51,154 bases of DNA from a virus. Each line of letters begins with the position of its first letter. Positions within the stretch are counted from its first letter, which is position 1. The stretch is from positions 1 through 51,154 of IMG/VR virus record IMGVR_UViG_3300018946_000001. One strand, 5' to 3'. Positions 1-51,154 of this stretch are shown here, in pieces. The notes below the pieces were generated by a model. It did not search any database and was not told the origin of the DNA. It saw nothing but the letters and a program-made list of their open reading frames with translations. A program made the position numbers and the translations under genes.

Positions 1-127
1 AATCAGAGGGTACAGCAATGATCAAAGCAATTCAGACCCGCTATAACGGCTACCATTTCCGTAGCAGGATCGAGGCTAGGTGGGCTGTGTTCCTTGATGC
101 GCTTGGTATTAAATATGAATACGAGGC
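1..127. repeat. Terminal overlap, copy 1 (identical to 51028-51154)
   Basis: The first 127 nt are repeated exactly as the last 127 nt. The overlap lies inside coding sequence. Confidence 0.95.
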
Positions 128-752
128 CGAAGGGTACGAACTGAACGAGGCTGGGCGTTATCTGCCTGACTTCTGGTTACCAGAGCAGGGGCATTATATT
201 GAGATCAAAGGGCATAAGAATGTTAGCGAGAAGGAACTTATAAAGTGTGCTGCACTTGCCATGGAGCATCCTGTCGTGGTGTTCTGTGGAAATATTGAAG
301 CGCCTGTGTTGCGAAATGGAGTTGTTGTTGGCGGCTGCGATGCGAGTAGTTTCAAGACTATAAAAAGGATGCCTTCGTTTACAGCGATGCGAGATTCTGG
401 TGGCTTACGCAAGGCGTACAACATGCCCTGGTATACCTACGAGTTAAAGTCTATAACAGGGTCATCTGTGCTGTTTATCCATGAAGATTGGCAGCACGGA
501 GCAATGTTAGATGATCGTCCACACTTTTGGCATGAGCGCAATGATGGGAGCTTTCATGTGTGGCCTTACCCGAGCATGGAGTTTTCAGACACACCAACTG
601 GCAAAATTGCGATTGTGCCCAGTGACGAGTCTTCCTCTGACTATATAAACATTGTCCCCCAGTTCACCACCCGTTCACTCAATAGTCCGCGATTGATCGA
701 GGCATACAACGCAGCTCGCAGCGCCCGCTTTGAGTACGGAGAGCGGCCATGA
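18..752 (+). CDS. PD-(D/E)XK-family nuclease (N-terminal domain) with an uncharacterised C-terminal half
   Basis: YHFRSRIEARWAVFLDALGIKYEYE...YLPDFWL...HYIEIKG gives a D...E-x-K core. The start is coupled to the primase stop across the circle junction by ATGA. Confidence 0.7.
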   Translation: MIKAIQTRYNGYHFRSRIEARWAVFLDALGIKYEYEAEGYELNEAGRYLPDFWLPEQGHYIEIKGHKNVSEKELIKCAALAMEHPVVVFCGNIEAPVLRNGVVVGGCDASSFKTIKRMPSFTAMRDSGGLRKAYNMPWYTYELKSITGSSVLFIHEDWQHGAMLDDRPHFWHERNDGSFHVWPYPSMEFSDTPTGKIAIVPSDESSSDYINIVPQFTTRSLNSPRLIEAYNAARSARFEYGERP

Positions 753-1282
753 CAACCATACCAATGATCAAGCCCCGTGTGCCCGTCACGCTGTATATCA
801 AAGAGCGCGATCCGTTATACGCTCCCTACCAGCAGCCGATAGATGATGCAATTGATGTGCTCTTTGAGGACGTAGCGCCCCAGCCGATGCAGCGGATTAT
901 CCGCATCAAGTGCCGCGCGTGTGGCGCGGTGACGCCTCGGCCCGCACCAGACGCCCCACCGCTGCTCTGCCCGCTGTGTGCCGAGCGGGAGGCAGCACAG
1001 GAAGCTCTCGACGCCGCCTACGCCGCAATGGTCGCAGCGGGCGCAGCCTTCGACGCCAGCGTGGATAGCGCCGACTCGGCTACGCTGGCCCGCTGGCAGG
1101 CCGTCCAAGCGGCGCGGGTGGCAGCCTACGACCCAAGCGACCCGACGAAGACCGACGCGCTGGATCGGCGGCTACAGATCACGCGGGAGCTGAAAGACGG
1201 GCTCGCTGCTATCCTCCTCGCTGAGGATGCATTGGTGGCAGCGGTGGCGCAGTGGGAGCAGCGGCGGCAGGTGGGACGATGA
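749..1282 (+). CDS. Hypothetical Ala-rich protein with a CxxC...CxxC zinc ribbon
   Basis: CRACG...CPLCAE motif. ATGA stop-start overlaps at both ends (749, 1279). Confidence 0.55.
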   Translation: MTTIPMIKPRVPVTLYIKERDPLYAPYQQPIDDAIDVLFEDVAPQPMQRIIRIKCRACGAVTPRPAPDAPPLLCPLCAEREAAQEALDAAYAAMVAAGAAFDASVDSADSATLARWQAVQAARVAAYDPSDPTKTDALDRRLQITRELKDGLAAILLAEDALVAAVAQWEQRRQVGR

Positions 1283-2139
1283 TCTTTTATCCCTCCAAGA
1301 ACAATAATATCTTGAATCGAGAAGTATTCACGCCAGAAGCGGTCAACGGCTGCGCGATGGTCAATCCGCACTACCCTGTAGATCTTGCGCCAGGCACCCG
1401 CTATATCATCGACAGCGGCGCGTTTCAAGAACTCGACATGCTGAACCGCGTACAACCCTGGACGGCTCTGAAGCGGCAACTCGAACTAGAAACACAGATT
1501 GAATTACGCGGCCATCATAGCCACGCAGAGGCGCTTGTGACCTATGACATGCTCTGCGGCGTGGATGAGGCCATTGTGAACGGCAAGCGGGTCAAGCAGC
1601 GCGGCACAGAGACAACCGCTGCACCAGCTGTGCTTGAAACCTTACGTAGTGCTCACTATTACCACAGCCAAGCGCACCGGGTACGCGGCGCGATTGCCTA
1701 CGCGGCGCAAGGGGCGAGCCCGACGCAGTATCTAGGGTGCGTCGCCGACCTGCTGCCGTTGCTGCGCCCCGGCCGCGACTGGCTGGCCTTTGGCGGCTTC
1801 TGCATTCTGGGCCGCGTGCGTTCGCTGCTGCCTGTGTTCGCCGCCACCCTCGCACTTGTGGTGCCACTTCTGGCGGCGTCGGGCATTCACCGGGCCCATG
1901 TGCTTGGGGTGTGCGTGCCAGAAGCCATTGCGATGATCACCGAGGCCGAACGGCGCTACGGTGTTCAGTTCTCAACTGACAGCAGCGCCCCCGAAATGTG
2001 CGGCATTATGGGGCGCACCTACCGTAACGGACGCCAGCACGCTACCTATAGCAAAGCACAGAAGTATCTGGATTATCACCCGGCGCAGCTCGCCATTACA
2101 AACATACAGGAGTACACCACATGGCTCGCCCAACAATAG
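1279..2139 (+). CDS. dpdA: DpdA-like DNA (7-deazaguanine) transglycosylase, TGT superfamily
   Basis: Motifs YIIDSGAFQ, AAQGAS, AFGGFCILGR and AHVLGVC follow the DpdA/TGT pattern. Start chosen at the ATG in the ATGA overlap with the upstream stop. Followed by a YhhQ-like gene. Confidence 0.65.
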   Translation: MIFYPSKNNNILNREVFTPEAVNGCAMVNPHYPVDLAPGTRYIIDSGAFQELDMLNRVQPWTALKRQLELETQIELRGHHSHAEALVTYDMLCGVDEAIVNGKRVKQRGTETTAAPAVLETLRSAHYYHSQAHRVRGAIAYAAQGASPTQYLGCVADLLPLLRPGRDWLAFGGFCILGRVRSLLPVFAATLALVVPLLAASGIHRAHVLGVCVPEAIAMITEAERRYGVQFSTDSSAPEMCGIMGRTYRNGRQHATYSKAQKYLDYHPAQLAITNIQEYTTWLAQQ

Positions 2140-2636
2140 GCTACATCGCCCTCGCCTGCTATGTGTCAACCATCGTCGCCGCGAACGCCGCCATTGGCAC
2201 CTTCGGCCTGGTGCCCGTGGGCCTCGGCCTCCTCGCACCAGCGGGCGTGTACTTTGCTGGACTTGCCTTCGTGCTGCGTGACATCCTACAGGACACGCTC
2301 GGCCGCCGCTGGACGCTCGGCGCGATCGCGGCCGGGGCGCTGCTCTCTGGTCTGCTTGACCCGGCCTTAGCTATTGCCAGCGGCGGGGCGTTCCTCCTGA
2401 GTGAACTGGCGGATATGGTGGTCTATACACCACTGCGCCGCCGCTCGTGGCTGTGGGCGGCGTTGGCGAGCAGCACCGTGGGGCTGGCAGTCGATAGCGT
2501 GCTGTTCCTCTGGCTGGCATTCGGCAGCCTGGACTTCCTCGCGGGGCAGATCGTCGGTAAGGTGTGGGTGACGCTGCTGTGTGTGGTCATCTGGGGGCTG
2601 GTGCGCGGGCAGCGACGGGCGGAGGTGGCGCGATGA
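2121..2636 (+). CDS. yhhQ: YhhQ/VUT-family queuosine-precursor (preQ0) transporter-like membrane protein
   Basis: Polytopic membrane protein. FVLRDILQDTLG, SGGAFLLSELADMVVYTPLRRRSW and STVGLAVDSVLF align by eye to E. coli YhhQ (DUF165). Confidence 0.7.
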   Translation: MARPTIGYIALACYVSTIVAANAAIGTFGLVPVGLGLLAPAGVYFAGLAFVLRDILQDTLGRRWTLGAIAAGALLSGLLDPALAIASGGAFLLSELADMVVYTPLRRRSWLWAALASSTVGLAVDSVLFLWLAFGSLDFLAGQIVGKVWVTLLCVVIWGLVRGQRRAEVAR

Positions 2637-3142
2637 CAACAGGCGGCTATGTGGATATTCCACTCAGCCTCTACGGCTATGGCGAGCCGGAGTCGCCCAC
2701 GCCGCTTGCCATTGTGCGGCGGCGCATCCAGCGCAAGCAATGTGCCGCGTGTGGGGCAACACTACGAGATACGCGACGACGGTTGTGTGGGGCGTGTCAA
2801 AAGGCAGGGTTGAAGTATTGCCCCGCCTGCGAGACGGTCAAGGCGGTTGATGCATTCAGTGTGAAGCGGCGCGATGTGAGCGGGCGCGAGGCGTATTGTT
2901 GGGAGTGTGATGGACGCCGTGAACCACCGCACCGCCAACGCAAAAGCACGAACCCGCCGCGCCGCCGGCGCGAAAGCGTTGAAGTTCACGAACAGCGTGG
3001 AAAGTTGCTTGTGGAGCTTCACGACAAAGATGGACTCACCTGGGAGCAGGCGGGGGCGCAGTTTGGCATTAGTAAACTTGCGGCGAAGTCCCACGCCCGG
3101 CGATGGCGGGTGCGACAGCAACAACAGGAAGGTACACGATGA
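2633..3142 (+). CDS. Cys-rich zinc-ribbon protein with a C-terminal HTH
   Basis: CAACG..LCGAC..KYCPAC..CWEC, then LTWEQAGAQFGISKLAAKSHARR (HTH-like). ATGA-coupled start. Paralogous Cys pattern in 4384-4830. Confidence 0.55.
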   Translation: MTTGGYVDIPLSLYGYGEPESPTPLAIVRRRIQRKQCAACGATLRDTRRRLCGACQKAGLKYCPACETVKAVDAFSVKRRDVSGREAYCWECDGRREPPHRQRKSTNPPRRRRESVEVHEQRGKLLVELHDKDGLTWEQAGAQFGISKLAAKSHARRWRVRQQQQEGTR

Positions 3143-3813
3143 GCGGGCTACGAATCATCGGCTATGCCGAGCCATCCCCCGAGCAGTGGGATTTTACGAT
3201 CCGAGGAATGCGTAACTCCTGGGAGAGTTGGCAGAAGGGTGATAGCGAGGTGCAGCACGATGCAGAACTGGCTATTGGTTTCGACTTCGGCCCAGCAGAT
3301 ACCGCGCTCGCCTTGCGCCTGGCACAGATCGGCAGCGACCACGGCAAGTACCTGCGAATGCTGCCGGTGATTGTGGAGATCGAGGCCCCCGGCTACTGGT
3401 GGAAGGAGTTTGATACGTACCGCGTGGGCGTCGAGGCCAGCGACGTGACGCAGAACAGCACCAGCATGATGCACACCCTCGGCCGGGAGCCGTTCCATAG
3501 CGATATGTTTTGCTTCGAGGGTATTGATCCAGTAGCCGCTGACTATCTTGTGCGCTCCCTGAACAGGCTGCGCGATGCCTGGATCGCCACGGGCAAGCAC
3601 AAAGGCCCAGAGGCCGCCGCGTGGCGTGCGCTCCAACAGGCGGTGCCGTATGGCTTCCTCTACCATCGCACGGTGAGCCTCAACTATCAGGTGCTTCGCT
3701 CGATCTACCACGCTCGCCGCAACCATCGGCTCGCCGAGTGGCGCACGTTCTGTACCTGGATTGAAATGTTGCCCAACAGTGCCCTTCTTACCACAACGAA
3801 AGAAAAATCATGA
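3139..3813 (+). CDS. Divergent ThyX-fold (flavin-dependent thymidylate synthase-like) protein lacking the canonical RHR signature
   Basis: EIEAPGYWWKEFDTYRVGVEASDVTQNSTSMMH and VSLNYQVLRSIYHARRNHRLAEWR parallel the ThyX RHRxxS...SxRY and N-R-hf-R-AQwEiR blocks. Key residues are substituted. Confidence 0.5.
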   Translation: MSGLRIIGYAEPSPEQWDFTIRGMRNSWESWQKGDSEVQHDAELAIGFDFGPADTALALRLAQIGSDHGKYLRMLPVIVEIEAPGYWWKEFDTYRVGVEASDVTQNSTSMMHTLGREPFHSDMFCFEGIDPVAADYLVRSLNRLRDAWIATGKHKGPEAAAWRALQQAVPYGFLYHRTVSLNYQVLRSIYHARRNHRLAEWRTFCTWIEMLPNSALLTTTKEKS

Positions 3814-4367
3814 TACTCGGCAGCAACGCGATCCGTGACGCGCTCACCAGCGGCGCAATCGTCTGTGACCCAGCGCCCGGCAAGATTGAGGGAACGCACA
3901 TCGACGTGACCATAGGGGAGCAGTATTGGTTACGTGACCCGGGCGTAGGCAATATACACATAGGCGATGTAGATCCGCATCGTGTGTTTCGACTGCACCA
4001 CGCCTTCATCACAAATAACGACATTGTTATTCCTCCGGGGTTCTTTGCACTGTGTCACACGATGCAGTTTATTGGCACGACAGTACCCGATTTGCTGCCT
4101 ATTTTGCATACGCGAAGCACCTTTGCTCGGCATGGATTATCAGTACACGAGTCGGCTGGCCTTGGTGACTGCGGGTTCGTATCACGGTGGACATTAGAGA
4201 TATGGAACCATCGGCACTATCCAATCCTTATCCCCGTTGGAGCACGTGTCGGCTGCGTATCGTTTGAGCGGGTAGAAGGCAACGACGAGCTGTATGTTGG
4301 GCGCTACAACGTGAGCAAAGAGGAGTGGACGCCGGAGGCGATGCTGCCGAGGCAAGGAAACTTCTAA
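3810..4367 (+). CDS. dcd: dCTP deaminase / dUTPase-superfamily protein
   Basis: HTRSTFARHGLSVHESAGLGDCGFVSRWTLEIWN...GARVGCVSF matches the Dcd S-x-aR-Gl...dpGf-G-tLE-N...Q-f pattern. Confidence 0.7.
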   Translation: MILGSNAIRDALTSGAIVCDPAPGKIEGTHIDVTIGEQYWLRDPGVGNIHIGDVDPHRVFRLHHAFITNNDIVIPPGFFALCHTMQFIGTTVPDLLPILHTRSTFARHGLSVHESAGLGDCGFVSRWTLEIWNHRHYPILIPVGARVGCVSFERVEGNDELYVGRYNVSKEEWTPEAMLPRQGNF

Positions 4368-4383
4368 CGCCCCATCAGACGCG

Positions 4384-4830
4384 ATGAGCGGCCCCGAGCG
4401 CAACGAAAGACCTATGGAGGCTGTAATGACACAGGCAATTGCTACCAATCGTATCCACGCCGGGATCTGCGTGCGCTGCGCCGCTCGCACCGAGTCACGG
4501 GTGCATCGCCTCTGTACGATGTGTCGCCGCAACTGGAAGTACTGCCCCGGCTGCTGGCAGTCCCTTCCGTTGGAGCGCTTCCCGTTGAATGTGACGATGC
4601 CCGACGACCTGAACGGGCACTGCCGCCAGTGCATCAGCGAGAAGTACGGCAAGCGACGGTTGAACGATTCGGCCCCCCTGACGACAGCCGAGTTACAGAT
4701 ACTCTACGATGCGCTGCCAAGTGGACGCCGCTATAGTTTCATCCTGTCACTGAGCGAGGAGGCGTCGGAGCGACTGCTGCAATATCAATGTGACATCAAG
4801 GCACGGGCTGACAAGGGCTATCAACCGTAG
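4384..4830 (+). CDS. Cys-rich zinc-ribbon protein (paralogue of the 2633-3142 N-terminal domain)
   Basis: CVRCA..LCTMC..KYCPGC..CRQC has the same order and spacing as the 2633 protein. Confidence 0.55.
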   Translation: MSGPERNERPMEAVMTQAIATNRIHAGICVRCAARTESRVHRLCTMCRRNWKYCPGCWQSLPLERFPLNVTMPDDLNGHCRQCISEKYGKRRLNDSAPLTTAELQILYDALPSGRRYSFILSLSEEASERLLQYQCDIKARADKGYQP

Positions 4831-4981
4831 AAGCCCCACCAAACGCCACCAGCGGCCACAGGAGCGACGATAGCGCGGCAAACGACGCAATACACAGGAG
4901 CACGACGATGCAGACCAGCAGAGCCACAGAACATACCGAACAATGCGCGTTGATCGAGCGGTGCCAGTGGAGGCAACAGCA

Positions 4982-5266
4982 ATGAGACGAGCTGCAAAGG
5001 TTGATCATAACCACGCCACTATTGTGCAAGCGTTGCGGCAAGTGGGTGCAACGGTACAGAGCCTCGCTGCTGTAGGGCAAGGCTGCCCCGATCTGCTAGT
5101 TGCTAGGGGTGGTACGAATTATTTGCTAGAGATTAAGAACCCTGCCCAGCGACCCAGCGACCAACGGCTAACACCAGATGAGCAGCAGTGGCATCAGGTG
5201 TGGCGGGGGCATGTTGTTGTGGTGCGAACCGTGGATGAGGCTTTAAAAGCAGTGGGGGCGATTTGA
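4982..5266 (+). CDS. VRR-NUC-type PD-(D/E)XK nuclease
   Basis: DHNHATIVQALRQVG...GCPDLLV...YLLEIK...LTPDEQQW motif set. The ATG at 4982 is ATGA-coupled to a 25-codon upstream micro-ORF (4908-4985) that has an AGGAG RBS. Confidence 0.7.
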   Translation: MRRAAKVDHNHATIVQALRQVGATVQSLAAVGQGCPDLLVARGGTNYLLEIKNPAQRPSDQRLTPDEQQWHQVWRGHVVVVRTVDEALKAVGAI

Positions 5267-5283
5267 AGTGTATGGAGGCGATA

Positions 5284-5787
5284 ATGACAGAGCGAGATAG
5301 AGAGCGTTTTTGGTCGAAGGTAGACCAGTCTACAAAAGGATGCTGGGAGTGGAAGGGTGGGAAGTTCAGTAACGGGTATGGTTGTTTTAAACTAAACGGC
5401 AAGACTATGAAGGCCCATCGTGTCTCATATATCATAATGCACGATTCAATACCCGAAGGTCTAGTTATATGCCATCGGTGTGATAACCCGTCATGTGTGA
5501 ATCCCGACCATCTGTTTGCAGCAACAAATGTCGCAAACACTGCTGATCGTGTGGCTAAAAAACGTAGTGCATTTGGATTACGGAATGGATGGCATACACA
5601 TCCTGAGAAGCGTCTTTTTGGGGAACTGAACAAAAAGACTCGTCTTCAGGCAGATGATGTGCGCCAAATTAGACAAAGGTATACAGATGGAGTTGCTACT
5701 ATTCGTGAACTTGCCAGAGAGTATGGAGTATGGGATGGAAGTATTCAACATATTATCAAAAGACGAACATGGAAACATATTCCCTGA
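5284..5787 (+). CDS. HNH homing endonuclease (HNH_3-type) with a C-terminal HTH
   Basis: RFWSKVD..GCWEWKG..NGYG...AHRVSY...CHRCDNPSCVNPDHL...N. GGAGG RBS 5 nt before the ATG at 5284. AT-richer than the flanks by eye. Confidence 0.85.
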   Translation: MTERDRERFWSKVDQSTKGCWEWKGGKFSNGYGCFKLNGKTMKAHRVSYIIMHDSIPEGLVICHRCDNPSCVNPDHLFAATNVANTADRVAKKRSAFGLRNGWHTHPEKRLFGELNKKTRLQADDVRQIRQRYTDGVATIRELAREYGVWDGSIQHIIKRRTWKHIP

Positions 5788-5906
5788 GGTCTGCTACGGC
5801 GCAGATGCGGCGTGGGCTGATCCTGAGAAGCGCAAGCAGCACGGAGCACGAATCAAGGCAGCGGTACAAGAGGCACGAAAACGAAAATTACAGGAGGTTT
5901 CTGGTT

Positions 5907-6143
5907 ATGAACAAGACATGCTTGACCTGCTCTAAGTGGATTGTCGCCGAGTGCCAACATGTACGTTGTTCTGTAAACAAGCGAGAGGCGCTACGAAGTG
6001 ATCTCCCTTATCTTGCAGCTTGCCAAGCGTATCAATATAGTACGGATGCCCTTAATCCATTATGGGAGCCTAATGTGAGTGACGCAGTGATCCAAGATGG
6101 AGGCGGATTGATATGTGGAGAGAAACAGGTAAATACACTATAG
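5907..6143 (+). CDS. Small Cys-containing hypothetical protein
   Basis: AGGAGG at 5892-5897, 9 nt upstream of the ATG. MNKTCLTCSKW...CQHVRC. Overlaps the next gene by 31 nt. Confidence 0.35.
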   Translation: MNKTCLTCSKWIVAECQHVRCSVNKREALRSDLPYLAACQAYQYSTDALNPLWEPNVSDAVIQDGGGLICGEKQVNTL

Positions 6144-6673
6144 AGTTGCACGAGTTCTTACTGCAAAAGGAATACGGTAAGAAGCGTCTGTCCTGTGTTT
6201 ATGTCATTCGTGACATTGTAGATGCAGTGGTTCTCTATGTAGGGCAATCTACAGCCGGTGTACAGTCACGTATCTGGCAACACATTCACACGAATAAACT
6301 CCTGGCCGACGCAATATGCCGCCGATGGGAACCGCCAGATCCTTTGCATTGCGAGGTGGCAGTGATACACGGTTCACTAGATGAAGCAGAGCGATGGTAT
6401 ATACAGACGCTCAGTCCGGCATTTAATAAAATTAAGTACAAAAACAAGGCGATTGTGCCACCTGAGCAGGTTGTATCTACTCAGCCCATTTATTCAGAAT
6501 TGTCTAAATGGAAAAATGCTGCTGTGTCATTGCCCCACATACAACCTATTGGCACCCCTCGCATTATGTATGATACTCACTTGTCACAAGATACCGCTAC
6601 GCTGGAACGGTTAGACCAGTTATATGCCAAGGCATACCGTGATCCTGGTCATCCCGACGCAAAGAATGAGTAA
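6113..6673 (+). CDS. GIY-YIG-domain nuclease
   Basis: VYVIRD...VLYVGQS...SRIWQH...AERWYIQTLSPAFN supplies the GIY, YIG, R, E and N positions. Confidence 0.65.
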   Translation: MWRETGKYTIELHEFLLQKEYGKKRLSCVYVIRDIVDAVVLYVGQSTAGVQSRIWQHIHTNKLLADAICRRWEPPDPLHCEVAVIHGSLDEAERWYIQTLSPAFNKIKYKNKAIVPPEQVVSTQPIYSELSKWKNAAVSLPHIQPIGTPRIMYDTHLSQDTATLERLDQLYAKAYRDPGHPDAKNE

Positions 6674-6794
6674 ATTACGCTATCTGCGCTGCCCGGCTGC
6701 CGAGGTGCGGATACCACGCGGGAGCCTGAAGCTGTGGACGTGCAGGCTGTGGCAGGCTGAGATAGTGCTCACGATGAAAGTTATGGAGGTTTAG

Positions 6795-7340
6795 ATGCAT
6801 GACCCAATGACTGTTGCCCACGAGATACGCCGCCCCTGGGCAGACAAGAAGCCAATGATGGGTGGCTTTCGTTACTACCCGTCACTTGTGACAATCTGGC
6901 ACGTTGACCCTGAGAAGGATGGCACCGATGATAGCTGTGATTGGTTCTATCGCAACCTTACCGAGCAAGAACGCGCCGCCGCGCTGGAGATGAGGACCAA
7001 TGTGAATACGGTTAATCATCCGCGTTGTCTCTTTGGTACTATATCGCAGGAAGATCAAGAACATATTCTACTCTTACAATGGCGTGCTGCTCGTGACTAC
7101 TACCGCCCACGTCCCTGGTGGCAGCACCCTCGCTGGCACATTCACCACTGGAAGATCCAAGTCCATTTCGTTCAGGCGCTGAAGCGATTTTTGTTCTCTC
7201 GTTGTGCTAAGTGCGGCAAGGGGTTCCCCTGGAACTATGCGCCTATCTCTAGCTCGTGGAGCGGCGGCGGGCCGCGCTGGTTCCGTGGTGAGCCGAACGT
7301 GTTCCATCACGGGTGTGACGGCGATACGTACGTAGCCTAA
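6795..7340 (+). CDS. Conserved-looking hypothetical phage protein (His/Trp-rich, C-terminal Cys pair)
   Basis: GGAGG RBS 5 nt upstream. IWHVDPEKDGTDDSCDW and RWHIHHWKIQV...CAKCG motifs. Last gene before the convergent terminators. Confidence 0.6.
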   Translation: MHDPMTVAHEIRRPWADKKPMMGGFRYYPSLVTIWHVDPEKDGTDDSCDWFYRNLTEQERAAALEMRTNVNTVNHPRCLFGTISQEDQEHILLLQWRAARDYYRPRPWWQHPRWHIHHWKIQVHFVQALKRFLFSRCAKCGKGFPWNYAPISSSWSGGGPRWFRGEPNVFHHGCDGDTYVA

Positions 7341-7358
7341 CCAGCCGCCGCCCACTAC

Positions 7359-7385
7359 AAAGCCCAGGCGAGTTGCCTGGGCTTT
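7359..7385 (+). terminator. Hairpin 1 of the convergent terminator cluster
   Basis: AAAGCCCAGGC / GCCTGGGCTTT, an 11-bp stem with a 5-nt loop, 19 nt after the 6795-7340 stop. Confidence 0.6.
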
Positions 7386-7386
7386 C

Positions 7387-7419
7387 GCTTGCGCCGCTTA
7401 CGCCACATCTGGCGCAAGC
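7387..7419. terminator. Hairpin 2 of the convergent terminator cluster
   Basis: GCTTGCGCC ... GGCGCAAGC, a 9-bp stem with a 15-nt loop. Confidence 0.4.
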
Positions 7420-7438
7420 CGATACACTCCCGCAAAGC

Positions 7439-7471
7439 GAAGCCCCGGCGATCACTGATCGCCGGGGCTTC
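7439..7471 (-). terminator. Hairpin 3 of the convergent terminator cluster
   Basis: GAAGCCCCGGCGATC / GATCGCCGGGGCTTC, a 15-bp perfect stem with a 3-nt loop, 23 nt downstream of the minus-strand stop at 7494. Confidence 0.65.
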
Positions 7472-7493
7472 GTCGTATCTAGCACTGCACTGC

Positions 7494-7811
7494 CTAGTCA
7501 GTAATGACCCGATCTGCTATCAGGCTCTCTCTGCTTACGATGTCGCCCGGACGACCGTCGCTCCACACTTCCCGGTATGCCTTCTTCCCTGCTCGGAGCA
7601 TCACGCCTGTGTCACTGCATGGTGCGTCCTGCGCCAGAATAAGTGCATCCCAGCCGACAATGTGCGGTGGATCGGGATATTGTGCTGGAAAGTGCTGTTG
7701 ATGGAGCGCTGCTACTGCTTGCTCGATCACTGCGGTCTTGCTGTTGTCATAGTAGGGCAACAAATCCGCCATCTGCCGTTTGAGCTGTTCCGTTTCGCGA
7801 TAGCCAGCCAT
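7494..7811 (-). CDS. Hypothetical protein
   Basis: 105-aa ORF. Its start overlaps the stop of the upstream minus-strand gene by 1 nt. Protein-like composition. Confidence 0.5.
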   Translation of the reverse strand: MAGYRETEQLKRQMADLLPYYDNSKTAVIEQAVAALHQQHFPAQYPDPPHIVGWDALILAQDAPCSDTGVMLRAGKKAYREVWSDGRPGDIVSRESLIADRVITD

Positions 7812-8137
7812 CAGTACTCCTCATCTAGCGTATCGAACCGCTCACGCAAGGAGGCAATGGCGCTGTCGAAGTAACTCAGGGCGGGCTCGTCGTTGTTCAT
7901 CTCGTCAGTGTCAAGCTGGGGGATGCCGAGAATAAGCCCAGGCGACTCGTACAGATTGCCAATCTCATTGTTCCACAGGACACGAAACGTACCGTCATCA
8001 AACAGTTCCACCGAATACCCGCTGCCGCCATAGCCCGCCTGGGTTGATGAGATAATCGCATCTTCCGCCGAATCTACTATGAACGCCTCGAACGCTGCGC
8101 CAAACTGCTGCTGAAGTGTCATCGCTGTACCTTTCAC
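7811..8137 (-). CDS. Acidic hypothetical protein
   Basis: 108-aa ORF (GTG at 8137 or ATG at 8122), D/E-rich (DTDEMNNDE, DTLDEEY). Preceded by its own promoter and operator. Confidence 0.5.
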   Translation of the reverse strand: MKGTAMTLQQQFGAAFEAFIVDSAEDAIISSTQAGYGGSGYSVELFDDGTFRVLWNNEIGNLYESPGLILGIPQLDTDEMNNDEPALSYFDSAIASLRERFDTLDEEY

Positions 8138-8153
8138 GAATGTGTTTCTCCCT

Positions 8154-8184
8154 GTGTGTTACAATGTAACACTTCGTAACACAC
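8154..8184. promoter_or_regulatory. Operator: 17-bp perfect palindrome plus a third half-site
   Basis: GTGTTACAATGTAACAC (8156-8172) is centred on the -10 element. An extra GTAACAC sits at 8176-8182. Confidence 0.55.
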
Positions 8185-8191
8185 TTGTCTA
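8163..8191 (-). promoter_or_regulatory. Candidate sigma70-type promoter for 8137-7494
   Basis: On the minus strand: TAGACA, 17 nt, TACATT. Confidence 0.45.
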
Positions 8192-8210
8192 GTATCAATA
8201 TTTGATGGAC

Positions 8211-8246
8211 AAACGAAAGCGCCCGGCTCGGTGGAGCGGGGCGCTT
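8211..8246 (-). terminator. Rho-independent terminator after 8265-8939
   Basis: 13-bp GC-rich stem with one mismatch, 4-nt loop, followed on the minus strand by TCGTTTGT. Confidence 0.6.
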
Positions 8247-8264
8247 GTGGTGGGGAGGGGTAGG

Positions 8265-8939
8265 CTAGTGGTTGTGCCGAGTGCCGCGCTTGCGGGTTCT
8301 GCGGCCCTTTACGTCCGAGGCTGACAGCAGTTCGTTGCAGCCACAGGCGCATACCGGCAACTCGGCTGCTTGCGTGGCTACTGGCGGTGCTGGCACAAGT
8401 AGTGGTGTGTGTGCAGGCGTCACGGAATTAGGCTCCCGGGCGCTTGCAGGCACTGCTGCTTCTGAGTTGTCGTCTTCCTCGACCGCTTGCACCTCAACAG
8501 CCGGTGTGTACTCAACTTGGGGCGCAATGCGTGCGTAGTTCAGTGCGGGCTCATCCTTGACCGGCGCTGTATGCAGCAATAGATCCGACACGAGGTATGC
8601 TACCCAGGCCAACGGCGCACCGTGTAGCACTGCCAGCAAGCACTCACCCCAGAACGGCAGCGATGCAAGCAACTCAGTGTTGCGGTGGAACAACCCAGCC
8701 AGTGTGTTGTATAGCACGCTGGTAACGACCGCGCCCACGCTGATGAGGGTTGCACGTCGCCTGCCAGCATTGTCCAGTCCTTGTACCACAGCCAAACCAA
8801 TGTATGTCAACTCAAATGCAGCTGCTTGCACAACAGCTACCCAGAACGGAACGAACAGCGCCGCGAATGAATACACGCCGTAGCTTGCAGCCAGTGCAAG
8901 CATCGGAAGCGGCAAGCGTGCCAGAAGATTACGCCACAT
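8265..8939 (-). CDS. Polytopic membrane protein with a Pro/Ala-rich linker and a Cys/basic C-terminal tail
   Basis: About 4 hydrophobic helices in the N-terminal 120 aa. The C-terminus is CACGCNE...KGRRTRKRGTRHNH. Confidence 0.6.
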   Translation of the reverse strand: MWRNLLARLPLPMLALAASYGVYSFAALFVPFWVAVVQAAAFELTYIGLAVVQGLDNAGRRRATLISVGAVVTSVLYNTLAGLFHRNTELLASLPFWGECLLAVLHGAPLAWVAYLVSDLLLHTAPVKDEPALNYARIAPQVEYTPAVEVQAVEEDDNSEAAVPASAREPNSVTPAHTPLLVPAPPVATQAAELPVCACGCNELLSASDVKGRRTRKRGTRHNH

Positions 8940-8943
8940 ATAT

Positions 8944-9972
8944 TTATGCCTCTTGTGCCTGCTTCGCTTCGCGTGACAGGCGTACTATTTGATTGTAATC
9001 ACCACCTAATTCCCGAAGGATTGCACGGGTACTTTTGCCATCAACTGCAAGCTCTTGCACTCGTTCTTGCCACGCTATGCTATCCGCCGAGGGTGTGCTA
9101 TCGTGGCTGCTATAGCGCTCTATAGCGGGGTATAGCGGCTCTCCGATAGCAGCGAATGCGCGGTTTGTGTGCAAGGTTTGGTCAACCATTTTCGGCACAG
9201 AGCGGGTATCAAGTTCGTGTTTTTCCTTGCCCCAGCGATAAGCCCATGCGCGGTAGGTATCTTCCTCGCACTCGACAAACAAGCAGTTGTGCCGTGCCTC
9301 GCCGCGCCCTTCCCATCCCCATGCCTTGACGTTTGTTTCAGTGGCGCAAATGATTACACGCACTCGTGATGAGCGGCCGAGCGTTACCAGATCCAGCACG
9401 GTATCACGCAGCTCTGGACACTTACCGATCACGGTGCTGTACTCATCAACCACGACGGTTAGCCACGGTAGATCCTCGGTTGCTTCGTCGTCTGCGTTGC
9501 GTCGTAGCATCTCGCTGTACACTGCTTGCACGGCCAAGGCGATAGGCTCAAAGCTCATATCTTCCTGGCGCAAGCGCACCGCCGGGAAATCGCCCCACGG
9601 ATCTGCGCGGCGGCTCTTCGGTGTACAGATCACAAGCTGCCCTGGCCTATCGTGTAGGGCTGCAAGCACCAGCGACGTTTTGCCGCTGCCGCTCGGCCCG
9701 CTAACGGCAAGGTGGGGGGTCTTATCGGGCTGATTGTTTAGCCGGTCAAGCCATGCCTGCGGTGCCAGGGGGGGTGTACTTGCAGGCATTGCAAGCGTGC
9801 TTGCAGGCGGCGGCTGGTGAGCGCGTGCTGATGCTTGCGGTGTCGTTGTGTGTGCTTTGCCCCGGCCTATTTGTGACAGCCACAGCAGACCGTAGCAAAG
9901 CGTCGCACCAATGATGCATAACCACACTGCACCGAACATAATCACTTCTGGCGTAATTTCGCGCTCACCCAT
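8944..9972 (-). CDS. Membrane-anchored FtsK/SpoIIIE (TraB-like) P-loop DNA translocase with a C-terminal HTH
   Basis: N-terminal TM (FGAVWLCIIGATLCYGLLWL). Walker A is VSGPSGSGKTS and Walker B is LTVVVDEYS. ICTPK, VYSEMLRR and GRSSRVRVIICATETN parallel the FtsK blocks. C-terminal STRAILRELGGDYNQIVRLS. Confidence 0.7.
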   Translation of the reverse strand: MGEREITPEVIMFGAVWLCIIGATLCYGLLWLSQIGRGKAHTTTPQASARAHQPPPASTLAMPASTPPLAPQAWLDRLNNQPDKTPHLAVSGPSGSGKTSLVLAALHDRPGQLVICTPKSRRADPWGDFPAVRLRQEDMSFEPIALAVQAVYSEMLRRNADDEATEDLPWLTVVVDEYSTVIGKCPELRDTVLDLVTLGRSSRVRVIICATETNVKAWGWEGRGEARHNCLFVECEEDTYRAWAYRWGKEKHELDTRSVPKMVDQTLHTNRAFAAIGEPLYPAIERYSSHDSTPSADSIAWQERVQELAVDGKSTRAILRELGGDYNQIVRLSREAKQAQEA

Positions 9973-9983
9973 AGCCGCCTCCT

Positions 9984-10463
9984 CTAATGCTTGTGCTTGA
10001 CCAAGATCCGCTCTGGTAGTATGTCGCTACCGACTACGCCTATCAGAAGCATCAGCCAGGCGTTAATCGTTGCAACAACCTCGACGAACGGACCATCTAT
10101 CCATTGAAAAAGTATACCGCTGATGTCTAGTAGCCACGGGAACAGCGGTTCGTGAAAGCTGAGTGTTGACGGGATAGCACTGGCGGCCAGTGCGAACAGA
10201 TACCACCAGTGGCGATTTGTACGAAGAAAGGCGAACTGCATACCGCTGAATACTACCTGCCAAGCAAGCGCAAAAAAGAATGCCTTGACCGCGGTTCCGT
10301 CTCGCTCTCCCAGCCGATCCCATCCGCCATTGAACAATACGAAGTTGCCGAACATACTGATAAGGAACAGCCCGCCAGCAAAGAAGCGTAGCCCGTTGAC
10401 CGCAATTGGTTCTGCCAGCGAGGTGGGGATAACGCCCGTTTCGATGCCGCGTACATTCGCCAT
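9984..10463 (-). CDS. Polytopic membrane protein (about 4 TM)
   Basis: 159-aa hydrophobic ORF in the same operon. Confidence 0.6.
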   Translation of the reverse strand: MANVRGIETGVIPTSLAEPIAVNGLRFFAGGLFLISMFGNFVLFNGGWDRLGERDGTAVKAFFFALAWQVVFSGMQFAFLRTNRHWWYLFALAASAIPSTLSFHEPLFPWLLDISGILFQWIDGPFVEVVATINAWLMLLIGVVGSDILPERILVKHKH

Positions 10464-10465
10464 GA

Positions 10466-10690
10466 CTAGCCTCCTTGCTGTGCCAGCGCTTGCAGAGCAA
10501 TCGCGGCGAGATATGCCAACACACTAAACAGCACCACACGAGCAAGCGCCTTTGGCGCGTAATCACGTTGACCGCGTAAGGTCCATGCACCTACTGTGCA
10601 TGCAGCCACAATGGGAAAGGGGCCAGCAATTGCGAGCGTACGCAAGAAGACCCACGTTGCCGTTAGTACGGCGTATGCTTCTGGTGTCAT
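10466..10690 (-). CDS. Small membrane protein (2-3 TM)
   Basis: 74-aa hydrophobic ORF. Overlaps the upstream gene by 4 nt. Confidence 0.5.
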   Translation of the reverse strand: MTPEAYAVLTATWVFLRTLAIAGPFPIVAACTVGAWTLRGQRDYAPKALARVVLFSVLAYLAAIALQALAQQGG

Positions 10691-10872
10691 TTGCCACCTG
10701 CCAAATACGAGCTAGTGGCGAGCATCCCTAGCACGGTCGGCACAATGAACAAAGCCACTGCCAACAACATTGTCCAGAGCCGTGCCGCTCGTGGCAGGCC
10801 GAACCCCCACAGCAGCACACCGATAGCGATAATTAAGCCGATGGCATTGAACGTATCAACGACTTCACCCAT
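10687..10872 (-). CDS. Small membrane protein (2 TM)
   Basis: 61-aa hydrophobic ORF. GGGGGA RBS 7 nt upstream on the minus strand. Confidence 0.5.
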   Translation of the reverse strand: MGEVVDTFNAIGLIIAIGVLLWGFGLPRAARLWTMLLAVALFIVPTVLGMLATSSYLAGGK

Positions 10873-10958
10873 GATATAATCCCCCTGTAATTGGAGCTGC
10901 TCCGCAGCTTTCGATTGCGCCGGTCAGGGGTTGTAACTGTCCAGGTCGCGCCCCTGAC

Positions 10959-11144
10959 CTACCCATCTTCCTTTGTTTCTTTGATCCGCACCCACTCCTC
11001 TACAGCTTTTTCCGTAATGCGGTATTGCTTGCCTGGCCGGGTCGCTGCGAGCTTCTTTTGCTTAATGGCCCGCGTTACCGTATTCGGTGTAATCCTGAAA
11101 CGTTCTGCTACCTCTTCTACCGTATATACCTTCTCTTCATTCAC
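10959..11144 (-). CDS. Excisionase/MerR-type (HTH_17) DNA-binding protein
   Basis: YTVEEVAERFRITPNTVTRAIKQKKL...RPGKQYRITEKAVEEWV. I trimmed the track ORF to the GTG at 11144 (AGAGAGGT RBS), because the promoter lies inside the longer ORF. Confidence 0.65.
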   Translation of the reverse strand: MNEEKVYTVEEVAERFRITPNTVTRAIKQKKLAATRPGKQYRITEKAVEEWVRIKETKEDG

Positions 11145-11160
11145 ATGCTTACCTCTCTTT

Positions 11161-11188
11161 CCTGTATTCCTGTATTCCTGTAATTGCG
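11161..11188. repeat. Tandem 8-mers CCTGTATT / CCTGTATT / CCTGTAATTGCG
   Basis: Three head-to-tail copies just downstream of the minus-strand promoter. CTGTAATTG(CG) recurs at 11205-11215 and 10885-10893, and CCTGTATT recurs at 11313-11320. Confidence 0.8.
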
Positions 11189-11190
11189 TT

Positions 11191-11219
11191 ATTGTAGCAC
11201 GTTGCTGTAATTGCGTCAA
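11191..11219 (-). promoter_or_regulatory. Near-consensus promoter of the minus-strand membrane/FtsK-like operon
   Basis: On the minus strand: TTGACG, 17 nt, TACAAT. Confidence 0.65.
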
Positions 11220-11325
11220 TAAAAACTAGTTTCACCCCCACCCAGCCCCGCTCCTCAGTGGGGCTTTCGCTTGCCCGGCGGGCGGCGTGGGCGCGGATTG
11301 CTCCCCGAATTGCCTGTATTGCCTA

Positions 11326-11353
11326 TTGACATTGTTTTCATTAGTGCTATAAT
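11326..11353 (+). promoter_or_regulatory. Consensus promoter of the rightward early operon
   Basis: TTGACA, 16 nt, TATAAT, with TGc just upstream of the -10. Confidence 0.7.
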
Positions 11354-11358
11354 GAAAA
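11335..11358. promoter_or_regulatory. Inverted-repeat operator overlapping the -10
   Basis: TTTTCATTA, 6 nt, TAATGAAAA (9-bp perfect arms). Confidence 0.55.
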
Positions 11359-11393
11359 CAAGGAAGTAAGGGATTACAAGAAAGCGAACGACA

Positions 11394-11561
11394 ATGACAC
11401 ACACGATTGAAGTAATAAAAAAAGCAACTGGCTGGAAAGTCTACACCGCAGTCTACGGTAGCCCTCGTGATACATTCCAGTACAAGACTGAGAAGGCAGC
11501 GGTACGGAAGGTTCAGGAATTAGAGCGCAATGGGTACACGCTTGTAACGTTGTCAAAGTAA
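11394..11561 (+). CDS. Small hypothetical protein (55 aa, below the ORF-track cutoff)
   Basis: First ORF after the consensus promoter: MTHTIEVIKKATGWKVYTAVYGSPRDTFQYKTEKAAVRKVQELERNGYTLVTLSK. Weak RBS. Confidence 0.4.
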   Translation: MTHTIEVIKKATGWKVYTAVYGSPRDTFQYKTEKAAVRKVQELERNGYTLVTLSK

Positions 11562-11569
11562 GGAGCAGG

Positions 11570-11821
11570 ATGGCACCGAAGGAGAACAAGAACGCAGTAG
11601 GGAGCCAGGGAAATCGCTCTGGCTCCCGCTATAAAGGCGGGCGACCACCGGAACGCTACCTCAAGTTGGATCTTGGCAAGGAACGTATCAAGGCGCTGCG
11701 AACCCTCGCAACCGCCGAAGGACTGACGCCCGCCGCGCTGGTGGAGCAATGGATAGCCGAGCGATTAGCACCGCCGCCCGCTGTGGGCGACGGGGCGGAT
11801 ACGAAGAAAGAGGAACGATAA
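11570..11821 (+). CDS. Ribbon-helix-helix (CopG/Arc-like) DNA-binding protein
   Basis: AGGAG RBS. LKLDLGKERIKALRTLATAEGLTPAALVEQWIAE gives the strand-helix-helix pattern. Confidence 0.6.
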   Translation: MAPKENKNAVGSQGNRSGSRYKGGRPPERYLKLDLGKERIKALRTLATAEGLTPAALVEQWIAERLAPPPAVGDGADTKKEER

Positions 11822-12030
11822 TGTTTTCTAAGTCTGTTTCATGTGAGCGATGCGGTACAACAGATAACGTGGTTACATCGCACCTAACAGTACAACTGGA
11901 TGGTGGTATGCAAAACGAAGCACAATTCAGGCTATGTTTGCCTTGTCAGCGTGAAGGGCGCGACATGGAGCCGCTAGAGAGCATTAGCGACTTCTTGACA
12001 CGAGTGCAGCCAGCAACGGAGGGTATGTGA
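11821..12030 (+). CDS. Small zinc-ribbon protein
   Basis: TAATG overlap start. CERCG...CLPCQ. Confidence 0.5.
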   Translation: MFSKSVSCERCGTTDNVVTSHLTVQLDGGMQNEAQFRLCLPCQREGRDMEPLESISDFLTRVQPATEGM

Positions 12031-12305
12031 CAAAAAAGGCATACCCCCTAGATATACAAGATATTCGGGAGTTTGAAGGCGGTCCGCGTCCGATCTGGTA
12101 TACATCGAAGGGGCACCATGACGCTACGGTGTTCTGTGAAGAATTGCAGCGCGTGTATGGCATACATGTGGAGCCCTCAGAAGTGCGCCAGGGATGGCAA
12201 CGAACTGTACCAAGCGGTCCTGACTATCCTGGCTGGGTTGCAGTGTGGCCTGCAAGGGCGGGTGCGCGTGGCGCGTATCCGATTACGGTGGTTGAGATAC
12301 CGTAG
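12027..12305 (+). CDS. Hypothetical protein
   Basis: GTG start overlapping the upstream stop. 92 aa. Confidence 0.5.
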   Translation: MTKKAYPLDIQDIREFEGGPRPIWYTSKGHHDATVFCEELQRVYGIHVEPSEVRQGWQRTVPSGPDYPGWVAVWPARAGARGAYPITVVEIP

Positions 12306-12316
12306 TTATGAGGTGA

Positions 12317-12598
12317 ATGCTTGCAGGTACTAGAACAATGACCCCCTTCGACCGCCGCTTGCTCGCCGCCATCGTGCGCCTCGGCCGTAACGCCTACGGT
12401 GTGACAATCCGCCAAGCGGTCGCCGCTGCCGAGGGCAGGGACACGGCGATTGGGGCAGTGTACGCGGCGCTGGAGCGGCTAGAGGAACAAGGGCTGGTTG
12501 ACAGCTTCGAGGGCGAGGCAACGGCAGGGCGCGGCGGGCGGCGGAAACGGTACTGGATCGTGACGAATGCGGGGAAAGTTACACTAGAGAGAGGTTGA
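12317..12598 (+). CDS. PadR-like winged-helix transcriptional regulator
   Basis: YGVTIRQAV...GAVYAALERLEEQGLVDS...RRKRYWIVTNAGK. The start could instead be the ATG at 12338. Confidence 0.6.
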   Translation: MLAGTRTMTPFDRRLLAAIVRLGRNAYGVTIRQAVAAAEGRDTAIGAVYAALERLEEQGLVDSFEGEATAGRGGRRKRYWIVTNAGKVTLERG

Positions 12599-12600
12599 TT

Positions 12601-12978
12601 ATGACACTTGCATCACAACAGGTACAACTCGTCAGGATGCTGCGATCTAGTACGTTCGTTCAGGCGAACGGGCGTCTAAGGAAAGGTAGTTGCTTTTGCT
12701 TTGGCGGGCTGCTGTGCGAGGCGTACCGCAGAGCCACGGGCCGTGGCAGGTGGATACACGCCACAACTGGATGGAGCTTTGCGCTTGGATCGCACGAGAG
12801 CAATGTGCTCGTGCCAAGAGAGGTTTGTGAGTGGTCCGGCTTCACGAACGAAACGCTTGACTTCCTTGTCCTTCTCAATGATCAGGGCGCAACGTTTCCA
12901 GAATTGGCACAACGCATTGAGGCTGGTTGTATGGTTGAAGCGGGTATCTTGTCATACTCTCAAACGGAAAGGACATAG
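12601..12978 (+). CDS. Hypothetical protein, paralogue of 44971-45315
   Basis: GAGAGAGG RBS. Shared blocks G-RLR, CF/CLGxLCE, W, LP/VPxxVxxW-G, NDxG-xFxxxAxxIE. Confidence 0.55.
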   Translation: MTLASQQVQLVRMLRSSTFVQANGRLRKGSCFCFGGLLCEAYRRATGRGRWIHATTGWSFALGSHESNVLVPREVCEWSGFTNETLDFLVLLNDQGATFPELAQRIEAGCMVEAGILSYSQTERT

Positions 12979-12981
12979 ACA

Positions 12982-13173
12982 ATGTGGATCGTAACATGGT
13001 ACAAGAAACGGCAAGCGCGGCGGCTACTATGCGAGGGGTTGCATTTGCGCCCCGGCACACCTGACACCCTGCTTGTCCTTCTGGCGCGTGATGTATTGAT
13101 GAATGGCAAGCGGCATGGTGAAGAGCCGCCAGCACACTTGGTCGAGGCAGTGAATCTGTTGCGTACACGGTAG
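12982..13173 (+). CDS. Small hypothetical protein
   Basis: 63-aa ORF with a GGAAAGGA RBS-like element. Confidence 0.4.
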   Translation: MWIVTWYKKRQARRLLCEGLHLRPGTPDTLLVLLARDVLMNGKRHGEEPPAHLVEAVNLLRTR

Positions 13174-13219
13174 TTGATAATGAGAAGGAAGGTTCTCGTA
13201 ACCAAGAAAGGGATACATT

Positions 13220-13426
13220 GTGAAGATAGTCTACATCAAAAAAGACGATCAGAAGGGTTTCTATAGCGGTCCTGCGCCTGAGTATGGCAAACCGCTTGGA
13301 GAGTTTACAGTCACGACAGCCCAAGCGGCAACCGACATGAGCAGGCAAGAAGCAGAAACCGTAGTAGATAAGTTGAAGCGCAGGGGATGGAAAGCAGACG
13401 TATGCGACCCTGCGTATGAGCGATAG
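13220..13426 (+). CDS. Small hypothetical protein
   Basis: GTG start. 68 aa with protein-like composition. Confidence 0.45.
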   Translation: MKIVYIKKDDQKGFYSGPAPEYGKPLGEFTVTTAQAATDMSRQEAETVVDKLKRRGWKADVCDPAYER

Positions 13427-13480
13427 CGTGATACTAATGAGAACGTGACTTCCCACAAGTATACATAACAAGGAGATATG

Positions 13481-13813
13481 ATGGCAACATTCGGCAGTGC
13501 GGTGCGGTCGCTTCGCAAGGAAGCAGGTTTGACCCAACGGCAACTTGCTACGTTGCTCAGCGTTGATTTCACCTACATCAGCAAGATTGAGAACGGGCGC
13601 ACCGATATGCCACCGAGCTGTATGCTGATCACACACATGGCTACTGTATTTAACATGCCACCCGATGACCTGTTGGCACTGGCAGGACAGCTTGACTACA
13701 AGGCATTGCAGCAAGTAGCGATGGAGGTACCAGAGGTGGCACGGTTGCTACGGCGGCTCCAAACTCGGCAGTTCAGTGTAGATGCTATTCGGCGGTTCTT
13801 AAAGGGGGCGTGA
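13481..13813 (+). CDS. XRE-family HTH transcriptional regulator
   Basis: AGGAG 5 nt upstream. VRSLRKEAGLTQRQLATLLSVDFTYISKIENGR. Confidence 0.8.
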   Translation: MATFGSAVRSLRKEAGLTQRQLATLLSVDFTYISKIENGRTDMPPSCMLITHMATVFNMPPDDLLALAGQLDYKALQQVAMEVPEVARLLRRLQTRQFSVDAIRRFLKGA

Positions 13814-14133
13814 TGTTCCAACCCGTTCGAGAGTTGCACGATAAGGCGATGGAGCTTTCCCAACTCGGCATGGTTACCGCTCACACCGGTGAGGCTGAGC
13901 GGGCCCGGCAACTCTACAGCGAGGCGTTACCATTCGAGCGCCAGGCCGCTGAGCAGATCGCTGCACTGCCGGATCAGTCCAGGGCTGAACCGACGCGGGG
14001 CATTCTGTTCTACTCGGCAGCGTCTATTGCATTCAAGGCTGGCAACTACGAGGAGGCCGAGCGGATAGTGGCCGTGCAAGCGGCTTCACGCGGCGAAGCG
14101 AAAGATTGCAGAGTGGGCGGACAAGGGCTATGA
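13813..14133 (+). CDS. Helical (TPR-like) hypothetical protein
   Basis: TGATG overlap with the XRE gene. Helical repeat-like sequence. Confidence 0.45.
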   Translation: MFQPVRELHDKAMELSQLGMVTAHTGEAERARQLYSEALPFERQAAEQIAALPDQSRAEPTRGILFYSAASIAFKAGNYEEAERIVAVQAASRGEAKDCRVGGQGL

Positions 14134-14151
14134 AGTGAAGGAGGAGATGGT

Positions 14152-14481
14152 ATGAAGGCTCTTATTGTGACTATGCCTAATCGTATTCGGTGGTCGGTGC
14201 CTGTGTGTATCATTGCCGAAGATCGGGCGCGGCATCTTGCCAAGAGGGATAGTGCGCGGGGGTACGGTACATATGATGCTGTGTACGCTGAAGAGTATGC
14301 CAACACGCTTGTTGATGAAGAAGAGTTGTTGGACTGGGCGGCAAACAATATGAACTGGAGCGATGTACAACCCCACGCGCTACCACATGTAGAGTTACCG
14401 GTAACGGACGAAGAGTTACAGGATGCGTGGGTCAACGGCGACCATGAGATTATCGAGGTAGAAGAAATTGTCATAGCCTAA
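14152..14481 (+). CDS. Acidic hypothetical protein
   Basis: AAGGAGGAG RBS 5 nt upstream. 109 aa with a D/E-rich C-terminus. Confidence 0.55.
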   Translation: MKALIVTMPNRIRWSVPVCIIAEDRARHLAKRDSARGYGTYDAVYAEEYANTLVDEEELLDWAANNMNWSDVQPHALPHVELPVTDEELQDAWVNGDHEIIEVEEIVIA

Positions 14482-14499
14482 TACCCCGATCCCACTTAT

Positions 14500-14531
14500 G
14501 CCCCAGCCTTCACCCGCTGGGGCTTCTTGTT
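14500..14531 (+). terminator. Rho-independent terminator
   Basis: GCCCCAGC, 8-nt loop, GCTGGGGC, then TTCTTGTT. Confidence 0.65.
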
Positions 14532-14578
14532 GCCAGATTACAGAATGCCTGTATAGGGCACAATCGGCCCTATACTCA

Positions 14579-14607
14579 TTGACGAAGCGTTTCCTACGTG
14601 ATATGAT
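14579..14607 (+). promoter_or_regulatory. Candidate promoter upstream of the lysis/late genes
   Basis: TTGACG, 17 nt, TATGAT. Preceded by the inverted repeat GTATAGGGC-7-GCCCTATAC (14551-14575). Confidence 0.5.
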
Positions 14608-14645
14608 TATGGTCAAGCTACGCTGATCACGTAGCTGCCGCATCA

Positions 14646-15926
14646 GTGAGCCGGGAACGTGCACTCCCATTCCCGCTGGTGCTGGCAGATATTATGAGTC
14701 TCAACCTAGATACACGTACCTATCGTAAAGATCTGAAGTTCAAGCCAGGCCACGGCTATGGCCGCCGAGTTGGCAACCTGTGGCTTGGCACGCGCCCCGC
14801 GCCGCCCCGCTCGATCCTGTACCATACGACCAACAACCCGCGAGGTAACACTTCCTACCCATCAGAGGCTCGATTCCTGCGCGATAGTGCCGATGTATCT
14901 ATCCAGTACGTTGTCAGTTCTGATGATGACACCGTGGTGCAAGTCCTCCCTGATGATATGGTGGCATGGCATAGCGGCAGTTGCTACGATGCGGCCTACG
15001 AAAACAATGCCTCAATAGGCATTGAAATCGCCTGGACGATCAACAAAGGCCCGCTGCCACAGATCGCCATTGAGAATCTCACAGAGCTTACCCGACACTT
15101 GCTTACACTGCACCCCCAAATTGGCAACAGGCTTGACCTGCACCGCCGACAGGCACAGCCCAAAGGCCGCAAGACCGACCCAGCGGGCTGGACTGACGCG
15201 GCCTTTGATGCCTGGCGCGATATGGTGCTTCAGCCTGTTCCCTTTGTTCATCACGCCGAAGATAGCCTACCCGCACCGATCAACGACCTCAACCGAATGA
15301 ACCCAACTAGCCAAAGCCCCATCCTTGGCCCTGCATCAGCCACCGCCGCGCAGTGCATCGCCTATATCAAGAGCAGGCCGCACGGCACGTACACCGTTGA
15401 TGATGTAGCCACCATTGTCCGTGTCTACTTCGGGCAGGCCGAACTGGTGGGCGTTGACCCGGTGGTAGCTATCGCGCAGATGATCCATGAAACCGGCAAC
15501 CTGACGAGTGCTTTAAGCCAACGCGCTGACAAGTATAAGCGCCCACTGCGTAACCCCGCTGGCATCGGCGTGAACGGCGATCAAAGCTCGATCCCGCTGG
15601 GAGGCTACGTGTGGGACAGCGATCGAGGCATGTACCGGCGCTGCGTCGGCTTTCGCTCGTGGGCAGATGAGAGCATTCCGGCGCACCTGGGACGATTGCT
15701 GGCCTATGCGTTGCCCGTTGATGCAGCGAGCCCGATACAGCAAGAATACATTGACCAGGCGCTACGCTTCCGGGGGCTGCCCGCTGCAATGCGTGGCAGT
15801 TCCCCTCGACTAGAACAGCTCGGTGCCTCCAGAAATCCCACACGAAATGGCTGGGCCTCGCCCGGGGATCGGTACGGAGCGGCTATCGCAGAGGTGATGA
15901 CGGCAATCCAACAGGTGCGGGTATGA
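14646..15926 (+). CDS. Bifunctional endolysin: N-acetylmuramoyl-L-alanine amidase (Amidase_2) plus glucosaminidase-like domain
   Basis: N-terminus: ILYHTTNNP...VAWHSG...ASIGIE...HRRQAQPKGRKTDPAGW. C-terminus: AIAQMIHETGNLTS...NPAGIGV. The start could instead be the ATG at 14694. Confidence 0.8.
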   Translation: MSRERALPFPLVLADIMSLNLDTRTYRKDLKFKPGHGYGRRVGNLWLGTRPAPPRSILYHTTNNPRGNTSYPSEARFLRDSADVSIQYVVSSDDDTVVQVLPDDMVAWHSGSCYDAAYENNASIGIEIAWTINKGPLPQIAIENLTELTRHLLTLHPQIGNRLDLHRRQAQPKGRKTDPAGWTDAAFDAWRDMVLQPVPFVHHAEDSLPAPINDLNRMNPTSQSPILGPASATAAQCIAYIKSRPHGTYTVDDVATIVRVYFGQAELVGVDPVVAIAQMIHETGNLTSALSQRADKYKRPLRNPAGIGVNGDQSSIPLGGYVWDSDRGMYRRCVGFRSWADESIPAHLGRLLAYALPVDAASPIQQEYIDQALRFRGLPAAMRGSSPRLEQLGASRNPTRNGWASPGDRYGAAIAEVMTAIQQVRV

Positions 15927-16369
15927 ACACTCCAACCGATCCAAAGGCACTCCTTCAGAGCCTCCCGCCACGGCCGACCTTTGAAGAGGCGTTGGCCCGT
16001 GAGCGTGCGCTGAATCCTGACGATCCCGATGCGGTACATCGCGCCTTTGCGAATATCCTTCACAGCCATGGTCTGCGAGATGATGTTGTATACATCTATG
16101 GTGCAGACGAGATAGAGGCATCGCGTAAGGATCGCGCCGAGCAAGCACAGCGACTTATTGCACTTAGCGAGCAGATTGATGAGCGATTCGCCGCACTTGA
16201 GAAAAATACCAATGAGCGCCTTATCGCACTTGAACAGAACCAGGCTGATGTGATCAGCGCGTTCCGGGTAACCAATGAGAACCTGAGTAAGATGTTCGTG
16301 ATCTTGTGGCAACTCCAGCAGGCGCAACCAGTGGCAACCCGGGCGGCGGGAGAACAGGCACCATCGTGA
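15923..16369 (+). CDS. Coiled-coil hypothetical protein (lysis-cassette neighbour)
   Basis: ATGA overlap start. Heptad-like RLIALSEQIDERFAALEKNTNERLIALEQ. Confidence 0.5.
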   Translation: MNTPTDPKALLQSLPPRPTFEEALARERALNPDDPDAVHRAFANILHSHGLRDDVVYIYGADEIEASRKDRAEQAQRLIALSEQIDERFAALEKNTNERLIALEQNQADVISAFRVTNENLSKMFVILWQLQQAQPVATRAAGEQAPS

Positions 16370-16857
16370 TACCCGAAGAGTTTGAGGCATTTCGGCGTGA
16401 GACACGAATGGAGATCCAGCGCAACACCGAGACGCTGGCGAATCACATTAAGGCTATCAACAAGGTGATTACCTCGTTGAACCTTGTGTTTGTACAGCAA
16501 ATGGAAGCCGAACGGATGCTTCAAGAGGGCGGCATGCCGGTTGATGATGAGACCGACCGTTCACGGCTTATTGTGAATGCCTCCACGCTCGGTGTGCTCT
16601 CGCAACTAAATGGCACGATGTTACACGTTGAGGCGTACTTGGAGAGCGAGCGGGCCAATCTGGAGCACATTCACACCAGGCAGCAGCACGGGCTTGACGT
16701 GTTAAACCGCATTCTTGGCTACTGGCAATGGTTTCGCCTGATGGTGGTAGCCATCCTTATTCTGGTCATCTTCGGGGTCATGGGCGTCATTCTGATCATC
16801 TTTGAAAACGTCCAGATCCTAGAGGGCGTTGGCCTGCGGTACTTTGGGGGTCGCTGA
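16366..16857 (+). CDS. Coiled-coil protein with a C-terminal TM anchor
   Basis: GTGA overlap start. C-terminal WFRLMVVAILILVIFGVMGVILIIF. Confidence 0.5.
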   Translation: MIPEEFEAFRRETRMEIQRNTETLANHIKAINKVITSLNLVFVQQMEAERMLQEGGMPVDDETDRSRLIVNASTLGVLSQLNGTMLHVEAYLESERANLEHIHTRQQHGLDVLNRILGYWQWFRLMVVAILILVIFGVMGVILIIFENVQILEGVGLRYFGGR

Positions 16858-16860
16858 TGT

Positions 16861-17304
16861 ATGATACAGCTTTGGCTCTATCTCCTGTGTATCTTGGTTG
16901 GTACGGCAGCACTGTTTGTGGCCGCTACTCGACTTGCAGAAGCACGCCCGCAAATGTGGGGGCCGCTGGTACTGGTGTCAATCACCATCAGCACGCTTGT
17001 GATGGTAGGGGTGATTGCGGGTGTGCTGATCGACCGCTTCGCCAGCAAGGTTGCCTATTTCATCGACCTGCACCGGTACACCTACTATCAGGCGCAAGAG
17101 AAAGCCAAGGATCTGGAGAGCGAGTTGCACAAGGCGGATCACGATATCAGCCTGCTTGTACAGGACAAACAACAACTCGAACAAACCATAGCCGAGCAAG
17201 CGAAACGCATCAACAGTATGGAGCCGCAGATCAAGGAACTCCACGGGTTACGGGCACAAATCGGCAAACGAGCTACGGACAAGGACTTATCGAGTACGCC
17301 CTGA
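16861..17304 (+). CDS. Membrane protein: two N-terminal TM helices plus a coiled coil
   Basis: LWLYLLCILVGTAALFVAA and LVLVSITISTLVMVGVIAGVLI, followed by a heptad-rich region. The overlapping frame-3 ORF 16857-17411 looks non-coding apart from its last roughly 45 codons. Confidence 0.6.
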   Translation: MIQLWLYLLCILVGTAALFVAATRLAEARPQMWGPLVLVSITISTLVMVGVIAGVLIDRFASKVAYFIDLHRYTYYQAQEKAKDLESELHKADHDISLLVQDKQQLEQTIAEQAKRINSMEPQIKELHGLRAQIGKRATDKDLSSTP

Positions 17305-17411
17305 TCCTGGTCTTCATCGTCTTCCTTGGTATCGGTGTCTATACGTTGACCGGGAGCCGAGCGAACAACTGGTACAGGCCGGTGACGAGTGGCCTGGAGG
17401 TGGGGCGATGA
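17277..17411 (+). other. Flp/Fap-pilin-like hydrophobic segment without an in-frame start (candidate -1 recoding extension)
   Basis: GQGLIEYALILVFIVFLGIGVYTLTGSRANNWY. There is no ATG, GTG or TTG between the junk-like upstream part of the frame and the motif. Its stop is ATGA-coupled to the next gene. Confidence 0.4.
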
Positions 17412-17692
17412 GCAAGCGCCGGCCGTCGAAAAAGGAACAACAGGAACAGCGCCAGCGCCGGATCACCTACCTCGGCCTCATCAACGCCGCCGCTACCGGT
17501 GTGGCCGCTGCGCCGCTCATGGGGTTTCCGTGGTGGGTTGGGCCGTTGGCATTGCTCATCGTAGGCATCTCGACTGGGATGCGGAAGGTGCTCATGGAGG
17601 AAGCTGAGCTTGACGCGCTGTATGCGCCGCCGCCGAAGCCCCAGGTTCCCGCGCCAGAGAATGCAGTGATAGAGCAAGAGGCAGCAGTATGA
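17408..17692 (+). CDS. Two-TM holin-like protein
   Basis: Basic N-terminus, two TM segments, charged C-terminus, 94 aa. Confidence 0.5.
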   Translation: MSKRRPSKKEQQEQRQRRITYLGLINAAATGVAAAPLMGFPWWVGPLALLIVGISTGMRKVLMEEAELDALYAPPPKPQVPAPENAVIEQEAAV

Positions 17693-18378
17693 CACTCCGC
17701 ATGGTCTTCAACGAGAGTTACACCAATTACGCTATCGGCGTAGCGCATCCTGACGGCGCGATCTATCAGGCGGTGCAATCAAAACACGGCGGTGTGCCAC
17801 AACTTGTCATTCGCCGCCGTAACCCCGATGGCACCTATCACGAACTGAAGCGCTACAAGAGTGGTGTGGACTTCCGTGGCATCCCTGGCATCTCCCAGGC
17901 TATCCCTTTGCCCGATGGCTCAGTGTATGTCTCCACCTGTGCCGGGGCGGGTGATGCTGTTGTGCAGTTCGAGGATATATTGCCCGATGCCTGCCCACCG
18001 TTCACGCCAGGCGCTACCTATCAATACACTGTGAGCGCTCACGATCAGGTTGCTCGGCAGAATGCCGTCGCTGCGATACAGCGAGCCCAGCGAGCCGAGC
18101 AGACCGCTGAGAAGGCCAAAGACGATGTGAAGGTCAATGGAACGAATGTCGAGCGGCGCATAGATGCGGTCGTTGCCTCGGCACAGAAGGCCATGAGCGG
18201 CATGGCGCTTGACCCGAAGCGCCTGTTGCAGATTGTGGTTGACGATATCAAGAACCCCAACGGCATGGTGCGCGGGGCGCTGTGGCCGCTTGTGGCCGAT
18301 GCGATCTACGCACAACTGAGGAACGCTGCGAGCCCGCTGATCAATGTCATCAAGCAGGGCGGCAGGGTGATACCGTGA
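17689..18378 (+). CDS. Hypothetical protein
   Basis: ATGA overlap start. 229 aa. Confidence 0.55.
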   Translation: MTLRMVFNESYTNYAIGVAHPDGAIYQAVQSKHGGVPQLVIRRRNPDGTYHELKRYKSGVDFRGIPGISQAIPLPDGSVYVSTCAGAGDAVVQFEDILPDACPPFTPGATYQYTVSAHDQVARQNAVAAIQRAQRAEQTAEKAKDDVKVNGTNVERRIDAVVASAQKAMSGMALDPKRLLQIVVDDIKNPNGMVRGALWPLVADAIYAQLRNAASPLINVIKQGGRVIP

Positions 18379-18506
18379 TGACAGAGCAAGAACAACGCAG
18401 ACTGCGCTACATGGAGCAGTGTGTGGTGGCATCCCTTCTAAACACAACGGTTCTTGCGGATGAAGATATAGCGCAGATCCGGAAAGATTATGGCAATAAC
18501 CGCTAA
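18378..18506 (+). CDS. Small hypothetical protein (42 aa)
   Basis: TGATG overlap start: MTEQEQRRLRYMEQ.... Confidence 0.35.
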   Translation: MTEQEQRRLRYMEQCVVASLLNTTVLADEDIAQIRKDYGNNR

Positions 18507-18975
18507 ACAAAAGATATTCATTGAATACTATCTCGCGAATGGTTGCAATGCCACCGATGCGGCACGAAAGGCAGGCTACAAAGATCCAGAGCAAGCAGGG
18601 TATGAAAACAAGAGAAAACAAGAGATCCAAGCCGCAATTAGGCAACGATTAAGCGAGAAGACCATGGGTGCTGATGAAGCGCTCGCCCGCCTAACCGACC
18701 AAGCGAGAGGCAGCATTGCGCCGTTCCTACGCTTCACACCGGGTTTTCCCGCAACACTAGATCTAAAGAGTGATGAGGCAAAGAAGCACTTGCATCTCAT
18801 AAAGAAATACACAGTCGGCAAAGATAACACGGTTGGCATTGAACTCTATGATGCACAAAGCGCCCTTGCACTGCTCGGGAAGCATTACGGGCTGTTGACC
18901 GACAAGAGCGAACAGAGCGGCACGATCACCGTTCGTATCATTGATGAGACACACACAGATGCGACAGACGATTGA
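18490..18975 (+). CDS. terS: Terminase small subunit (Terminase_2/P27-like)
   Basis: KQKIFIEYYLANGCNATDAARKAGY...EQAGYENKRK. Located directly upstream of TerL. Confidence 0.8.
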   Translation: MAITAKQKIFIEYYLANGCNATDAARKAGYKDPEQAGYENKRKQEIQAAIRQRLSEKTMGADEALARLTDQARGSIAPFLRFTPGFPATLDLKSDEAKKHLHLIKKYTVGKDNTVGIELYDAQSALALLGKHYGLLTDKSEQSGTITVRIIDETHTDATDD

Positions 18976-20158
18976 CATCGCATTGCCCCGGCTGCATCAA
19001 GCGCAGCGGCAGATCGTGAGCGAGGCGCGGCGCTTCAATGCGCTGTGCTGCGGGCGACGCTTTGGTAAATCAACGCTCGGTGTACAGTTGCTGGCACGCA
19101 CTGCCCTTGGCGGCAAGCCCGCCGCGTGCTTCTTTCCTACGTACCGGATGTTGGCCGAGGTTTGGCGGGATCTGGTGGCACGACTCGCACCGATCACGCG
19201 CGGGAAGCGCGAGCAGGAACACCGCCTTGATTTACTCACCGGCGGTGTGATCGAGATGTGGAGCCTGCAAGAGCCAAACGTGGCCCGTGGGCGAAAGTAC
19301 GCCCGCGTGGTGATCGATGAGGCGGCGATGATTGCTCCACTCGAAGAGGCATGGCAAGCCGTTATTCGGCCCACGCTTACCGATTATGCCGGTGATGCAT
19401 GGTTTCTTTCGACGCCCAAGGGTCAGAACTATTTCGCCGCGCTCTATGATAAAGGCCAGCAGGCTGAGGGTGATTGGCAGAGCTGGCGTATGCCCTCGCA
19501 CCAGAACCCGCACCTGCCCCCGAGTGAACTGGTTGCGCTGCAAGATGAACTGCCCGCGCTCGTGTATGCACAAGAGGTGCTGGCAGAGATCGTCGCTGAT
19601 GGACTAGCGGTGTTCAACCCGGGGGATCTGGACCGGGCTGACCGTTTGCCTGTAGACACGCCGCCGATGCCCTCTATGCATACCCTTATGAGCGTAGACA
19701 TAGGCCGGCGGCGTGATGCAACCGTGATCAACGTGTTTGATACGCGACGAGAGCCGTTCCAGCGGGTGTACCACGAACGCTTGGACCGAGTACCTTACCC
19801 CGTTATTCAGTCCACAATTGAGCGGGTAGCGCGGCAATATGGGGGAAGATTGTTCATCGAGAGCAATGGCGTGGGCGATCCGGTGATTGAGAACCTGATG
19901 GTGAAGGCTGAGCCGTTTATCACTACCGCTCGCAGCAAGGCCCAAGCGATTCAGGCACTTCAGTTACTGCTTGAGAAGGGTCGCATTGCAGCTCGTTGGA
20001 CACCACAGGAACGCCGTGAACTGATCGGCTATGCGTGGGATGACCGGGCATTACAGCAAGACTGTGTAATGAGCCTTGCCATTGGTGCGTATCACTTGGT
20101 ACAGCCTCCTCCGCAGCCCGTGCGCCGCCCCGCCTCATTCACCATAGAGACAGGATAG
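18944..20158 (+). CDS. terL: Terminase large subunit
   Basis: Walker A is CGRRFGKST and Walker B is VVIDEAA. Nuclease-half motifs VDIGRRRDATV and IESNGVGD. The start could instead be 18959. Confidence 0.8.
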   Translation: MRHTQMRQTIDIALPRLHQAQRQIVSEARRFNALCCGRRFGKSTLGVQLLARTALGGKPAACFFPTYRMLAEVWRDLVARLAPITRGKREQEHRLDLLTGGVIEMWSLQEPNVARGRKYARVVIDEAAMIAPLEEAWQAVIRPTLTDYAGDAWFLSTPKGQNYFAALYDKGQQAEGDWQSWRMPSHQNPHLPPSELVALQDELPALVYAQEVLAEIVADGLAVFNPGDLDRADRLPVDTPPMPSMHTLMSVDIGRRRDATVINVFDTRREPFQRVYHERLDRVPYPVIQSTIERVARQYGGRLFIESNGVGDPVIENLMVKAEPFITTARSKAQAIQALQLLLEKGRIAARWTPQERRELIGYAWDDRALQQDCVMSLAIGAYHLVQPPPQPVRRPASFTIETG

Positions 20159-20161
20159 CCA

Positions 20162-21736
20162 ATGCCACTGACGATCACGACACTAGACCAGGCCCGCAAA
20201 CTGATTGCCATTGCACGCGAACAGGATGCGAAAGATAACGTCCTGCTGTACGATGGCGATCATTGGGGCGATGGCCGTTTCTGGGTCGGCCCCACGCTCG
20301 CGGACCCGGTAGAGATGGCGAAGGTACAAAAGGCGCTGGTGTCAAAGAATGTCGTCAAAGAAGTTTGCCAGCGGCACACGGCGGGCGTGGTGGGCAAAGA
20401 GCCGCGCTGGTCGGTGGGGCTACGGCGATCGCTCAAAGAGGGCAGCGCCCCTACACCTGAAGAGCAGATGCGAATTGATATGGCAGAGGCTATCCTAACC
20501 GAGTGGTGGGATGAGCGCCGAGGCCATCAAATACTCCAGGAAGCGACGATTAAACTGCTGCTTTCATCCCGTGCGGTCCTTCGGCTCTTCATCCCCAGCG
20601 GGCTACTTGTTGACGGCGCTATTGTTATCCCTGATGTGAGCGATACAACGCAGGCGCTACAAACTGCACTGGATCATCTTTTTCTTCATGTGACCGAACT
20701 CCACCAGGCCGCTGTAGCTGTTGATAAGACAACCATGCGCCCAACGGCTATCTATGTCTACAAAGACGATAGCGGCAAAGAGTTTATGGAACTCGCCTAT
20801 ATCGAGGGCAAGGATACGGTACTGAGGGTTATTGAAGCAGGGAAGGCCGAAGTTGAAGAGGTATACCGCTTCCCCTTCGATGGCAAACTACCACTCTATC
20901 AGATGAATCGTGATCTGCTCATTACGCCACAGGTGCGACAGCAACAATGCTTACTGAATGAGGCACTGACGATGCTGGGTCGCAACGTCGTGATTGGCGG
21001 ATTCTTAGAGCGCATTATCTTAAACGCTGATCCACCTGGGCAGTGGGTAGTTGATCCAGTGACGCAAGAACGTACATTTGTGCCGGGATCTATCCGTCTT
21101 GGGCCTGGTACAACAAATTACATTGGTGGTGCTGTCGTCGTTGGAGAGGACGGGAAAACCACTGTTGCTAATCCCTCGGTCGTGTATCGTGACCCGGTAG
21201 AAGTCAAGACATTTATTGATACCATTGATACCGCCTATCGGGGCATGCTTGAAGAAACCCATCAGGTACATGCTGTGCAAACGGGCGCTTTCAACATCAG
21301 CGGCGAGAGCCGTATCCAGGCCCGCGCTGATTACGGTTCTTCGCTTAATCCGACGAAGACAGACATAGATAGGGCGGGACGATGGCTGCTTGAGGCACTG
21401 CTTGCAAAGTCTAGCGCATTGGCGGGGCTGCCCGGCTACTTTGCCGATCTGCGCGTGACCTTCGAGTGCCAACTTGACCTTGGGCCGATACCCGCCGATC
21501 AGCAGCAGCAGGTTGTTGTACAGTATGAGAAAGAACTGCTCGACCAGCCAACGGCGATGATACGCCTCGGCACTGCTGACCCTGACCCCATGATCGCTTC
21601 GATCAACGCGCACCGCGAAGAGAAGGCACGAGCAAATAGCGCCACGCTCACCAGCGCGGTCTTCTCGGCCAGGGAACTGGCAAAAGATGCTATGCCGCCG
21701 ACCGCCTCGGGGCTGTTGCAGCAGGCAGGGGAGTAA
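20162..21736 (+). CDS. Portal protein (by position and size)
   Basis: 524 aa, immediately after TerL and before a MuF-like gene. Confidence 0.6.
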   Translation: MPLTITTLDQARKLIAIAREQDAKDNVLLYDGDHWGDGRFWVGPTLADPVEMAKVQKALVSKNVVKEVCQRHTAGVVGKEPRWSVGLRRSLKEGSAPTPEEQMRIDMAEAILTEWWDERRGHQILQEATIKLLLSSRAVLRLFIPSGLLVDGAIVIPDVSDTTQALQTALDHLFLHVTELHQAAVAVDKTTMRPTAIYVYKDDSGKEFMELAYIEGKDTVLRVIEAGKAEVEEVYRFPFDGKLPLYQMNRDLLITPQVRQQQCLLNEALTMLGRNVVIGGFLERIILNADPPGQWVVDPVTQERTFVPGSIRLGPGTTNYIGGAVVVGEDGKTTVANPSVVYRDPVEVKTFIDTIDTAYRGMLEETHQVHAVQTGAFNISGESRIQARADYGSSLNPTKTDIDRAGRWLLEALLAKSSALAGLPGYFADLRVTFECQLDLGPIPADQQQQVVVQYEKELLDQPTAMIRLGTADPDPMIASINAHREEKARANSATLTSAVFSARELAKDAMPPTASGLLQQAGE

Positions 21737-21739
21737 CGA

Positions 21740-22276
21740 GTGGACGAAGCATTGCGCCGCCTGATCGAAGGCATGTACGGTGATATCGCCGCGCTGATGG
21801 CGGTGCGCGATCGCTTCACGGCGGCGGGGCTTGGGCGGGAATTTGAACGTATCCTGGTTGAATATCATCTCGCCGCATATTTTGCGGGCCGAGGCGATGA
21901 TGAGCTTTCGCCGCGTGCCGACCTGCTTATGGGCGCGGCTATCTCGGCAGAGATCGGATACTCACGGGCGTTCCTCGGCAAGATCGACACCTTGAGTGAT
22001 GCCCAGGCCACAGCGCGGGCGCTGCAATACACCGGGGCGATCAAGGCCAGCTACAGCAAAGGGAAGCACTGGCTGTGGGATCTGCCGTTCCACGCGGGCG
22101 ACGGCGGCACGCCCTGCCTGACCAACTGCCGCTGCCGCTGGGATGTGCAGGTGCAGGATCTGGAAGAACTGGACGCGAATGCCTACTGGCGGGTCACAGC
22201 GGGCGAGTCGTGTGCCGGGTGCGTGGCGAGGGCGAAGGGCAATCCATACGTGTTCAAGGGTGGAGCATTGCAATGA
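21740..22276 (+). CDS. Minor head / head-morphogenesis protein (Mu F / SPP1 gp7-like C-terminal motif)
   Basis: WLWDLPFHAGDGGTPCLTNCRCRW resembles the pP-H-nCRC motif. GTG start. Confidence 0.5.
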   Translation: MDEALRRLIEGMYGDIAALMAVRDRFTAAGLGREFERILVEYHLAAYFAGRGDDELSPRADLLMGAAISAEIGYSRAFLGKIDTLSDAQATARALQYTGAIKASYSKGKHWLWDLPFHAGDGGTPCLTNCRCRWDVQVQDLEELDANAYWRVTAGESCAGCVARAKGNPYVFKGGALQ

Positions 22277-22560
22277 GTGACAATCCAATCAAAAAAGGTG
22301 TGTATATCAGCGTACCTGGGTCTGTCATTACCTGTGTTATGACAGCAGAAAAAGTAGAGAGCATAGTAGGCCGTATGAAGGACGGTATGAAAAGTGTCGG
22401 ATTGTTAGTGCTCGGTTCAACAGGTAGTGATCTATACGTGCCGTTATGGAACGTAAGTTATATTCAGGTTACCCCATTACATGAACAACTAGCGGAGAAA
22501 TACAACGGTCTACCATTAGAAATACAGGCATTGCCCGCTGTTTGGATTGAGCATACCTAA
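22273..22560 (+). CDS. Hypothetical protein (AT-richer island)
   Basis: ATGA overlap start. 95 aa. Visibly AT-richer than the flanking head genes. Confidence 0.5.
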   Translation: MSDNPIKKGVYISVPGSVITCVMTAEKVESIVGRMKDGMKSVGLLVLGSTGSDLYVPLWNVSYIQVTPLHEQLAEKYNGLPLEIQALPAVWIEHT

Positions 22561-22597
22561 TGTCTTCAGGGACGGGGTATTGTAACAGGAGGGTCTT

Positions 22598-22762
22598 ATG
22601 GACAAGTTGCCATATTGGGTCAAAGAAGAACGGATCTTAGAAGTCACCATAGGCGAAGACGGCGAAGAATACATACTGATGGAGGTAATCTTCCACTGGT
22701 GGTATGTGCCTATCGCCTGGTTCAATATGTGGTATAGCTGGTTCTTTCTGCGGGAAGCATGA
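22598..22762 (+). CDS. Small Trp/aromatic-rich hypothetical protein (54 aa, below the track cutoff)
   Basis: AGGAGG 5 nt upstream. Its stop is ATGA-coupled to the next gene. C-terminal HWWYVPIAWFNMWYSWFF. Confidence 0.45.
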   Translation: MDKLPYWVKEERILEVTIGEDGEEYILMEVIFHWWYVPIAWFNMWYSWFFLREA

Positions 22763-23214
22763 ACACCTATATCAACAACGATCCAAACCGACAGCCGCCA
22801 GAGTGGGCGCAGCAGTATTTCGATGACTGCCGCGAACTGCTAGGCATCGGGGAAGATTGGCATTTGTTCTTCTCGGTAGCAGACAGCCCAGGAGATTACA
22901 CTGAGGCTGATGGGCACTGTCTGCTTAACACCCGCTACTGGAAAGCTGAGATCCAAATGCGCCGAGGGTTGCTAGAGGAACGTGGCAGAGAGGTGATTAT
23001 GCACGAGTTGTTGCATGTCGCCCTTGCACCGCTCGATCTGGCCGCTGATCGCATTCGTGAACTGCTTAAAGAGAAGCATCAAGAACACGCTGACGAACTG
23101 TACTGCGATGCTCAAGAACAGGTGATCGAGCGATTGACCAGGGCGCTACAGCGAAGTGCGAAGCCGCCGAAGATGACAGAAAGTGAGGGTCATAGTGTCA
23201 TCACAGCCATTTGA
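22759..23214 (+). CDS. Putative HExxH zinc metallopeptidase-like protein
   Basis: REVIMHELLHVAL contains an HExxH motif. 151 aa. Confidence 0.5.
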   Translation: MNTYINNDPNRQPPEWAQQYFDDCRELLGIGEDWHLFFSVADSPGDYTEADGHCLLNTRYWKAEIQMRRGLLEERGREVIMHELLHVALAPLDLAADRIRELLKEKHQEHADELYCDAQEQVIERLTRALQRSAKPPKMTESEGHSVITAI

Positions 23215-23407
23215 CAACCGCGCTACAATACAGCCAGTGACACTCGACCCACGCACCAAAGTGTTGGTGCTGGCAGTCCGTGAAGCCCTGCTCGCCATCG
23301 TTGTGGCACTCGAAGTATGGGCGGGCATTGCTCGCAGTGTGCCGCCGAACCGAGAGCGACGGACGATGGCGCATCAGCAACAGCGGGAGATGCAAGATGC
23401 GACTTGA
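23183..23407 (+). CDS. Hypothetical protein
   Basis: GTG start. 74 aa with a hydrophobic central helix. Weak support. Confidence 0.3.
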   Translation: MRVIVSSQPFDNRATIQPVTLDPRTKVLVLAVREALLAIVVALEVWAGIARSVPPNRERRTMAHQQQREMQDAT

Positions 23408-23744
23408 TCATGGATTGATACGTGCCTTGTTGTTAGCCCTTGAAACAGGTAACACGGACCTGGATATTGCGGGCTTTTCTGCTGATCAGATCACATATCA
23501 TCTTGTCCTGATGGAAGAAGGCGGGTTGATTGAGGCAGATATATTCTGTTCTGGCGACGGAAAAACAATAGTCCAACCTCGGCAACTTTCCTGGAAGGCA
23601 CATGACTTTCTTGCTGTTGCTCGCAATGACAAGGTATGGAACGAAGCGCAAGGTATCTTGTCTGCTAAAAATATGAGTGTGTCGTTTGATCTATTACAAT
23701 CCATGCTTAGTCAATTACATCAATCATCACTTGCTTTGTCTTGA
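23397..23744 (+). CDS. DUF2513-like winged-helix protein
   Basis: LIRALLLALE...ITYHLVLMEEGGLIEA...LSWKAHDFLAVARNDKVWNEA matches the family pattern. Confidence 0.65.
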   Translation: MRLDHGLIRALLLALETGNTDLDIAGFSADQITYHLVLMEEGGLIEADIFCSGDGKTIVQPRQLSWKAHDFLAVARNDKVWNEAQGILSAKNMSVSFDLLQSMLSQLHQSSLALS

Positions 23745-24016
23745 CAGAGAGGTACACACTGATGCCTGAGCAGAGCGCCCCTGTTATTCAACTGCCATTC
23801 ACTGATGATTTGGTCAAGCGAGCTAGTCAAGCCTACTCGAAAGCTTGCTTTATTTTGTATCATTACGCTGATCCTAAGCACCTGGAAGCAGTTATTGCTT
23901 CACATCGAACATTGCCAAATGGCAGCGTTGACCCGAAACAGAAGAAAATCGAAGATGCCTGCCTTGAACTATGCAAGGCGTTAAACGATTACCATACAGA
24001 TCCCCAAACTACTTGA
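23741..24016 (+). CDS. Hypothetical protein
   Basis: TTG (overlap) or ATG 23762 start. 91 aa. AT-richer. Confidence 0.4.
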   Translation: MTERYTLMPEQSAPVIQLPFTDDLVKRASQAYSKACFILYHYADPKHLEAVIASHRTLPNGSVDPKQKKIEDACLELCKALNDYHTDPQTT

Positions 24017-24107
24017 CATATGCGCTATACTGTGTGTAGACATGTGACAAGACGGTCACAGTTCCACAGCTAAACTGAATACCTTTCGCTGACCACAGAT
24101 TCTGTGA

Positions 24108-24149
24108 GTGGCGATCATCTGCAAGGTGCAGGTGGTCGCCACTTTTTTT
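24108..24149 (+). terminator. Rho-independent terminator closing the island
   Basis: GTGGCGA...CTGCA-agg-TGCAG...TCGCCAC, followed by TTTTTTT. Confidence 0.8.
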
Positions 24150-24175
24150 ATACCTGTCTCAAGGAGACACACCGT

Positions 24176-24868
24176 ATGCGTTTTCGATGGCAGCCACACT
24201 ACAGTCCAGATGACGGCAAGGACGCAGGCGGCAGCACCGCCGAGCGGGTCAGCGGTAGCGATATGATCGCCCGCTACGACGGCAGCACGGTGCGTATGGC
24301 CGAGCGACTGGCGGCGCTTGAGAATGATAACTACAAGTTCCACGAGAAGAACCGCGACCTTACAGCTGAGAACGCAACCCTGAAAGGCAAGGTGCCCGCA
24401 GACGGTGCGCTTATCTTGGCTGGCGACGATGCGGCGGCCTGGGAGCAGTACAAGGCACTCGGCACGGCCAGTGATCTGAAGGCGTCCCTGGAAGGCGCTA
24501 CGACCGCACAGATGGAGCTTGCGGGGCTGAAGCGCGAGAAGGATGTTACCGCCTTCGCTGGCACCCACGGACTGAAAGCGCCGGTCTTGCTCGAACTGCT
24601 GAAGCCCGGCGAGGAACTGGTAAGCAAGGATGTTGCTGGCGCTGACGGGAAGCCTGTCAAGCAAGCCTTTATCAAAACCGCAGACGGTGAGGCACCGCTG
24701 CTTGAGAAGTACGCCCACTTCGCCCCGGCGCTGCTCGCGGAAGCCGCGAAAGACCAGCCCAAGGGCTTACCCTATCCGCGCCAGAGCAATGACGGATCTC
24801 CCCCGCGTACCGCCGCCCAGCAGCATATTGGCAATACCAAATACGCTGTGCCGGGCAAGGAGAAATAA
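24176..24868 (+). CDS. Capsid scaffolding protein (by position and coiled-coil composition)
   Basis: AAGGAG RBS. Helical, charged protein two genes upstream of the major capsid gene, with 24872-25483 between them. Confidence 0.5.
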   Translation: MRFRWQPHYSPDDGKDAGGSTAERVSGSDMIARYDGSTVRMAERLAALENDNYKFHEKNRDLTAENATLKGKVPADGALILAGDDAAAWEQYKALGTASDLKASLEGATTAQMELAGLKREKDVTAFAGTHGLKAPVLLELLKPGEELVSKDVAGADGKPVKQAFIKTADGEAPLLEKYAHFAPALLAEAAKDQPKGLPYPRQSNDGSPPRTAAQQHIGNTKYAVPGKEK

Positions 24869-24871
24869 GCA

Positions 24872-25483
24872 ATGGCCCGTATTTCACAATCCAGCAACAC
24901 GCTGACTTCGGCGGCGTGGACTGGTGATATCCTCGAACGCGATCATATGATCCCCGGCGGCGCTCGCCTCAACACGGCGAGTTTTTACCGCACCGACAGC
25001 GTGCTTGTCACCGCAGCCGCAGCCGCCCAAGGCGCAACCAGCGTCACCGTGACCGCTCTCTCCGGCGCGATCCCCAACGGCACCGTGTTGGACTTTGGCG
25101 GGGCGAAGTTCGCACGACTGACCGCCGCCGCCGCCCAGGGCGCAACCACATTGACAGTAGCGGCGCTGCCTACTGCCCTCGCGGGCGCTGAGACGGCCCG
25201 CTACACCGGCGTTGGCGTTACCACTATTCCATCTGGCACGATGCTCGGCCGTACACTCGCCGAGCGCAACGCGAGCACAGGCTACGGCCCGTGGGAGAGC
25301 GGCGACGACGAGGTGTACCTGCTCGCCTTCGATGTGACCGACCCCACCGTGAATGCTGACTGTGAGCTGTATCGCCACAACAGCATCGTCAAGGAGAATT
25401 TCCTGCCGGGCTACTCGTCGCTGTCTGCTGGCGCACTCATCGCGCTGCGGGCCGCCTATACCTGCGTCCGAGGCGCGGCATAA
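24872..25483 (+). CDS. Head-associated protein (possible decoration protein) with an internal duplication
   Basis: AAAAAQGATSVTVTALSGA and AAAAQGATTLTVAALPTA are repeated. Sits between the scaffold and capsid genes. Confidence 0.45.
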   Translation: MARISQSSNTLTSAAWTGDILERDHMIPGGARLNTASFYRTDSVLVTAAAAAQGATSVTVTALSGAIPNGTVLDFGGAKFARLTAAAAQGATTLTVAALPTALAGAETARYTGVGVTTIPSGTMLGRTLAERNASTGYGPWESGDDEVYLLAFDVTDPTVNADCELYRHNSIVKENFLPGYSSLSAGALIALRAAYTCVRGAA

Positions 25484-25495
25484 GGAGCTACCGTT

Positions 25496-26584
25496 ATGGA
25501 TTTTGCTGCGCTTGTCAACACCATGATGGCTGATGGCACGGTGACTGATCTTGCGGCAAACGCCGCTGCACAGTTTGGCATCCAGCCCCGCAACTATCTC
25601 GGCGCACAACTGCTCCCAGAGCGCACTGTGCAAGAGAACGCCTACCGCGAAGACCAGATCCGCTTTCGCACCATTATGGCCAACAGCGGGACGCGCTACA
25701 GCCCCAGCCAGAAAAAGGCGGGCGAGATCGCGGGATCATTCCTGGTAGAGCTTGGCAACTCCGACATCCTGCGGGAGTTTACGGCCCGCGACCTCGACGG
25801 CCTGATCCGTGTGCTGGGGCAGAACCTGGACATGCAGGCTGCTGTCACGCTGATCAACTGGCTGGATCGCACGGTCAACATGGCCCTAGCCGAACTGAAC
25901 GAGAAGCAGCGGTGGGATGCCATTGTTGACGCCCTGGTGATTCGCACCGGCGACAACGAGTACACCGAGTCGGTAGCATACAGCAACCCGACAAATCACC
26001 GGGCTGCCGCTGGTGGGGCGTGGTCAACCGACAGCTACGACCCGTTTGCTGACATTCTGGCAATGGCCGATCTGCTCCAGGGCAAGGGTTACACCGTCAA
26101 CCGGATGATCACTAGCCGCACGGTGCTGTCGATCCTGGCAGGCAATGACAAGGTGAAGGCCCGCGTGGGCGTAGCGGTCATCAACCCGTCAGGACAGATC
26201 ACCAGCGCGGCGGGGCGTGCCAGCAACGACGCCATCAACAACGCCCTAAATCGTGATGGGCTGCCCCCTATTGAGACCTACGATCTGCAATACCGCACGC
26301 AGATTGGCACCGACTACTTCCTCGATCGCGGTTCATTCGTTCTGCTGGCGACAACCGGACGCGATGAAACCATCGACGTAGGTAACACCGAAACACTCAC
26401 CATGCAAGACACGCTCGGCTATGTGGCCATGGGCCGCGCTGCTGGTCAGGGTGCCCCCGGTCGCGTGCTGCGGCTAGAGGCTCGCGACGACAAGCCACCC
26501 CGCATCATCGGTGAAGGATGGCAAACCAGCCTGCCGGTGATCTTGGAGCCGGAAGCCATCGCGGTGATCAACACCATTAGCTAA
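25496..26584 (+). CDS. Major capsid protein (lambda gpE-like family)
   Basis: 362 aa. N-terminal LPERTVQENAYREDQIRFRTI... pattern plus position. Confidence 0.75.
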   Translation: MDFAALVNTMMADGTVTDLAANAAAQFGIQPRNYLGAQLLPERTVQENAYREDQIRFRTIMANSGTRYSPSQKKAGEIAGSFLVELGNSDILREFTARDLDGLIRVLGQNLDMQAAVTLINWLDRTVNMALAELNEKQRWDAIVDALVIRTGDNEYTESVAYSNPTNHRAAAGGAWSTDSYDPFADILAMADLLQGKGYTVNRMITSRTVLSILAGNDKVKARVGVAVINPSGQITSAAGRASNDAINNALNRDGLPPIETYDLQYRTQIGTDYFLDRGSFVLLATTGRDETIDVGNTETLTMQDTLGYVAMGRAAGQGAPGRVLRLEARDDKPPRIIGEGWQTSLPVILEPEAIAVINTIS

Positions 26585-26594
26585 GGAGGCACGG

Positions 26595-26972
26595 ATGGGC
26601 ACACGACTATTATTTGGGCTCCACATCATGCTTGGTCTGTTGCTGGCGCTGATCGCTGCGCTGCCGAAGGTCAACCTGGACCGGGCTTACATCTTCGGTG
26701 GTAAGTTCTTCGGCCCCGGCGAAGCTGACGTGCCACAAGAGCTTGCCGACGCGCTGAAAGCTCGCCAGCAGAAAGAACAGGGCACTATAGTGCCGGAGCA
26801 ATCATCAACCCTTCACACGCTCCCTGATGATTTTCCAGGCGCGGGAGCGCTTCGCGAGGCGGGCTTTACTACGATTGAACAAGTACAGACCGCAACCGAT
26901 AATCAACTGAACAGCGTCAAGGGCATCGGCACGGCGTTACTCAAGCAGATACGTGAAGCGGCAAAGGAGTAG
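26595..26972 (+). CDS. Hypothetical protein: N-terminal TM/signal, GPGE-DVPQE motif, C-terminal helix-hairpin-helix
   Basis: AAGGAGG RBS. GKFFGPGEADVPQELADAL. LNSVKGIGTALLKQIREA. Confidence 0.5.
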   Translation: MGTRLLFGLHIMLGLLLALIAALPKVNLDRAYIFGGKFFGPGEADVPQELADALKARQQKEQGTIVPEQSSTLHTLPDDFPGAGALREAGFTTIEQVQTATDNQLNSVKGIGTALLKQIREAAKE

Positions 26973-26975
26973 CCC

Positions 26976-27170
26976 ATGCCAGTAGCAAGACTGAGCCAAA
27001 CATACACCTACAAAGGCAAAACCTACGGCCCCGGCGAGGTGGATGTACCACAAGAGGTTCTCGACGCGATCAGGGAGCACCGGCAGGCAGGCCGGGCCGA
27101 CCTGGACATAACGCCCGCTCCCACGACTGAGAAGCGCCGGGCCGAAGACAAGCCGAAGGATGGCGCGTAA
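26976..27170 (+). CDS. Small protein sharing the GPGE-DVPQE motif
   Basis: GKTYGPGEVDVPQEVLDAI. Confidence 0.5.
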   Translation: MPVARLSQTYTYKGKTYGPGEVDVPQEVLDAIREHRQAGRADLDITPAPTTEKRRAEDKPKDGA

Positions 27171-27568
27171 TGGCAACGTCATTCGATCCGGCGCTCAGCA
27201 CGCCCCGCGATTGGCTGCGGTTCCAGCTCGGCGACACCAATGTGTACATCGAGAAGGCCGACGACGCCGACCCGTTGACGCTGCCGGTCGATGATGCAGT
27301 CTACGACGGGGTGTTGGCCCGGCACAGTGGCGACGAGCGGCTGAGTGCAATCTATTTGTCCGAGGCATTCATTGCCAAGTACGCGCAAATGCCAAACCAG
27401 GCCGCTATTACCAATGTCAAGTCTGCCGAGTGGAGATACCGTCTTGACGCATGGAAGGCACTCTCTGCACGACTGCGAGCAGAGATCGCTACAGAAGCAA
27501 GCGTAGACACTGCCATCCCCAGCAGTCCACGTGGCACGGTGGCGGTGCCTATCACATCGGTGTGGTGA
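27170..27568 (+). CDS. Putative head-tail connector protein
   Basis: Position in the neck module. TAATG overlap start. Confidence 0.4.
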   Translation: MATSFDPALSTPRDWLRFQLGDTNVYIEKADDADPLTLPVDDAVYDGVLARHSGDERLSAIYLSEAFIAKYAQMPNQAAITNVKSAEWRYRLDAWKALSARLRAEIATEASVDTAIPSSPRGTVAVPITSVW

Positions 27569-27571
27569 TGT

Positions 27572-27892
27572 ATGGAGTTTTTTCCACCTGAGACAATCGC
27601 AGACTTTGCGGCCATCAACGCCGATGCGCTTGATACCACCATTCGCATCAAGCGCGGGGAAACCGTGCTACCTGCACAGCCAGCGCTGTTGAGCGTGCAT
27701 CAGAGCCAGCCGAGTATCCAGCGGAGCGCAACCGGGGAAAAAGTTCAGATCGACGGTGAGGTGCGCGGGCTGCCAAATCTGAACATTGCCATTGGTGACA
27801 TCTTCGTTCACGGCGGCGTCAGGTTTCGCGTGGTGTTCGTGCGACCGGATCGCAGTGTTGCGACGATTGCAGAAGTGGCACTTACGAAATGA
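27572..27892 (+). CDS. Putative head-closure / head-tail joining protein
   Basis: Position and size (106 aa). Confidence 0.4.
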   Translation: MEFFPPETIADFAAINADALDTTIRIKRGETVLPAQPALLSVHQSQPSIQRSATGEKVQIDGEVRGLPNLNIAIGDIFVHGGVRFRVVFVRPDRSVATIAEVALTK

Positions 27893-28230
27893 TCAAGTGG
27901 GATCGTGCTCCAACTGAACTTGACTTCGACGGCTATCTGCGCCGACTGCGGCAAGAGGCATACGCGGCTGGCGATGCGATCGCGGCAATGGCACAGGCGG
28001 AGATGCGGCAGAACCATCCCTGGAAGAACGACACAGGGGCGGCGGAAGCAGGACTCGTGGGCGTGTGTGTGAAGGAGCTTGATCGGATAGCCATCCTCTT
28101 TGGACACACGGTTCCCTATGGTCCACCGCTAGAGTATGCCAGGGGTGGACGCCTCGCTATCATCGGGCCAACGCTTGACAAGCTCTTGCCGGTGGCACGG
28201 CGCATCTTCACGGGCCTGGTGGTCAAGTGA
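27889..28230 (+). CDS. HK97 gp10-like tail-component protein
   Basis: ATGA overlap. NHPWKNDTGAAEAGL resembles the gp10-family P-x-DTG-L motif. Confidence 0.55.
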   Translation: MIKWDRAPTELDFDGYLRRLRQEAYAAGDAIAAMAQAEMRQNHPWKNDTGAAEAGLVGVCVKELDRIAILFGHTVPYGPPLEYARGGRLAIIGPTLDKLLPVARRIFTGLVVK

Positions 28231-28646
28231 AAGACGAAGTGTTTGCACGCCTGAGCAACGATGCAACGATGATCGGGCTACTCCCGGGCGGTATCTACGA
28301 TGCGGAAGTAGTTGACGAGATCAGCGAACAGAAGACGCCCGCCGCCTATGATACGGATTGGTTGAGCTTTCGGCCCTGCATGTTGGTCAAGCAGGGGGCA
28401 ATTGTCACCGATGGCCCAGTACCTACAGCGACCCGGCAGACCATCACCTTGTACTTTTACCAGCCGCGAGGCTCCAGTATCATTAACCAGGCCCGCAAAC
28501 GAGCCTTCGCGCTGTTGCACGATATTCGACTCACGCCCGCGAGTGGCGGTGCCTACGAGCTACAGCACACTGACAGCATTCTCACGGTTGACGATGTGCT
28601 TGATACACAACTCTGGGTCAGTCGCTATGCGGTCTACACCACATAA
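28227..28646 (+). CDS. Putative tail terminator/completion protein
   Basis: GTGA overlap. Located directly upstream of the major tail gene. Confidence 0.45.
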   Translation: MKDEVFARLSNDATMIGLLPGGIYDAEVVDEISEQKTPAAYDTDWLSFRPCMLVKQGAIVTDGPVPTATRQTITLYFYQPRGSSIINQARKRAFALLHDIRLTPASGGAYELQHTDSILTVDDVLDTQLWVSRYAVYTT

Positions 28647-28658
28647 GGACACCTAACT

Positions 28659-29183
28659 ATGGCTATCGATGGAAATGTAACAGTCCGTGGCTTACGGGAG
28701 ATCAGGGTCAAGCGGGGGCTACAGACTGCGATCCTTCCCGCTGCGCAGACTCTGAAGTTCACTGAGCGAGTCACCGCAGCCGAACTGCGCGGCAACGACA
28801 AAGTTGTTGACAGCAGCACATTTGTGGAAGCAATCGACTTCCAGATCACGGAGGGCGGTATTCCGCTTGAAGCCTACGCAATCATGACCGGGCGCACATT
28901 GGTGGCGGCTGGTACAGGTACGGCGGAAACCATGACTATGACTGTCAAGGCTGGCGATATATATCCGTATTTCACCCTCTACGGCAAGAGCATCGGCAAC
29001 GTGGGCGATGATGTACACGTGAAGTTGTTCAACTGCAAGCTCACTGCCGGTATGGACGGTACACTGGCGGACGGTGCTTACTACATCACCACGATCAGTG
29101 GCGTGGCCGTTGACGACGGCACAGGCAACCTGATGGACATTGTACGCAATGAGACCGCCATTGACTTGGCCTTCCCCGCATAG
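28659..29183 (+). CDS. Major tail protein
   Basis: 174 aa. Position upstream of the chaperone pair and TMP. Followed by a strong hairpin. Confidence 0.6.
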   Translation: MAIDGNVTVRGLREIRVKRGLQTAILPAAQTLKFTERVTAAELRGNDKVVDSSTFVEAIDFQITEGGIPLEAYAIMTGRTLVAAGTGTAETMTMTVKAGDIYPYFTLYGKSIGNVGDDVHVKLFNCKLTAGMDGTLADGAYYITTISGVAVDDGTGNLMDIVRNETAIDLAFPA

Positions 29184-29187
29184 CGCT

Positions 29188-29217
29188 GAAGGCGACAGGA
29201 ACGTTCCTGTCGCCTTC
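29188..29217 (+). terminator. Perfect 30-nt palindromic hairpin after the major tail gene
   Basis: GAAGGCGACAGGAAC / GTTCCTGTCGCCTTC. No strong U-tract, so it may act as an attenuator or stabiliser. Confidence 0.5.
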
Positions 29218-29231
29218 GTTGGAGCAATCCT

Positions 29232-29723
29232 ATGGACAACACGCTCACACACGACGGTGCTACTGCGCTCCAGGAAGCGATTGCCGCCATGCACGCCTGG
29301 CGCAAGCAGCGCACGGGCGAGTTAACCCTGAGCAGTGGCCTCAAGGTAACAGTCAAGAAAATATCAATGTTGACTGTGGCAGCCTTGGGCATCATCCCCA
29401 CGCCGCTGGTGGATATGGCGCAGACCCTGATTGACAGTCCTGGCAAGCTAAAGCTAGATATTGCCCGCTTCGCGGAGTACTCCGGCGTGGTCAACATCGT
29501 GGTGAAAGCGGCCGTGGTGCTGCCTCCGATTGCAGATGAGGGGGATGCAGAGCACATCGGCATCAACGAGATCCCAATTGAGGATCGTATAGCCATCTTC
29601 AACTGGGCGCAATTGGAGGGTGCGCCGCTTGTTCCCTTTTCTGGCGAGCCCGAAGGCAACGAGCCTGCTGCACGCCGTAGCCAGCGCGTATCACGTCCGG
29701 CCGAGCCAGCTATTGCGGGGTGA
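29232..29723 (+). CDS. Tail assembly chaperone (G-like)
   Basis: Position between the major tail protein and TMP. Overlapped at the 3' end by an ORF that ends 1 nt before the TMP start. Confidence 0.6.
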   Translation: MDNTLTHDGATALQEAIAAMHAWRKQRTGELTLSSGLKVTVKKISMLTVAALGIIPTPLVDMAQTLIDSPGKLKLDIARFAEYSGVVNIVVKAAVVLPPIADEGDAEHIGINEIPIEDRIAIFNWAQLEGAPLVPFSGEPEGNEPAARRSQRVSRPAEPAIAG

Positions 29724-29883
29724 GTGGGATGATTTCCAGATCGACCTAGCCGTGCTGCTTAATAGTTACGAACGGGCCCCAGATAAGGCAGTGACAGCAG
29801 CGCTTCCGCCAAACTCTAGTGGGTATGCGCCGGTACGGGGCAACATTCGCACGATCCAGATGCCAGCAGATGGGATGTGGTAG
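29620..29883 (+). CDS. Frameshift extension of the tail assembly chaperone (T-like part of G-T)
   Basis: Open in the +1 frame relative to G. No plausible start of its own. T-run CCC TTT TCT at 29634-29642. Confidence 0.45.
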   Translation: MRRLFPFLASPKATSLLHAVASAYHVRPSQLLRGEWDDFQIDLAVLLNSYERAPDKAVTAALPPNSSGYAPVRGNIRTIQMPADGMW

Positions 29884-32800
29884 ATGACTGACGGTTTCAC
29901 CGCAAAAGGCAGTATCGAAATTGACCTATCGTCTCTCTCCCGTAGTGTGGCTACGGCGAAGGGACAGATGGGTCAATTTGAGCAGGCAGCCGAGAAAGCC
30001 GCCGCCAAAGCCACGGCGTTGAATGCGCGGGCCGATCAACTCACCATATCTGTTGGCCTACAAGCGCGGCAGTTAGTCATCCTGCAAGGGGAACTGGCGA
30101 AGACCACAACCAAGTACGGCGAGGGGTCAAGCCAAGTTGAGCGCAAGAAGCTCCAGATTGATCGACTCACCGCGAGTATGCAGCAGAACACGCAGCAGAT
30201 CGGGGCGCTTCGTAGCCAAGCGGGTGGACTCACGGGCGGCTTTGGACAGGCAGAGAGCGGGGCAAGCAAACTCCGTAGTGGCCTCGGCGGGTTACAGTCG
30301 GCACTCGGTGCGGTAGGGATTGCGTTTGGAGCGGCGGAAGCTATACAGTTTACCAAAGCGGCTATAGATAGTGCTAACGAGTTAGAGACCACCCAGGCCG
30401 TGATGCTGCAACTGTCAGGCAGCCAGAACAAATACAACGAGATCGTTGCATTGGCTACGGAAAATCAGCGGCTCTTTGGTGGCAGCCTGAACGCGAACCT
30501 GCAACCGATGAACGCCCTGTTGCAGATGAGCAATCGTACCGGAGCATCCATTGCCGACCTCAACAAGATTACATCCCTCCTGCAAGCATCAGCCCCTGGT
30601 AAATCGGCAGGCGATGCGGCCTTCTCCGTCTCTGAGTTCTTGAGCAATAACGGCGCAGAAGCGGCGCTCTCTCTTGCTGACCAGTTCAACCTACCCAAGA
30701 ATGCCCTTACTGAACTGGCGCAAGCTGAGAACGACGCTGAGTCGCGCATCACGGGCTTGACACGATTGCTTGCTGAGCAGGGCGTGACGGCTGAGACCCT
30801 AGCAGCCAGTACCAATACAACTGCCCAAACTTATCGCGATCTTGGACAAGAAGTGGAAGAACTGACGGGCAAGTATGGGGCGCTGGCATCCAAGGGGCTA
30901 GAACCCGCTACCATTGGTGCCACAAACTTACTGAAAGCGTTACAAGGTGATAGCTCGGCAGCCTATGCATCGTTAGACGCACGCAGTTCGCAGGCATTTG
31001 CACTGCTGGACTCCCTTGGGAAATCCGCAGAGGAGTATCTTGGTCTTCGAGAAAAGATTGCCGCCACAGATGGTACGCCACCAACACAAGTCACCTTCAC
31101 CACCACAAGCATGTACACGGAACAGTATGAGGACGACCTGCGCCGACGTACTGCTGCCGAACTCGTTGCCGCTGGGAAAACGAAGGAGGCACTTGCGCTT
31201 ATGCGCGAGGCCGGCGGACTGACCAAGGATGAGCTTGAGAAGCTTGACAAAGAGATTGTCAAGGCCGAAGAAGCGGGCGCGAAAGCCTTCCTCGCCATCG
31301 CAGAAGCGGAAGCCGAATACCAGGCCGATCGCACAGAAGCCGCCGCCGAGAACACCGAGAAGATCGCCGATATTGAAGACGATCTCGCAAAGAAGCGGGC
31401 AGCATTCACCCGCGAGCAGGCGGCTGCGGAGGCACAGGCAGCACAGAAGCTCAAGGATATCCGCGCCGATCTCGGCCGCAAACTCGAAGATATTGACCAG
31501 GGCACGGCGAAACGCCTTGCTGACATTGCCAACAAAGCCCGCGAGGTCCAGGCCCAGGCGTATCGCCAACTGCAAAATGACATCGCCAGCAGCAGCGTTG
31601 ATATGCTGGCCTCACAGGAAGCCAACGACCTGGATCTGCCCGGCGCGAAGGGCAAGAGCAAGGTTGACCTGGGGCGGCGCGAGGCGGCGGAAGACAGGCT
31701 CAGAGAGCGCACCGAGGCGGCCCAGGCCGAGGCGCGAGACCGCGCCGCCAATGGCGATGCAGAGAGTGCCCGCGAGGTGCTGGGGATACGCCAGGATGCC
31801 ATCGGAAAGCAACTTGCACTCGAAGAAACCTATGAGCGCCGGAAGGCAGAGCTACGAAAGAACCCCGCAGCCCTCGCAGCGCTAGAGACTGAGTATCAAG
31901 AGGCGGCGGCAGCCGCACGGGATGCGGAGAACACCCGTGTGCAACTCGCCGAGCAATCCGCAGCCCAACGCAATGCCGAACGGGAGGCCGAGCGGCAGGC
32001 GGTGCTTGCCGCTGCCGCCGAACAGCGAGCCGCTGCACGAGAAGTGGCCGCTATTCAGATAGCCGCCGCGCAAGAGTCGATCCGGTTGCAGCGCGAGGAG
32101 ATCGCGCAGAAGCGCCAAGCCGAGCAGGACGCAGCCGCAGAAGCGAAAGCCCTACAAGCCGCTGCGTTCGCTGAAGAAGAACGTCAGGCAGCGGCGGCTC
32201 ACGCGAAAGAACAAGCCGAGTTGCGCGAACATCTGGGCAGGACGCTTATTGAGCGTGTGCGTTTCGAGGGGGAGGCGGCTGGCCTCAGTGGCGAGCAGAT
32301 AGATAAGATTACACAGTATTACGCAGAGCAATACGGCGTCCAGTTATCAGATGCCGAGAAGTTCTATGGCGAATATGCCGATCTCGCAAAGGAGTTGGTT
32401 GCTACAGGCGGCAAAGACCTTGAGGCGTACGCGGATAAGTTTGCGGCAATTGAGAAGAAGGCGAACGATGTCACAGCGGCGGTCAACGGCATCCCAACTG
32501 AGGTAAAAACGACCGTCACCTTCACGACGATCCAAGAAGGATCTGCGCTCCAAGAGCAGCGAGCAGGGGAGCGCAACCCCGAAGGCCGCGCCCTCGGCGG
32601 GCCGGTCAATCCAAACACTCTCTACGAAGTTGCCGAAGGCGGGATACCAGAGATCCTGGACGTAGGCGGAAAAACCTACCTGATGATGGGCCGCAGTGCT
32701 GGTGTTGTTGTTCCAGCCGCCGCCAGTGCTGCGGCTGCGAGCATCGCGGGGCGCACGGCCACGAGTACGGGAGCAGCCGCAGCGGCGGGTGGAGCCGCGC

Positions 32801-32940
32801 CATCGCTAACGATACAGATTAACAATCCTGTAGTGAGCGAGGCGGCACAGATCCAGCAACTGGCTGATCGCATTGCAGATGTAGCCGTAGAGAGAATGTT
32901 TGGCGGGCTAGAGCCAGCGCTACGAGCAGGGACACGCTAA
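29884..32940 (+). CDS. Tape measure protein
   Basis: 1018 aa with an A/E/Q-rich coiled coil, after the chaperone pair. Confidence 0.85.
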   Translation: MTDGFTAKGSIEIDLSSLSRSVATAKGQMGQFEQAAEKAAAKATALNARADQLTISVGLQARQLVILQGELAKTTTKYGEGSSQVERKKLQIDRLTASMQQNTQQIGALRSQAGGLTGGFGQAESGASKLRSGLGGLQSALGAVGIAFGAAEAIQFTKAAIDSANELETTQAVMLQLSGSQNKYNEIVALATENQRLFGGSLNANLQPMNALLQMSNRTGASIADLNKITSLLQASAPGKSAGDAAFSVSEFLSNNGAEAALSLADQFNLPKNALTELAQAENDAESRITGLTRLLAEQGVTAETLAASTNTTAQTYRDLGQEVEELTGKYGALASKGLEPATIGATNLLKALQGDSSAAYASLDARSSQAFALLDSLGKSAEEYLGLREKIAATDGTPPTQVTFTTTSMYTEQYEDDLRRRTAAELVAAGKTKEALALMREAGGLTKDELEKLDKEIVKAEEAGAKAFLAIAEAEAEYQADRTEAAAENTEKIADIEDDLAKKRAAFTREQAAAEAQAAQKLKDIRADLGRKLEDIDQGTAKRLADIANKAREVQAQAYRQLQNDIASSSVDMLASQEANDLDLPGAKGKSKVDLGRREAAEDRLRERTEAAQAEARDRAANGDAESAREVLGIRQDAIGKQLALEETYERRKAELRKNPAALAALETEYQEAAAAARDAENTRVQLAEQSAAQRNAEREAERQAVLAAAAEQRAAAREVAAIQIAAAQESIRLQREEIAQKRQAEQDAAAEAKALQAAAFAEEERQAAAAHAKEQAELREHLGRTLIERVRFEGEAAGLSGEQIDKITQYYAEQYGVQLSDAEKFYGEYADLAKELVATGGKDLEAYADKFAAIEKKANDVTAAVNGIPTEVKTTVTFTTIQEGSALQEQRAGERNPEGRALGGPVNPNTLYEVAEGGIPEILDVGGKTYLMMGRSAGVVVPAAASAAAASIAGRTATSTGAAAAAGGAAPSLTIQINNPVVSEAAQIQQLADRIADVAVERMFGGLEPALRAGTR

Positions 32941-33296
32941 TGGCAACCTGGACATTCGAGGGGGCAACCTTCCACTGGCTTCGCAACGGTGAAACTATGC
33001 CGATCTGGAAACGCAAGCCACGCACACAGGTGTTGGCTTTTGCCGGAACTGCCGATGCGGAGATTGCCACCAGTGGATCGGAGCCCTACACCATCAATGG
33101 GCCAATCTGGATACCGACGCCTGCCGACTACGCACTCATGGAGGCGGCGAACGGCGGGCCGGGCACGATCTCAGATGGCACCGATAACTGGACGGCAGTG
33201 CTTGCCCTGGATGTAGACTATCGCGCGCCATCAGCCGCCGCCGCTGGCTACAGTGGCACCGCAACGTTTATACGCCCCGTGGCAAACGAATCATAA
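32940..33296 (+). CDS. Small distal tail protein
   Basis: TAATG overlap to TMP. 118 aa. Confidence 0.45.
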   Translation: MATWTFEGATFHWLRNGETMPIWKRKPRTQVLAFAGTADAEIATSGSEPYTINGPIWIPTPADYALMEAANGGPGTISDGTDNWTAVLALDVDYRAPSAAAAGYSGTATFIRPVANES

Positions 33297-36200
33297 TGCC
33301 TATCACTCCTACCAATCTACTCGCAAACTATAAGGCGTGGAGTGCCACACTCACCCTAGATGGTGAGCCATACACTATCGTTGATCGGCTACCGAACCGC
33401 AGTATGGGCTTCGATCAGGCACGAAGCACCTGTAGTGTGCTGGTACGAGAGTTTCCCAACGTGGCCGCTGGTGTGCCTGCTGTGGTGAGTGTGACCCTGA
33501 ACGGACAGACAGAGACCTTCTTCACCGGCCGCGTGGCCGAGCGTCCCATTGCCGATCTGCCCCGTTCGTTTGAGGTAAGCCTGGTTGACGTACTCGGCCT
33601 CCTTGATACACCGCTTGAAGATGCGCTCACCTGGAGCAATACTGATTTCGATGATGCGGTGCGGGAAGTCCTCAACGCGGCCGGGATTGACAACAGCCAG
33701 ATTGCCAGTATCCACAACCCCGGCAGCCTGTTCAAACTCGGCCCAGTCTACGCCATTACCGTAGATGCAGGCACTACCGCACGCCAGGTGCTTGACACAC
33801 TGATGGCATTTGGCGGTACAGGCATCTTCACCTTAGCCAACGGACAAGTGCAGATCCGCGACTTCCCCGGATGGGGGAGCCCTACTGAAGACAACCCGGT
33901 CTACGCCTACGGCAGAGATGCCTCATTGGGCGAGTTCGGTATTATCTCTTCACGGCGCACGCTCGGCGGGTTCGAGGGCAGGGTTGCCCGCTTCAAAGCC
34001 TACGGCCCACAGCGCCCCGATCTGGCTATTCCTGACGCCACCTTCACGCTATCCGGTGTGACAGGTTCCACCGTTGAAGAAGCGTATGAGTTCATCCAGA
34101 CCGATGCCACGGCTGGTGCGGTCGCTGAGCGAGATATTGTACGTCGAAATCACAATTACACGCCCGTCGATGTAACAGCACCATCGAATCCGCTTTTGCT
34201 TCCCGGTGACGACCTGTGGTTTCGTAATACTATTCTGGGTTATACGGCAAACACGGCGGCCATCGTTCGTGGCACAAACATCAACGATGTGACCATGACT
34301 CTGAGTCTAGGTGTCGGCGGCGAGCCAGCCGCTGGCGATGTGGAGTTCACGCCGCCGCCAGTGGCATCGTTTGAACTGCTCTACGAACGTGAGCCGATCG
34401 TATTGGCAGGCGTGCCCACGCTGCACACCGTCGTGCAGGCCAAGAGCACTGCCAGCGACCCTAGCGGCTTTGGCATTGTTGCTATTGCCTGGACCGCCAC
34501 CGCCACCGAGATCAACGGCAGTGCAGCAGTGAGTCCACAGTCGGCCAGTTGGAACTTGCCGGGCGTGGGCGAGCCCGCCGATGACACGGGCAAGAACCCC
34601 GTGTTTGTGTTCAAGCATTTGGATGGCGCGGCTATCACCATGACCGTCACCAGCGCCAGCGGAGAGGGCCACACCACAACGCAGACGCTCACGCCCACTG
34701 ATGCCGAGGTGTTCACACGATCCTTGAGTGTGGCGGCGGGCAGTGCCGGATGGAAGGTGCTTGCAGGCACCACGGGATGGCGCACGTTTGCCGGTGGCAC
34801 CTGTACGGCGGTGCCACGGATCAACGATTCAGGACCGATGATCGCCGGGTTCTCGAACGGGAAGCTCTACCAAACCGAGGATCTGTTAGCGACGACGCCA
34901 ATCCTGGTCTACGATTTCGAGTCATCCATTAGCTGCCTGTTCATCAACGAAGGCACTGGTACGATATGGCTTGCGGGCATTGGCTCCACCCTGTGGCGCA
35001 CTGACGATGCGGGCGCGACGTGGGGCATTGTCGATACCTTCCCTGGCGGCATTACGTATGCTGAGAGCAGCCCCGACAACCCCGACGAGATCCGCGTCTG
35101 TGCAGGTGACACACTGTGGATCGCCCTCGATGGCGGCACGTTTGTGGAAGAAATCGTTGGGCCGGAGGACTCCAAGGCTGAGGGGTTTGCGTCCGCACCG
35201 TGGGGGCACGCCGTCGTGTTCAGCGGCGATGCCCTCTTGCCCGCCGATCTGGTTGCGTTTGAGGAAGCGGGACTCACGGTTGACTGGTCTGGGGTGCCTG
35301 TTGGCGACCGGCCAACCGAACTAACGGCTATCACGGCGCTGCTGAACGTGGCCGGGTTTCTTGTCGCCGCTGGTGCAGCCAAAGACATCATTCGCGACGG
35401 GATCTATTCGGAGCTTGGCTATGCCGCAATCAGCGGGACCGAGAGCGCTATCTACAAATTGGTGCTGAATGGCATGGTGTTCGTTGCTTCGTTGCTTGCA
35501 AAAAGCACAGTCACAGGCGCACACAAGATTACAACCACCGGCGGGGCGTTCCAAATTGACACCGTGGCCGCAACGCAGATCGGCTATGGCGGGTGGGTAA
35601 ACCTGCCATTCCCGCCTGAGATGATCGTTGTGCCTGCGAGTAACAATGTCTTCTTGCACTACCGTCCGGGCGTGGGCTTCACCACCGGAACGATGCCTAT
35701 CACCGGGGGATGGTCCGGCGTGGTGATCAACCCAGTCAAGCAAAACGAGTGGATCGCGTGGATCGAAGGGGCGCTCTTTTTCGGCACGGATATTCTTGCA
35801 CGGGCGTTCTTGACTCGTAACAGCGGTGCAAGCTGGGTTGAAATCACCGAGCTTGGCACGCCCTACGGCGACGGGAAAGTAATCAACAGCGTTGCGTGGG
35901 CGGGCATCGGAAGCCAATGGATGATGACCCAGCGACGCCAGGACGAATCAAACGACCGCTACCACGCGCTGAACTATCGCGGTGACGGCATAGGACTGCT
36001 TGACACCACCTACCAAACCACGGGTACGGGGGGCTTTGCAAATGCCGCAGCTGCAACTACGTATCATTTGGTTGCTGGTTTGGCAGGTGAGATGGTGGGG
36101 CGGCGTTCCACCGTGTTGACCTGGCGCACATTCGCGGCAGGCACAGCGGACGCCGTAGACCTGTACGACAGCCCGATGATTCCGCAGTATGTTATTCCTG

Positions 36201-36577
36201 GCACACGACAACTCATTGCTATCCTGAATAGCAACATCGGCTACACGGCAAACTACAGCACAACCGCTCCCGCACCGATTGTCTCGGGCGGCGGCAGTTC
36301 GGCAGTGTGGGTCGCGGATGGCGTGTACGTCGGCGGCGCAACGGATGGTATCAAACGAATAACCGATCTCCTGGGTACGCCGGTGGTGTCAACTGTTGCG
36401 GCGGCAGGGCTAACCGTTGGCCCAGTTCAAGCAGGACCGAAGCGGATCGCAGTGGGGGCATTGGCGGGGGCGGGGGGCTACACACACATCTACGGCTACA
36501 ACGGGACAACCTGGGCAAGCGTGGCGCTGCCGGGGGGGTACACCTACGGCAATGCCTACGCAATGATCGAGCCATAA
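33296..36577 (+). CDS. Large tail-tip/baseplate protein with Asp-box (BNR)-like beta-propeller repeats
   Basis: 1093 aa. RTDDAGATW, NSGASW and LDGGTF resemble SxDxGxTW Asp-boxes. Confidence 0.65.
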   Translation: MPITPTNLLANYKAWSATLTLDGEPYTIVDRLPNRSMGFDQARSTCSVLVREFPNVAAGVPAVVSVTLNGQTETFFTGRVAERPIADLPRSFEVSLVDVLGLLDTPLEDALTWSNTDFDDAVREVLNAAGIDNSQIASIHNPGSLFKLGPVYAITVDAGTTARQVLDTLMAFGGTGIFTLANGQVQIRDFPGWGSPTEDNPVYAYGRDASLGEFGIISSRRTLGGFEGRVARFKAYGPQRPDLAIPDATFTLSGVTGSTVEEAYEFIQTDATAGAVAERDIVRRNHNYTPVDVTAPSNPLLLPGDDLWFRNTILGYTANTAAIVRGTNINDVTMTLSLGVGGEPAAGDVEFTPPPVASFELLYEREPIVLAGVPTLHTVVQAKSTASDPSGFGIVAIAWTATATEINGSAAVSPQSASWNLPGVGEPADDTGKNPVFVFKHLDGAAITMTVTSASGEGHTTTQTLTPTDAEVFTRSLSVAAGSAGWKVLAGTTGWRTFAGGTCTAVPRINDSGPMIAGFSNGKLYQTEDLLATTPILVYDFESSISCLFINEGTGTIWLAGIGSTLWRTDDAGATWGIVDTFPGGITYAESSPDNPDEIRVCAGDTLWIALDGGTFVEEIVGPEDSKAEGFASAPWGHAVVFSGDALLPADLVAFEEAGLTVDWSGVPVGDRPTELTAITALLNVAGFLVAAGAAKDIIRDGIYSELGYAAISGTESAIYKLVLNGMVFVASLLAKSTVTGAHKITTTGGAFQIDTVAATQIGYGGWVNLPFPPEMIVVPASNNVFLHYRPGVGFTTGTMPITGGWSGVVINPVKQNEWIAWIEGALFFGTDILARAFLTRNSGASWVEITELGTPYGDGKVINSVAWAGIGSQWMMTQRRQDESNDRYHALNYRGDGIGLLDTTYQTTGTGGFANAAAATTYHLVAGLAGEMVGRRSTVLTWRTFAAGTADAVDLYDSPMIPQYVIPGTRQLIAILNSNIGYTANYSTTAPAPIVSGGGSSAVWVADGVYVGGATDGIKRITDLLGTPVVSTVAAAGLTVGPVQAGPKRIAVGALAGAGGYTHIYGYNGTTWASVALPGGYTYGNAYAMIEP

Positions 36578-36579
36578 CT

Positions 36580-37875
36580 ATGTCAGAAGTACGTTGGCAC
36601 AAACTACTCAAGGCGGTCCATGACACCGCAAGCGATGTGGCAAATCAATCCGGCTCGGCCGCACTAAAGAATGCCGTACGTGCGGCCACGGACAAGATAG
36701 CTGAACACAACGCGCTACGCTCGGCACACGGCGCGGGGCCAGATCATGTGCTCGCCAGGACCAGGAACCCCAATGGGTATCCAAAATGGACGGAAATAGA
36801 CGGTCGGCCATCGATCCCCACCGAAGGCGGCATCAACGCCGACGACATCAATGCGGGTACGGTGGGGCTTCCGTTTTATCATCCCGATGTGGTATTGACC
36901 GACGACCCACGGCTGCAAGGTACGCCGCGTCTGGTGGGTGTGGCGTTGAACGCAGGACACTACGTCGGTGTGTACATCGACGGTGGCGTGTCGAAGATTC
37001 GCCCCGCTATCGCCTCAACCAGCCCGATCCCGGCCATCGGCTACGTGACCACATCAGCAGTACCGGGCGACACGGTGTTTGTCAATGAAGACGGACTCAA
37101 TGTGTTCGCAGTCTTGACCGCCACAGCGGGCGATATTGCCGATCCGGTCTATCTTTCGCCCACCACGGCGGGGGCGACCACCCTGACGATGCCCACCACG
37201 GTGGGGCAAATCGTACAGACGCTGGGCGCGGTTCACGCCGCCGACGGTAGCGGTACAAGCACAGTAGACACCAATATTGGAACGCCCCGCCTGATCGGTA
37301 CTGATCTCGATGCCTACAACGGCAAAGTCGTCAATGTTGCTACGGGCATTGCTGGCACCGATGCGGTCAACAAGGCGCAGATGGACTTGGCGATTGCAGC
37401 CCTCGGCGGATCGGCCATTGCCACCGGGTACGTGCTGCTGGTGGACAGCAAGCCAAGCGGAACAGACGGCGGCACCTTCACCAGTGGTGCATGGCGCACA
37501 CGTACGCTGAATGTAAAGCGGGCCGACACAGCAGGCATCTGCACGCTGAGCAGCAACGAGTTTACCCTGCCTGCGGGCCTGTATTTTATTGACGCCAGTG
37601 CGGAAGCCTACACCGTGCTACGACATCAACTACGACTCTACGATGTGACCAATGCAACCGTGCTCGCAAGCGGCACAAGTGCGTATGCCGCATCAGGACC
37701 GATCAGTAATCGGTCGTTTATGTCCGAGCCCTTCACGCTCATTGGCACAACCACCTTGCGGCTAGAGCACCGCTGTGAAACAACCGCTGCAACTGTCGGA
37801 TTCGGCATCGCAACCGGTATGGCGTTCGCGGTGAGCGAGGAGCTGTACAGTATCGTCAAGATTACGCTTTTCTAG
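36580..37875 (+). CDS. Tail fibre protein
   Basis: ATG 3 nt after the upstream stop. GKVVNVATGIAGTDAVNKAQMD fibre motif. The track ORF start at 36307 overlaps the previous gene. Confidence 0.6.
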   Translation: MSEVRWHKLLKAVHDTASDVANQSGSAALKNAVRAATDKIAEHNALRSAHGAGPDHVLARTRNPNGYPKWTEIDGRPSIPTEGGINADDINAGTVGLPFYHPDVVLTDDPRLQGTPRLVGVALNAGHYVGVYIDGGVSKIRPAIASTSPIPAIGYVTTSAVPGDTVFVNEDGLNVFAVLTATAGDIADPVYLSPTTAGATTLTMPTTVGQIVQTLGAVHAADGSGTSTVDTNIGTPRLIGTDLDAYNGKVVNVATGIAGTDAVNKAQMDLAIAALGGSAIATGYVLLVDSKPSGTDGGTFTSGAWRTRTLNVKRADTAGICTLSSNEFTLPAGLYFIDASAEAYTVLRHQLRLYDVTNATVLASGTSAYAASGPISNRSFMSEPFTLIGTTTLRLEHRCETTAATVGFGIATGMAFAVSEELYSIVKITLF

Positions 37876-37883
37876 GAGCACCA

Positions 37884-38135
37884 ATGAATAAAGAAGCATT
37901 TGTTGTCGAGTTACAGCAGTCCGCTGCGGTCTTTCTTGCCGCTGTACACCGGCTGCGGGCCATACAGACACAGTACAACGCCCTGGACCTCGGCAGCATT
38001 ATCACCGACGCCGATATGCCAGCCGAGAGCGGGTTAACAGCGGCGGATGTCATTGCCGCAATGTCCAGCATTGCGGCGGTTGAGGCACTGCTTGTGCAAG
38101 GCCATAACACAAATCTCTACAAGCTAAAGGCATAG
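37884..38135 (+). CDS. Small protein after fibre 1 (possible assembly factor)
   Basis: 83 aa. Weak resemblance to 40018-40308. Confidence 0.4.
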   Translation: MNKEAFVVELQQSAAVFLAAVHRLRAIQTQYNALDLGSIITDADMPAESGLTAADVIAAMSSIAAVEALLVQGHNTNLYKLKA

Positions 38136-38138
38136 TGT

Positions 38139-39320
38139 ATGGCTACACGCACGCTTACAACCATTGTTCATCGCCAGCAAGACACCGAGTGGGTTGATGC
38201 CCCCGTGCAGGTTTCCCGCCTCGACGGTTTTGTGGAGGCTGGTATCACCTACCCGCCAGATATACGCAATTTTGTTGCTGGCAACAACGGCACGGTTGTG
38301 ATGGTGCTGACGGTGCCAGCGACCGGCACGGTGCGGTATCAGTTTCGCTATCCGAGTCGCTGGGGGCCGACCCTGAACATCGGCGCGGGGGCAGATACCA
38401 CCGTTGAGGCGCTGCACGTCGCAGCAATCGAAGCGGGCGAGATCGAGTACCTACAGGAGCTGATCAACGCGGTGATTGCTACCATTGGGGGTGGTAGCGG
38501 CGGGGCACCATCCGGCCCAGCAGGCGGCGTGCTCGCTGGCACCTATCCCGACCCCACCTTTGCCGCTGATATGGCAACACGGGTGGAGTTAAACACGGAG
38601 GCGAGCGCCAGGGCTGCCGCTGATACAGTACTTGCCACCGCCATAGCCGACGAAGCCACTGCACGGACGGCGGGTGACGCCACGCTCACAAGCGCAATAA
38701 CGAGCGAGGCAACCGCGCGGCAGAACGCCGACGCAGCGCTGACGACACTGGCAGGCGAAAAGCTAGCAAAAGCCAGCAACCTCAGCGACCTACAGGATGT
38801 CCCAGCAGCTCGCACAGCCCTCGGCCTCGGCACGGCGGCGACACAGGCGAGCGGGGCGTTTGAAGCAAGCGGGGCCGTAACGATCCACAATGCCGATACG
38901 GCAGCACACGGACAGACAGCGGCGGGGCGAGCGATCCTCACCGCCGCAGACTACGCCGCCATGCGAACGCTGCTTAATCTGGACAACCTCTATCAACCAT
39001 TGGAAGTTATGAAAACAACAACGACCGCCATCTTGACCACCAATACACAGTATGCAAGTCAGGTTGTCGCTGCCGTACCAGGACAAAGTATCTACGTGGT
39101 GGCGTACGAAATCAGTGTGAATGGCGATGTGAACGTTAAGTTCCAATCAGCCGCAACAGACATCAGCGTATTGTTCTATGGCAAAACCGCAGGCAATGGT
39201 AAGGTCGTTTCGAGTAATGCGCCATATTACTGGTTCAAGACCGCCGTAAGCGAAGCACTCAATGTACACCTGTCGGCAGCCGTGGCAACCAGTGTACAAG
39301 TTGTCTATTACGCGGAGTAA
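38139..39320 (+). CDS. Tail fibre protein 2
   Basis: Repeats EASARAAADTVLATAIADEATARTAGDATLTSAITSEATARQNADAAL, then NLSDLQDVPAARTALGLG. Confidence 0.6.
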   Translation: MATRTLTTIVHRQQDTEWVDAPVQVSRLDGFVEAGITYPPDIRNFVAGNNGTVVMVLTVPATGTVRYQFRYPSRWGPTLNIGAGADTTVEALHVAAIEAGEIEYLQELINAVIATIGGGSGGAPSGPAGGVLAGTYPDPTFAADMATRVELNTEASARAAADTVLATAIADEATARTAGDATLTSAITSEATARQNADAALTTLAGEKLAKASNLSDLQDVPAARTALGLGTAATQASGAFEASGAVTIHNADTAAHGQTAAGRAILTAADYAAMRTLLNLDNLYQPLEVMKTTTTAILTTNTQYASQVVAAVPGQSIYVVAYEISVNGDVNVKFQSAATDISVLFYGKTAGNGKVVSSNAPYYWFKTAVSEALNVHLSAAVATSVQVVYYAE

Positions 39321-39323
39321 GCG

Positions 39324-40004
39324 ATGCTACGAGGTGTCAGTAACATCCCGATCTTGTTCGGCAATCCATTATCTGTTCCCGTCGCCGTACACTGGAAACT
39401 CGAAGAAGGCAGCGGAAACCGTCTGCCGAGTGCCGGGAGCAGCGTGTTCACCGCAGCGGGTGGTCCGCTGCCGGGCAATGCCACCGGCAAGATCGGCAGC
39501 GCGGTGAGCATTGCCAGTGGGGGGCGATTAACAACCCCTGACGCTGCCAATCTGCGCTTGCGCTTGGGATTCAGTGTTTCATTTTGGGCGTACCCGACGA
39601 CAAGCGCAGCGAGTGTACCACTAGGGAAAGATCGCAGCGCGGGGCGAGAGTGGATTTTTTACCAGCAGAGCAATCAGCTCTTCTTTGCCGTGTTCAACAC
39701 GGTCGGCGGGTTCGTGCAACCAATAGCAAGCGGATGGACCGCAAACACATGGCATCACGCGGTCGGCACTGTTGACAGCGGTGGTGCAGTACGGATCTAC
39801 ATTGACGGGGTATTGGCCGCAGGGCCAACATCCTTATCAGGGACACCGGCAACAACCACAACAGAGCTATGGCTTGGCAATCGCCAAGAGAACGATCTGC
39901 CCTGGGCAGGACAGATCGATGAGCTTTCAATCATTCACGGCACACTCACACAGACAGATGTAACAACACTCTATAACAACGGGGCGGGCATCGCCCTCTA
40001 CTAA
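39324..40004 (+). CDS. LamG/concanavalin-A-like lectin-domain protein
   Basis: FSVSFWAYP...WHHAVGTVDSGGAVRIYIDG...LWLGNR...WAGQIDELSI. Confidence 0.6.
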   Translation: MLRGVSNIPILFGNPLSVPVAVHWKLEEGSGNRLPSAGSSVFTAAGGPLPGNATGKIGSAVSIASGGRLTTPDAANLRLRLGFSVSFWAYPTTSAASVPLGKDRSAGREWIFYQQSNQLFFAVFNTVGGFVQPIASGWTANTWHHAVGTVDSGGAVRIYIDGVLAAGPTSLSGTPATTTTELWLGNRQENDLPWAGQIDELSIIHGTLTQTDVTTLYNNGAGIALY

Positions 40005-40017
40005 AGGAGACACCACC

Positions 40018-40308
40018 ATGGCCTCGAACCGCATCCCCGTGAACACATCCGCCACCACGACGGCCCAGCAGTTCGCCAACGTCCTCACCCAGCTCCAGCA
40101 GGTACAGGACGACGTGATCAACCTGTTTGACATCGGTGAACAGGCAGCGGCCGGTGGAGATTTCGCCGCGTTCAACGACCTGATCATCGGCGGCGGCGTG
40201 CCTGCTGGCGTCAACGCTGACACGGTGTACAACCTGCTGGCTGGCCTCAAGGCCGCGCTGACCAGCAGCGCCGTCACCGAGCCGATCAACCGGATGGGCA
40301 CGCGGTAG
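40018..40308 (+). CDS. Small hypothetical protein, last gene of the tail block
   Basis: AAAGGAG RBS. 96 aa. Confidence 0.45.
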   Translation: MASNRIPVNTSATTTAQQFANVLTQLQQVQDDVINLFDIGEQAAAGGDFAAFNDLIIGGGVPAGVNADTVYNLLAGLKAALTSSAVTEPINRMGTR

Positions 40309-40326
40309 TTACCTTGTCACCTTGTC

Positions 40327-40366
40327 ACACACACAGTCCGGGCCATTGCGCCCGGGCTGTGTGTGT
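40327..40366 (+). terminator. Terminator of the structural operon
   Basis: 17-bp stem ACACACACAGTCCGGGC / GCCCGGGCTGTGTGTGT (one G-U pair), 6-nt loop. Preceded by the tandem repeat ACCTTGTC ACCTTGTC. Confidence 0.65.
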
Positions 40367-40407
40367 CTATGTATCTGACACTAGTTAGGCGATATAATGG
40401 TGAGACT

Positions 40408-40698
40408 ATGGATGAAAACGAAAAGAAACTAGCAGTGTATCTCTGTTCGGTTGTCAATCAGGGATGTGTTCAGCCGCATACCGCTGTGTTCGCATGGTTT
40501 TTGTGGAAGGCGCTTCGCAGTACCGTGCGTATGCCGAATGTTGCCCCCGGCCCTAATGGGCAACTACTGCTCATGTGGAATACAGGCCCACACCACCTAG
40601 AAGCTGAGATATTCCCCGATGGCACTGTAGAATATTTCTATATTCACCATGACACAAACAGAATGGTTGAGGCAACAGTGCCAATAATGAACCACTAG
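40408..40698 (+). CDS. Hypothetical protein (AT-richer moron)
   Basis: ORF open from 40363. The ATG at 40408 follows GGTGAG. Confidence 0.4.
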   Translation: MDENEKKLAVYLCSVVNQGCVQPHTAVFAWFLWKALRSTVRMPNVAPGPNGQLLLMWNTGPHHLEAEIFPDGTVEYFYIHHDTNRMVEATVPIMNH

Positions 40699-40742
40699 CT
40701 GGTTAGGCATCAGGAAGCGCAACACGGATCGGCGGCGAGTTG

Positions 40743-41516
40743 TTACTTCATTGCGGCAACAAACATATCTGCCGCCTGTCCCATTCTTCGATCACAACGC
40801 ATAAAAACAAGCTGTGCAGTGTCGAGATCTCCATCACCTTTTATCATAGCGCTTACAGAATCAATACAGGTATTTGTTGCCTCGACAAGCGCATCGTGCG
40901 CATCAGTATACGCAGAAGGCACATTTGTAATTGCCACAAGGTTACGATATGACTGCCGCAGCACAGACTGCTCCAGTTCCACATCTTGAGACCAATTAGC
41001 ACTACGGGTGCTCTTCGTAGCTGCCTCTATGTCTTCCAGTGCGCTTTGTATCTGTGTGATCTCAGGGCGTATAAGATCAAGATACGGATTCCCCTTTGTT
41101 GCTATCGGCTGTTCTGTATTGTTGCCTATAACCACAACTATTACCAGCACGCCAATGATACCAAGTACCGCAGACAATACGAGCACAAGTCCGTTTCTTT
41201 TTCGCTTTGGCCGAGCTAGGATCACCGTTGTAGCCGCTACCACTGGCGCAACAGACGCTTCAAGCAGCGGTGAGCGTGTGCCACCAGGGCCGAGTTGCTG
41301 AAGCCTTTTGGTGGCCGCTGGGCTGCCTGGATGAGCAGCCAGCACTTGTAGCAGACAATAGCGCCGCTCTTCGGGCGCTGTGATGACAGAGGAGAGCCAA
41401 AGCCATGCGGTGGCATCGCTCGCATCGGCCTGCACCGCGGCTAGTAACAACGTGCGAGCCTGGGCCACATCGCCGTTTTTTGCAGCGGCAATACCAGCTT
41501 CTGTCTGATTGGGCAT
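40743..41516 (-). CDS. Single-pass membrane protein with an N-terminal TPR-like cytoplasmic domain
   Basis: GGGAG RBS 7 nt before the ATG at 41516. GDVAQARTLLLAAVQADASDATAWLWLS...PEERRYCL. TM segment LVLVLSAVLGIIGVLVIVVVI. Confidence 0.6.
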   Translation of the reverse strand: MPNQTEAGIAAAKNGDVAQARTLLLAAVQADASDATAWLWLSSVITAPEERRYCLLQVLAAHPGSPAATKRLQQLGPGGTRSPLLEASVAPVVAATTVILARPKRKRNGLVLVLSAVLGIIGVLVIVVVIGNNTEQPIATKGNPYLDLIRPEITQIQSALEDIEAATKSTRSANWSQDVELEQSVLRQSYRNLVAITNVPSAYTDAHDALVEATNTCIDSVSAMIKGDGDLDTAQLVFMRCDRRMGQAADMFVAAMK

Positions 41517-41652
41517 AGAAAACTCCCGTGTGCTTCCAATGTTGGGGAGTCTACTACGGCAGCGTACCACGCTGTTACCAAATCCTTACCAGCTATCACA
41601 AGCGGTAGTATGAACTTTCAGTTATCTCGGTTAAAAGGTGAAACATAAACCA

Positions 41653-41681
41653 TTGACATTTATAGCACTATACAGTAGTAT
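41653..41681 (+). promoter_or_regulatory. Near-consensus orphan promoter
   Basis: TTGACA, 17 nt, TAGTAT, in a roughly 480-bp stretch without convincing long ORFs. Confidence 0.55.
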
Positions 41682-41795
41682 CTTTATCCGAAGCAGTGTT
41701 TTTGTAAGTAATCTTTCGTCTTCCCCGCTCCTTGTTCGAGCACCCACGCGGCCACGAAAAGCCGCATTGGACTCTAGAAACAAGGGGCTTTTTGT

Positions 41796-42134
41796 ATGGT
41801 CCGTTTGTATGGGGTGTACTACGTCAACGTTGCCATTACGCTGTTGCTGCCATTTGTCATTTGCACCTTCTGGACAGCCGTACTATTGGCTACGTCCGGC
41901 GCGTTACTCCACATGCACCGTTGGCGACAGGGCAACAAGATCCTGGCCCACAAGCTCACTCAAGAGCGGGCTTCAGTGTGGGATCAAGTAACGACTATGT
42001 GTGATTCTGGTCCCGCATCTTACGCGCAAACTCTAGCAGATCAGCTCGCTGTTGAGGGGTTAGATCAGCAAGGAATTGCAGTTGCTCAGGGGTTAGAATC
42101 GAACCGGGAGCGTTCCGTAGGTCAACGGTATTAA
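41796..42134 (+). CDS. Candidate small two-TM protein. Its 3' part is antisense to the repressor gene
   Basis: MVRLYGVYYVNVAITLLLPFVICTFWTAVLLATSGALL. AAGGGG lies 8 nt upstream. Only the first roughly 70 codons look protein-like. Confidence 0.3.
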   Translation: MVRLYGVYYVNVAITLLLPFVICTFWTAVLLATSGALLHMHRWRQGNKILAHKLTQERASVWDQVTTMCDSGPASYAQTLADQLAVEGLDQQGIAVAQGLESNRERSVGQRY

Positions 42135-42381
42135 TCTTAAACCCACAGAGTTCTACCAAATAACCAAGCGACACATTGAAAACCTGGGCTAACCTGTCCA
42201 GGTTTTCCAATACCGGCACTTTTGTCTTTCCTTCAACCATAGACTGTAAAGCGGTTTTGGATATACCAGTGTAATCTTCAAGTTGGCGCATTGTCCATCC
42301 GCGCTGCTCTCGCGCTTGCCGAATGAACGCTGCTAGTTTGTTTTCCATTGGTGTTGTCATTCTTGGCAATACCCACTGCAT
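41995..42381 (-). CDS. CI-like XRE-family repressor
   Basis: AGGAG 8 nt before the ATG at 42381. IRQAREQRGWTMRQLEDYTGISKTALQSMVEGK. Divergent from an RHH gene across a palindromic operator. Confidence 0.8.
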   Translation of the reverse strand: MQWVLPRMTTPMENKLAAFIRQAREQRGWTMRQLEDYTGISKTALQSMVEGKTKVPVLENLDRLAQVFNVSLGYLVELCGFKINTVDLRNAPGSILTPEQLQFLADLTPQQRADLLEFARKMRDQNHT

Positions 42382-42401
42382 AAACACTTCTCCTATTTAT
42401 T

Positions 42402-42430
42402 AGTATAAACCTCTTAATAACTCTTGACAA
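42402..42430 (-). promoter_or_regulatory. Repressor-gene promoter
   Basis: On the minus strand: TTGTCA, 17 nt, TATACT. Confidence 0.55.
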
Positions 42431-42440
42431 GAGTTATTAA
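42414..42440. promoter_or_regulatory. 27-bp perfect palindromic operator
   Basis: TTAATAACTCTTG-A-CAAGAGTTATTAA. Its centre carries both -35 hexamers. Confidence 0.75.
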
Positions 42441-42451
42441 CTTGATATAAT
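42424..42451 (+). promoter_or_regulatory. Rightward early promoter
   Basis: TTGACA, 16 nt, TATAAT. Confidence 0.65.
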
Positions 42452-42487
42452 TGGTCTATCAGTAGTACAAAGAAAGTAGACCATCCA

Positions 42488-42685
42488 ATGCGTGTCATCA
42501 CCATAAACCTGGAAGACCATCAGGTTACGAAGGCTGAAGCAATCGCTGAGTACCTTACTCTACGCAAAGGTGTCAAGGTAAGCAGATCGGCGGCAATTGG
42601 GATTGCCATTGATTCTTTTCGGTTGCCCAAACGGTCTACGGGTAGTACACTGTCTGAGGACCAAGATAGTTCTACTGGTAAATAA
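42488..42685 (+). CDS. Cro-position ribbon-helix-helix-like protein
   Basis: VITINLEDHQVTKAEAIAEYL...VSRSAAIGIAIDSF. Confidence 0.5.
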   Translation: MRVITINLEDHQVTKAEAIAEYLTLRKGVKVSRSAAIGIAIDSFRLPKRSTGSTLSEDQDSSTGK

Positions 42686-42726
42686 CATTTCTGTAAAACA
42701 TCTTGGTTGAGAGCAAGGAACGTATT

Positions 42727-43302
42727 ATGGCTCAGTTTTATGTGTATGTTCTTAGCGGCCCTGACGGTGAGCCTTTCTACATAGGAAAGGGAAAGGGCGG
42801 CAGGGTAGACGATCACGAGAAAGAAGCAAAACGAAACTGCCAGTGCCAGAAATGCACAGTCATTCGTGATATGTGGCACAGGGGCGAGCAGGTAGGTAAA
42901 GCTGTTGTCTTTGAGACAGAAGATGAGCAAGCAGCCTTTACTTATGAGCGCAACCTGATTGCTCATCATGGCCGTAACAATCTTTGCAATCAAACAAATG
43001 GCGGTGCAGGTGTATCGGGATATGTACGTCGTGCTAGGAAGACAGAGGCCGATGTTCGTGCTACTCCTGAAGCCGTAGAGCTGCTGAATAAGGCGCTCGC
43101 AATGTATTGTGCCAAACACAATCTTACACTAAGTGAGATCGCAGAGCGTTTCAATGTCAATGTGTCAACGCTCTGGCGTGCGCGAAAAGGCAACATGGGC
43201 ACGGGGCTAAACGCTGTGCTTTCGATTGTTGCCGATGTCTGCCCCTGTCCCCTCGGCCCTCCCACTGATACAGATCCAGCCCCCGACACCACAACTACCT
43301 AA
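42727..43302 (+). CDS. GIY-YIG homing-endonuclease-like protein with a C-terminal HTH
   Basis: FYVYVL...PFYIGKGKGGRVDDH...YERNLI...LCNQTNGG. C-terminal LTLSEIAERFNVNVSTLWRARKG. Confidence 0.8.
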   Translation: MAQFYVYVLSGPDGEPFYIGKGKGGRVDDHEKEAKRNCQCQKCTVIRDMWHRGEQVGKAVVFETEDEQAAFTYERNLIAHHGRNNLCNQTNGGAGVSGYVRRARKTEADVRATPEAVELLNKALAMYCAKHNLTLSEIAERFNVNVSTLWRARKGNMGTGLNAVLSIVADVCPCPLGPPTDTDPAPDTTTT

Positions 43303-43320
43303 TCACCAGGAGGCATTGCT

Positions 43321-43713
43321 ATGGCTATCACCACTGTATCCATCGATCCCGTTGCGCTCGAAGCGGCCTACGCTGCGGCACTCGGCAAGATCCCCGCCAC
43401 GGAGAAGCGCTGGGTCAAAGCGGTACAGAACGCCTACGAGGATCTAGCGGCCATTAGCGAGTGTGGTTTGTGGGTGGAGTTCAGCGGCGATGCGATGCTA
43501 GTGCCAAGCAGTGACCCGAAGAAGCACGGGGTTGTGTATCGGGTGACGACGGAGTGCCAATGTGAGGCGGCGAGCAATGGCAAACCTTGTAGGCATGTGT
43601 GCAGGGCCCGACTTGTGAAGCGCATGCAGGAGATCCAAGCGGCGCGGGCAATGCCGGTGGTACGTAACTTCAGCGCTGAAGAGGTCTATGAGCGGGTGAA
43701 CGCCTTATTTTAA
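43321..43713 (+). CDS. SWIM zinc-finger protein
   Basis: AGGAGG RBS. CQCEAASNGKPCRHVC fits the CxCxnCxH pattern. Confidence 0.55.
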   Translation: MAITTVSIDPVALEAAYAAALGKIPATEKRWVKAVQNAYEDLAAISECGLWVEFSGDAMLVPSSDPKKHGVVYRVTTECQCEAASNGKPCRHVCRARLVKRMQEIQAARAMPVVRNFSAEEVYERVNALF

Positions 43714-44103
43714 CGTTCTAACTTATTTTACCAGACAAAGTAATAATCTCCAAGTGGCAACAAGGGGGTGATGTAGTGGAGAAAAAGACCAGAGAGCCAT
43801 CGTTGGCCTCGGTGCTGTTCTCGGCAGCATCGACGCGAGCGGCGGTCTGGGTGGCCCGGCGACTCGACTGTACATGTTTCGCAAGCTGACCGAGCAACAG
43901 AAGGGGGAACAATCAACACGATAGTTGACTGCGTAACACCAACTATCACCCGTGTACTTCCTAAGAACGTTGACTAACGCGGGGCGGTTGGCTATCCCGC
44001 CCCGCACTATTACGAAAGCGAGATCAGATGACCTACGCAGACGCAGTACACCAGCTCTCACACCGCCTCTATCACGCACTGGACGCAAGGACCGCCGCCA
44101 TGA

Positions 44104-44319
44104 TTGATGATGATTGATGAGTTGTTACTGGCAATCGAGATAGCCGAGGACGCACTTGCCGACGTGCCAACGGCAGCGGTTGCGCTGGAGTTGGCGCAGC
44201 AGGTGCGGCCACAGGCATTGGAGTATGCCGAAGAGTACGACTGCCACGCGGCGATAGCACAGCGCTACGCGATGGCCCGGCCGGTGATCAGTGGACACAA
44301 CGAAGCCGCGCAACGGTAA
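44104..44319 (+). CDS. Hypothetical protein
   Basis: 71-aa ORF (TTG/ATG starts at 44104-44112). A 29-codon ORF (44028-44117) overlaps its start. Confidence 0.4.
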   Translation: MMMIDELLLAIEIAEDALADVPTAAVALELAQQVRPQALEYAEEYDCHAAIAQRYAMARPVISGHNEAAQR

Positions 44320-44360
44320 GGTCGTTGAACGGCTTAAGAAAGAACAGGAGTGATACGGGT

Positions 44361-44684
44361 ATGGTAGCACAGAATAGCGAAACAGACAAGCACACGCCGG
44401 GGCCGTGGGAGGTCGTGACATACACAGGATGGAAGATCAATCTAGAGCGGGGTGATTGGGCTGGGGAGATCCGTGCTGAAAACGGCGAAAAGATATACTA
44501 CGGAGCTGCTAGTTTTAATGCCGTCCCTAAACTCGCTAACGCCCGCCTCATCGCTGCTTCGCCTGACTTGCTGGAAGCCTGCCAATTTGCCGCTGATGCC
44601 ATTTTTCACGGCAACTTTACAGAGGAAGCCATGCACCGGTGTTTTGCCGCCATCGCCAAAGCACGCGGCGAGGTGCAGTCATGA
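44361..44684 (+). CDS. Conserved-looking phage hypothetical protein (HTPGPW ... NARLIAASPDLLEA family)
   Basis: AGGAG upstream. Motifs are recurrent in phage early regions. Confidence 0.55.
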   Translation: MVAQNSETDKHTPGPWEVVTYTGWKINLERGDWAGEIRAENGEKIYYGAASFNAVPKLANARLIAASPDLLEACQFAADAIFHGNFTEEAMHRCFAAIAKARGEVQS

Positions 44685-44974
44685 CACTCCTCGACACCCT
44701 GCCAACCGCTCTCCGCCGCGCCATCGATGCGGGCGCTATTGACCACAGCGAAGCCGGTGCGCTCCACCAGCGCTACGACCTGCTGCTGGCTCGCCTGACG
44801 TGGCCGCAGTGCTCGCACGGCCGACGCTGCGCCGCGTTGCTCAACGGCGTGGGCGTCTGTTCGGACTGCATCAGTGAGGCGGGGGCATTCGGCTACCGCA
44901 ACCAGCTCGCGGCGGCGCAGGAGGCCGCACAGGGGCGCAGGAAGCGGTTGGCAGAGAGGAAGGTGGGGCAATGA
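44681..44974 (+). CDS. Hypothetical protein
   Basis: ATGA overlap at both ends. Confidence 0.5.
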   Translation: MTLLDTLPTALRRAIDAGAIDHSEAGALHQRYDLLLARLTWPQCSHGRRCAALLNGVGVCSDCISEAGAFGYRNQLAAAQEAAQGRRKRLAERKVGQ

Positions 44975-45315
44975 ACCCAGAGATTAAAGCAGCGTGGGTG
45001 GCGGCGCTTCGGAGTGGTGAGTACAGCCAGGGGCGAGGCCGCTTGCGTAACGATCACGCCTTTTGCTGTTTGGGTGTGTTGTGTGATCTACATCGTAAGG
45101 CAGGGTTGGGCGAGTGGAGAAACACGGTCTATGTTCCTTTTGGTGACATACCGGAATCCATGCAATTGCCAAGCGCAGTTGATAGATGGGCAGGCATCAC
45201 AAACGACCGCATCACACGGGGCGTCTTGCCTGCGTATAACGACGGTGATATTGACAACCAAATAGGTGAGCATTCCTTCGGCCAGATTGCTGACTATATC
45301 GAGCAACACTTATAG
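44971..45315 (+). CDS. Hypothetical protein, paralogue of 12601-12978
   Basis: LRSGEYSQGRGRLRN..FCCLGVLCD...LPSAVDRWAGI...NDGD...SFGQIADYIE. Confidence 0.55.
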   Translation: MNPEIKAAWVAALRSGEYSQGRGRLRNDHAFCCLGVLCDLHRKAGLGEWRNTVYVPFGDIPESMQLPSAVDRWAGITNDRITRGVLPAYNDGDIDNQIGEHSFGQIADYIEQHL

Positions 45316-45329
45316 CACCAGCCCGCCGA

Positions 45330-45362
45330 CGCCCCGCCGATACACTGAAACGCGGCGGGGCG
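45330..45362 (+). terminator. GC-rich hairpin
   Basis: CGCCCCGCCG, 13 nt, CGGCGGGGCG. No U-tract. Confidence 0.4.
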
Positions 45363-45384
45363 CAGCGAAGAACGAGGAAGCGCG

Positions 45385-45915
45385 ATGACCACATTACTAC
45401 CAAGCCGACTTGATCTCGGCATAGATGATCCGTATCTGATGGATGCGGGTGCGGCAACAGACGGGTGGTATACCCCTGCAACGCTGATCGGGCTGGCGCA
45501 TCTTCTCTTAGGCGCTATTGACCTTGACCCGGCATCGTGCCAAGCAGCACAAGCAGTGGTAAAAGCCAAGCGCTACCACACTAAAGCTGACGACGGGCTT
45601 ATGCAGCCGTGGACGGGGCGAGTATGGCTGAACCCGCCATACTCAGCGCCGACCGTCTGGGTACGTAAGGTTCTAACACATTACCAGAGCGGCGACATTA
45701 GCCAGGCGCTTGTACTCACCAACAGTTACACCGAGACAAACTGGTGGCAGGATCTCGCCGCTGTCGGCATGGTGTTGTTCTTCCGTGGACGCCAAGAGTT
45801 TTGGCATCCTGAAAAAGTAGGTGGACGCAATCGCACGGGGCAAACACTTGTCTATCTCGGCAAAGAGCAAGCACTATTCCGATCTATCTTCGGTCACTTG
45901 GGCGTCGTTCGATAG
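45385..45915 (+). CDS. dam: Phage Dam-family DNA N6-adenine methyltransferase
   Basis: WYTPATLI...IDLDPAS...GRVWLNPPYS...LVLTNSYTETNWW...FFRGRQEF. NPPY catalytic motif. Confidence 0.75.
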   Translation: MTTLLPSRLDLGIDDPYLMDAGAATDGWYTPATLIGLAHLLLGAIDLDPASCQAAQAVVKAKRYHTKADDGLMQPWTGRVWLNPPYSAPTVWVRKVLTHYQSGDISQALVLTNSYTETNWWQDLAAVGMVLFFRGRQEFWHPEKVGGRNRTGQTLVYLGKEQALFRSIFGHLGVVR

Positions 45916-45994
45916 CCTAGCACACAGCGCCGCTCCTTGGAGTCAGGGGCGGCGAGGATAGCCCAATGACCGCAGCGACCGCCACAGCCGCAAC

Positions 45995-46022
45995 CAAAAG
46001 CCCCCGCCGAATTGGCAGGGGC
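45995..46022 (-). terminator. Terminator for minus-strand gene 46050-46325
   Basis: AGCCCC...GGGGCT stem, followed on the minus strand by TTTTGG. Confidence 0.45.
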
Positions 46023-46049
46023 TGCGAGGCGTGTGCGAGGGGCGGCGGG

Positions 46050-46325
46050 TTAGGCCATTTGCAAGAGATCGACACGCTGCAACTGTTCAGCGGTCAAGGT
46101 TGCGTGATATTTCTCACTAAACGGCTCAATATAGGTGTACCGATAGTGCGAAGGACGGGGCCGCTCTCGCCCGCTGTCACCACTGAACTGCTGTCCATTC
46201 ATCAACGTTACGACTTGCCCAGAGGCCGTAACGCTACCAATGCGTCCCGTGCCGAGGTATTCACTTTTTTTCAGGTGATCGTACTGAACCAACACGACTT
46301 TCATGCCGACTGTAAATCTACTCAT
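46050..46325 (-). CDS. Hypothetical protein
   Basis: 91 aa, protein-like. Second gene of a minus-strand pair. Confidence 0.5.
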   Translation of the reverse strand: MSRFTVGMKVVLVQYDHLKKSEYLGTGRIGSVTASGQVVTLMNGQQFSGDSGRERPRPSHYRYTYIEPFSEKYHATLTAEQLQRVDLLQMA

Positions 46326-46349
46326 AGCAATACTCCTTGCTGGCGCGGG

Positions 46350-46616
46350 TTAGGCTGCTATTCGCTGGTCAGGCTCATCTTCGTTTACCAAGTCGCCTAC
46401 AGATACACCAATCACTTTAGCAATAATGCGAAGCAAGGTAATGTCAACCAGTTTGATCGGCTCTCCAGATGCAAGCCCGTTCTTCGTACTGTACCAATAG
46501 CGGCGCAGTGTACCCAGCGGGATAGCACGACCCCCACGTATGACCGCCTCTTGCAGAGCCGACAGCGTGGGCAGCCCGTGGGCTTTGGCTTGTTCCTGAA
46601 CTCGCAAGCGCGTCAT
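46350..46616 (-). CDS. HTH DNA-binding regulator (second repressor-like gene)
   Basis: GAGGGAGG RBS 5 nt before the ATG at 46616. AKAHGLPTLSALQEAV...LLRIIAKVIGVSVGDLV. Confidence 0.55.
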   Translation of the reverse strand: MTRLRVQEQAKAHGLPTLSALQEAVIRGGRAIPLGTLRRYWYSTKNGLASGEPIKLVDITLLRIIAKVIGVSVGDLVNEDEPDQRIAA

Positions 46617-46637
46617 ATATGCCTCCCTCAAAGAATA

Positions 46638-46653
46638 ATACAGAACTCTGTAT
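46638..46653. promoter_or_regulatory. Palindromic operator ATACAGA-AC-TCTGTAT
   Basis: 7-bp arms. The 9-mer ACTCTGTAT is repeated at 46725-46733, overlapping the + promoter -10. Confidence 0.55.
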
Positions 46654-46698
46654 GTAGACTATATCACAAGAATACCCTTCAGTCAATATACTATACTC

Positions 46699-46727
46699 TT
46701 GACAAGCCACAGTCAGTATGCTATACT
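46699..46727 (+). promoter_or_regulatory. Promoter of the replication operon
   Basis: TTGACA, 17 nt, TATACT. Confidence 0.6.
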
Positions 46728-46805
46728 CTGTATATAGCAAACAACGCAGCGCCCGCCGGGGTCCAGCCGACGAGCGCCACTAGCCACCAGGAAGGTATCA
46801 TCTTC

Positions 46806-47378
46806 ATGGCAACCACTTCGCAGTTTACCACAACCACCCCCGCCTTCGTCAAGACTGTCACCTACGACCGTGGCGACTACCGCGCCGAACTGAACGGCGA
46901 GATCAAGGGCTTCTACCGCAGCGAGACCGCCGCACTGAGCGCCCTTAATGACCTCGTATATGACCTGCTGGATGAGCAGGTTCTTGATGCTGCCCAGTGT
47001 GCTGATGACGAAGCTGACTACATCGAAGCCATCGCTGATGTCGTCGGCTGCACTCCTGAGCAGGTCGCTGACGTGCTGGCGTTCGAGGCGACCCAGCCAG
47101 CCATCGACAACGAGATGGCAGTGTGGTTGCATAACGATACGAATGATTGGTCTGTGCGCGTACTCGCCCCCACTACCGACGATGCGGCCGACGCCGACGC
47201 AGCCACCATCACCTACGAGATTGACCTGAACTGCACCACTGGCTTCTACGAGGCCACTACCCCTGATGGCGTGGTGATTGGCCGAGGCCAGTGCTACAGC
47301 GATGCCGACCGCGATGCGCTTCTGAGCATCACGGCTATTCGTGCTGAGTTGGGTTATCCGAAAGTTGAGGCAGCGTGA
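46806..47378 (+). CDS. Strongly acidic hypothetical protein
   Basis: AGGAAGG RBS. Very D/E-rich with few K/R. The 5' 280 codons of the 470-aa track ORF are antisense to better genes. Confidence 0.55.
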   Translation: MATTSQFTTTTPAFVKTVTYDRGDYRAELNGEIKGFYRSETAALSALNDLVYDLLDEQVLDAAQCADDEADYIEAIADVVGCTPEQVADVLAFEATQPAIDNEMAVWLHNDTNDWSVRVLAPTTDDAADADAATITYEIDLNCTTGFYEATTPDGVVIGRGQCYSDADRDALLSITAIRAELGYPKVEAA

Positions 47379-47608
47379 TGAGTAACCTACGAAACGCGAT
47401 CATCTATGCACGAGAGCAGATAGTTCGTAAACTCGGTTTTGTCCCTCAGTTCGCAGATCACAATGCGCCTAATGCCAATTTGATGGCAATTGCTGAAGAG
47501 ATCGCAGATTGGACACATGACAACGGCTTCAAAGCTATCTGGAACGAACTGATCGACGTGATAGATGACGAGAAGATAGCAACGCACGAAGACGAAGGGA
47601 GCTACTAA
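47378..47608 (+). CDS. Acidic hypothetical protein
   Basis: GAGG 7 nt upstream. TGATG overlap. Confidence 0.5.
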   Translation: MSNLRNAIIYAREQIVRKLGFVPQFADHNAPNANLMAIAEEIADWTHDNGFKAIWNELIDVIDDEKIATHEDEGSY

Positions 47609-47715
47609 TGTACTGCCCCTCCTGTGGTTGTGTATCCGGCGGCGGGCTCTGCGCCGATTGCGCCGTCAGTGGCCCGATCCGGCGGCGAACGAAGAAGACG
47701 AAGACAACCAAGTGA
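47608..47715 (+). CDS. 35-aa zinc-ribbon peptide (below the track cutoff)
   Basis: AAGGGAG RBS. TAATG overlap. MYCPSCGCVSGGGLCADCAVSGPIRRRTKKTKTTK. Confidence 0.35.
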   Translation: MYCPSCGCVSGGGLCADCAVSGPIRRRTKKTKTTK

Positions 47716-47768
47716 CCTCGCCCAAACGTGGGCACCAATATACCGCATAGCACAGAAAGCACAGCACC

Positions 47769-48590
47769 ATGACCGACTTCATGACCGACGCACAAGGCTA
47801 CACGACGACCTACACCGAGACAGGACACCAGAGCGACGGACTGCTACGCATCCAGTGGCGCAACGGCTCGCCACAGGCGCAGACCCCCGGCCACTTCTTT
47901 GTCGAGGCCGACCGGCTGGAGGGGCTAGGGCTCTCTGCGCCGACCGCGCCTTGGGTGGCCTTCGACGCCATCTTTGCCAGTGGCGACAGCAAGAGCGGCT
48001 ATCGTTGCGATGCCGCCAAACTCCAGATCATCGGTGTGCGCCAGCAGGACGCCATCAAGAATGCTGAGAACCGCATTGAGACATACCTAACTGAGCGCAC
48101 ACAAAAGGGCAACCGGCCGCAGGGCTGGACGGTGGTGGTTGAGCTGCTGTGTGGCATCGAGGGCTTTGATCAGCCGGTGGTCGTTAAAAGCAACGGTATC
48201 AAAACCTCAATGGCCCTGGTGATCGATGTATACGGCGGGATGCGAACGCTCCGCAAAGAGGCCAGCAAATTAACCGGGAACTCGCTGCCGCCGTGGTTCT
48301 TCTTCGCCCCGGTACGTTGCGGGCGCGATGACAAGAATAAGGTTATCTACGAGAAGACCCAGGGCGCGATGGTCACGCCTCCGCGCCTGGTGCTGCCGAA
48401 CGATAAGACGGGCCGCGACCTGTTCAACAGTTTGTATGTCGGCAAAGAGCTGGTGCAGTGGGGCGAAGCGGTCTACACCGAGCGTAAGGATTGGCTCTTG
48501 GAGCCAATCGGCAGCACTGAGGCCATGCCGACAACGAACGGGCGCAACGTGCCGCAGCCCATTGATGAGATGGTTGATCTTCCGTTCTAG
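47769..48590 (+). CDS. Replication-module protein ending in an SSB-like acidic DLPF tip (candidate ssDNA-binding/annealing protein)
   Basis: 273 aa. C-terminus PIDEMVDLPF. Located directly upstream of the primase-helicase gene. Confidence 0.55.
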   Translation: MTDFMTDAQGYTTTYTETGHQSDGLLRIQWRNGSPQAQTPGHFFVEADRLEGLGLSAPTAPWVAFDAIFASGDSKSGYRCDAAKLQIIGVRQQDAIKNAENRIETYLTERTQKGNRPQGWTVVVELLCGIEGFDQPVVVKSNGIKTSMALVIDVYGGMRTLRKEASKLTGNSLPPWFFFAPVRCGRDDKNKVIYEKTQGAMVTPPRLVLPNDKTGRDLFNSLYVGKELVQWGEAVYTERKDWLLEPIGSTEAMPTTNGRNVPQPIDEMVDLPF

Positions 48591-48604
48591 CAATTACGCG
48601 ACGT

Positions 48605-48637
48605 GCATAGCCCGCTCCCTAGCGGGCTATGCCTTTT
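48605..48637 (+). terminator. Rho-independent terminator
   Basis: GCATAGCCCGCT, 4-nt loop, AGCGGGCTATGC, then CTTTT. Confidence 0.75.
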
Positions 48638-48654
48638 AGAAATAAGGTGTGTGT

Positions 48655-51048
48655 ATGACTGCTGCCACGCTAACAACTGCTCGCACCCTGATCGCCGCTG
48701 GCATCTCGGTGATTCCCATCCATGATGATGGCAGCAAAGCACCGACCCTGAAGTGGAAATTATTCCAGGAACGCACGCCAACAACCAAGGAAGTTGATGG
48801 CTGGTTACGCAATAGCGGCAAAGGGATCGCGGTTGTCACTGGCGCAGTGAGTGGCAACCTTGAAACCTTCGATGCCGATGCGCCTGAACTGTTTGACCAG
48901 TGGGCGGCGAACGTAGAGCACGACGCGCCCGGACTGTTGGCCCGCATCCCGATGGCGGCCACGCCTACGGGTGGTCGCCATCTGTACTACCGTTGCGATG
49001 CGCCGCCCCCTGGCAATATGAAACTGGCACAACGTCACCCAACACCAGCAGAGCAGGCAGCAGCGCCCGGCCTACTGGCGGTGGTGCTCTTTGAGACGCG
49101 GGGCGAGGGTGGCTATGCTATTGTGCCACCCTCGCCAGCCGCATGCCATCCGAGTGGTAAGCCCTATGTGATGCTGAATCTTGCCATTGAAGATGCCCCT
49201 ACCCTTACCGCCGACGAGCGAGCAATATTAATCAGTAACGCACGGATCTTTAACACCTATGTGCCGGCGGCCCAGGTGGTACGGGGCACAAAGCCTCGCA
49301 GCAACGCCACAGGCGATGAGCGACCCGGCGACCGTTATAACCGCGAGGCGGATTGGTCTGATCTGCTGCCGCGCCACGGCTGGCACTCGATGGGCGTGCG
49401 GGGCGAAGTCGAGATGTGGCAGCGGCCTGGCAAGGATGGGCGCGGTCTCAGCGCCACTACAAACTACGGCGGCAGCAACCTGCTGTACGTCTTCAGTTCG
49501 AGCGCCGCCCCCTTCGAGCCGGAACATGCCTACTCGCTCTTTGCTGCAAAGGTGCTCTTGGAGCATAACGGCGATTACAGCGAGGCAGGGAAAGCACTAT
49601 GGAAAGAGCAACAGATGAATACGCCAACCCCTAGCAAGCCTCGTGTCAATACTGCGACCGGCGAAATATTGAACGGTGATGATCGGCCAGCACCGAGGCC
49701 CGCTATTGAAACCGAGGACGGCAACCGCTACATCCTGGTGCCAAAAATCCCGCTTGATGTCAACGACCTGTTGACGATGGAGCGCAAGCCGGTAGTGTGG
49801 TATGCCCCCAACTTTCTACGTGAAGGACTGGGCTTGATTGTGGGGCAGCCCAACGTCGGCAAAACACCGGCGGCGGTGCAGCTCGCCATCGCCCTGGCGA
49901 CGGGCACGAAGTGGCTGGGGGCTATCGAGTGCCCACAGTGCAATGTGTTGTATCTCGGTGTGGAGTACAGCGCCCAAGAGCTTATCCCGATGTTTGATAT
50001 TTCCCGCATGGGTATGTCAATCCCTCGTGGCCGTCTGCACGTTAAGACAATCGAGGATGATTTCCCCCAGACACCAGAGGATGCCCTAGCCGAGCTTGAT
50101 TGGTATATGCGAGTGATGCAGATTAACGTCGTCATCATCGATGTGCTAACGGCCTTTCTGCCCCCCGAGAAGTTCAAGCAGAACGTGTATCGTGGCGACT
50201 ACTCCGAACTGAAGCCGTATCACAAGCTCGCCCTGCACTACAACGCCGCAATCCTCGGCGTGTGGCACGCATCGAAGCGAGAGGCCGACCCGAAGATCAT
50301 GTACAACGGATCGACCGGCATGTGGGCTGCGGCGGCCAGCCGTATGGCGATGTACCAGGACCAGGAGCAACGAGTACGCATCGCCTCATTCCCGCGCATG
50401 GGCGATAAGGTGGATTGGGCCTTGACCCAGGAAGTGACCAGCCGGGGCCGTCGCTGGATTGTCTCTGACACCGCACCAGAGCCAATGATGGGCAGCACCG
50501 AGCAGGCTATTTACCGCTTCCTGAAGGACAACGCTACCGACGTATTGCCCCTCGGCCCAGGCACCATAGCCGAGATGACTGGCCTCCCCAACAACACCGT
50601 AAAGGTAACGGTGCGGCGTATGTTCCTCAAGAATCTGTTACAGCAGGTTGGTAGCAGCGGTGGCTATTACGTAGAGCCAGCCAAGACACCAGAGGATGTT
50701 GTAACCGATGAAACCCTTGAAACTTCTGTAACCGATGTAACCTTTGTAACTTCAGATGATTTATTTGAAGCTCAAAAGGTTACAAATGTAACCGATTGTA
50801 ACCCTGTTTGTAACCCTGTTTCAGCGCATCAGGACGCCGCAAACGAAGGTGGGTTACAAAAGTTACACGATATTCCAGGTTACAAGGTTTCAGGCGCGGT
50901 TACAACCAATTATTCCTATGACGGCGTGCAGTCTGGTAATGGTCCGGTTGTGTGGCGCGTATTCAACGATACCACCGATGCCATTGTGGGTGAGTACACC
51001 AGCGAAGCCGACGCGATAGCCGCAATCAATCAGAGGGTACAGCAATGA
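48655..51048 (+). CDS. Bifunctional primase-polymerase (Prim-Pol N-terminal domain) / RepA-RecA-like P-loop helicase with a C-terminal wHTH
   Basis: AGISVIPIHDDGSKAP..KWK...GIAVVTG...ETRGEGGYAIVPPS (Prim-Pol). LIVGQPNVGKT (Walker A), VVIIDVL (Walker B). IAEMTGLPNNTVKVTVRRM. Confidence 0.8.
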   Translation: MTAATLTTARTLIAAGISVIPIHDDGSKAPTLKWKLFQERTPTTKEVDGWLRNSGKGIAVVTGAVSGNLETFDADAPELFDQWAANVEHDAPGLLARIPMAATPTGGRHLYYRCDAPPPGNMKLAQRHPTPAEQAAAPGLLAVVLFETRGEGGYAIVPPSPAACHPSGKPYVMLNLAIEDAPTLTADERAILISNARIFNTYVPAAQVVRGTKPRSNATGDERPGDRYNREADWSDLLPRHGWHSMGVRGEVEMWQRPGKDGRGLSATTNYGGSNLLYVFSSSAAPFEPEHAYSLFAAKVLLEHNGDYSEAGKALWKEQQMNTPTPSKPRVNTATGEILNGDDRPAPRPAIETEDGNRYILVPKIPLDVNDLLTMERKPVVWYAPNFLREGLGLIVGQPNVGKTPAAVQLAIALATGTKWLGAIECPQCNVLYLGVEYSAQELIPMFDISRMGMSIPRGRLHVKTIEDDFPQTPEDALAELDWYMRVMQINVVIIDVLTAFLPPEKFKQNVYRGDYSELKPYHKLALHYNAAILGVWHASKREADPKIMYNGSTGMWAAAASRMAMYQDQEQRVRIASFPRMGDKVDWALTQEVTSRGRRWIVSDTAPEPMMGSTEQAIYRFLKDNATDVLPLGPGTIAEMTGLPNNTVKVTVRRMFLKNLLQQVGSSGGYYVEPAKTPEDVVTDETLETSVTDVTFVTSDDLFEAQKVTNVTDCNPVCNPVSAHQDAANEGGLQKLHDIPGYKVSGAVTTNYSYDGVQSGNGPVVWRVFNDTTDAIVGEYTSEADAIAAINQRVQQ
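50700..50904. repeat. Iteron array: 7 direct TGTAAC(C) plus 5 inverted (G)GTTACA copies
   Basis: TGTAACC at 50700, 50727, 50736, 50787, 50797 and 50809. TGTAACT at 50745. GGTTACA at 50778, 50852, 50878 and 50898. AGTTACA at 50861. Confidence 0.85.
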
Positions 51049-51154
51049 TCAAAGCAATTCAGACCCGCTATAACGGCTACCATTTCCGTAGCAGGATCGA
51101 GGCTAGGTGGGCTGTGTTCCTTGATGCGCTTGGTATTAAATATGAATACGAGGC
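51028..51154. repeat. Terminal overlap, copy 2 (identical to 1-127)
   Basis: Exact repeat of 1-127. It contains the primase stop (51046-51048) and the ATG (51045) that equals position 18. Confidence 0.95.

Follow-up and report, generated by a model that had tools for sequence, protein, structure and literature searches.

A divergent DpdA-like protein translationally coupled to a YhhQ-family membrane protein in a closed phage genome without preQ0 biosynthesis genes

DpdA is treated as the signature gene for viral 7-deazaguanine DNA modification (PMC10516641). Hutinet et al. 2019 (PMC6884629) proposed that phages having only DpdA may obtain preQ0 from the host or through uptake, and noted that some phages encode YhhQ; Supplementary Data 1 of that study lists Sinorhizobium phage phiLM21, CDKM15, and eHP-6 with DpdA and YhhQ only, while Pectobacterium phage PEAT2 was catalogued as a DpdA-only phage. 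The occurrence of DpdA with YhhQ in the absence of biosynthesis genes, which an earlier reading of the present locus made from the DNA letters alone (hereafter, the sequence-only reading) had considered unusual, is therefore not new: it is already catalogued in these isolated phages, the same adjacent or overlapping pair is found in PEAT2 and phiLM21, and yhhQ of CAjan lies within the dpdA cluster.

Among described systems, Escherichia phage CAjan belongs to the DpdA1 subfamily and its dPreQ0 has been shown experimentally. Its dpdA (gp35) and a compact (159 aa) YhhQ-like protein (gp41) reside in one cluster alongside its own folE, queD, queE, and queC, and thus CAjan, unlike the phage examined here, makes preQ0. 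Its yhhQ is dispensable, the deletion showing no change relative to the wild type in what is the sole genetic test of a compact phage homolog. Moreover, CAjan folE and queC mutants still incorporated host-derived preQ0, at a level ~12-fold lower, so that a DpdA can use precursor that it did not make. LC-MS/MS of two DpdA-only phages gave no modification in Orion and 0.02% of G as dADG in 7-11, and bacterial DpdA and DpdA2 modify <0.1% of G. Two remote subfamilies, DpdA3 (Cellulophaga phiST and Campylobacter phages) and DpdA4 (Halovirus HVTV-1), were found by HHpred (PMC10516641), and the substrate assumed for DpdA3 is CDG, DG, or ADG, not preQ0.

The window analyzed here is a stretch of viral DNA of 51,154 nucleotides (IMG/VR record IMGVR_UViG_3300018946_000001). 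It terminates in a 127-nt direct overlap and represents a closed circle with a unique length of 51,027 bp. An independent assembly carries the identical genome, circularly permuted, bearing out the closure that the sequence-only reading had assumed; the phage is represented by metagenome assemblies only. None of its called genes bears a FolE, QueD, QueE, or QueC Pfam family, and HMMs built from phage QueC, QueD, QueE, and FolE sequences returned no match among all window ORFs of at least 40 aa. The absence of these four genes, as first reported, thus withstood both searches, and it follows from this gene content, again as had been proposed, that any supply of precursor must be host-derived or imported. 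Additionally, no tRNA genes were present in the genome, no ParB-like gene was detected among called-gene families or by phmmer with phage ParB proteins over the window, and no close prophage was found.

Two genes, ORF1 and ORF2, form the center of the locus (Table 1). Both are real genes, as seen from the homologs of ORF1 and its confidently modeled structure, and from the Vut_1 score of ORF2. They overlap by 19 nt (2121-2139), as the sequence-only reading had described, and they are translationally coupled. In relatives, the two genes of the pair overlap by 18-19 nt or by 4 nt (loci L018, L005, L028, L030, and L032). The ORF1 start is an ATG that forms an ATGA overlap with the stop codon of the upstream gene; a longer version from a GTG at 1252 is possible, but the ATG at 1279 is preferred because of this overlap and because all homologs begin with MxFYPSKNN. 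The two genes upstream in the operon each overlap their neighbors by 4 nt, and those downstream follow one another with successive 4-nt overlaps. The downstream genes provide a nucleotide-metabolism context, and their membership in a deazaguanine module is not shown. Partnership of ORF1 with the upstream genes is not conserved, except for homologs of the endonuclease-like protein at two loci (L022 and L060). The Zn-ribbon proteins on either side of the pair were considered as module parts and set aside, since neither has a conserved partnership with ORF1 homologs.

Table 1. Features of the ORF1-ORF2 locus and the surrounding operon (window coordinates).
Feature	Position	Strand	Basis or remark
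Prim-Pol/AAA_25 primase-helicase, precedes operon genes	48649-51048		end = position 21 on circle
Endonuclease-like protein, upstream in same operon	18-752	+	
Zn-ribbon/Ala-rich protein, upstream in same operon	749-1282	+	
ORF1, 286 aa, divergent DpdA-like (TGT-superfamily) TIM-barrel protein, predicted DNA guanine/7-deazaguanine transglycosylase	1279-2139	+	fold, hhalign, neighborhood
Coupling junction: AGGAG Shine-Dalgarno (2108-2112) and ORF2 start codon (2121) within last 32 nt of ORF1	2108-2139	+	sequence
ORF2, 171 aa, compact multi-pass VUT/DUF165 (YhhQ, COG1738) protein, predicted 7-deazaguanine-precursor importer (preQ0/preQ1 type)	2121-2636	+	PF02592, phrog_4899
Zn-ribbon protein, downstream in operon	2633-3142	+	
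ThyX-fold protein, downstream in operon	3139-3813	+	
dCTP-deaminase-like protein, downstream in operon	3810-4367	+	

Ordinary sequence searches did not recognize ORF1. Specifically, it had no match in Pfam (including PF01702, TGT), PHROGs, NCBIfam, or PADLOC, even at E <= 1, and 55 distant family members searched against Pfam provided no bridge to TGT, exposing just ParB and HTH fusions. Against PDB sequences, phmmer and a 36-sequence profile produced only spurious T-cell-receptor and designed-repeat matches. A tblastn search of 50,697 GenBank phage records gave nothing at E <= 1e-3, and a megablast of the first 8 kb against GenBank phages gave nothing useful. In a control search, however, the validated or annotated phage DpdAs of CAjan, 9g, Dp-1, Qyrzula, phi3ST:2, Mufasa8, Megan, and RHEph05 also missed the Pfam TGT family, and the CAjan DpdA reached only E 0.0013 against the PADLOC DpdA model. 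Because validated DpdAs such as those of CAjan and 9g fail in Pfam just as ORF1 does, the missing match was dropped as a refutation of the DpdA reading. Hence, the profile searches that the sequence-only reading had proposed divided its two assignments: 2121-2636 fell inside DUF165 (PF02592), while 1279-2139 went unseen by ordinary profile libraries, as do known phage DpdAs. In this respect, ORF1 resembles DpdA3 and DpdA4, small TGT-fold proteins that ordinary annotation missed and that were recognized via remote homology together with deazaguanine-related neighbors. The DpdA3 and DpdA4 phages in GenBank yielded no tblastn match to ORF1, which suggests that its family is yet another clade, so far without a name.

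Homologs of ORF1 with 47-66% identity numbered 175, and the family as a whole comprised at least 243 representative clusters at 50% identity. It is widespread in metagenomes, and all other occurrences known to date are in prophage-like regions within genomes of Myxococcota and Chloroflexota, with just five related loci in IMG/VR and four in the genome collection. Residues invariant across the family include D90 in a YD motif, Q144-G145, G172-G173 in GGFCI, H207 in HxLGV, and D234 in STDSS. In the DSGAFQ motif, S46, A48, and F49 are invariant, while D45 and G47 are conserved in at least 90% of the family alignment; past D234, the invariant residues are E239, G245, Y266, P268, and W282.

The AF2 model of ORF1 (pLDDT 96, pTM 0.92) is a TGT-type (beta/alpha)8 TIM barrel, and all of the motif residues are located at the C-terminal ends of its barrel strands. 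In Foldseek searches of the PDB, the top matches were the TGT 2ash (E 5e-8, TMq 0.63), the bacterial DpdA 7ui4 (E 1.3e-7), and murine QTRT1. These top matches ranged in E from 5e-8 to 6e-6 and in TMq from 0.60 to 0.65, with generic TIM barrels behind them (E >= 1e-4, TMq <= 0.47). In BFVD, DpdAs from phages and archaeal viruses ranked first (E 1e-10 to 5e-5). These viral matches included nt-1 (DpdA2), Bella96, Mufasa8, and a 259-aa phiST protein, M4SLA5, which is probably the DpdA3 described for phiST. Thus, the comparison of ORF1 with DpdA2, DpdA3, and DpdA4 was indirect, through structural matches, whereas similarity to DpdA1 (CAjan, 9g) and to the phiLM21/Orion type was visible by hhalign only, there being no BLAST-level similarity between ORF1 and CAjan gp35. 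The DpdA1 profile was built from ten GenBank phages, because a homolog search with the CAjan DpdA returned only relatives of at least 68% identity.

Aligned by hhalign, the ORF1 family and phage DpdA1 matched with 80% probability (E 1.4e-5) over 158 columns. The alignment paired DSGAF with DSGAF, YD with LD, QG with HxG, GG with GG, HxLGV with HxFGI, and TDSS with CDSS. The D45 motif of ORF1 aligns with the DSGAF of DpdA1 (D63 of CAjan), placing F49 at the stacking Phe. D234, the candidate nucleophile, aligns to CAjan D206 in CDSS by the sequence-profile alignment only, and an invariant Gly lies 11 residues past the nucleophile Asp in both families. D90 is paired with LD105, which is invariant in DpdA1, and Q144-G145 falls near H132-x-G, both in a middle region where the confidence of hhalign is low. 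In bacterial DpdA, the catalytic residues are D95, D130, H181, and D256: D95 of the DSG(A/G)F motif acts as the general acid/base with F99 stacking, D256 is the nucleophile, and D130 and H181 (Q203 in TGT) recognize the base (PMC10164549). The D45 and D234 motifs of ORF1 match D95 and D256, and D90 and Q144 may correspond to D130 and H181. Like that to DpdA1, the match to the phiLM21/Orion type was of moderate probability (39-59%), and the PEAT2 DpdA on its own showed no detectable profile similarity to the ORF1 family.

These results bear on whether ORF1 might combine the TGT fold with some other chemistry or base, such as another purine analog or a glycosylase activity, ORF2 importing an unrelated vitamin-like compound and the likeness to DpdA and YhhQ being architectural only. 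The identity of ORF1 to any TGT or DpdA among its structural matches is just 11-16%, and DpdA3 has been ascribed precursors other than preQ0. The VUT family takes its name from putative vitamin uptake and, to our knowledge, only a few of its members have been characterized, both of which also count for such a reading. However, the three putative catalytic or recognition Asp positions, the GG, and the HxxGV motif are all in register with DpdA1, and it is specifically QueD, QueE, and QueC that flank ORF1 homologs (see below), tying the family to the 7-deazaguanine pathway rather than to another base. We consider this alternative highly improbable.

A second alternative holds that the two proteins target RNA or the precursor pool, with ORF1 a TGT-like enzyme that, aided by the importer, boosts or rewires queuosine-family modification of host tRNA for phage translation. 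That a tRNA TGT (2ash) is the best PDB structural match would fit, as would the suggestion of Hutinet et al. 2019 that phages with preQ0 genes and no DpdA may boost Q in tRNA, and the unmodified DNA of the DpdA-only phage Orion. Yet at 286 aa ORF1 lacks both the Zn subdomain and the C-terminal tRNA-binding/PUA extension, the viral proteins nearest to it in structure are DpdAs that act on DNA, and tRNA genes are absent from the phage. Moreover, ORF1 homologs lie beside DNA methyltransferase and replication genes, and DNA-binding ParB domains are fused to two family members. A role on RNA therefore seems quite unlikely to us, and we infer DNA as the target.

The absence of a Zn site merits comment. 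No conserved Cys/His cluster was found C-terminal to D234 anywhere in the ORF1 family alignment, and hence there is no structural Zn site such as that of TGT and bacterial DpdA; the post-nucleophile cluster is also missing from phage DpdA1 (CAjan, 9g), so the Zn site defines TGT and bacterial DpdA, not all phage DpdAs. The bacterial DpdA of Salmonella Montevideo (7UI4), the second-best PDB match, shares with ORF1 the TGT-like TIM barrel and has Asp residues proposed as catalytic (D95, D130, and D256) that would be equivalent to D45, D90, and D234. At 413 aa, however, it has four insertions (including the 128-residue Ins8) in addition to its structural Zn site, and needs the DpdB ATPase, whereas ORF1 is a minimal barrel in a phage without a ParB-like gene. 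Based on the fold, the profile-profile motif alignment, the gene neighborhood, and the ParB fusions, ORF1 belongs to the TGT/DpdA superfamily, as the sequence-only reading had proposed for this gene.

By its Pfam match, ORF2 is a DUF165/VUT (YhhQ-family) protein, as also first suggested: it scored 42.2 bits against PF02592 (Vut_1), above the gathering score of 27.2 (E 1.4e-10), over residues 81-158 only, and matched phrog_4899 over its full length (8.8e-40). Scores against NCBIfam TIGR00697, the 'queuosine precursor transporter' equivalog, and NF008406 were below the respective cut-offs (34.9 versus 50.95 bits, and 25.4 versus 252). Most of the protein consists of hydrophobic stretches. It is 56% identical to phiLM21 gp26 (E 4e-38) and 34% identical to the CAjan gp41 'preQ0 transporter' (E 2e-17), and shares 21% identity with E. 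coli YhhQ, relative to which it is ~50 residues shorter, missing an N-terminal extension and one loop. D98, S117, D125, and F129 are invariant in ORF2, E. coli YhhQ, CAjan gp41, and six metagenomic partners. Transport activity is not known for any compact phage VUT protein.

The same architecture is found in phiLM21, in which a DpdA (gp25, annotated 'queuine tRNA-ribosyltransferase') is directly followed by the compact VUT protein gp26 in the replication module, with a DNA methyltransferase and DnaB downstream and, as in the window, no preQ0 synthesis genes in the published catalog. The relationship of gp25 to ORF1 is remote (29% over 118 aa, E 0.003, pairwise; 59% hhalign probability). It belongs to the large mycobacteriophage Orion/PG1 group. 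In most members of that group, the DSM motif is followed by a CxxHxxC..C cluster (gapped in gp25) that the ORF1 family lacks. Transporter and DpdA are likewise coupled in PEAT2, where the VUT gene (gp18) overlaps that for DpdA (gp19), and in the Streptococcus phage Dp-1, where QueT overlaps DpdA. In both, unlike the window, the transporter comes first, and Dp-1 further differs in having an ECF-type transporter and a full preQ0/preQ1 pathway. Our literature search returned no chemical analysis of phiLM21 DNA, nor of the DNA of any other phage with DpdA and YhhQ only.

Across approximately 40 distinct loci of ORF1 homologs, QueD, QueE, or QueC lay within 1.1 kb of the homolog in nine, with QueD confirmed as Pfam PTPS, and a VUT gene directly adjoined it in ten; only one locus had both kinds of partner. 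Many homologs stood alone, with neither. Further neighbors were DNA methyltransferases and replication genes, as mentioned above. The two fused members carried ParB_N and HTH_ParB domains, echoing the bacterial DpdA-DpdB pair and the adjacency of DpdA and ParB in phages CRB2, phi3ST:2, and Mufasa8; no separate ParB gene was found beside ORF1 homologs in phmmer searches with phage ParB proteins. Two ORF1 relatives had PAPS-reductase-like neighbors, which were considered as QueC substitutes; the window has no such gene.

A third alternative concerns the extent of modification. ORF1 might be a true DpdA-like enzyme that achieves little or none in practice, leaving a low-level or conditional mark that depends on host preQ0, for example by imitating a Dpd-type self mark of the host, with ORF2 as a marginal accessory. 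The minimal or absent modification in 7-11 and Orion, the low levels generated by bacterial DpdA and DpdA2, and the wild-type behavior of CAjan without yhhQ are all in keeping with this, as are the many homologs that have no VUT or Que partner. The VUT gene is nevertheless coupled to ORF1, adjoins its homologs in ten distinct loci, and alternates with QueD/E/C, which argues that a supply function has been selected; on balance, we regard a largely idle enzyme as unlikely.

Our favored reading, which we hold to be fairly probable, is that ORF1 and ORF2 together make up a 'salvage' form, reduced to two genes, of the phage module for 7-deazaguanine DNA modification. ORF2, as a YhhQ/VUT-type inner-membrane importer, would raise the intracellular level of a 7-deazaguanine base taken from the medium, most likely preQ0 and possibly preQ1 or a relative, adding to the pool made by the host. 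ORF1, as a minimal TGT-fold transglycosylase, would then swap guanine in phage DNA for the imported base after replication. Its chemistry would be a double displacement as in TGT and DpdA, with D234 as the nucleophile and D45 as the general acid/base, while base recognition would fall to D90 and Q144, and F49 and L209 would provide the stacking contacts. The two genes would be expressed with those for replication, given the primase-helicase upstream and the nucleotide-metabolism genes downstream. The sequence-only reading had gone further and expected restriction-resistant, G-modified DNA. DNA modification by this phage, its level, and any protective value are predictions only, to be viewed alongside the results for the DpdA-only phages Orion (unmodified) and 7-11 (~0.02% of G) and the neutral yhhQ deletion in CAjan.

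The sole new element is the previously unrecognized DpdA-like clade to which ORF1 belongs, with its clusters lacking any GenBank phage match, and the finding extends a known system rather than exposing a new kind of biology. A bolder interpretation is that ORF1 founds a further DpdA subfamily, beyond bDpdA and DpdA1-4, with three interchangeable modes of supply (QueD/E/C, a VUT importer, or neither), the importer mode fueling DNA hypermodification largely by scavenged environmental 7-deazaguanines at restriction-protective levels, so that the virus would itself import the compound with which it modifies its DNA; we put this forward only tentatively, as it is rather doubtful on present evidence. 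Since standard profile libraries miss the ORF1 clade, surveys undercount modified phage genomes, notably those in metagenomes and in Myxococcota and Chloroflexota prophage-like regions. That partners alternate, with QueD/E/C in some loci and VUT in others, amounts to a natural experiment that supports the idea of the importer substituting for de novo synthesis, and ORF1 and ORF2 together provide a compact two-gene cassette suited to testing the 2019 salvage-only hypothesis in E. coli.

Both ORFs were found at exactly the coordinates proposed in the sequence-only reading, with a 19-nt overlap, inside a run of eight genes with overlapping starts and stops that begins with a primase-helicase. All ORF1 homologues share the N-terminus MxFYPSKNN. 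Inside ORF1, near its 3′ end, an AGGAG Shine-Dalgarno sequence precedes the ORF2 ATG by eight bases, making translational coupling of the two genes plausible.

Features of the DpdA-like operon and other elements of the genome
Feature	Position	Strand	Remarks
Prim-Pol/AAA_25 primase-helicase	48649-51048		First gene of the eight-gene run
Second gene of the run	18-752		
Third gene of the run	749-1282		
ORF1	1279-2139	+	286 aa; start codon shares ATGA with the stop codon of the preceding gene
Shine-Dalgarno sequence	2108-2112		AGGAG
ORF2	2121-2636	+	171 aa
Sixth gene of the run	2633-3142		
phrog_6721 protein	3139-3813	+	224 aa; 'unknown function'
dCTP-deaminase-like protein	3810-4367	+	PF22769, 3.5e-23
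Protein with a putative PD-(D/E)xK-like motif	4943-5266	+	107 aa
Dam-type N6-adenine DNA methyltransferase	45385-45915	+	PF05869
Direct repeat	1-127 and 51028-51154		127 nt, exact

ORF1 had no meaningful match in Pfam, PHROGs, NCBIfam, or PADLOC, in PDB sequences (searched as a single sequence and as a 36-sequence profile), or by tblastn against 50,697 GenBank phages. Taken alone, this outcome would count as refuting the DpdA-like assignment by the standard set in the sequence-only reading; it is offset by a control, in that phage DpdAs with experimental validation or annotation (CAjan, 9g, Dp-1, Qyrzula, phi3ST:2, Mufasa8, and others) also lacked a Pfam TGT match. The failed searches are therefore not refuting, and placement of ORF1 outside the TGT/DpdA superfamily on the missing Pfam match was dropped.

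Membership of ORF1 in this superfamily, as the sequence-only reading had it, is supported by four independent lines: fold, motifs, gene neighborhood, and fusions to ParB. The AF2 model (pLDDT 96) had its best PDB matches in TGT of Thermotoga maritima (E 5e-8, TMq 0.63), 7UI4 (bacterial 'DNA preQ0 insertase DpdA'; 1.3e-7), and murine QTRT1, with generic TIM barrels ranking lower (E ≥ 1e-4, TMq ≤ 0.47), while its top viral matches were phage and archaeal-virus DpdAs (Bella96, nt-1, Motura, Mufasa8, SBRV1, and a phiST protein). Residues conserved across the family, namely D45 (DSGAFQ), D90 (YD), Q144-G145, G172-G173 (GGFCI), H207 (HxLGV), D234 (STDSS), and G245, each lie in the model at the C-terminal end of a barrel strand. 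In hhalign, the family aligned with 14 sequences of DpdA1, the phage subfamily of CAjan and 9g (80% probability, E 1.4e-5, 158 columns); these residues paired with the invariant DSGAF, LD, HxG, GG, HxFG, CDSS, and G of DpdA1, at low alignment confidence for LD and HxG, and the D-to-G spacing is 11 residues in both. The bacterial DpdA counterparts are D95 (acid/base), F99, D130, H181, L236, and D256 (nucleophile), and exchange is abolished by D95A and by D256A (PMC10164549). Unlike TGT and bacterial DpdA, which have large insertions and a Zn-binding Cys/His cluster after the nucleophile, ORF1 has neither; no such cluster is conserved in the family alignment, and it is absent from phage DpdA1 as well.

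The membership of ORF2 in the VUT/YhhQ family is secure, bearing out its earlier assignment to YhhQ/DUF165; its transport substrate is not. Pfam Vut_1 (PF02592) matched the C-terminal half at 42.2 bits (gathering score 27.2) and phrog_4899 the full length, while the NCBIfam equivalog for the queuosine-precursor transporter scored under its cut-off. ORF2 is hydrophobic along nearly its entire sequence and is 56% identical to phiLM21 gp26 (E 4e-38), 34% (E 2e-17) to gp41 of CAjan, which bears the annotation 'putative preQ0 transporter', and 21% to Escherichia coli YhhQ; D98, S117, D125, and F129 are invariant across ORF2, YhhQ, gp41, and six metagenomic partners. Relative to YhhQ (221 aa), it is a compact phage version (160-180 aa). 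Compact homologs 44-47% identical to ORF2 also occurred in Mycobacterium phage Majeke (gp53-gp54; locus L070) and 12 further mycobacteriophage records; in these Fishburnevirus-type phages they are labeled only 'hypothetical' or 'membrane protein', and the next gene is unannotated (203 aa). The preQ0 pathway is reported absent from M. smegmatis.

At 50% identity, the ORF1 family falls into at least 243 representative clusters, all unnamed, and is associated with Que or VUT genes family-wide. We searched the ORFs of 66 loci with ORF1 homologs, about 40 of them distinct. QueD/QueE/QueC were within 1.1 kb of the homolog at nine distinct loci, with QueD verified as Pfam PTPS and the order DpdA-like, QueE, QueD, QueC in L037 and L039; a VUT gene was immediately adjacent at ten, and both types co-occurred only in L042. 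Among the closest relatives, several at 62-65% identity (L018, L028, L029, L030, L032) had VUT, and most relatives at 43-49% identity had Que genes. Other neighbors were DNA methyltransferases, DnaB, UvrD, and integrases. In two proteins, P0176 and P0183, the ORF1-type barrel is fused to ParB_N+HTH_ParB, paralleling bacterial DpdA-DpdB and the DpdA-ParB adjacency of phages CRB2, phi3ST:2, and Mufasa8, which argues for a DNA substrate.

The ParB domains of these two proteins lie on the C-terminal side of the barrel. In P0173, P0181, P0192, P0200, and P0201 (900-1274 aa), too, the barrel is one domain of a very large protein, with long stretches lacking a Pfam domain; P0173 has DUF3102. Relatives were present in Nannocystis (Myxococcota), Herpetosiphonaceae, and Chloroflexia genomes. 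L006/L023 (a Herpetosiphonaceae MAG contig) and L007 had neither VUT nor Que genes near the homolog; their neighbors were DNA methyltransferases (C5, N6/N4, SNF2-fused) and a PAPS-reductase/ATP_bind_3-like PP-loop protein, of the broad superfamily that also includes QueC and DndC. Nannocystis pusilla Na p29 had two near-identical copies of an ORF1 homolog, L024 and L025 (39.6-kb contig, 11.9-Mb chromosome), each adjoining a C5 DNA methylase, with the match divided over two overlapping ORFs, suggesting a frameshift or pseudogene. Homologs (cluster 7) of the 107-aa protein, in which we saw a PD-(D/E)xK-like motif (PDLLV...LLEIK) by eye, are directly upstream of ORF1 homologs in L020 and L050; here the gene is 2.8 kb downstream.

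Without the second copy of the exact terminal repeat, the sequence is 51,027 bp long. Other public assemblies of the same genome measure 51,168 bp (its contig is named k141) and 51,057 bp; the excesses of 141 and 30 would be consistent with assembler k-mer overlaps. Given the terminal repeat and the 51,168-bp assembly, which is circularly permuted relative to the window, the genome is a closed circle, as claimed from sequence. The claimed lack of deazapurine synthesis genes also held: FolE, QueD, QueE, QueC, QueF, Gat-QueC, and ArcS families were not recorded among the called genes, and our HMMs from phage QueC/D/E/FolE had zero matches among window ORFs of ≥40 aa. No tRNA genes were found in the genome. 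The Dam-type gene makes at least one further DNA modification in this phage probable.

Within the run, the phrog_6721 protein had no match in Pfam or PDB sequences. Its AF2 model (pLDDT 93) has the fold of ThyX, the flavin-dependent thymidylate synthase, and its best 50 Foldseek PDB matches were all ThyX/FDTS or related PolB (top match 3n3y, E 2e-8, TMq 0.65; identities 11-16%). The gene overlaps that of the dCTP-deaminase-like protein by 4 nt. Its family has 4,854 homologs at E ≤ 0.001, and all named ones among the matches listed are 'hypothetical'. The protein may be either a divergent thymidylate synthase or a component of a second modification pathway, for pyrimidines, that shares the operon of the DpdA-like gene.

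ORF1 and ORF2 are best supported as a two-gene salvage module, expressed jointly with replication genes. ORF2 would import a 7-deazaguanine base of the preQ0/preQ1 type, and ORF1, acting by the double-displacement mechanism of TGT, would put it in place of guanine in phage DNA. The fold, the motifs, the coupled gene arrangement, the lack of synthesis genes, and the family-wide association are direct observations; we infer the base, the transport direction, DNA as target, and the modification level. The predicted restriction-resistant, G-modified DNA was overstated, since of two DpdA-only phages analyzed by LC-MS/MS, Orion, whose host lacks preQ0 synthesis, had none and in 7-11 dADG made up 0.02% of G. 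Host preQ0 was still used by CAjan without folE or queC, though ~12-fold less, and loss of yhhQ caused no change.

Nor is the DpdA and importer pairing, earlier called unusual, new. Hutinet et al. (2019) reported 76 DpdA-only phages, proposed reliance on host preQ0 or uptake, and noted phage YhhQ homologs; their Supplementary Data 1 lists Clostridium CDKM15, halophage eHP-6, and Sinorhizobium phiLM21 with DpdA and YhhQ only, under adjacent accession numbers. We confirmed the phiLM21 layout (gp25 DpdA, gp26 VUT, then methyltransferase and DnaB). The VUT gene overlaps the DpdA gene in PEAT2, as does a QueT gene in Dp-1; VUT and DpdA genes are near each other in Arthrobacter phage Aoka, and yhhQ is within the dpdA cluster of CAjan. 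ORF1 had no BLAST-level relatives among GenBank phages and resembles DpdA1 and the phiLM21/Orion type only remotely. The literature searched contained no description of an ORF1-type transglycosylase and no mention of DpdA5, DpdA6, or other additional subfamilies. Thus, ORF1 and ORF2 form a divergent new example of a known system in which the transglycosylase is the new part, a finding of moderate reach that matters mainly for cataloguing DNA hypermodification.

Follow-up and report, generated by a model that had tools for sequence, protein, structure and literature searches.

Streptomyces plasmids are spread or maintained along the filament by TraB and the Spd proteins, which are encoded in coupled operons such as spdB3-spd79-spdB2-orf108-traB of pSVH1 (PMC4447253). 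TraB is a membrane-associated ATPase of the FtsK clade, about 770 aa long and with a C-terminal domain of the DNA-recognition type, and is encoded together with small, poorly conserved hydrophobic proteins and a four-transmembrane (TM) protein tied to DNA binding; TraB systems also possess the GntR regulator TraR (kil-kor) and clt, an array of direct 8-bp repeats to which the C-terminal domain of TraB binds. They are found on Streptomyces plasmids and on AICEs, the latter being small integrated elements that combine Int, Rep and Tra functions and contain no virion genes (PMC3218068). Actinophages, too, are known to carry FtsK-like and SpdB2-like genes, and the phage SpdB2 homologues have been suggested to spread phage DNA (PMC4447253).

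FtsK and SpoIIIE contain four TM helices, a long Pro-rich linker, an alpha domain and a winged-helix gamma domain, whilst EccC and EssC carry three tandem FtsK-like ATPase domains and operate with T7SS membrane partners and WXG100 substrates. TcpA of pCW3 and the type IV coupling proteins combine an N-terminal membrane anchor with an FtsK-like ATPase and act in DNA transfer. In the crenarchaeal Ced system (CedA, CedA1, CedA2 and CedB), a polytopic protein, two very small two-TM proteins and a membrane-bound FtsK/HerA-type ATPase are responsible for intercellular DNA movement (import). FtsK-like genes are also common in Bacillus phages and actinophages, with cultured examples in Mycobacterium Cluster J (Omega gp203), SPO1-like Bacillus phages, Streptomyces phages and Saccharomonospora phage PIS 136, in which the FtsK gene adjoins a DUF2637 (SpdB2-type) gene; the view, put forward in a preliminary description of the locus presented here, that a DNA pump in a virion-forming phage would be new is therefore overstated. 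In Cluster J the proteins have no membrane domain (PMC3706429), and none of the FtsK-like genes of cultured phages has been described with the set of partners reported below.

The minus-strand operon and its control region

The window analysed here, the whole stretch of 51,154 nucleotides, belongs to a tailed phage and encodes TerL, a major head protein, an endolysin and a prim-pol protein; cI-like HTH genes are present, and no integrase, ParA, ParB or ParM was found in the window. Six minus-strand ORFs between positions 8265 and 11144, on the opposite strand to nearly every other gene in the window, were verified and form, as had been proposed, one tight operon; it has its own sigma-70-like promoter and a terminator-like hairpin. 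Its gene junctions consist of one 4-nt overlap followed by gaps of 2, 11 and 4 nt, a packing that fits coupled translation.

The operon opens with an excisionase/MerR-type HTH protein of 61 aa (10959..11144, minus strand), which matches Pfam HTH_17 (1.7e-14), TIGR01764 ‘excisionase family’ (4.8e-14) and PHROG excisionase and DNA-binding families. Its reading frame extends without a stop to position 11219, and GTG 11144 is probably the real start, because a promoter at 11219-11191 falls within the longer, TTG-started ORF; this start agrees with a 61-aa gene call on the public contig and with the preliminary description. The promoter (11191..11219, minus strand) is sigma-70-like, TTGACG-17 nt-TACAAT with a TG, and is a pattern match only, with 10 of 12 consensus positions matched in the scan.

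Operator-like short repeats extend over the promoter and 5' leader (11158..11213, minus strand). They comprise two copies of GCAATTACAG (11204-11213 and 11177-11186) and two tandem copies of ACAGGAAT (11166-11181), with direct-repeat family D1 reported by a repeat tool at 11158-11176, whilst CAATTACAG is present in three copies around the promoter, the third at 10884-10893. No further clusters of these motifs occur elsewhere in the window. The repeats may have a regulatory role, and together with the HTH leader would control expression of the operon. The nearby 8-mer repeats of the preliminary description, offered there as possible binding sites for the ATPase, amount to the two tandem ACAGGAAT and three CAATTACAG copies and do not resemble a clt array; a scan of the window found no clt- or KOPS-like repeat array and no skewed 8-mer beyond composition, nor any 8- to 10-mers over-represented or clustered above Markov expectation.

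Downstream of the last gene, a G+C-rich hairpin followed by TCGTTTGT (8217..8246, minus strand; inverted repeat I11, 13-nt arms, 92% complementary) probably marks the end of the operon, and was not called by the consensus terminator scan because its T run is weak. The next two genes (7811-8137 and 7494-7811), with their own promoter-like site and palindrome, encode soluble proteins of 105 to 108 aa and are a separate transcription unit.

Counting of TM segments by Kyte-Doolittle hydropathy predicts TM helices in five of the six products, in agreement with the membrane character first attributed to them. Two hydrophobic helices are found in each of the small proteins, one of 61 aa (10687..10872, minus strand), whose gene overlaps the next by 4 nt, and one of 74 aa (10466..10690, minus strand); three to four TM segments are found in the 159-aa polytopic protein encoded directly upstream of the ATPase (9984..10463, minus strand), one at the N-terminus of the ATPase and four in the 224-aa protein, with AlphaFold helices consistent with the hydropathy for the last two. 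The 61-aa and 74-aa proteins have no family match and, in common with spd genes, no detectable homologue in related loci. No sequence homologue of the 159-aa protein was found, and the position of its gene is occupied by polytopic proteins in other loci, namely in L001 (192 aa), L008 (207 aa), L009 (198 aa), which also has the same HTH_17 leader, and on plasmid pMIC7113.05 (244 aa, five TM).

The ATPase and its four-TM partner

The 342-aa protein (8944..9972, minus strand) is a membrane-anchored mini-FtsK ATPase. Its TM helix (residues ~8-35) is joined through a Pro/Ala-rich linker (36-70) to a RecA-type motor (~70-275), and three helices make up the C-terminal domain (296-341). The motor is about 200 aa in size and has no alpha domain, with about 20 residues separating the linker from the P-loop strand. 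It contains Walker A (GPSGSGKT, 92-99), Walker B (VVVDE, 173-177) and a GRSSRVRV motif (LGRSSRVRVI, 198-207), and residues G97, K98, D176, G199, S201 and R205 are invariant across 28 sequences.

The AF2 model of the ATPase (pLDDT 85.9) was compared with the PDB using Foldseek. All of the top 25 matches are translocase-family proteins (FtsK, EccC, TcpA and EssC, probability 1.0) rather than members of non-translocase P-loop families, the best being FtsK (6t8g, 5.3e-7), followed by EccC (3.7e-6) and TcpA (1.4e-5). A profile of the family finds EccC (1.5e-12) and FtsK (1.4e-8) among PDB sequences; the same profile gives 1.1e-12 for a concatenated RecA chain, in a match confined to Walker A. The HMM alignment with EccC runs from Walker A to the GR(A/S)xG(I/V) motif. 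PF01580 (FtsK_SpoIIIE) is matched by 44 of 120 relatives (best 5.8e-7) and nSTAND1 by 21 of 120; the window ATPase itself has no PF01580 match at E<=1, its top Pfam match being nSTAND1 (28.6 bits), and tblastn gives weak matches to annotated phage FtsK/SpoIIIE genes. Structure and family profile place the ATPase within the FtsK-HerA superfamily in the FtsK/SpoIIIE/EccC clade, which bears out its original identification as FtsK-like. The family contains about 1,000 clusters at 50% identity, and few FtsK-type motors with a membrane anchor have been seen that are as small.

A C-terminal HTH had also been assigned to the ATPase. A confident three-helix bundle without a wing is indeed present at residues 296-341 (pLDDT above 90), but there is no significant Pfam match to an HTH or winged-helix domain; the modelled fold suggests that this domain could be an HTH-like DNA binder.

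As in FtsK and SpoIIIE, the ATPase has Walker A and B, a GR(S/A)xx(I/V) motif, a membrane anchor joined through a long Pro-rich linker and a small C-terminal domain of the DNA-binding type. It differs from them in having one TM helix, with neither an alpha nor a winged-helix gamma domain detected, and in being a mobile-element gene with dedicated membrane partners. FtsK proteins of cultured phages match PF01580 directly and are 25-28% identical to the window ATPase over about 140 residues. In contrast to EccC and EssC, there is only one ATPase domain; TIGR03924 (EccCa) is matched over residues 158-207 (6.3e-6) with 25 bits against a cut-off of 509, and TIGR03925 with 23 bits against 347. TcpA shares the N-terminal anchor and FtsK-like motor, but no relaxase, VirB4 or other T4SS part was found in the window. 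The likeness to Ced is confined to a Walker-A-level match to the model for CedB (E=0.009; 14.7 bits, where the cut-off is 700), and that system belongs to a different domain of life.

The gene for the 224-aa protein (8265..8939, minus strand) lies 4 nt from that of the ATPase. Homologues, hydropathy and an AF2 model with four long helices define a four-helix membrane domain (residues 1-125), which is followed by an acidic/Pro-rich linker and then a basic tail with Cys/His residues. There are more than 484 homologues, which are 70-80% identical over the TM domain. The tails of relatives contain HTH_23 in 16 of 51 cases, as well as HNH, sigma-70 region 4 and other domains, and some end in zinc-finger-like tails; judged by sequence, the 224-aa protein looks like a membrane-tethered DNA binder. 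A Foldseek search of BFVD returned only one match, an unnamed 230-aa viral protein. Neither the 224-aa protein nor 51 relatives have a Pfam match to DUF2637, alignment of the family with 13 DUF2637 domains using hhalign gave P=0.48, and the DUF2637 HMM gave no match. As a separate observation, made by eye only, the two families share an acidic residue in TM2, a basic loop, an Asn in TM3, and an acidic residue and a His in TM4.

The parallel with TraB/Spd drawn in the preliminary description holds for the architecture of the operon. A membrane-associated FtsK-clade ATPase with a C-terminal domain of the DNA-recognition type, translationally coupled to genes for several small hydrophobic proteins of low conservation and for a four-TM protein with ties to DNA binding, is common to both, as are filamentous hosts. 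Specific homology to TraB or SpdB2/DUF2637, however, was not found: pSVH1 TraB has no match to the ATPase family HMM at E<=10, and pSLUN2 TraB matches it at 3.9e-5 (in a database of ~1,000 ORFs) over the Walker A and B stretches only. The window motor is less than half the length of TraB and has no alpha domain, an HTH_17 leader is present where neither TraR nor clt was found (there is no GntR regulator among the 46 other window ORFs), and the four-TM gene comes after the ATPase gene, unlike the order in TraB/Spd operons. The element is a 51-kb tailed phage in which no integrase was found, and is not an AICE. Prim-pol genes are common in phages, so the one in the window, previously taken as a pointer to AICEs, is not diagnostic of them. 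On this comparison, the relation to TraB/Spd is best regarded as an architectural analogy only, with the ATPase module a distinct family.

Related loci and hosts

The ATPase and the four-TM partner are paired in L009, L026, L029 and L032, and the pair recurs in other siphophage contigs. Relatives of the module are also found where no virion context is recognisable, in L026, which has the pair, and on pMIC7113.05, which has the ATPase. The ATPase-bearing metagenome contigs that were fetched (L001-L010) are all siphophage-like, and the module may have a phage-specific role.

L026 is a tRNA-Gly-integrated element in an Oscillochloridaceae MAG that carries Int, HTH and Replic_Relax genes together with the pair, and thereby holds an Int, Tra-like and Rep-like triad reminiscent of AICEs (PMC3218068). 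A search over 16 kb did not reveal the right-hand boundary of the element, which may yet prove to be a prophage. The 38-kb plasmid pMIC7113.05 of Allocoleopsis, a filamentous cyanobacterium, carries an ATPase relative (644 aa; A3 HMM, 2.3e-35) without the four-TM partner family, in an operon that starts with ParM, continues with small ORFs and the five-TM protein and ends with the ATPase. No virion, relaxase, VirB4 or other T4SS genes were found on this plasmid, and the two contexts suggest that the module is independent of virions.

Relatives of the ATPase are often located beside ParM or ParA genes. A ParM-like protein is encoded directly after the ATPase in L004 and L005 (phrog_691, 1.9e-22 and 4e-18 respectively) and apparently likewise in L003, and ParA is two genes away in L007. 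Integrases are present in L005, L007, L008 and L026. The five genome matches to the partner family all come from Chloroflexales MAGs, which points to a filamentous host clade, as had been supposed.

Proposed function and competing explanations

The most likely function of the operon, put forward tentatively, is that of a membrane-embedded dsDNA translocation apparatus that moves the element's own DNA across the septal or cell membrane. The motor would be the minimal FtsK-type ATPase, presumably a hexamer, anchored in the cytoplasmic membrane through its single TM helix and flexible linker, with the small C-terminal helical domain probably binding DNA. Its partners would be the polytopic protein from the gene directly upstream, the conserved four-TM protein, which in its relatives ends in a cytoplasmic DNA-binding module, and the pair of small two-TM proteins, which vary between loci. 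Acting presumably at the septum of the filamentous Chloroflexales host, motor and partners would transport dsDNA so as to distribute the genome along the filament or to maintain it there, in the way that TraB and Spd serve their plasmids. DNA as the substrate is supported by the HTH_23, HNH, sigma-70 region 4 and zinc-finger-like tails of the partner family together with the three-helix end of the ATPase.

If the module moves DNA across septa, one infection event could colonise a whole multicellular filament, and FtsK-based dsDNA transfer, so far mainly actinomycete, would also exist in Chloroflexota and perhaps in filamentous cyanobacteria, whose conjugation machinery is poorly known. It is a more doubtful proposition that phages, plasmids and integrative elements of filamentous Chloroflexales and cyanobacteria pass dsDNA from cell to cell without virions through a minimal FtsK-type septal pump; were this so, a second monoderm filamentous phylum would have its own equivalent of Streptomyces TraB/Spd conjugation, convergent or very distantly related, and the boundary between infection and conjugation would be blurred. 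Whatever its role, the small motor of this family is attractive for mechanistic work, and the family provides a testable handle on long-unexplained FtsK-like phage genes.

The partition genes beside the ATPase in L003, L004, L005 and L007, the co-operonic ParM/StbA of pMIC7113.05 and the fact that FtsK and SpoIIIE are the closest solved folds would also suit a segregation helper, in which the ATPase clears extrachromosomal prophage or plasmid DNA from closing septa with ParM/ParA, each cell of the filament thereby inherits a copy and nothing is transferred to neighbours. The lack of an integrase and the cI-like HTH genes of the window fit such a plasmid-like prophage. However, the window itself has no partition genes, several of the related loci carry integrases, the task is normally done by the host FtsK, and dedicated membrane partners are foreign to septum clearance of the FtsK type; on balance, this explanation is unlikely.

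Location on the opposite strand, a strong, constitutive-looking promoter and operator-like repeats are typical of cassettes expressed during lysogeny, and would be in keeping with superinfection exclusion or defence, in which a complex expressed from the prophage or early in infection blocks or expels incoming foreign DNA, or aborts infection. RM and Abi cargo lies near the module in L026 and pMIC7113.05, and PADLOC gives weak matches to mad1 and mad8 of MADS. These matches, however, are to a generic HTH and a partial P-loop (residues 84-159), with methyltransferase and other MADS genes absent and no complete PADLOC defence system found. To our knowledge, the exclusion proteins described so far are small and membrane-located and have no FtsK-type motor, and exclusion accounts neither for the DNA-binding tails nor for the partition genes found in association, which makes it improbable. 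Export of a protein of phage or host origin by way of the membrane partners, with the ATPase acting like EccC/EssC of type VII systems, is very improbable indeed, even though EccC is the top PDB sequence-profile match among translocase-family proteins, EccC and EssC are among the top fold matches and EccCa is matched by TIGR03924. One ATPase domain is present instead of three, family searches recognised no WXG100-like or LXG substrate and no EccB, EccD, EssB-like or other Ecc/Ess partner, the soluble proteins encoded downstream are transcribed separately, and the DNA-binding tails in the partner family favour DNA.

Operon composition and the FtsK-clade ATPase

The module is made up of six minus-strand open reading frames at 8265-11144, exactly as the preliminary description gave them, whose genes overlap or lie no more than 11 nt apart. 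The leader protein is of the excisionase/MerR helix-turn-helix (HTH) type (Pfam HTH_17, 1.7e-14; TIGR01764, 4.8e-14) and is followed by three small membrane proteins of 61, 74 and 159 aa, a 342-aa ATPase (8944-9972) and a 224-aa protein with four transmembrane (TM) helices (8265-8939).

Searches with the single 342-aa sequence return weak matches only (nSTAND1, 28.6 bits; EccC models, 6e-6 over residues 158-207; PHROG FtsK, 9e-4). Its membership of the FtsK clade, as first proposed from the sequence, is settled by four independent lines of evidence. The AlphaFold model, built from 28 homologues (pLDDT 85.9), matches the FtsK motor best among PDB structures in Foldseek (6t8g, 5.3e-7), followed by EccC, TcpA and EssC, all with probability 1.0. 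A profile made from 120 diverse members of the family matches the PDB sequences of EccC (1.5e-12; best domain 2.4e-9, extending from Walker A to the GRSLGV motif), EccC5, FtsK (1.4e-8) and YukB. Pfam FtsK_SpoIIIE is found in 44 of these 120 members and DUF87 in 15, and tblastn recovers genes annotated as FtsK/SpoIIIE in phages of Bacillus and Mycobacterium (25-28% identity).

The ATPase consists of a TM helix (about residues 8-35), a Pro/Ala-rich linker modelled at low confidence, a motor of roughly 200 residues containing GPSGSGKT, VVVDE and LGRSSRVRVI, and a three-helix C-terminal domain (residues 296-341); the alpha domain is absent. The C-terminal domain, previously described as an HTH, is confidently modelled as three helices, but Pfam searches with the last 75 residues, run for ten members of the family, yielded no significant HTH match, so that the HTH is a putative one, read from the structure.

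Two other identities were considered for this protein. Its nSTAND1 score exceeds the Pfam gathering threshold by 1.5 bits; a STAND NTPase was nevertheless rejected, as the top Foldseek matches include no STAND structure and the relatives match FtsK_SpoIIIE twice as often. A packaging ATPase was rejected in view of the terminase large subunit encoded in the window and the membrane anchor of the ATPase. In BFVD, three unnamed viral proteins of 383-384 aa (A0A345MZL5, A0A1I9S6D5 and A0A482MIE7) match the model at 4e-11 to 7e-10 over about 330 columns, covering the full architecture, and a 712-aa protein of Nodularia phage vB_NspS-kac65v161, which infects a filamentous cyanobacterium, likewise matches it.

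Proposed membrane partners of the ATPase

The 224-aa protein has four long helices in its first ~125 residues. More than 484 database proteins share this four-TM domain at 70-80% identity, while their C-terminal parts vary: HTH_23 is present in 16 of 51 sampled tails, and others carry HNH, sigma-70 region 4, coiled coils or C2H2- or C2HC-like Cys/His motifs. Given these variable tails of DNA-binding type, the family looks like a membrane-tethered DNA-binding protein. The tail of the window protein (8265-8360) has a degenerate Cys/His motif (CACGC ... HNH), at which AlphaFold places a small beta-beta-alpha element. The corresponding tails read YACKHCG, 12 residues, H, 6 residues, H in metagenome contig L009 (11305-12069) and YQCKRCG, 12 residues, H, 3 residues, C in L026, an integrated element of an Oscillochloridaceae metagenome-assembled genome (MAG; 8001-8567).

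Two hydrophobic helices are present in each of the 61-aa and 74-aa proteins and three or four in the 159-aa protein. None of the three matches a Pfam, PHROG, NCBIfam or PADLOC family, or has a detectable homologue among the open reading frames of any fetched related locus. They are unlikely to be holins because a separate lysis cassette exists, consisting of an endolysin (14646-15926, PHROG profile) and TM proteins (16306-17411).

Distribution and gene neighbourhoods

The ATPase family comprises 977 clusters at 50% identity (E<=1e-3). The fetched metagenome contigs bearing its members are all siphophage-like, encoding capsid, portal, tape-measure or tail proteins; integrases are present on some of them. 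The gene order of L009 is exactly that of the window (HTH_17, polytopic protein, ATPase, four-TM protein with zinc-finger-like tail), and in L001 and L008 a polytopic protein lies immediately 5' of the ATPase, with a four-TM, coiled-coil, DNA-binding-tail protein nearby. The ATPases of L003, L004, L005 and L007 have two to four TM helices of their own. L005 encodes a second, divergent paralogue (5179-6426; 415 aa; family HMM 7.3e-31), which lies upstream of the first copy at a distance of about 3.5 kb.

Partition genes recur next to the ATPase. ParM-like genes follow it in L004 (2478-3560; phrog_691, 1.9e-22), L005 (11478-12569; phrog_691, 4e-18) and, apparently, L003 (about 11100-12047); ParA lies near it in L007 (5602-6366), and a partition gene, ParM-like or ParA, lies beside it in locus L034 (18450-19409). 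The best plasmid match, a 644-aa protein (family HMM 2.3e-35), is encoded on the 38-kb pMIC7113.05 of the filamentous cyanobacterium Allocoleopsis franciscana, as the last gene of an operon of ParM, about nine small open reading frames and a five-TM protein; no virion, relaxase or T4SS gene was found on this plasmid. The recurrence on phage contigs and this plasmid suggests that partition and the membrane ATPase are functionally linked.

In the Oscillochloridaceae MAG element, an integrase by tRNA-Gly is followed by small genes and an HTH, a 510-aa ATPase (family HMM 7.9e-21, with DUF87 scoring above threshold), a 188-aa version of the four-TM protein, a Replic_Relax protein and a cargo of type I restriction-modification and Abi_2. 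On the same contig (JBLWKA010000058, 34 kb in full; L030, 4120-5415), tRNA-Gly(TCC) directly adjoins the integrase. No repeat of the tRNA 3' end was found within the available 16 kb, nor was the right end (attR), so that a non-phage element is a tentative assignment. On pMIC7113.05 and in the available stretch of the MAG element, the module occurs outside recognisable virion contexts.

A profile search of genome contigs with the ATPase alignment gave no match. The four-TM family, searched against 185,579 species-representative genomes, gave five matches. All five lie in MAGs of the Chloroflexales (Oscillochloris, Oscillochloridaceae, Chloroflexaceae, Chloroflexales and Kouleothrix), so that the hosts belong to a filamentous clade. 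The ATPase adjoins or nearly adjoins the four-TM gene in three of the five (Oscillochloris, Oscillochloridaceae and Chloroflexales), with a weak match only in Kouleothrix and none in Chloroflexaceae.

Comparison with TraB/Spd systems and possible roles

The preliminary description read the module as a TraB/Spd-like pump, and the architectural parallels hold. As in TraB, the ATPase is membrane-associated and of the FtsK clade; as in the spd genes, there is a translationally coupled run of small hydrophobic genes without recognisable homologues elsewhere; as in SpdB2, a four-TM partner is linked to DNA; and the hosts are filamentous. These very properties have been described for spd genes and SpdB2 (Thoma et al., PMC4447253). 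Plasmid pSVH1 has the order GntR-type TraR, small spd genes, SpdB2 (a DUF2637 protein), orf108 and TraB, and the transfer module of pSLUN2 has the same layout.

Specific membership, in contrast, fails. The ATPase family profile misses pSVH1 TraB and matches pSLUN2 TraB at the Walker motifs only. The four-TM domain, unlike SpdB2, shows no DUF2637 relationship. A set of 13 DUF2637 domains was assembled from plasmids of Streptomyces, Kitasatospora, Streptosporangium, Pseudonocardia and Amycolatopsis and from Saccharomonospora phage PIS 136; hhalign (P=0.48) and hmmsearch were negative, as was Foldseek, and a DUF2637 domain used to query the database retrieved no matches. The window has no GntR regulator and no clt-like array; k-mer counts and strand skew revealed no clt- or KOPS-like motifs beyond composition. 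The TraB/Spd interpretation is thus a reasonable analogy rather than a family assignment.

The best-supported reading is that the module is a membrane-embedded dsDNA translocation machine, in which the mini-FtsK motor presumably assembles as a ring. The passage would be formed or gated by the membrane partners, and the substrate would be held by the DNA-binding tails. Because phages, a plasmid and an integrated element of filamentous bacteria all carry the module, in many cases next to partition genes, the most plausible substrate is the DNA of the element itself and the most plausible barrier a septum. The analysis establishes fold, clade, membrane character, gene pairing and host clade; the DNA substrate, oligomeric state, location and direction of transport are inferred. 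Such a machine may, in a TraB-Spd-like fashion, serve the spread of the element's DNA, a tentative proposal but the likeliest of the roles weighed. Pure septum clearance or segregation is an unlikely role. Exclusion or defence, with which the opposite-strand position and strong promoter of the module would fit as lysogeny-expressed genes, is rather improbable, and protein export of the T7SS type is very improbable indeed; the remaining probability falls to functions beyond spread, segregation, exclusion or defence, and export.

Although the annotation-level claims of the preliminary description are correct and the observation is real, the novelty it claimed for such a pump in a phage was overstated, part of it being already in the actinophage literature. 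FtsK and DUF2637 genes are adjacent in PIS 136, and FtsK-like genes are reported in Cluster J mycobacteriophages and Streptomyces and Bacillus phages and are annotated in a Chloroflexus virus from a hot spring (PMC3706429; bioRxiv 10.1101/2024.02.16.580700; PMC8597652). The literature searched showed no link between TraB-type transfer and Chloroflexi. The novelty lies in a large and hitherto unnamed ATPase family, whose minimal FtsK-type members are membrane-anchored and have a conserved four-TM partner; it occurs in filamentous Chloroflexales, in their mobile elements, and on a cyanobacterial plasmid.

The transcription unit and its phage genome

The window is an essentially complete 51-kb tailed-phage contig, and a 51,168-bp public metagenome contig carries the same protein set. 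PHROG profiles identify the large terminase (18941-20158), major head protein (25496-26584) and primase-polymerase (48649-51048). Integrase, ParA, ParB and ParM were not detected among 46 further open reading frames of the window; related phages L005, L007 and L008 encode integrases. Genes for cI/Cro-type HTH_3 proteins lie at 41995-42387 (minus) and 13478-13813 (plus). The window also encodes a Dam methylase, a dCTP-deaminase-like protein, and GIY-YIG and HNH endonucleases.

Nearly all window genes are on the plus strand, the module forming a minus-strand block. Its sigma-70-like promoter (TTGACG-17 nt-TACAAT, 11219-11191, minus strand) sits inside the longest version of the first open reading frame, so that this gene most likely starts at GTG 11144 (61 aa), in agreement with the preliminary description and a public gene call. 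The nearby 8-mer repeats of that description are two tandem copies of ACAGGAAT and three of CAATTACAG around the promoter, where they look like operators.

A G+C-rich hairpin (8246-8217) lies 3' of the last module gene. Beyond it, two soluble proteins of 108 and 105 aa, which match no family, are encoded at 7811-8137 and 7494-7811; a promoter-like site and the palindrome GTGTTACATTGTAACAC (8154-8191) just upstream make these genes a separately regulated unit. Gene packing, the hairpin and this separate promoter therefore define the transcription unit as 8265-11144 plus its promoter.

On the other side, in the region 11310-11383, a promoter that matches the sigma-70 consensus perfectly (TTGACA, 16 nt, TATAAT, with TG; 11326-11353, plus strand) is directed away from the module promoter, spanned by a 34-nt imperfect inverted repeat and flanked by a third copy of the CCTGTATT repeat (11310-11320). 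From their arrangement, the two promoters look like a divergent genetic switch. Two perfect hairpins (7359-7385 and 7438-7472, with 11-bp and 17-bp arms) between the convergent genes 6795-7340 (plus) and 7494-7811 (minus) are probably bidirectional terminators.

Follow-up and report, generated by a model that had tools for sequence, protein, structure and literature searches.

A primase-helicase gene with a hexamer array near its 3' end

The window analysed here, a 51,154-nt stretch of DNA from an uncultured phage, carries close to its right end the gene for a large primase-helicase (Table 1). A public gene call on a 51,168-bp contig (P0001) gives the identical protein with its start at ATG 48655 (i.e., 797 aa). 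In the AlphaFold model (mean pLDDT 82), the protein begins with a Prim-Pol domain that Foldseek matched to the prim-pol structure of pRN1 ORF904 (1rni, target-normalised TM 0.68), and this half of the protein also matches PHROG 19930 ('DNA polymerase/primase'). The helicase core follows; its Pfam AAA_25 match spans aa 369-545, the folded core reaches ~aa 605, and the residues K403 (Walker A), D496 and H538 are invariant. Foldseek matches to this core comprised DnaB (E ~1e-9), RecA, KaiC and RSF1010 RepA (1g8y and 1olo, TM 0.68 to the target). A domain-only model of the predicted winged helix matched ZBP1 Z-beta, TtgV/IclR, ArsR, LexA and MarR (TM at most 0.87 to the target). The small C-terminal domain is common to the related protein P0013 and is replaced by unrelated tails in other relatives.

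Pfam returned only PF09250 and PF13481 for this protein; the SF3-type families PF08706 and PF03288 were not detected, and neither Pfam nor PHROG gave a match to an O-type replication-protein family. Where PF08706 or PF03288 does occur in relatives of the Prim-Pol half, the AAA_25 and winged-helix half is missing. The initial annotation had described a primase-helicase with a winged helix and an odd peptide between this domain and a short C-terminal domain. Pfam, Foldseek and AlphaFold agree on the domain content (Prim-Pol, RecA-type helicase and winged helix), and the AlphaFold model places the peptide in just that position.

Table 1 Features of the locus and of possibly related sites in the window.
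Feature	Position (strand)	Description
Primase-helicase-initiator gene	48649..51048 (+)	799-aa ORF from GTG 48649
Prim-Pol (archaeo-eukaryotic primase-polymerase) domain	48682..49200 (+)	aa 12-184; PF09250, E=1.4e-19
RecA-type (SF4, DnaB/RSF1010-RepA-like) helicase core	49753..50463 (+)	AAA_25 PF13481, E=2.9e-18
Predicted winged helix-turn-helix	50494..50670 (+)	AlphaFold secondary structure, pLDDT ~90
Winged-helix parts	H1 50494-50532; H2 50557-50580; wing 50641-50670	
Recognition helix H3	50590-50628	NNTVKVTVRRMFL; predicted
Predicted disordered linker (coding read-out)	50686..50940 (+)	ORF aa 680-739, 751-764; pLDDT ~30 (AlphaFold)
Left arm	50700..50753	six head-to-tail 9-bp units: TGTAACCGA, TGAAACCCT, TGAAACTTC, TGTAACCGA, TGTAACCTT, TGTAACTTC
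AT-rich spacer	50754..50777	AGATGATTTATTTGAAGCTCAAAA; 24 bp, 75% A+T; not conserved in relatives
Facing pair	50778..50793	GGTTACA-AA-TGTAACC; repeat search and comparison with relatives
Tandem repeat	50796..50819	exact 12-bp TTGTAACCCTGT x2; holds direct copies 50797, 50809
Conserved core	50826..50844	GCATCAGGACGCCGCAAAC; 19 nt, 8 nt upstream of the inverted doublet
Right arm, inverted doublet	50852..50867	GGTTACAAAAGTTACA; pair of inverted copies at 9-bp spacing
Right arm, further inverted copies	50878-50884; 50886-50892; 50898-50904	GGTTACA; degenerate GGTTTCA; GGTTACA
TGTAACY starts, direct	50700, 50727, 50736, 50745, 50787, 50797, 50809 (+)	
TGTAACY starts, inverted	50778, 50852, 50861, 50878, 50898 (-)	
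Small C-terminal domain	50950..51042 (+)	two strands and a helix (AlphaFold)
Outlying palindrome	8156..8172	TGTTACA-A-TGTAACA, then CGTAACAC; intergenic, upstream of ORF 7811-8137 (-)
Second core-PWM match	40707..40725	GCATCAGGAAGCGCAACAC; between convergent ORFs

The segment that encodes the linker is densely filled with copies of TGTAACY. Twelve of the 22 copies in the window lie at 50700-50904 (seven direct and five inverted) and 10 in the remaining 50.9 kb. For exact TGTAACC, 10 of the 13 copies present fall inside this interval, while shuffling predicts 3.75 for the whole window. The background rate predicts 0.04 copies of TGTAACY in 205 bp (Poisson P(>=12) ~4e-26), which bears out the earlier claim that the density is not due to chance. 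The array is also the strongest hexamer cluster of the window (12 copies, versus 8 in a runner-up that is GC-rich coding low complexity), and the same scan found no other repeat cluster able to serve as an origin in the 51-kb genome.

On recount, all counts and coordinates that the initial annotation gave for the array held, and the tandem duplication it had noticed proved to be exact. Its ordering of the copies, direct ones first and inverted ones second, is right overall; the exception is the inverted copy at 50778, which belongs to the first half and faces the direct copy at 50787. Two 'degenerate upstream copies' that it had added at 50605 and 50638 were rejected as parts of the element: both lie in the winged-helix coding part, and the one at 50605 is probably a chance match because it is not conserved in relatives.

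Within the left arm, four units hold an exact TGTAAC and two differ by one mismatch; the arm counts as six exact 9-bp units once these one-mismatch copies (TGAAACC at 50709 and TGAAACT at 50718) are included. A further one-mismatch copy, GGTTTCA at 50886, lies in the right arm. Local GC is 0.35 at 50700-50799 versus ~0.57-0.60 on either side. The left arm is read in frame with a period of three codons and the inverted copies are read in other frames, so that copies of the array are spread over all three reading frames.

Conservation of the array and its hexamer code

Comparison of 21 distinct related loci, down to ~30% protein identity, revealed a full array directly after the predicted winged-helix domain in 19 of them, starting ~0-50 nt past the end of this domain. 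The exceptions are P0013/L027, which has two copies, and L028, whose contig ends after three. The common layout starts with five to nine direct hexamers in 9-bp phase; the facing pair and then the 19-nt core come next, and a doublet or triplet of inverted copies closes the array. In almost all relatives the doublet lies 41-54 bp past the last left-hand copy. Typically, 12 copies are found in the array and none in the remainder of the locus (e.g., in L004 and L012). In L030, the coding sequence ends directly behind the winged helix, and all parts of the architecture are found in the 170-bp intergenic spacer, which they fill; L028 has an intergenic-type start like that of L030 before its contig ends. 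With two copies in P0013/L027 and none in the ORF of P0129, the family does not strictly require an array at this position.

The family comprises only 43 cluster representatives among 1.84 billion proteins, and an IMG/VR search for relatives returned only two loci. The DNA of the gene had no match among 50,697 phage records, and a tblastn search of these records with the helicase and winged helix gave six partial matches to helicase cores at no more than 32% identity (four in Microbacterium phages and two in faecal phages). Plasmid tblastn likewise gave helicase cores at ~30% identity (an Anabaena plasmid and a Caldicellulosiruptor plasmid). A gene of Microbacterium phage Nebulous was rejected as a relative with an array, since it ends right after the helicase and has none. 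A scan of GTDB genomes found no relative, a PDB sequence search found no similar chain, and in the literature we found nothing on a Prim-Pol or DnaG-type primase combined with AAA_25, a winged helix and in-gene hexamer arrays.

Selection on this segment acts on the DNA. Between L001 and L004, 46 of 49 synonymous codons are identical in the array (94%), compared with 212 of 493 elsewhere in the gene (43%; Fisher p=6e-13). This test was used in place of a comparison of Val and Thr codon use between the array and 11 ORFs, which gave a weak GTA excess (p=0.04). In L013, the peptide VTPVTDVT is kept but is coded by GTC-ACN, so that the hexamer becomes TGTCAC, and the inverted copies read GTGACA; VADVA peptides are coded as TGTTGC or as TGTAGC, each with matching inverted copies. 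These comparisons indicate that the repeats are a DNA element and not a peptide repeat. Coding through the element is optional, with the ORF merely staying open across the array as a predicted disordered linker.

The hexamer itself varies by lineage (TGTAAC, TGCAAC, TGAAAC, TGTCAC, TGTTGC, TGTAGC, TGTTAT and others). The facing pair is kept as GGTTACAAATGTAACC in L001, L004 and L010 and becomes GTTGCAAATGCAAC or GCAACACGTGTTGC in lineages of other specificity; its pattern occurs twice in the window versus 0.01 expected. A table of 55 proteins, with confirmation from DNA, pairs the hexamer with residues of the predicted recognition helix: K[VG][TSM] occurs with TGTAAC, KS. with TGCAAC, KT[ACS] with TGAAAC, KT[LM] with TGTAGC, RT[LI] with TGTTGC or TGTTAT, and RTV with TGTCAC. 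The variable helix positions (33, 34, 38, 39 and 41) alternate with invariant ones, a pattern expected of a DNA-facing surface. By these alignments a change of hexamer goes along with changes in the predicted recognition helix across at least seven specificities, a co-variation that is partly confounded by shared descent. The predicted winged helix would in this sense be the DNA-binding domain whose specificity matches the repeats.

At the centre of the element lies the conserved core, which the initial annotation did not mention. An alignment and the gap sequences of 16 loci gave a family consensus of ~GCAYYAGGAMGCNNYAAAC that does not depend on iteron specificity, and the core is also present in the intergenic array of L030 and in L031. 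When a PWM was made that left out the hexamer group to which the locus itself belongs, the site was the top match in 13 of 15 loci and the second-best match in the window, and across loci the core is read in two different frames. It is fairly GC-rich. No conserved AT-rich unwinding element was found among the compared loci, where minimum-GC windows mostly fall on the hexamers; the AT-rich stretch at 50754-50777 is specific to the window.

A probable replication origin

The array holds the same position and architecture in relatives, is constrained at the DNA level, co-varies with a recognition helix and is attached to a gene with primase, helicase and winged-helix domains. This comparative evidence supports the earlier proposal of initiator-bound iterons within the initiator gene as a candidate origin. 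We conclude that 50700-50904 is probably the iteron part of the phage origin, overprinted by the 3' part of its own initiator's gene.

We propose that the initiator is a single polypeptide that would combine a Prim-Pol primase, an SF4 ring helicase, a winged helix, an origin-encoded linker and a small tail domain. Its recognition helix (NNTVKVTVRRM, in a predicted fold) would read TGTAAC(C), as the co-variation suggests. Protomers may then load on both arms, using the six 9-bp-phased direct copies plus the facing pair on the left and the inverted copies on the right. Two helicase assemblies would thereby face each other head-to-head across the core (50826-50844) and the duplex would be opened there; this step is modelled on SaPI Rep, SV40 large T and papillomavirus E1. 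Finally, the fused primase could make the first primers, which a host polymerase would extend, with no phage polymerase found among the scanned ORFs. Both binding of the array by the winged helix and firing of the origin are inferred in this scheme. One point against it is that, at a 9-bp spacing, neighbouring sites do not share a face of the DNA helix, and we know of no solved complex in which a ring helicase uses 9-bp-phased sites.

GC skew did not help to place the origin. The initial annotation had looked to a skew inflection at the array as a check; on the 51,027-bp circular unit neither GC skew nor its cumulative form, with or without detrending, showed an inflection near 50.7 kb, and the detrended skew has its minimum at 11.3 kb and its maximum at 23.7 kb. 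This does not refute an origin at the array, because skew follows gene orientation in this genome and is uninformative on the point.

If the winged helix does bind the array, the binding could be chiefly regulatory, with the true origin elsewhere: a roadblock or auto-repression site near the gene's 3' end, copy-number control by handcuffing, or titration of the initiator are conceivable roles. Plasmid iterons act in both initiation and control. The GTAAC-containing palindrome reported earlier at 8156-8172 is present and is possibly related to the array system; in it the facing-pair motif recurs (8158-8170) in a promoter-like intergenic setting, which suggests that the hexamer can be an operator. 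A promoter and terminator scan of 48.0-51.15 kb gave matches at shuffle level only. We nevertheless consider a chiefly regulatory array unlikely: a primase-helicase would most obviously use a sequence-specific domain to recognise its origin, the opposed two-arm layout around a conserved core fits the origins of self-loading helicases, and the genome offers no alternative origin-like repeat cluster.

Less probable still is that the array serves another phage protein as a partition (centromere-like) or packaging site and lies inside a replication gene by location only. parS and pac sites typically consist of short repeats that occur in both orientations. There is also a precedent for such a location, as N15 has a centromere site within repA (PMC2847241). 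Against this, the hexamer varies in step with the recognition helix of the protein from its own locus, and the array always abuts the coding end of the winged helix, including where the array is intergenic. Neither ParA nor ParB was detected among the scanned ORFs, and some 19 kb, counted across the circular junction, separate the array from the terminase gene.

That the segment is only a VT-rich flexible linker under selection as peptide, or low complexity produced by slippage, with no function as DNA, would fit its predicted disorder and the in-frame, three-codon period of its left arm, but this explanation is effectively refuted by the nearly frozen synonymous sites and by L030, where the full architecture lies outside any ORF, as well as by inverted copies in other frames, by one peptide being coded through different hexamers that are consistent inside each array, and by a 19-nt core kept in two frames.

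Returning to the origin, we advance a broader proposal only tentatively, and consider it rather doubtful as a whole. The protein may represent an undescribed, uncultured clade of self-loading SF4 primase-helicase-initiators with a fixed origin grammar and a sequence-readable winged-helix/hexamer code, in which the core, independent of iteron specificity and primase type, would be a new helicase-loading, melting or priming signal read by the helicase module. Its second copy at 40.7 kb (40707-40725), which has no iterons nearby, is possibly related to the array system.

As it stands, the analysis uses nothing but sequence to give a probable position for the origin in an uncultured 51-kb phage. 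The readable helix/hexamer pairs, at least seven in number, are naturally occurring material for work on a winged-helix recognition code and on orthogonal replicons. A DnaB/RepA-type (SF4) helicase that carries its own predicted origin-binding domain would be a compact system for asking how an SF4 ring loads on duplex without a separate initiator and loader. Furthermore, the same origin in and out of a reading frame is a clean example of a gene overprinting a cis element, and for annotation, odd VT-, AT-, VA- or ET-repeat linkers in primase-helicases can mark origins.

Comparison with known initiators

The principle of an origin within the initiator gene is classical; the present family of uncultured phages has not been described before. 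In N15, bidirectional replication starts within repA (PMC2847241). The RepA proteins of N15, phiKO2 and PY54 resemble the present one as multifunctional primase-type proteins with initiation in their own gene; they differ in that tblastn with the helicase and winged helix gave only weak helicase-core matches elsewhere. Lambda O has its ori iterons in its own gene, translated as an inter-domain linker to which extra iterons add residues (PMC7466680). It shares only this in-gene principle with the present protein, having iterons of ~19 bp where hexamers in 9-bp phase are found here. Lambda O is an initiator without primase or helicase that recruits host DnaB via P, and its iterons lie beside an AT-rich tract.

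P4 alpha and pRN1 ORF904 unite primase, helicase and winged helix in one protein for which origin recognition is proposed or known, and the pRN1 origin lies downstream of orf904 (PMC2777425). The domain order is the same here and the Prim-Pol domain has a homologue in ORF904 (PF09250, 1rni), whereas their helicases are of the SF3 type (D5_N and related), which was not detected in the present protein. The P4 iterons lie outside the alpha gene.

In the Rep and PriRep initiators of staphylococcal pathogenicity islands (SaPIs), which are self-loading hexameric helicases, a C-terminal winged helix binds 6-12 penta- or hexanucleotide iterons that are opposed on the two sides of ori and adjoin the 3' end of the gene, and in SaPI5 a primase is fused to Rep (PMC9371898). 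The present protein matches this arrangement in its predicted C-terminal winged helix and short opposed iterons at the 3' end of its gene. The helicase core, however, is AAA+ (SF3 or MCM-like) in SaPI Rep and RecA-type/SF4 here (AAA_25, Foldseek), and in SaPIs the ori lies between genes and has an AT-rich centre, whereas the element described here usually lies inside the ORF and is centred on a conserved GC-containing core.

Among SF4 helicases, T7 gp4 is likewise fused to a primase. To our knowledge, none of RSF1010 RepA, DnaB and T7 gp4 has a sequence-specific origin-binding domain; RSF1010 RepA and DnaB depend on separate initiators or loaders (RepC, DnaA/DnaC) and T7 depends on transcription. 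The present protein shares the RecA-type core of these helicases and differs from them in its attached predicted winged helix and the putative cognate iterons.

Organization and conservation of the repeat array

A recount of TGTAACY in the 3' end of the primase-helicase gene agreed exactly with the initial annotation, giving 12 copies (seven direct and five inverted) within 50700-50904 versus 10 in the remaining 50.9 kb. Ten of the 13 TGTAACC copies in the window fall within the same interval. The Poisson probability of this clustering is about 4e-26, no comparable hexamer cluster occurs elsewhere in the window genome, and the copies are spread over all three reading frames.

Features of the window, with positions and strand
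Feature	Position	Remarks
Six exact 9-bp units	50700-50753	left side of array; one-mismatch copies counted in
AT-rich 24-mer		between left 9-bp units and facing pair
Facing pair	50778-50793	GGTTACAAATGTAACC
Exact 12-bp tandem duplication	50796-50819	bears two more direct copies
Copy-free gap, 32 bp		after tandem duplication, before inverted copies
Conserved 19-nt core	50826-50844	GCATCAGGACGCCGCAAAC
Inverted copies	50852, 50861, 50878, 50898
Predicted disordered segment	50686-50865 and 50899-50940	aa 680-739 and 751-764; pLDDT about 30
Second core match	40707-40725	GCATCAGGAAGCGCAACAC, 22.6 bits; in 44-bp gap between convergent ORFs 40363-40698 (+) and 40743-41570 (-)
Palindrome TGTTACA-A-TGTAACA, then CGTAACAC	8156-8172	intergenic, upstream of ORF 7811-8137 (-)
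Leftward gene pair	8944-9972 (-) and 8265-8939 (-)	adjoins the palindrome-bearing intergenic region
ORF of 470 aa	45966-47378	probably over-extended, only distal part (about 46.8-47.4 kb) gene-like; first half overlapped by leftward ORFs 46050-46325 and 46350-46631
Gene immediately upstream of primase-helicase	47769-48590
Endonuclease-I / Holliday-junction-resolvase-like gene	start 51046, continuing at 18-752
Exact terminal direct repeat, 127 bp	1-127 = 51028-51154

The identical protein is known solely from the 51,168-bp metagenome contig that encodes it. Its closest relatives are about 51% identical and all metagenomic, with no close relatives in cultured phages, plasmids or GTDB genomes, and an exhaustive HMMER search of 1.84 billion proteins, using the helicase end and winged helix as query, returned only 43 cluster representatives. 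We compared 21 distinct related loci, asking which hexamer was most over-represented over the 350 bp past the winged-helix end, and found that 19 carry a full array after the winged helix. In L004 and L012, which are typical, the array holds 12 copies of the hexamer and the remainder of the locus none. The common layout is five to nine direct copies exactly 9 bp apart, a 14-34 bp spacer, a facing pair, zero to two more direct copies, a 41-54 bp gap, an inverted doublet 9 bp apart and one to three further inverted copies.

Aligning arrays of different specificities revealed the 19-nt core (consensus about GCAYYAGGAMGCNNYAAAC), which lies 8 nt upstream of the inverted doublet in the window and at a similarly short distance in relatives, is read in two frames (..HQDA.. 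and ..ALES..) and is also found in the intergenic array of the related locus L030. With a PWM built without each locus's own hexamer group, the core site ranked first in 13 of 15 loci; in the window it ranked second, the first being the equally good match at 40707-40725, near which there are no iterons. Because the core is constant across iteron specificities and primase types, we suspect that the conserved helicase module opens or enters the duplex at this site.

DNA-level constraint and the predicted recognition helix

In related loci L001 and L004, whose proteins are 76% identical, identical residues share the same codon at 46/49 positions in the array versus 212/493 in other parts of the gene (Fisher p=6e-13). 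The L013 peptide VTPVTDVT is the same as the window type, yet it always uses GTC-ACN codons, and the inverted copies there are GTGACA. VADVA peptides come from TGTTGC repeats in one lineage and from TGTAGC repeats in another; the inverted copies match each lineage's hexamer and are translated as QQEQ in the first and GYK in the second. Inverted copies also lie in other reading frames than the direct ones. The L030 ORF ends 24 codons past the winged helix, and a 170-bp intergenic spacer beyond it is filled by the complete architecture (six 9-bp-phased TGTTGCGCT units, GCAACACGTGTTGC as the facing pair, two additional copies, the core, GCGCAACAAGCGCAACA and GCGCAACA); L028 begins in the same way up to its contig end. 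Translation of the element is therefore optional, and in most members the ORF is merely extended through the array to the tail domain.

Across 55 family proteins, the type of repeat varies with the residues at positions 5-7 of the predicted recognition helix, and the helix-to-hexamer assignments were confirmed from locus DNA.

Hexamers of the related loci and the corresponding helix residues and repeat peptides
Hexamer	Helix 5-7	Repeat peptide	Loci
TGTAAC	K[VG][TSM]	VT	window, L001, L004, L010, L020
TGCAAC	KS.	AT	L012, L015, L016, L028
TGAAAC	KT[ACS]	ET	L025
TGTAGC	KT[LM]	VA + GYK	L031
TGTTGC (or TGTTAT)	RT[LI]	VA + QQ	L006, L014, L017, L024, L030 (TGTTAT, L026)
TGTCAC	RTV	VT	L013
GATCAG/TGATCC and GGGATC			distant L021 and L022, about 30% identity

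Column entropy revealed invariant positions (T35, V36, K/R37, L40, R42, M43, N47) alternating with variable ones (33, 34, 38, 39, 41), a pattern that would suit a DNA-facing helix surface. Several kinds of primase (Prim-Pol, zinc-ribbon/Toprim DnaG-type and others) are found fused to the module made up of helicase, winged helix and array; since the same module sits on different primases, the array's predicted partner is the C-terminal module and not the primase, the helix-hexamer co-variation being partly confounded by descent. We conclude that the array very probably functions at the DNA level and is matched with the winged helix next to it.

An AlphaFold model built from 57 homologues (mean pLDDT 82) predicts five parts: a Prim-Pol fold matching pRN1 ORF904 (1rni), a RecA-type helicase core matching DnaB, RecA, KaiC and RSF1010 RepA, a three-helix and beta-hairpin module (aa 616-674), a low-confidence segment and a small C-terminal strand-strand-helix tail. 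Modelled alone, the three-helix module matches the winged-helix DNA-binding domains of ZBP1 Z-beta, TtgV/IclR, ArsR, LexA and MarR. The odd peptide proposed to lie between the wHTH and a short C-terminal domain was borne out, because the predicted disordered segment is the repeat array.

The family is strongly modular. Its helicase and winged-helix core is conserved (60-74% identity, proteins P0001-P0042); the primase N-termini in front of it are of at least three unrelated types, and the C-terminal tails that follow the array are of at least four (LRLYLRSN..SDQERA..GIDYD, MP..L..T.RMMLVSD, VVWRVF.D and DGYRVFEGVNGVYVY). The array marks the downstream module boundary in these proteins and may act as a recombination joint. 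Members whose reading frame closes shortly past the winged helix or array have acidic C-termini with a final F (..EEDDDTF, ..DDDTF, ..SDDIF, ..ENDIF; L028 3180-3209, L030 3560-3588 and proteins P0020, P0027, P0134, P0031 and P0023), similar to the acidic C-terminal tails of SSB, T7 gp4 and T7 gp2.5, which recruit partner proteins.

A candidate origin and its alternatives

The array had been interpreted as an iteron origin bound by its own initiator, and we consider this reading probable; repeat clustering, conservation of array position and architecture, DNA-level constraint, helix-hexamer co-variation and the predicted domain folds support it. A single protein acting as primase, SF4 helicase and initiator would recognize the iterons through its winged helix, and the two arms of opposite polarity would position two helicase assemblies around the core for head-to-head loading. 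The duplex would melt at the core, the fused Prim-Pol would prime and a host polymerase would carry out synthesis. Counted against an origin are the suggested skew check, which gave no signal in this genome, where skew follows gene orientation, two relatives with few or no array copies inside the ORF, and the lack of a conserved AT-rich unwinding element across related arrays.

A mainly regulatory or handcuffing role is unlikely; in its favor, the facing-pair motif is found one more time, in a promoter-like stretch at 8158-8170. GTTACA-N0-4-TGTAAC occurs in the window only in this palindrome and in the array (0.01 expected), and the palindrome may be another target of the initiator's winged helix or else an operator unconnected with it. 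We give little credence to the idea that a different protein binds the array for partition or packaging: a centromere site does lie within N15 repA, but here the hexamer co-varies with the cis-encoded helix. A purely peptide-level repeat is effectively refuted by the L001/L004 codon identity and the intergenic L030 array.

The exact terminal overlap shows that the window is a 51,027-bp genome unit, either closed into a circle or terminally redundant. It is a phage genome, encoding a large terminase, major capsid protein, amidase, Dam methylase, dCTP deaminase, HNH endonuclease and Cro/CI-type HTH protein. The leftward gene pair includes an nSTAND1/AAA_16-like NTPase (PF20703, E=1.4e-6) and may be a defence or counter-defence cassette. 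ORFs 45966-47378 and 47769-48590 had no family matches, and no DNA polymerase or sliding clamp was found among the window ORFs scanned. The related 53-kb phage contig L006 encodes a DNA polymerase III beta sliding-clamp homologue (8021-8400) about 2.6 kb downstream of its primase-helicase.

Comparison with known initiators

The closest mechanistic analogue is SaPI Rep, which is both helicase and initiator; its C-terminal winged helix binds 6-12 iterons of five or six nucleotides that lie at the 3' end of rep and are oppositely oriented on either side (PMC9371898). Primase, helicase and winged helix follow one another here as they do in P4 alpha and pRN1 ORF904 (PMC2777425), lambda O has an origin translated as a linker within the initiator gene (PMC7466680), and N15 RepA initiates inside its own gene (PMC2847241). 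The window primase-helicase is a member of none of these families, because its helicase is RecA-type/SF4 and not AAA+/SF3, it has no sequence similarity to solved structures and no O-type domain, and its 9-bp-phased hexamers and invariant core form a distinct grammar. An iteron origin inside an initiator gene is classical in principle; what is new and directly testable is the protein family, the specificity code that can be read from it and the presence of a putative origin-binding domain on the SF4 helicase itself.
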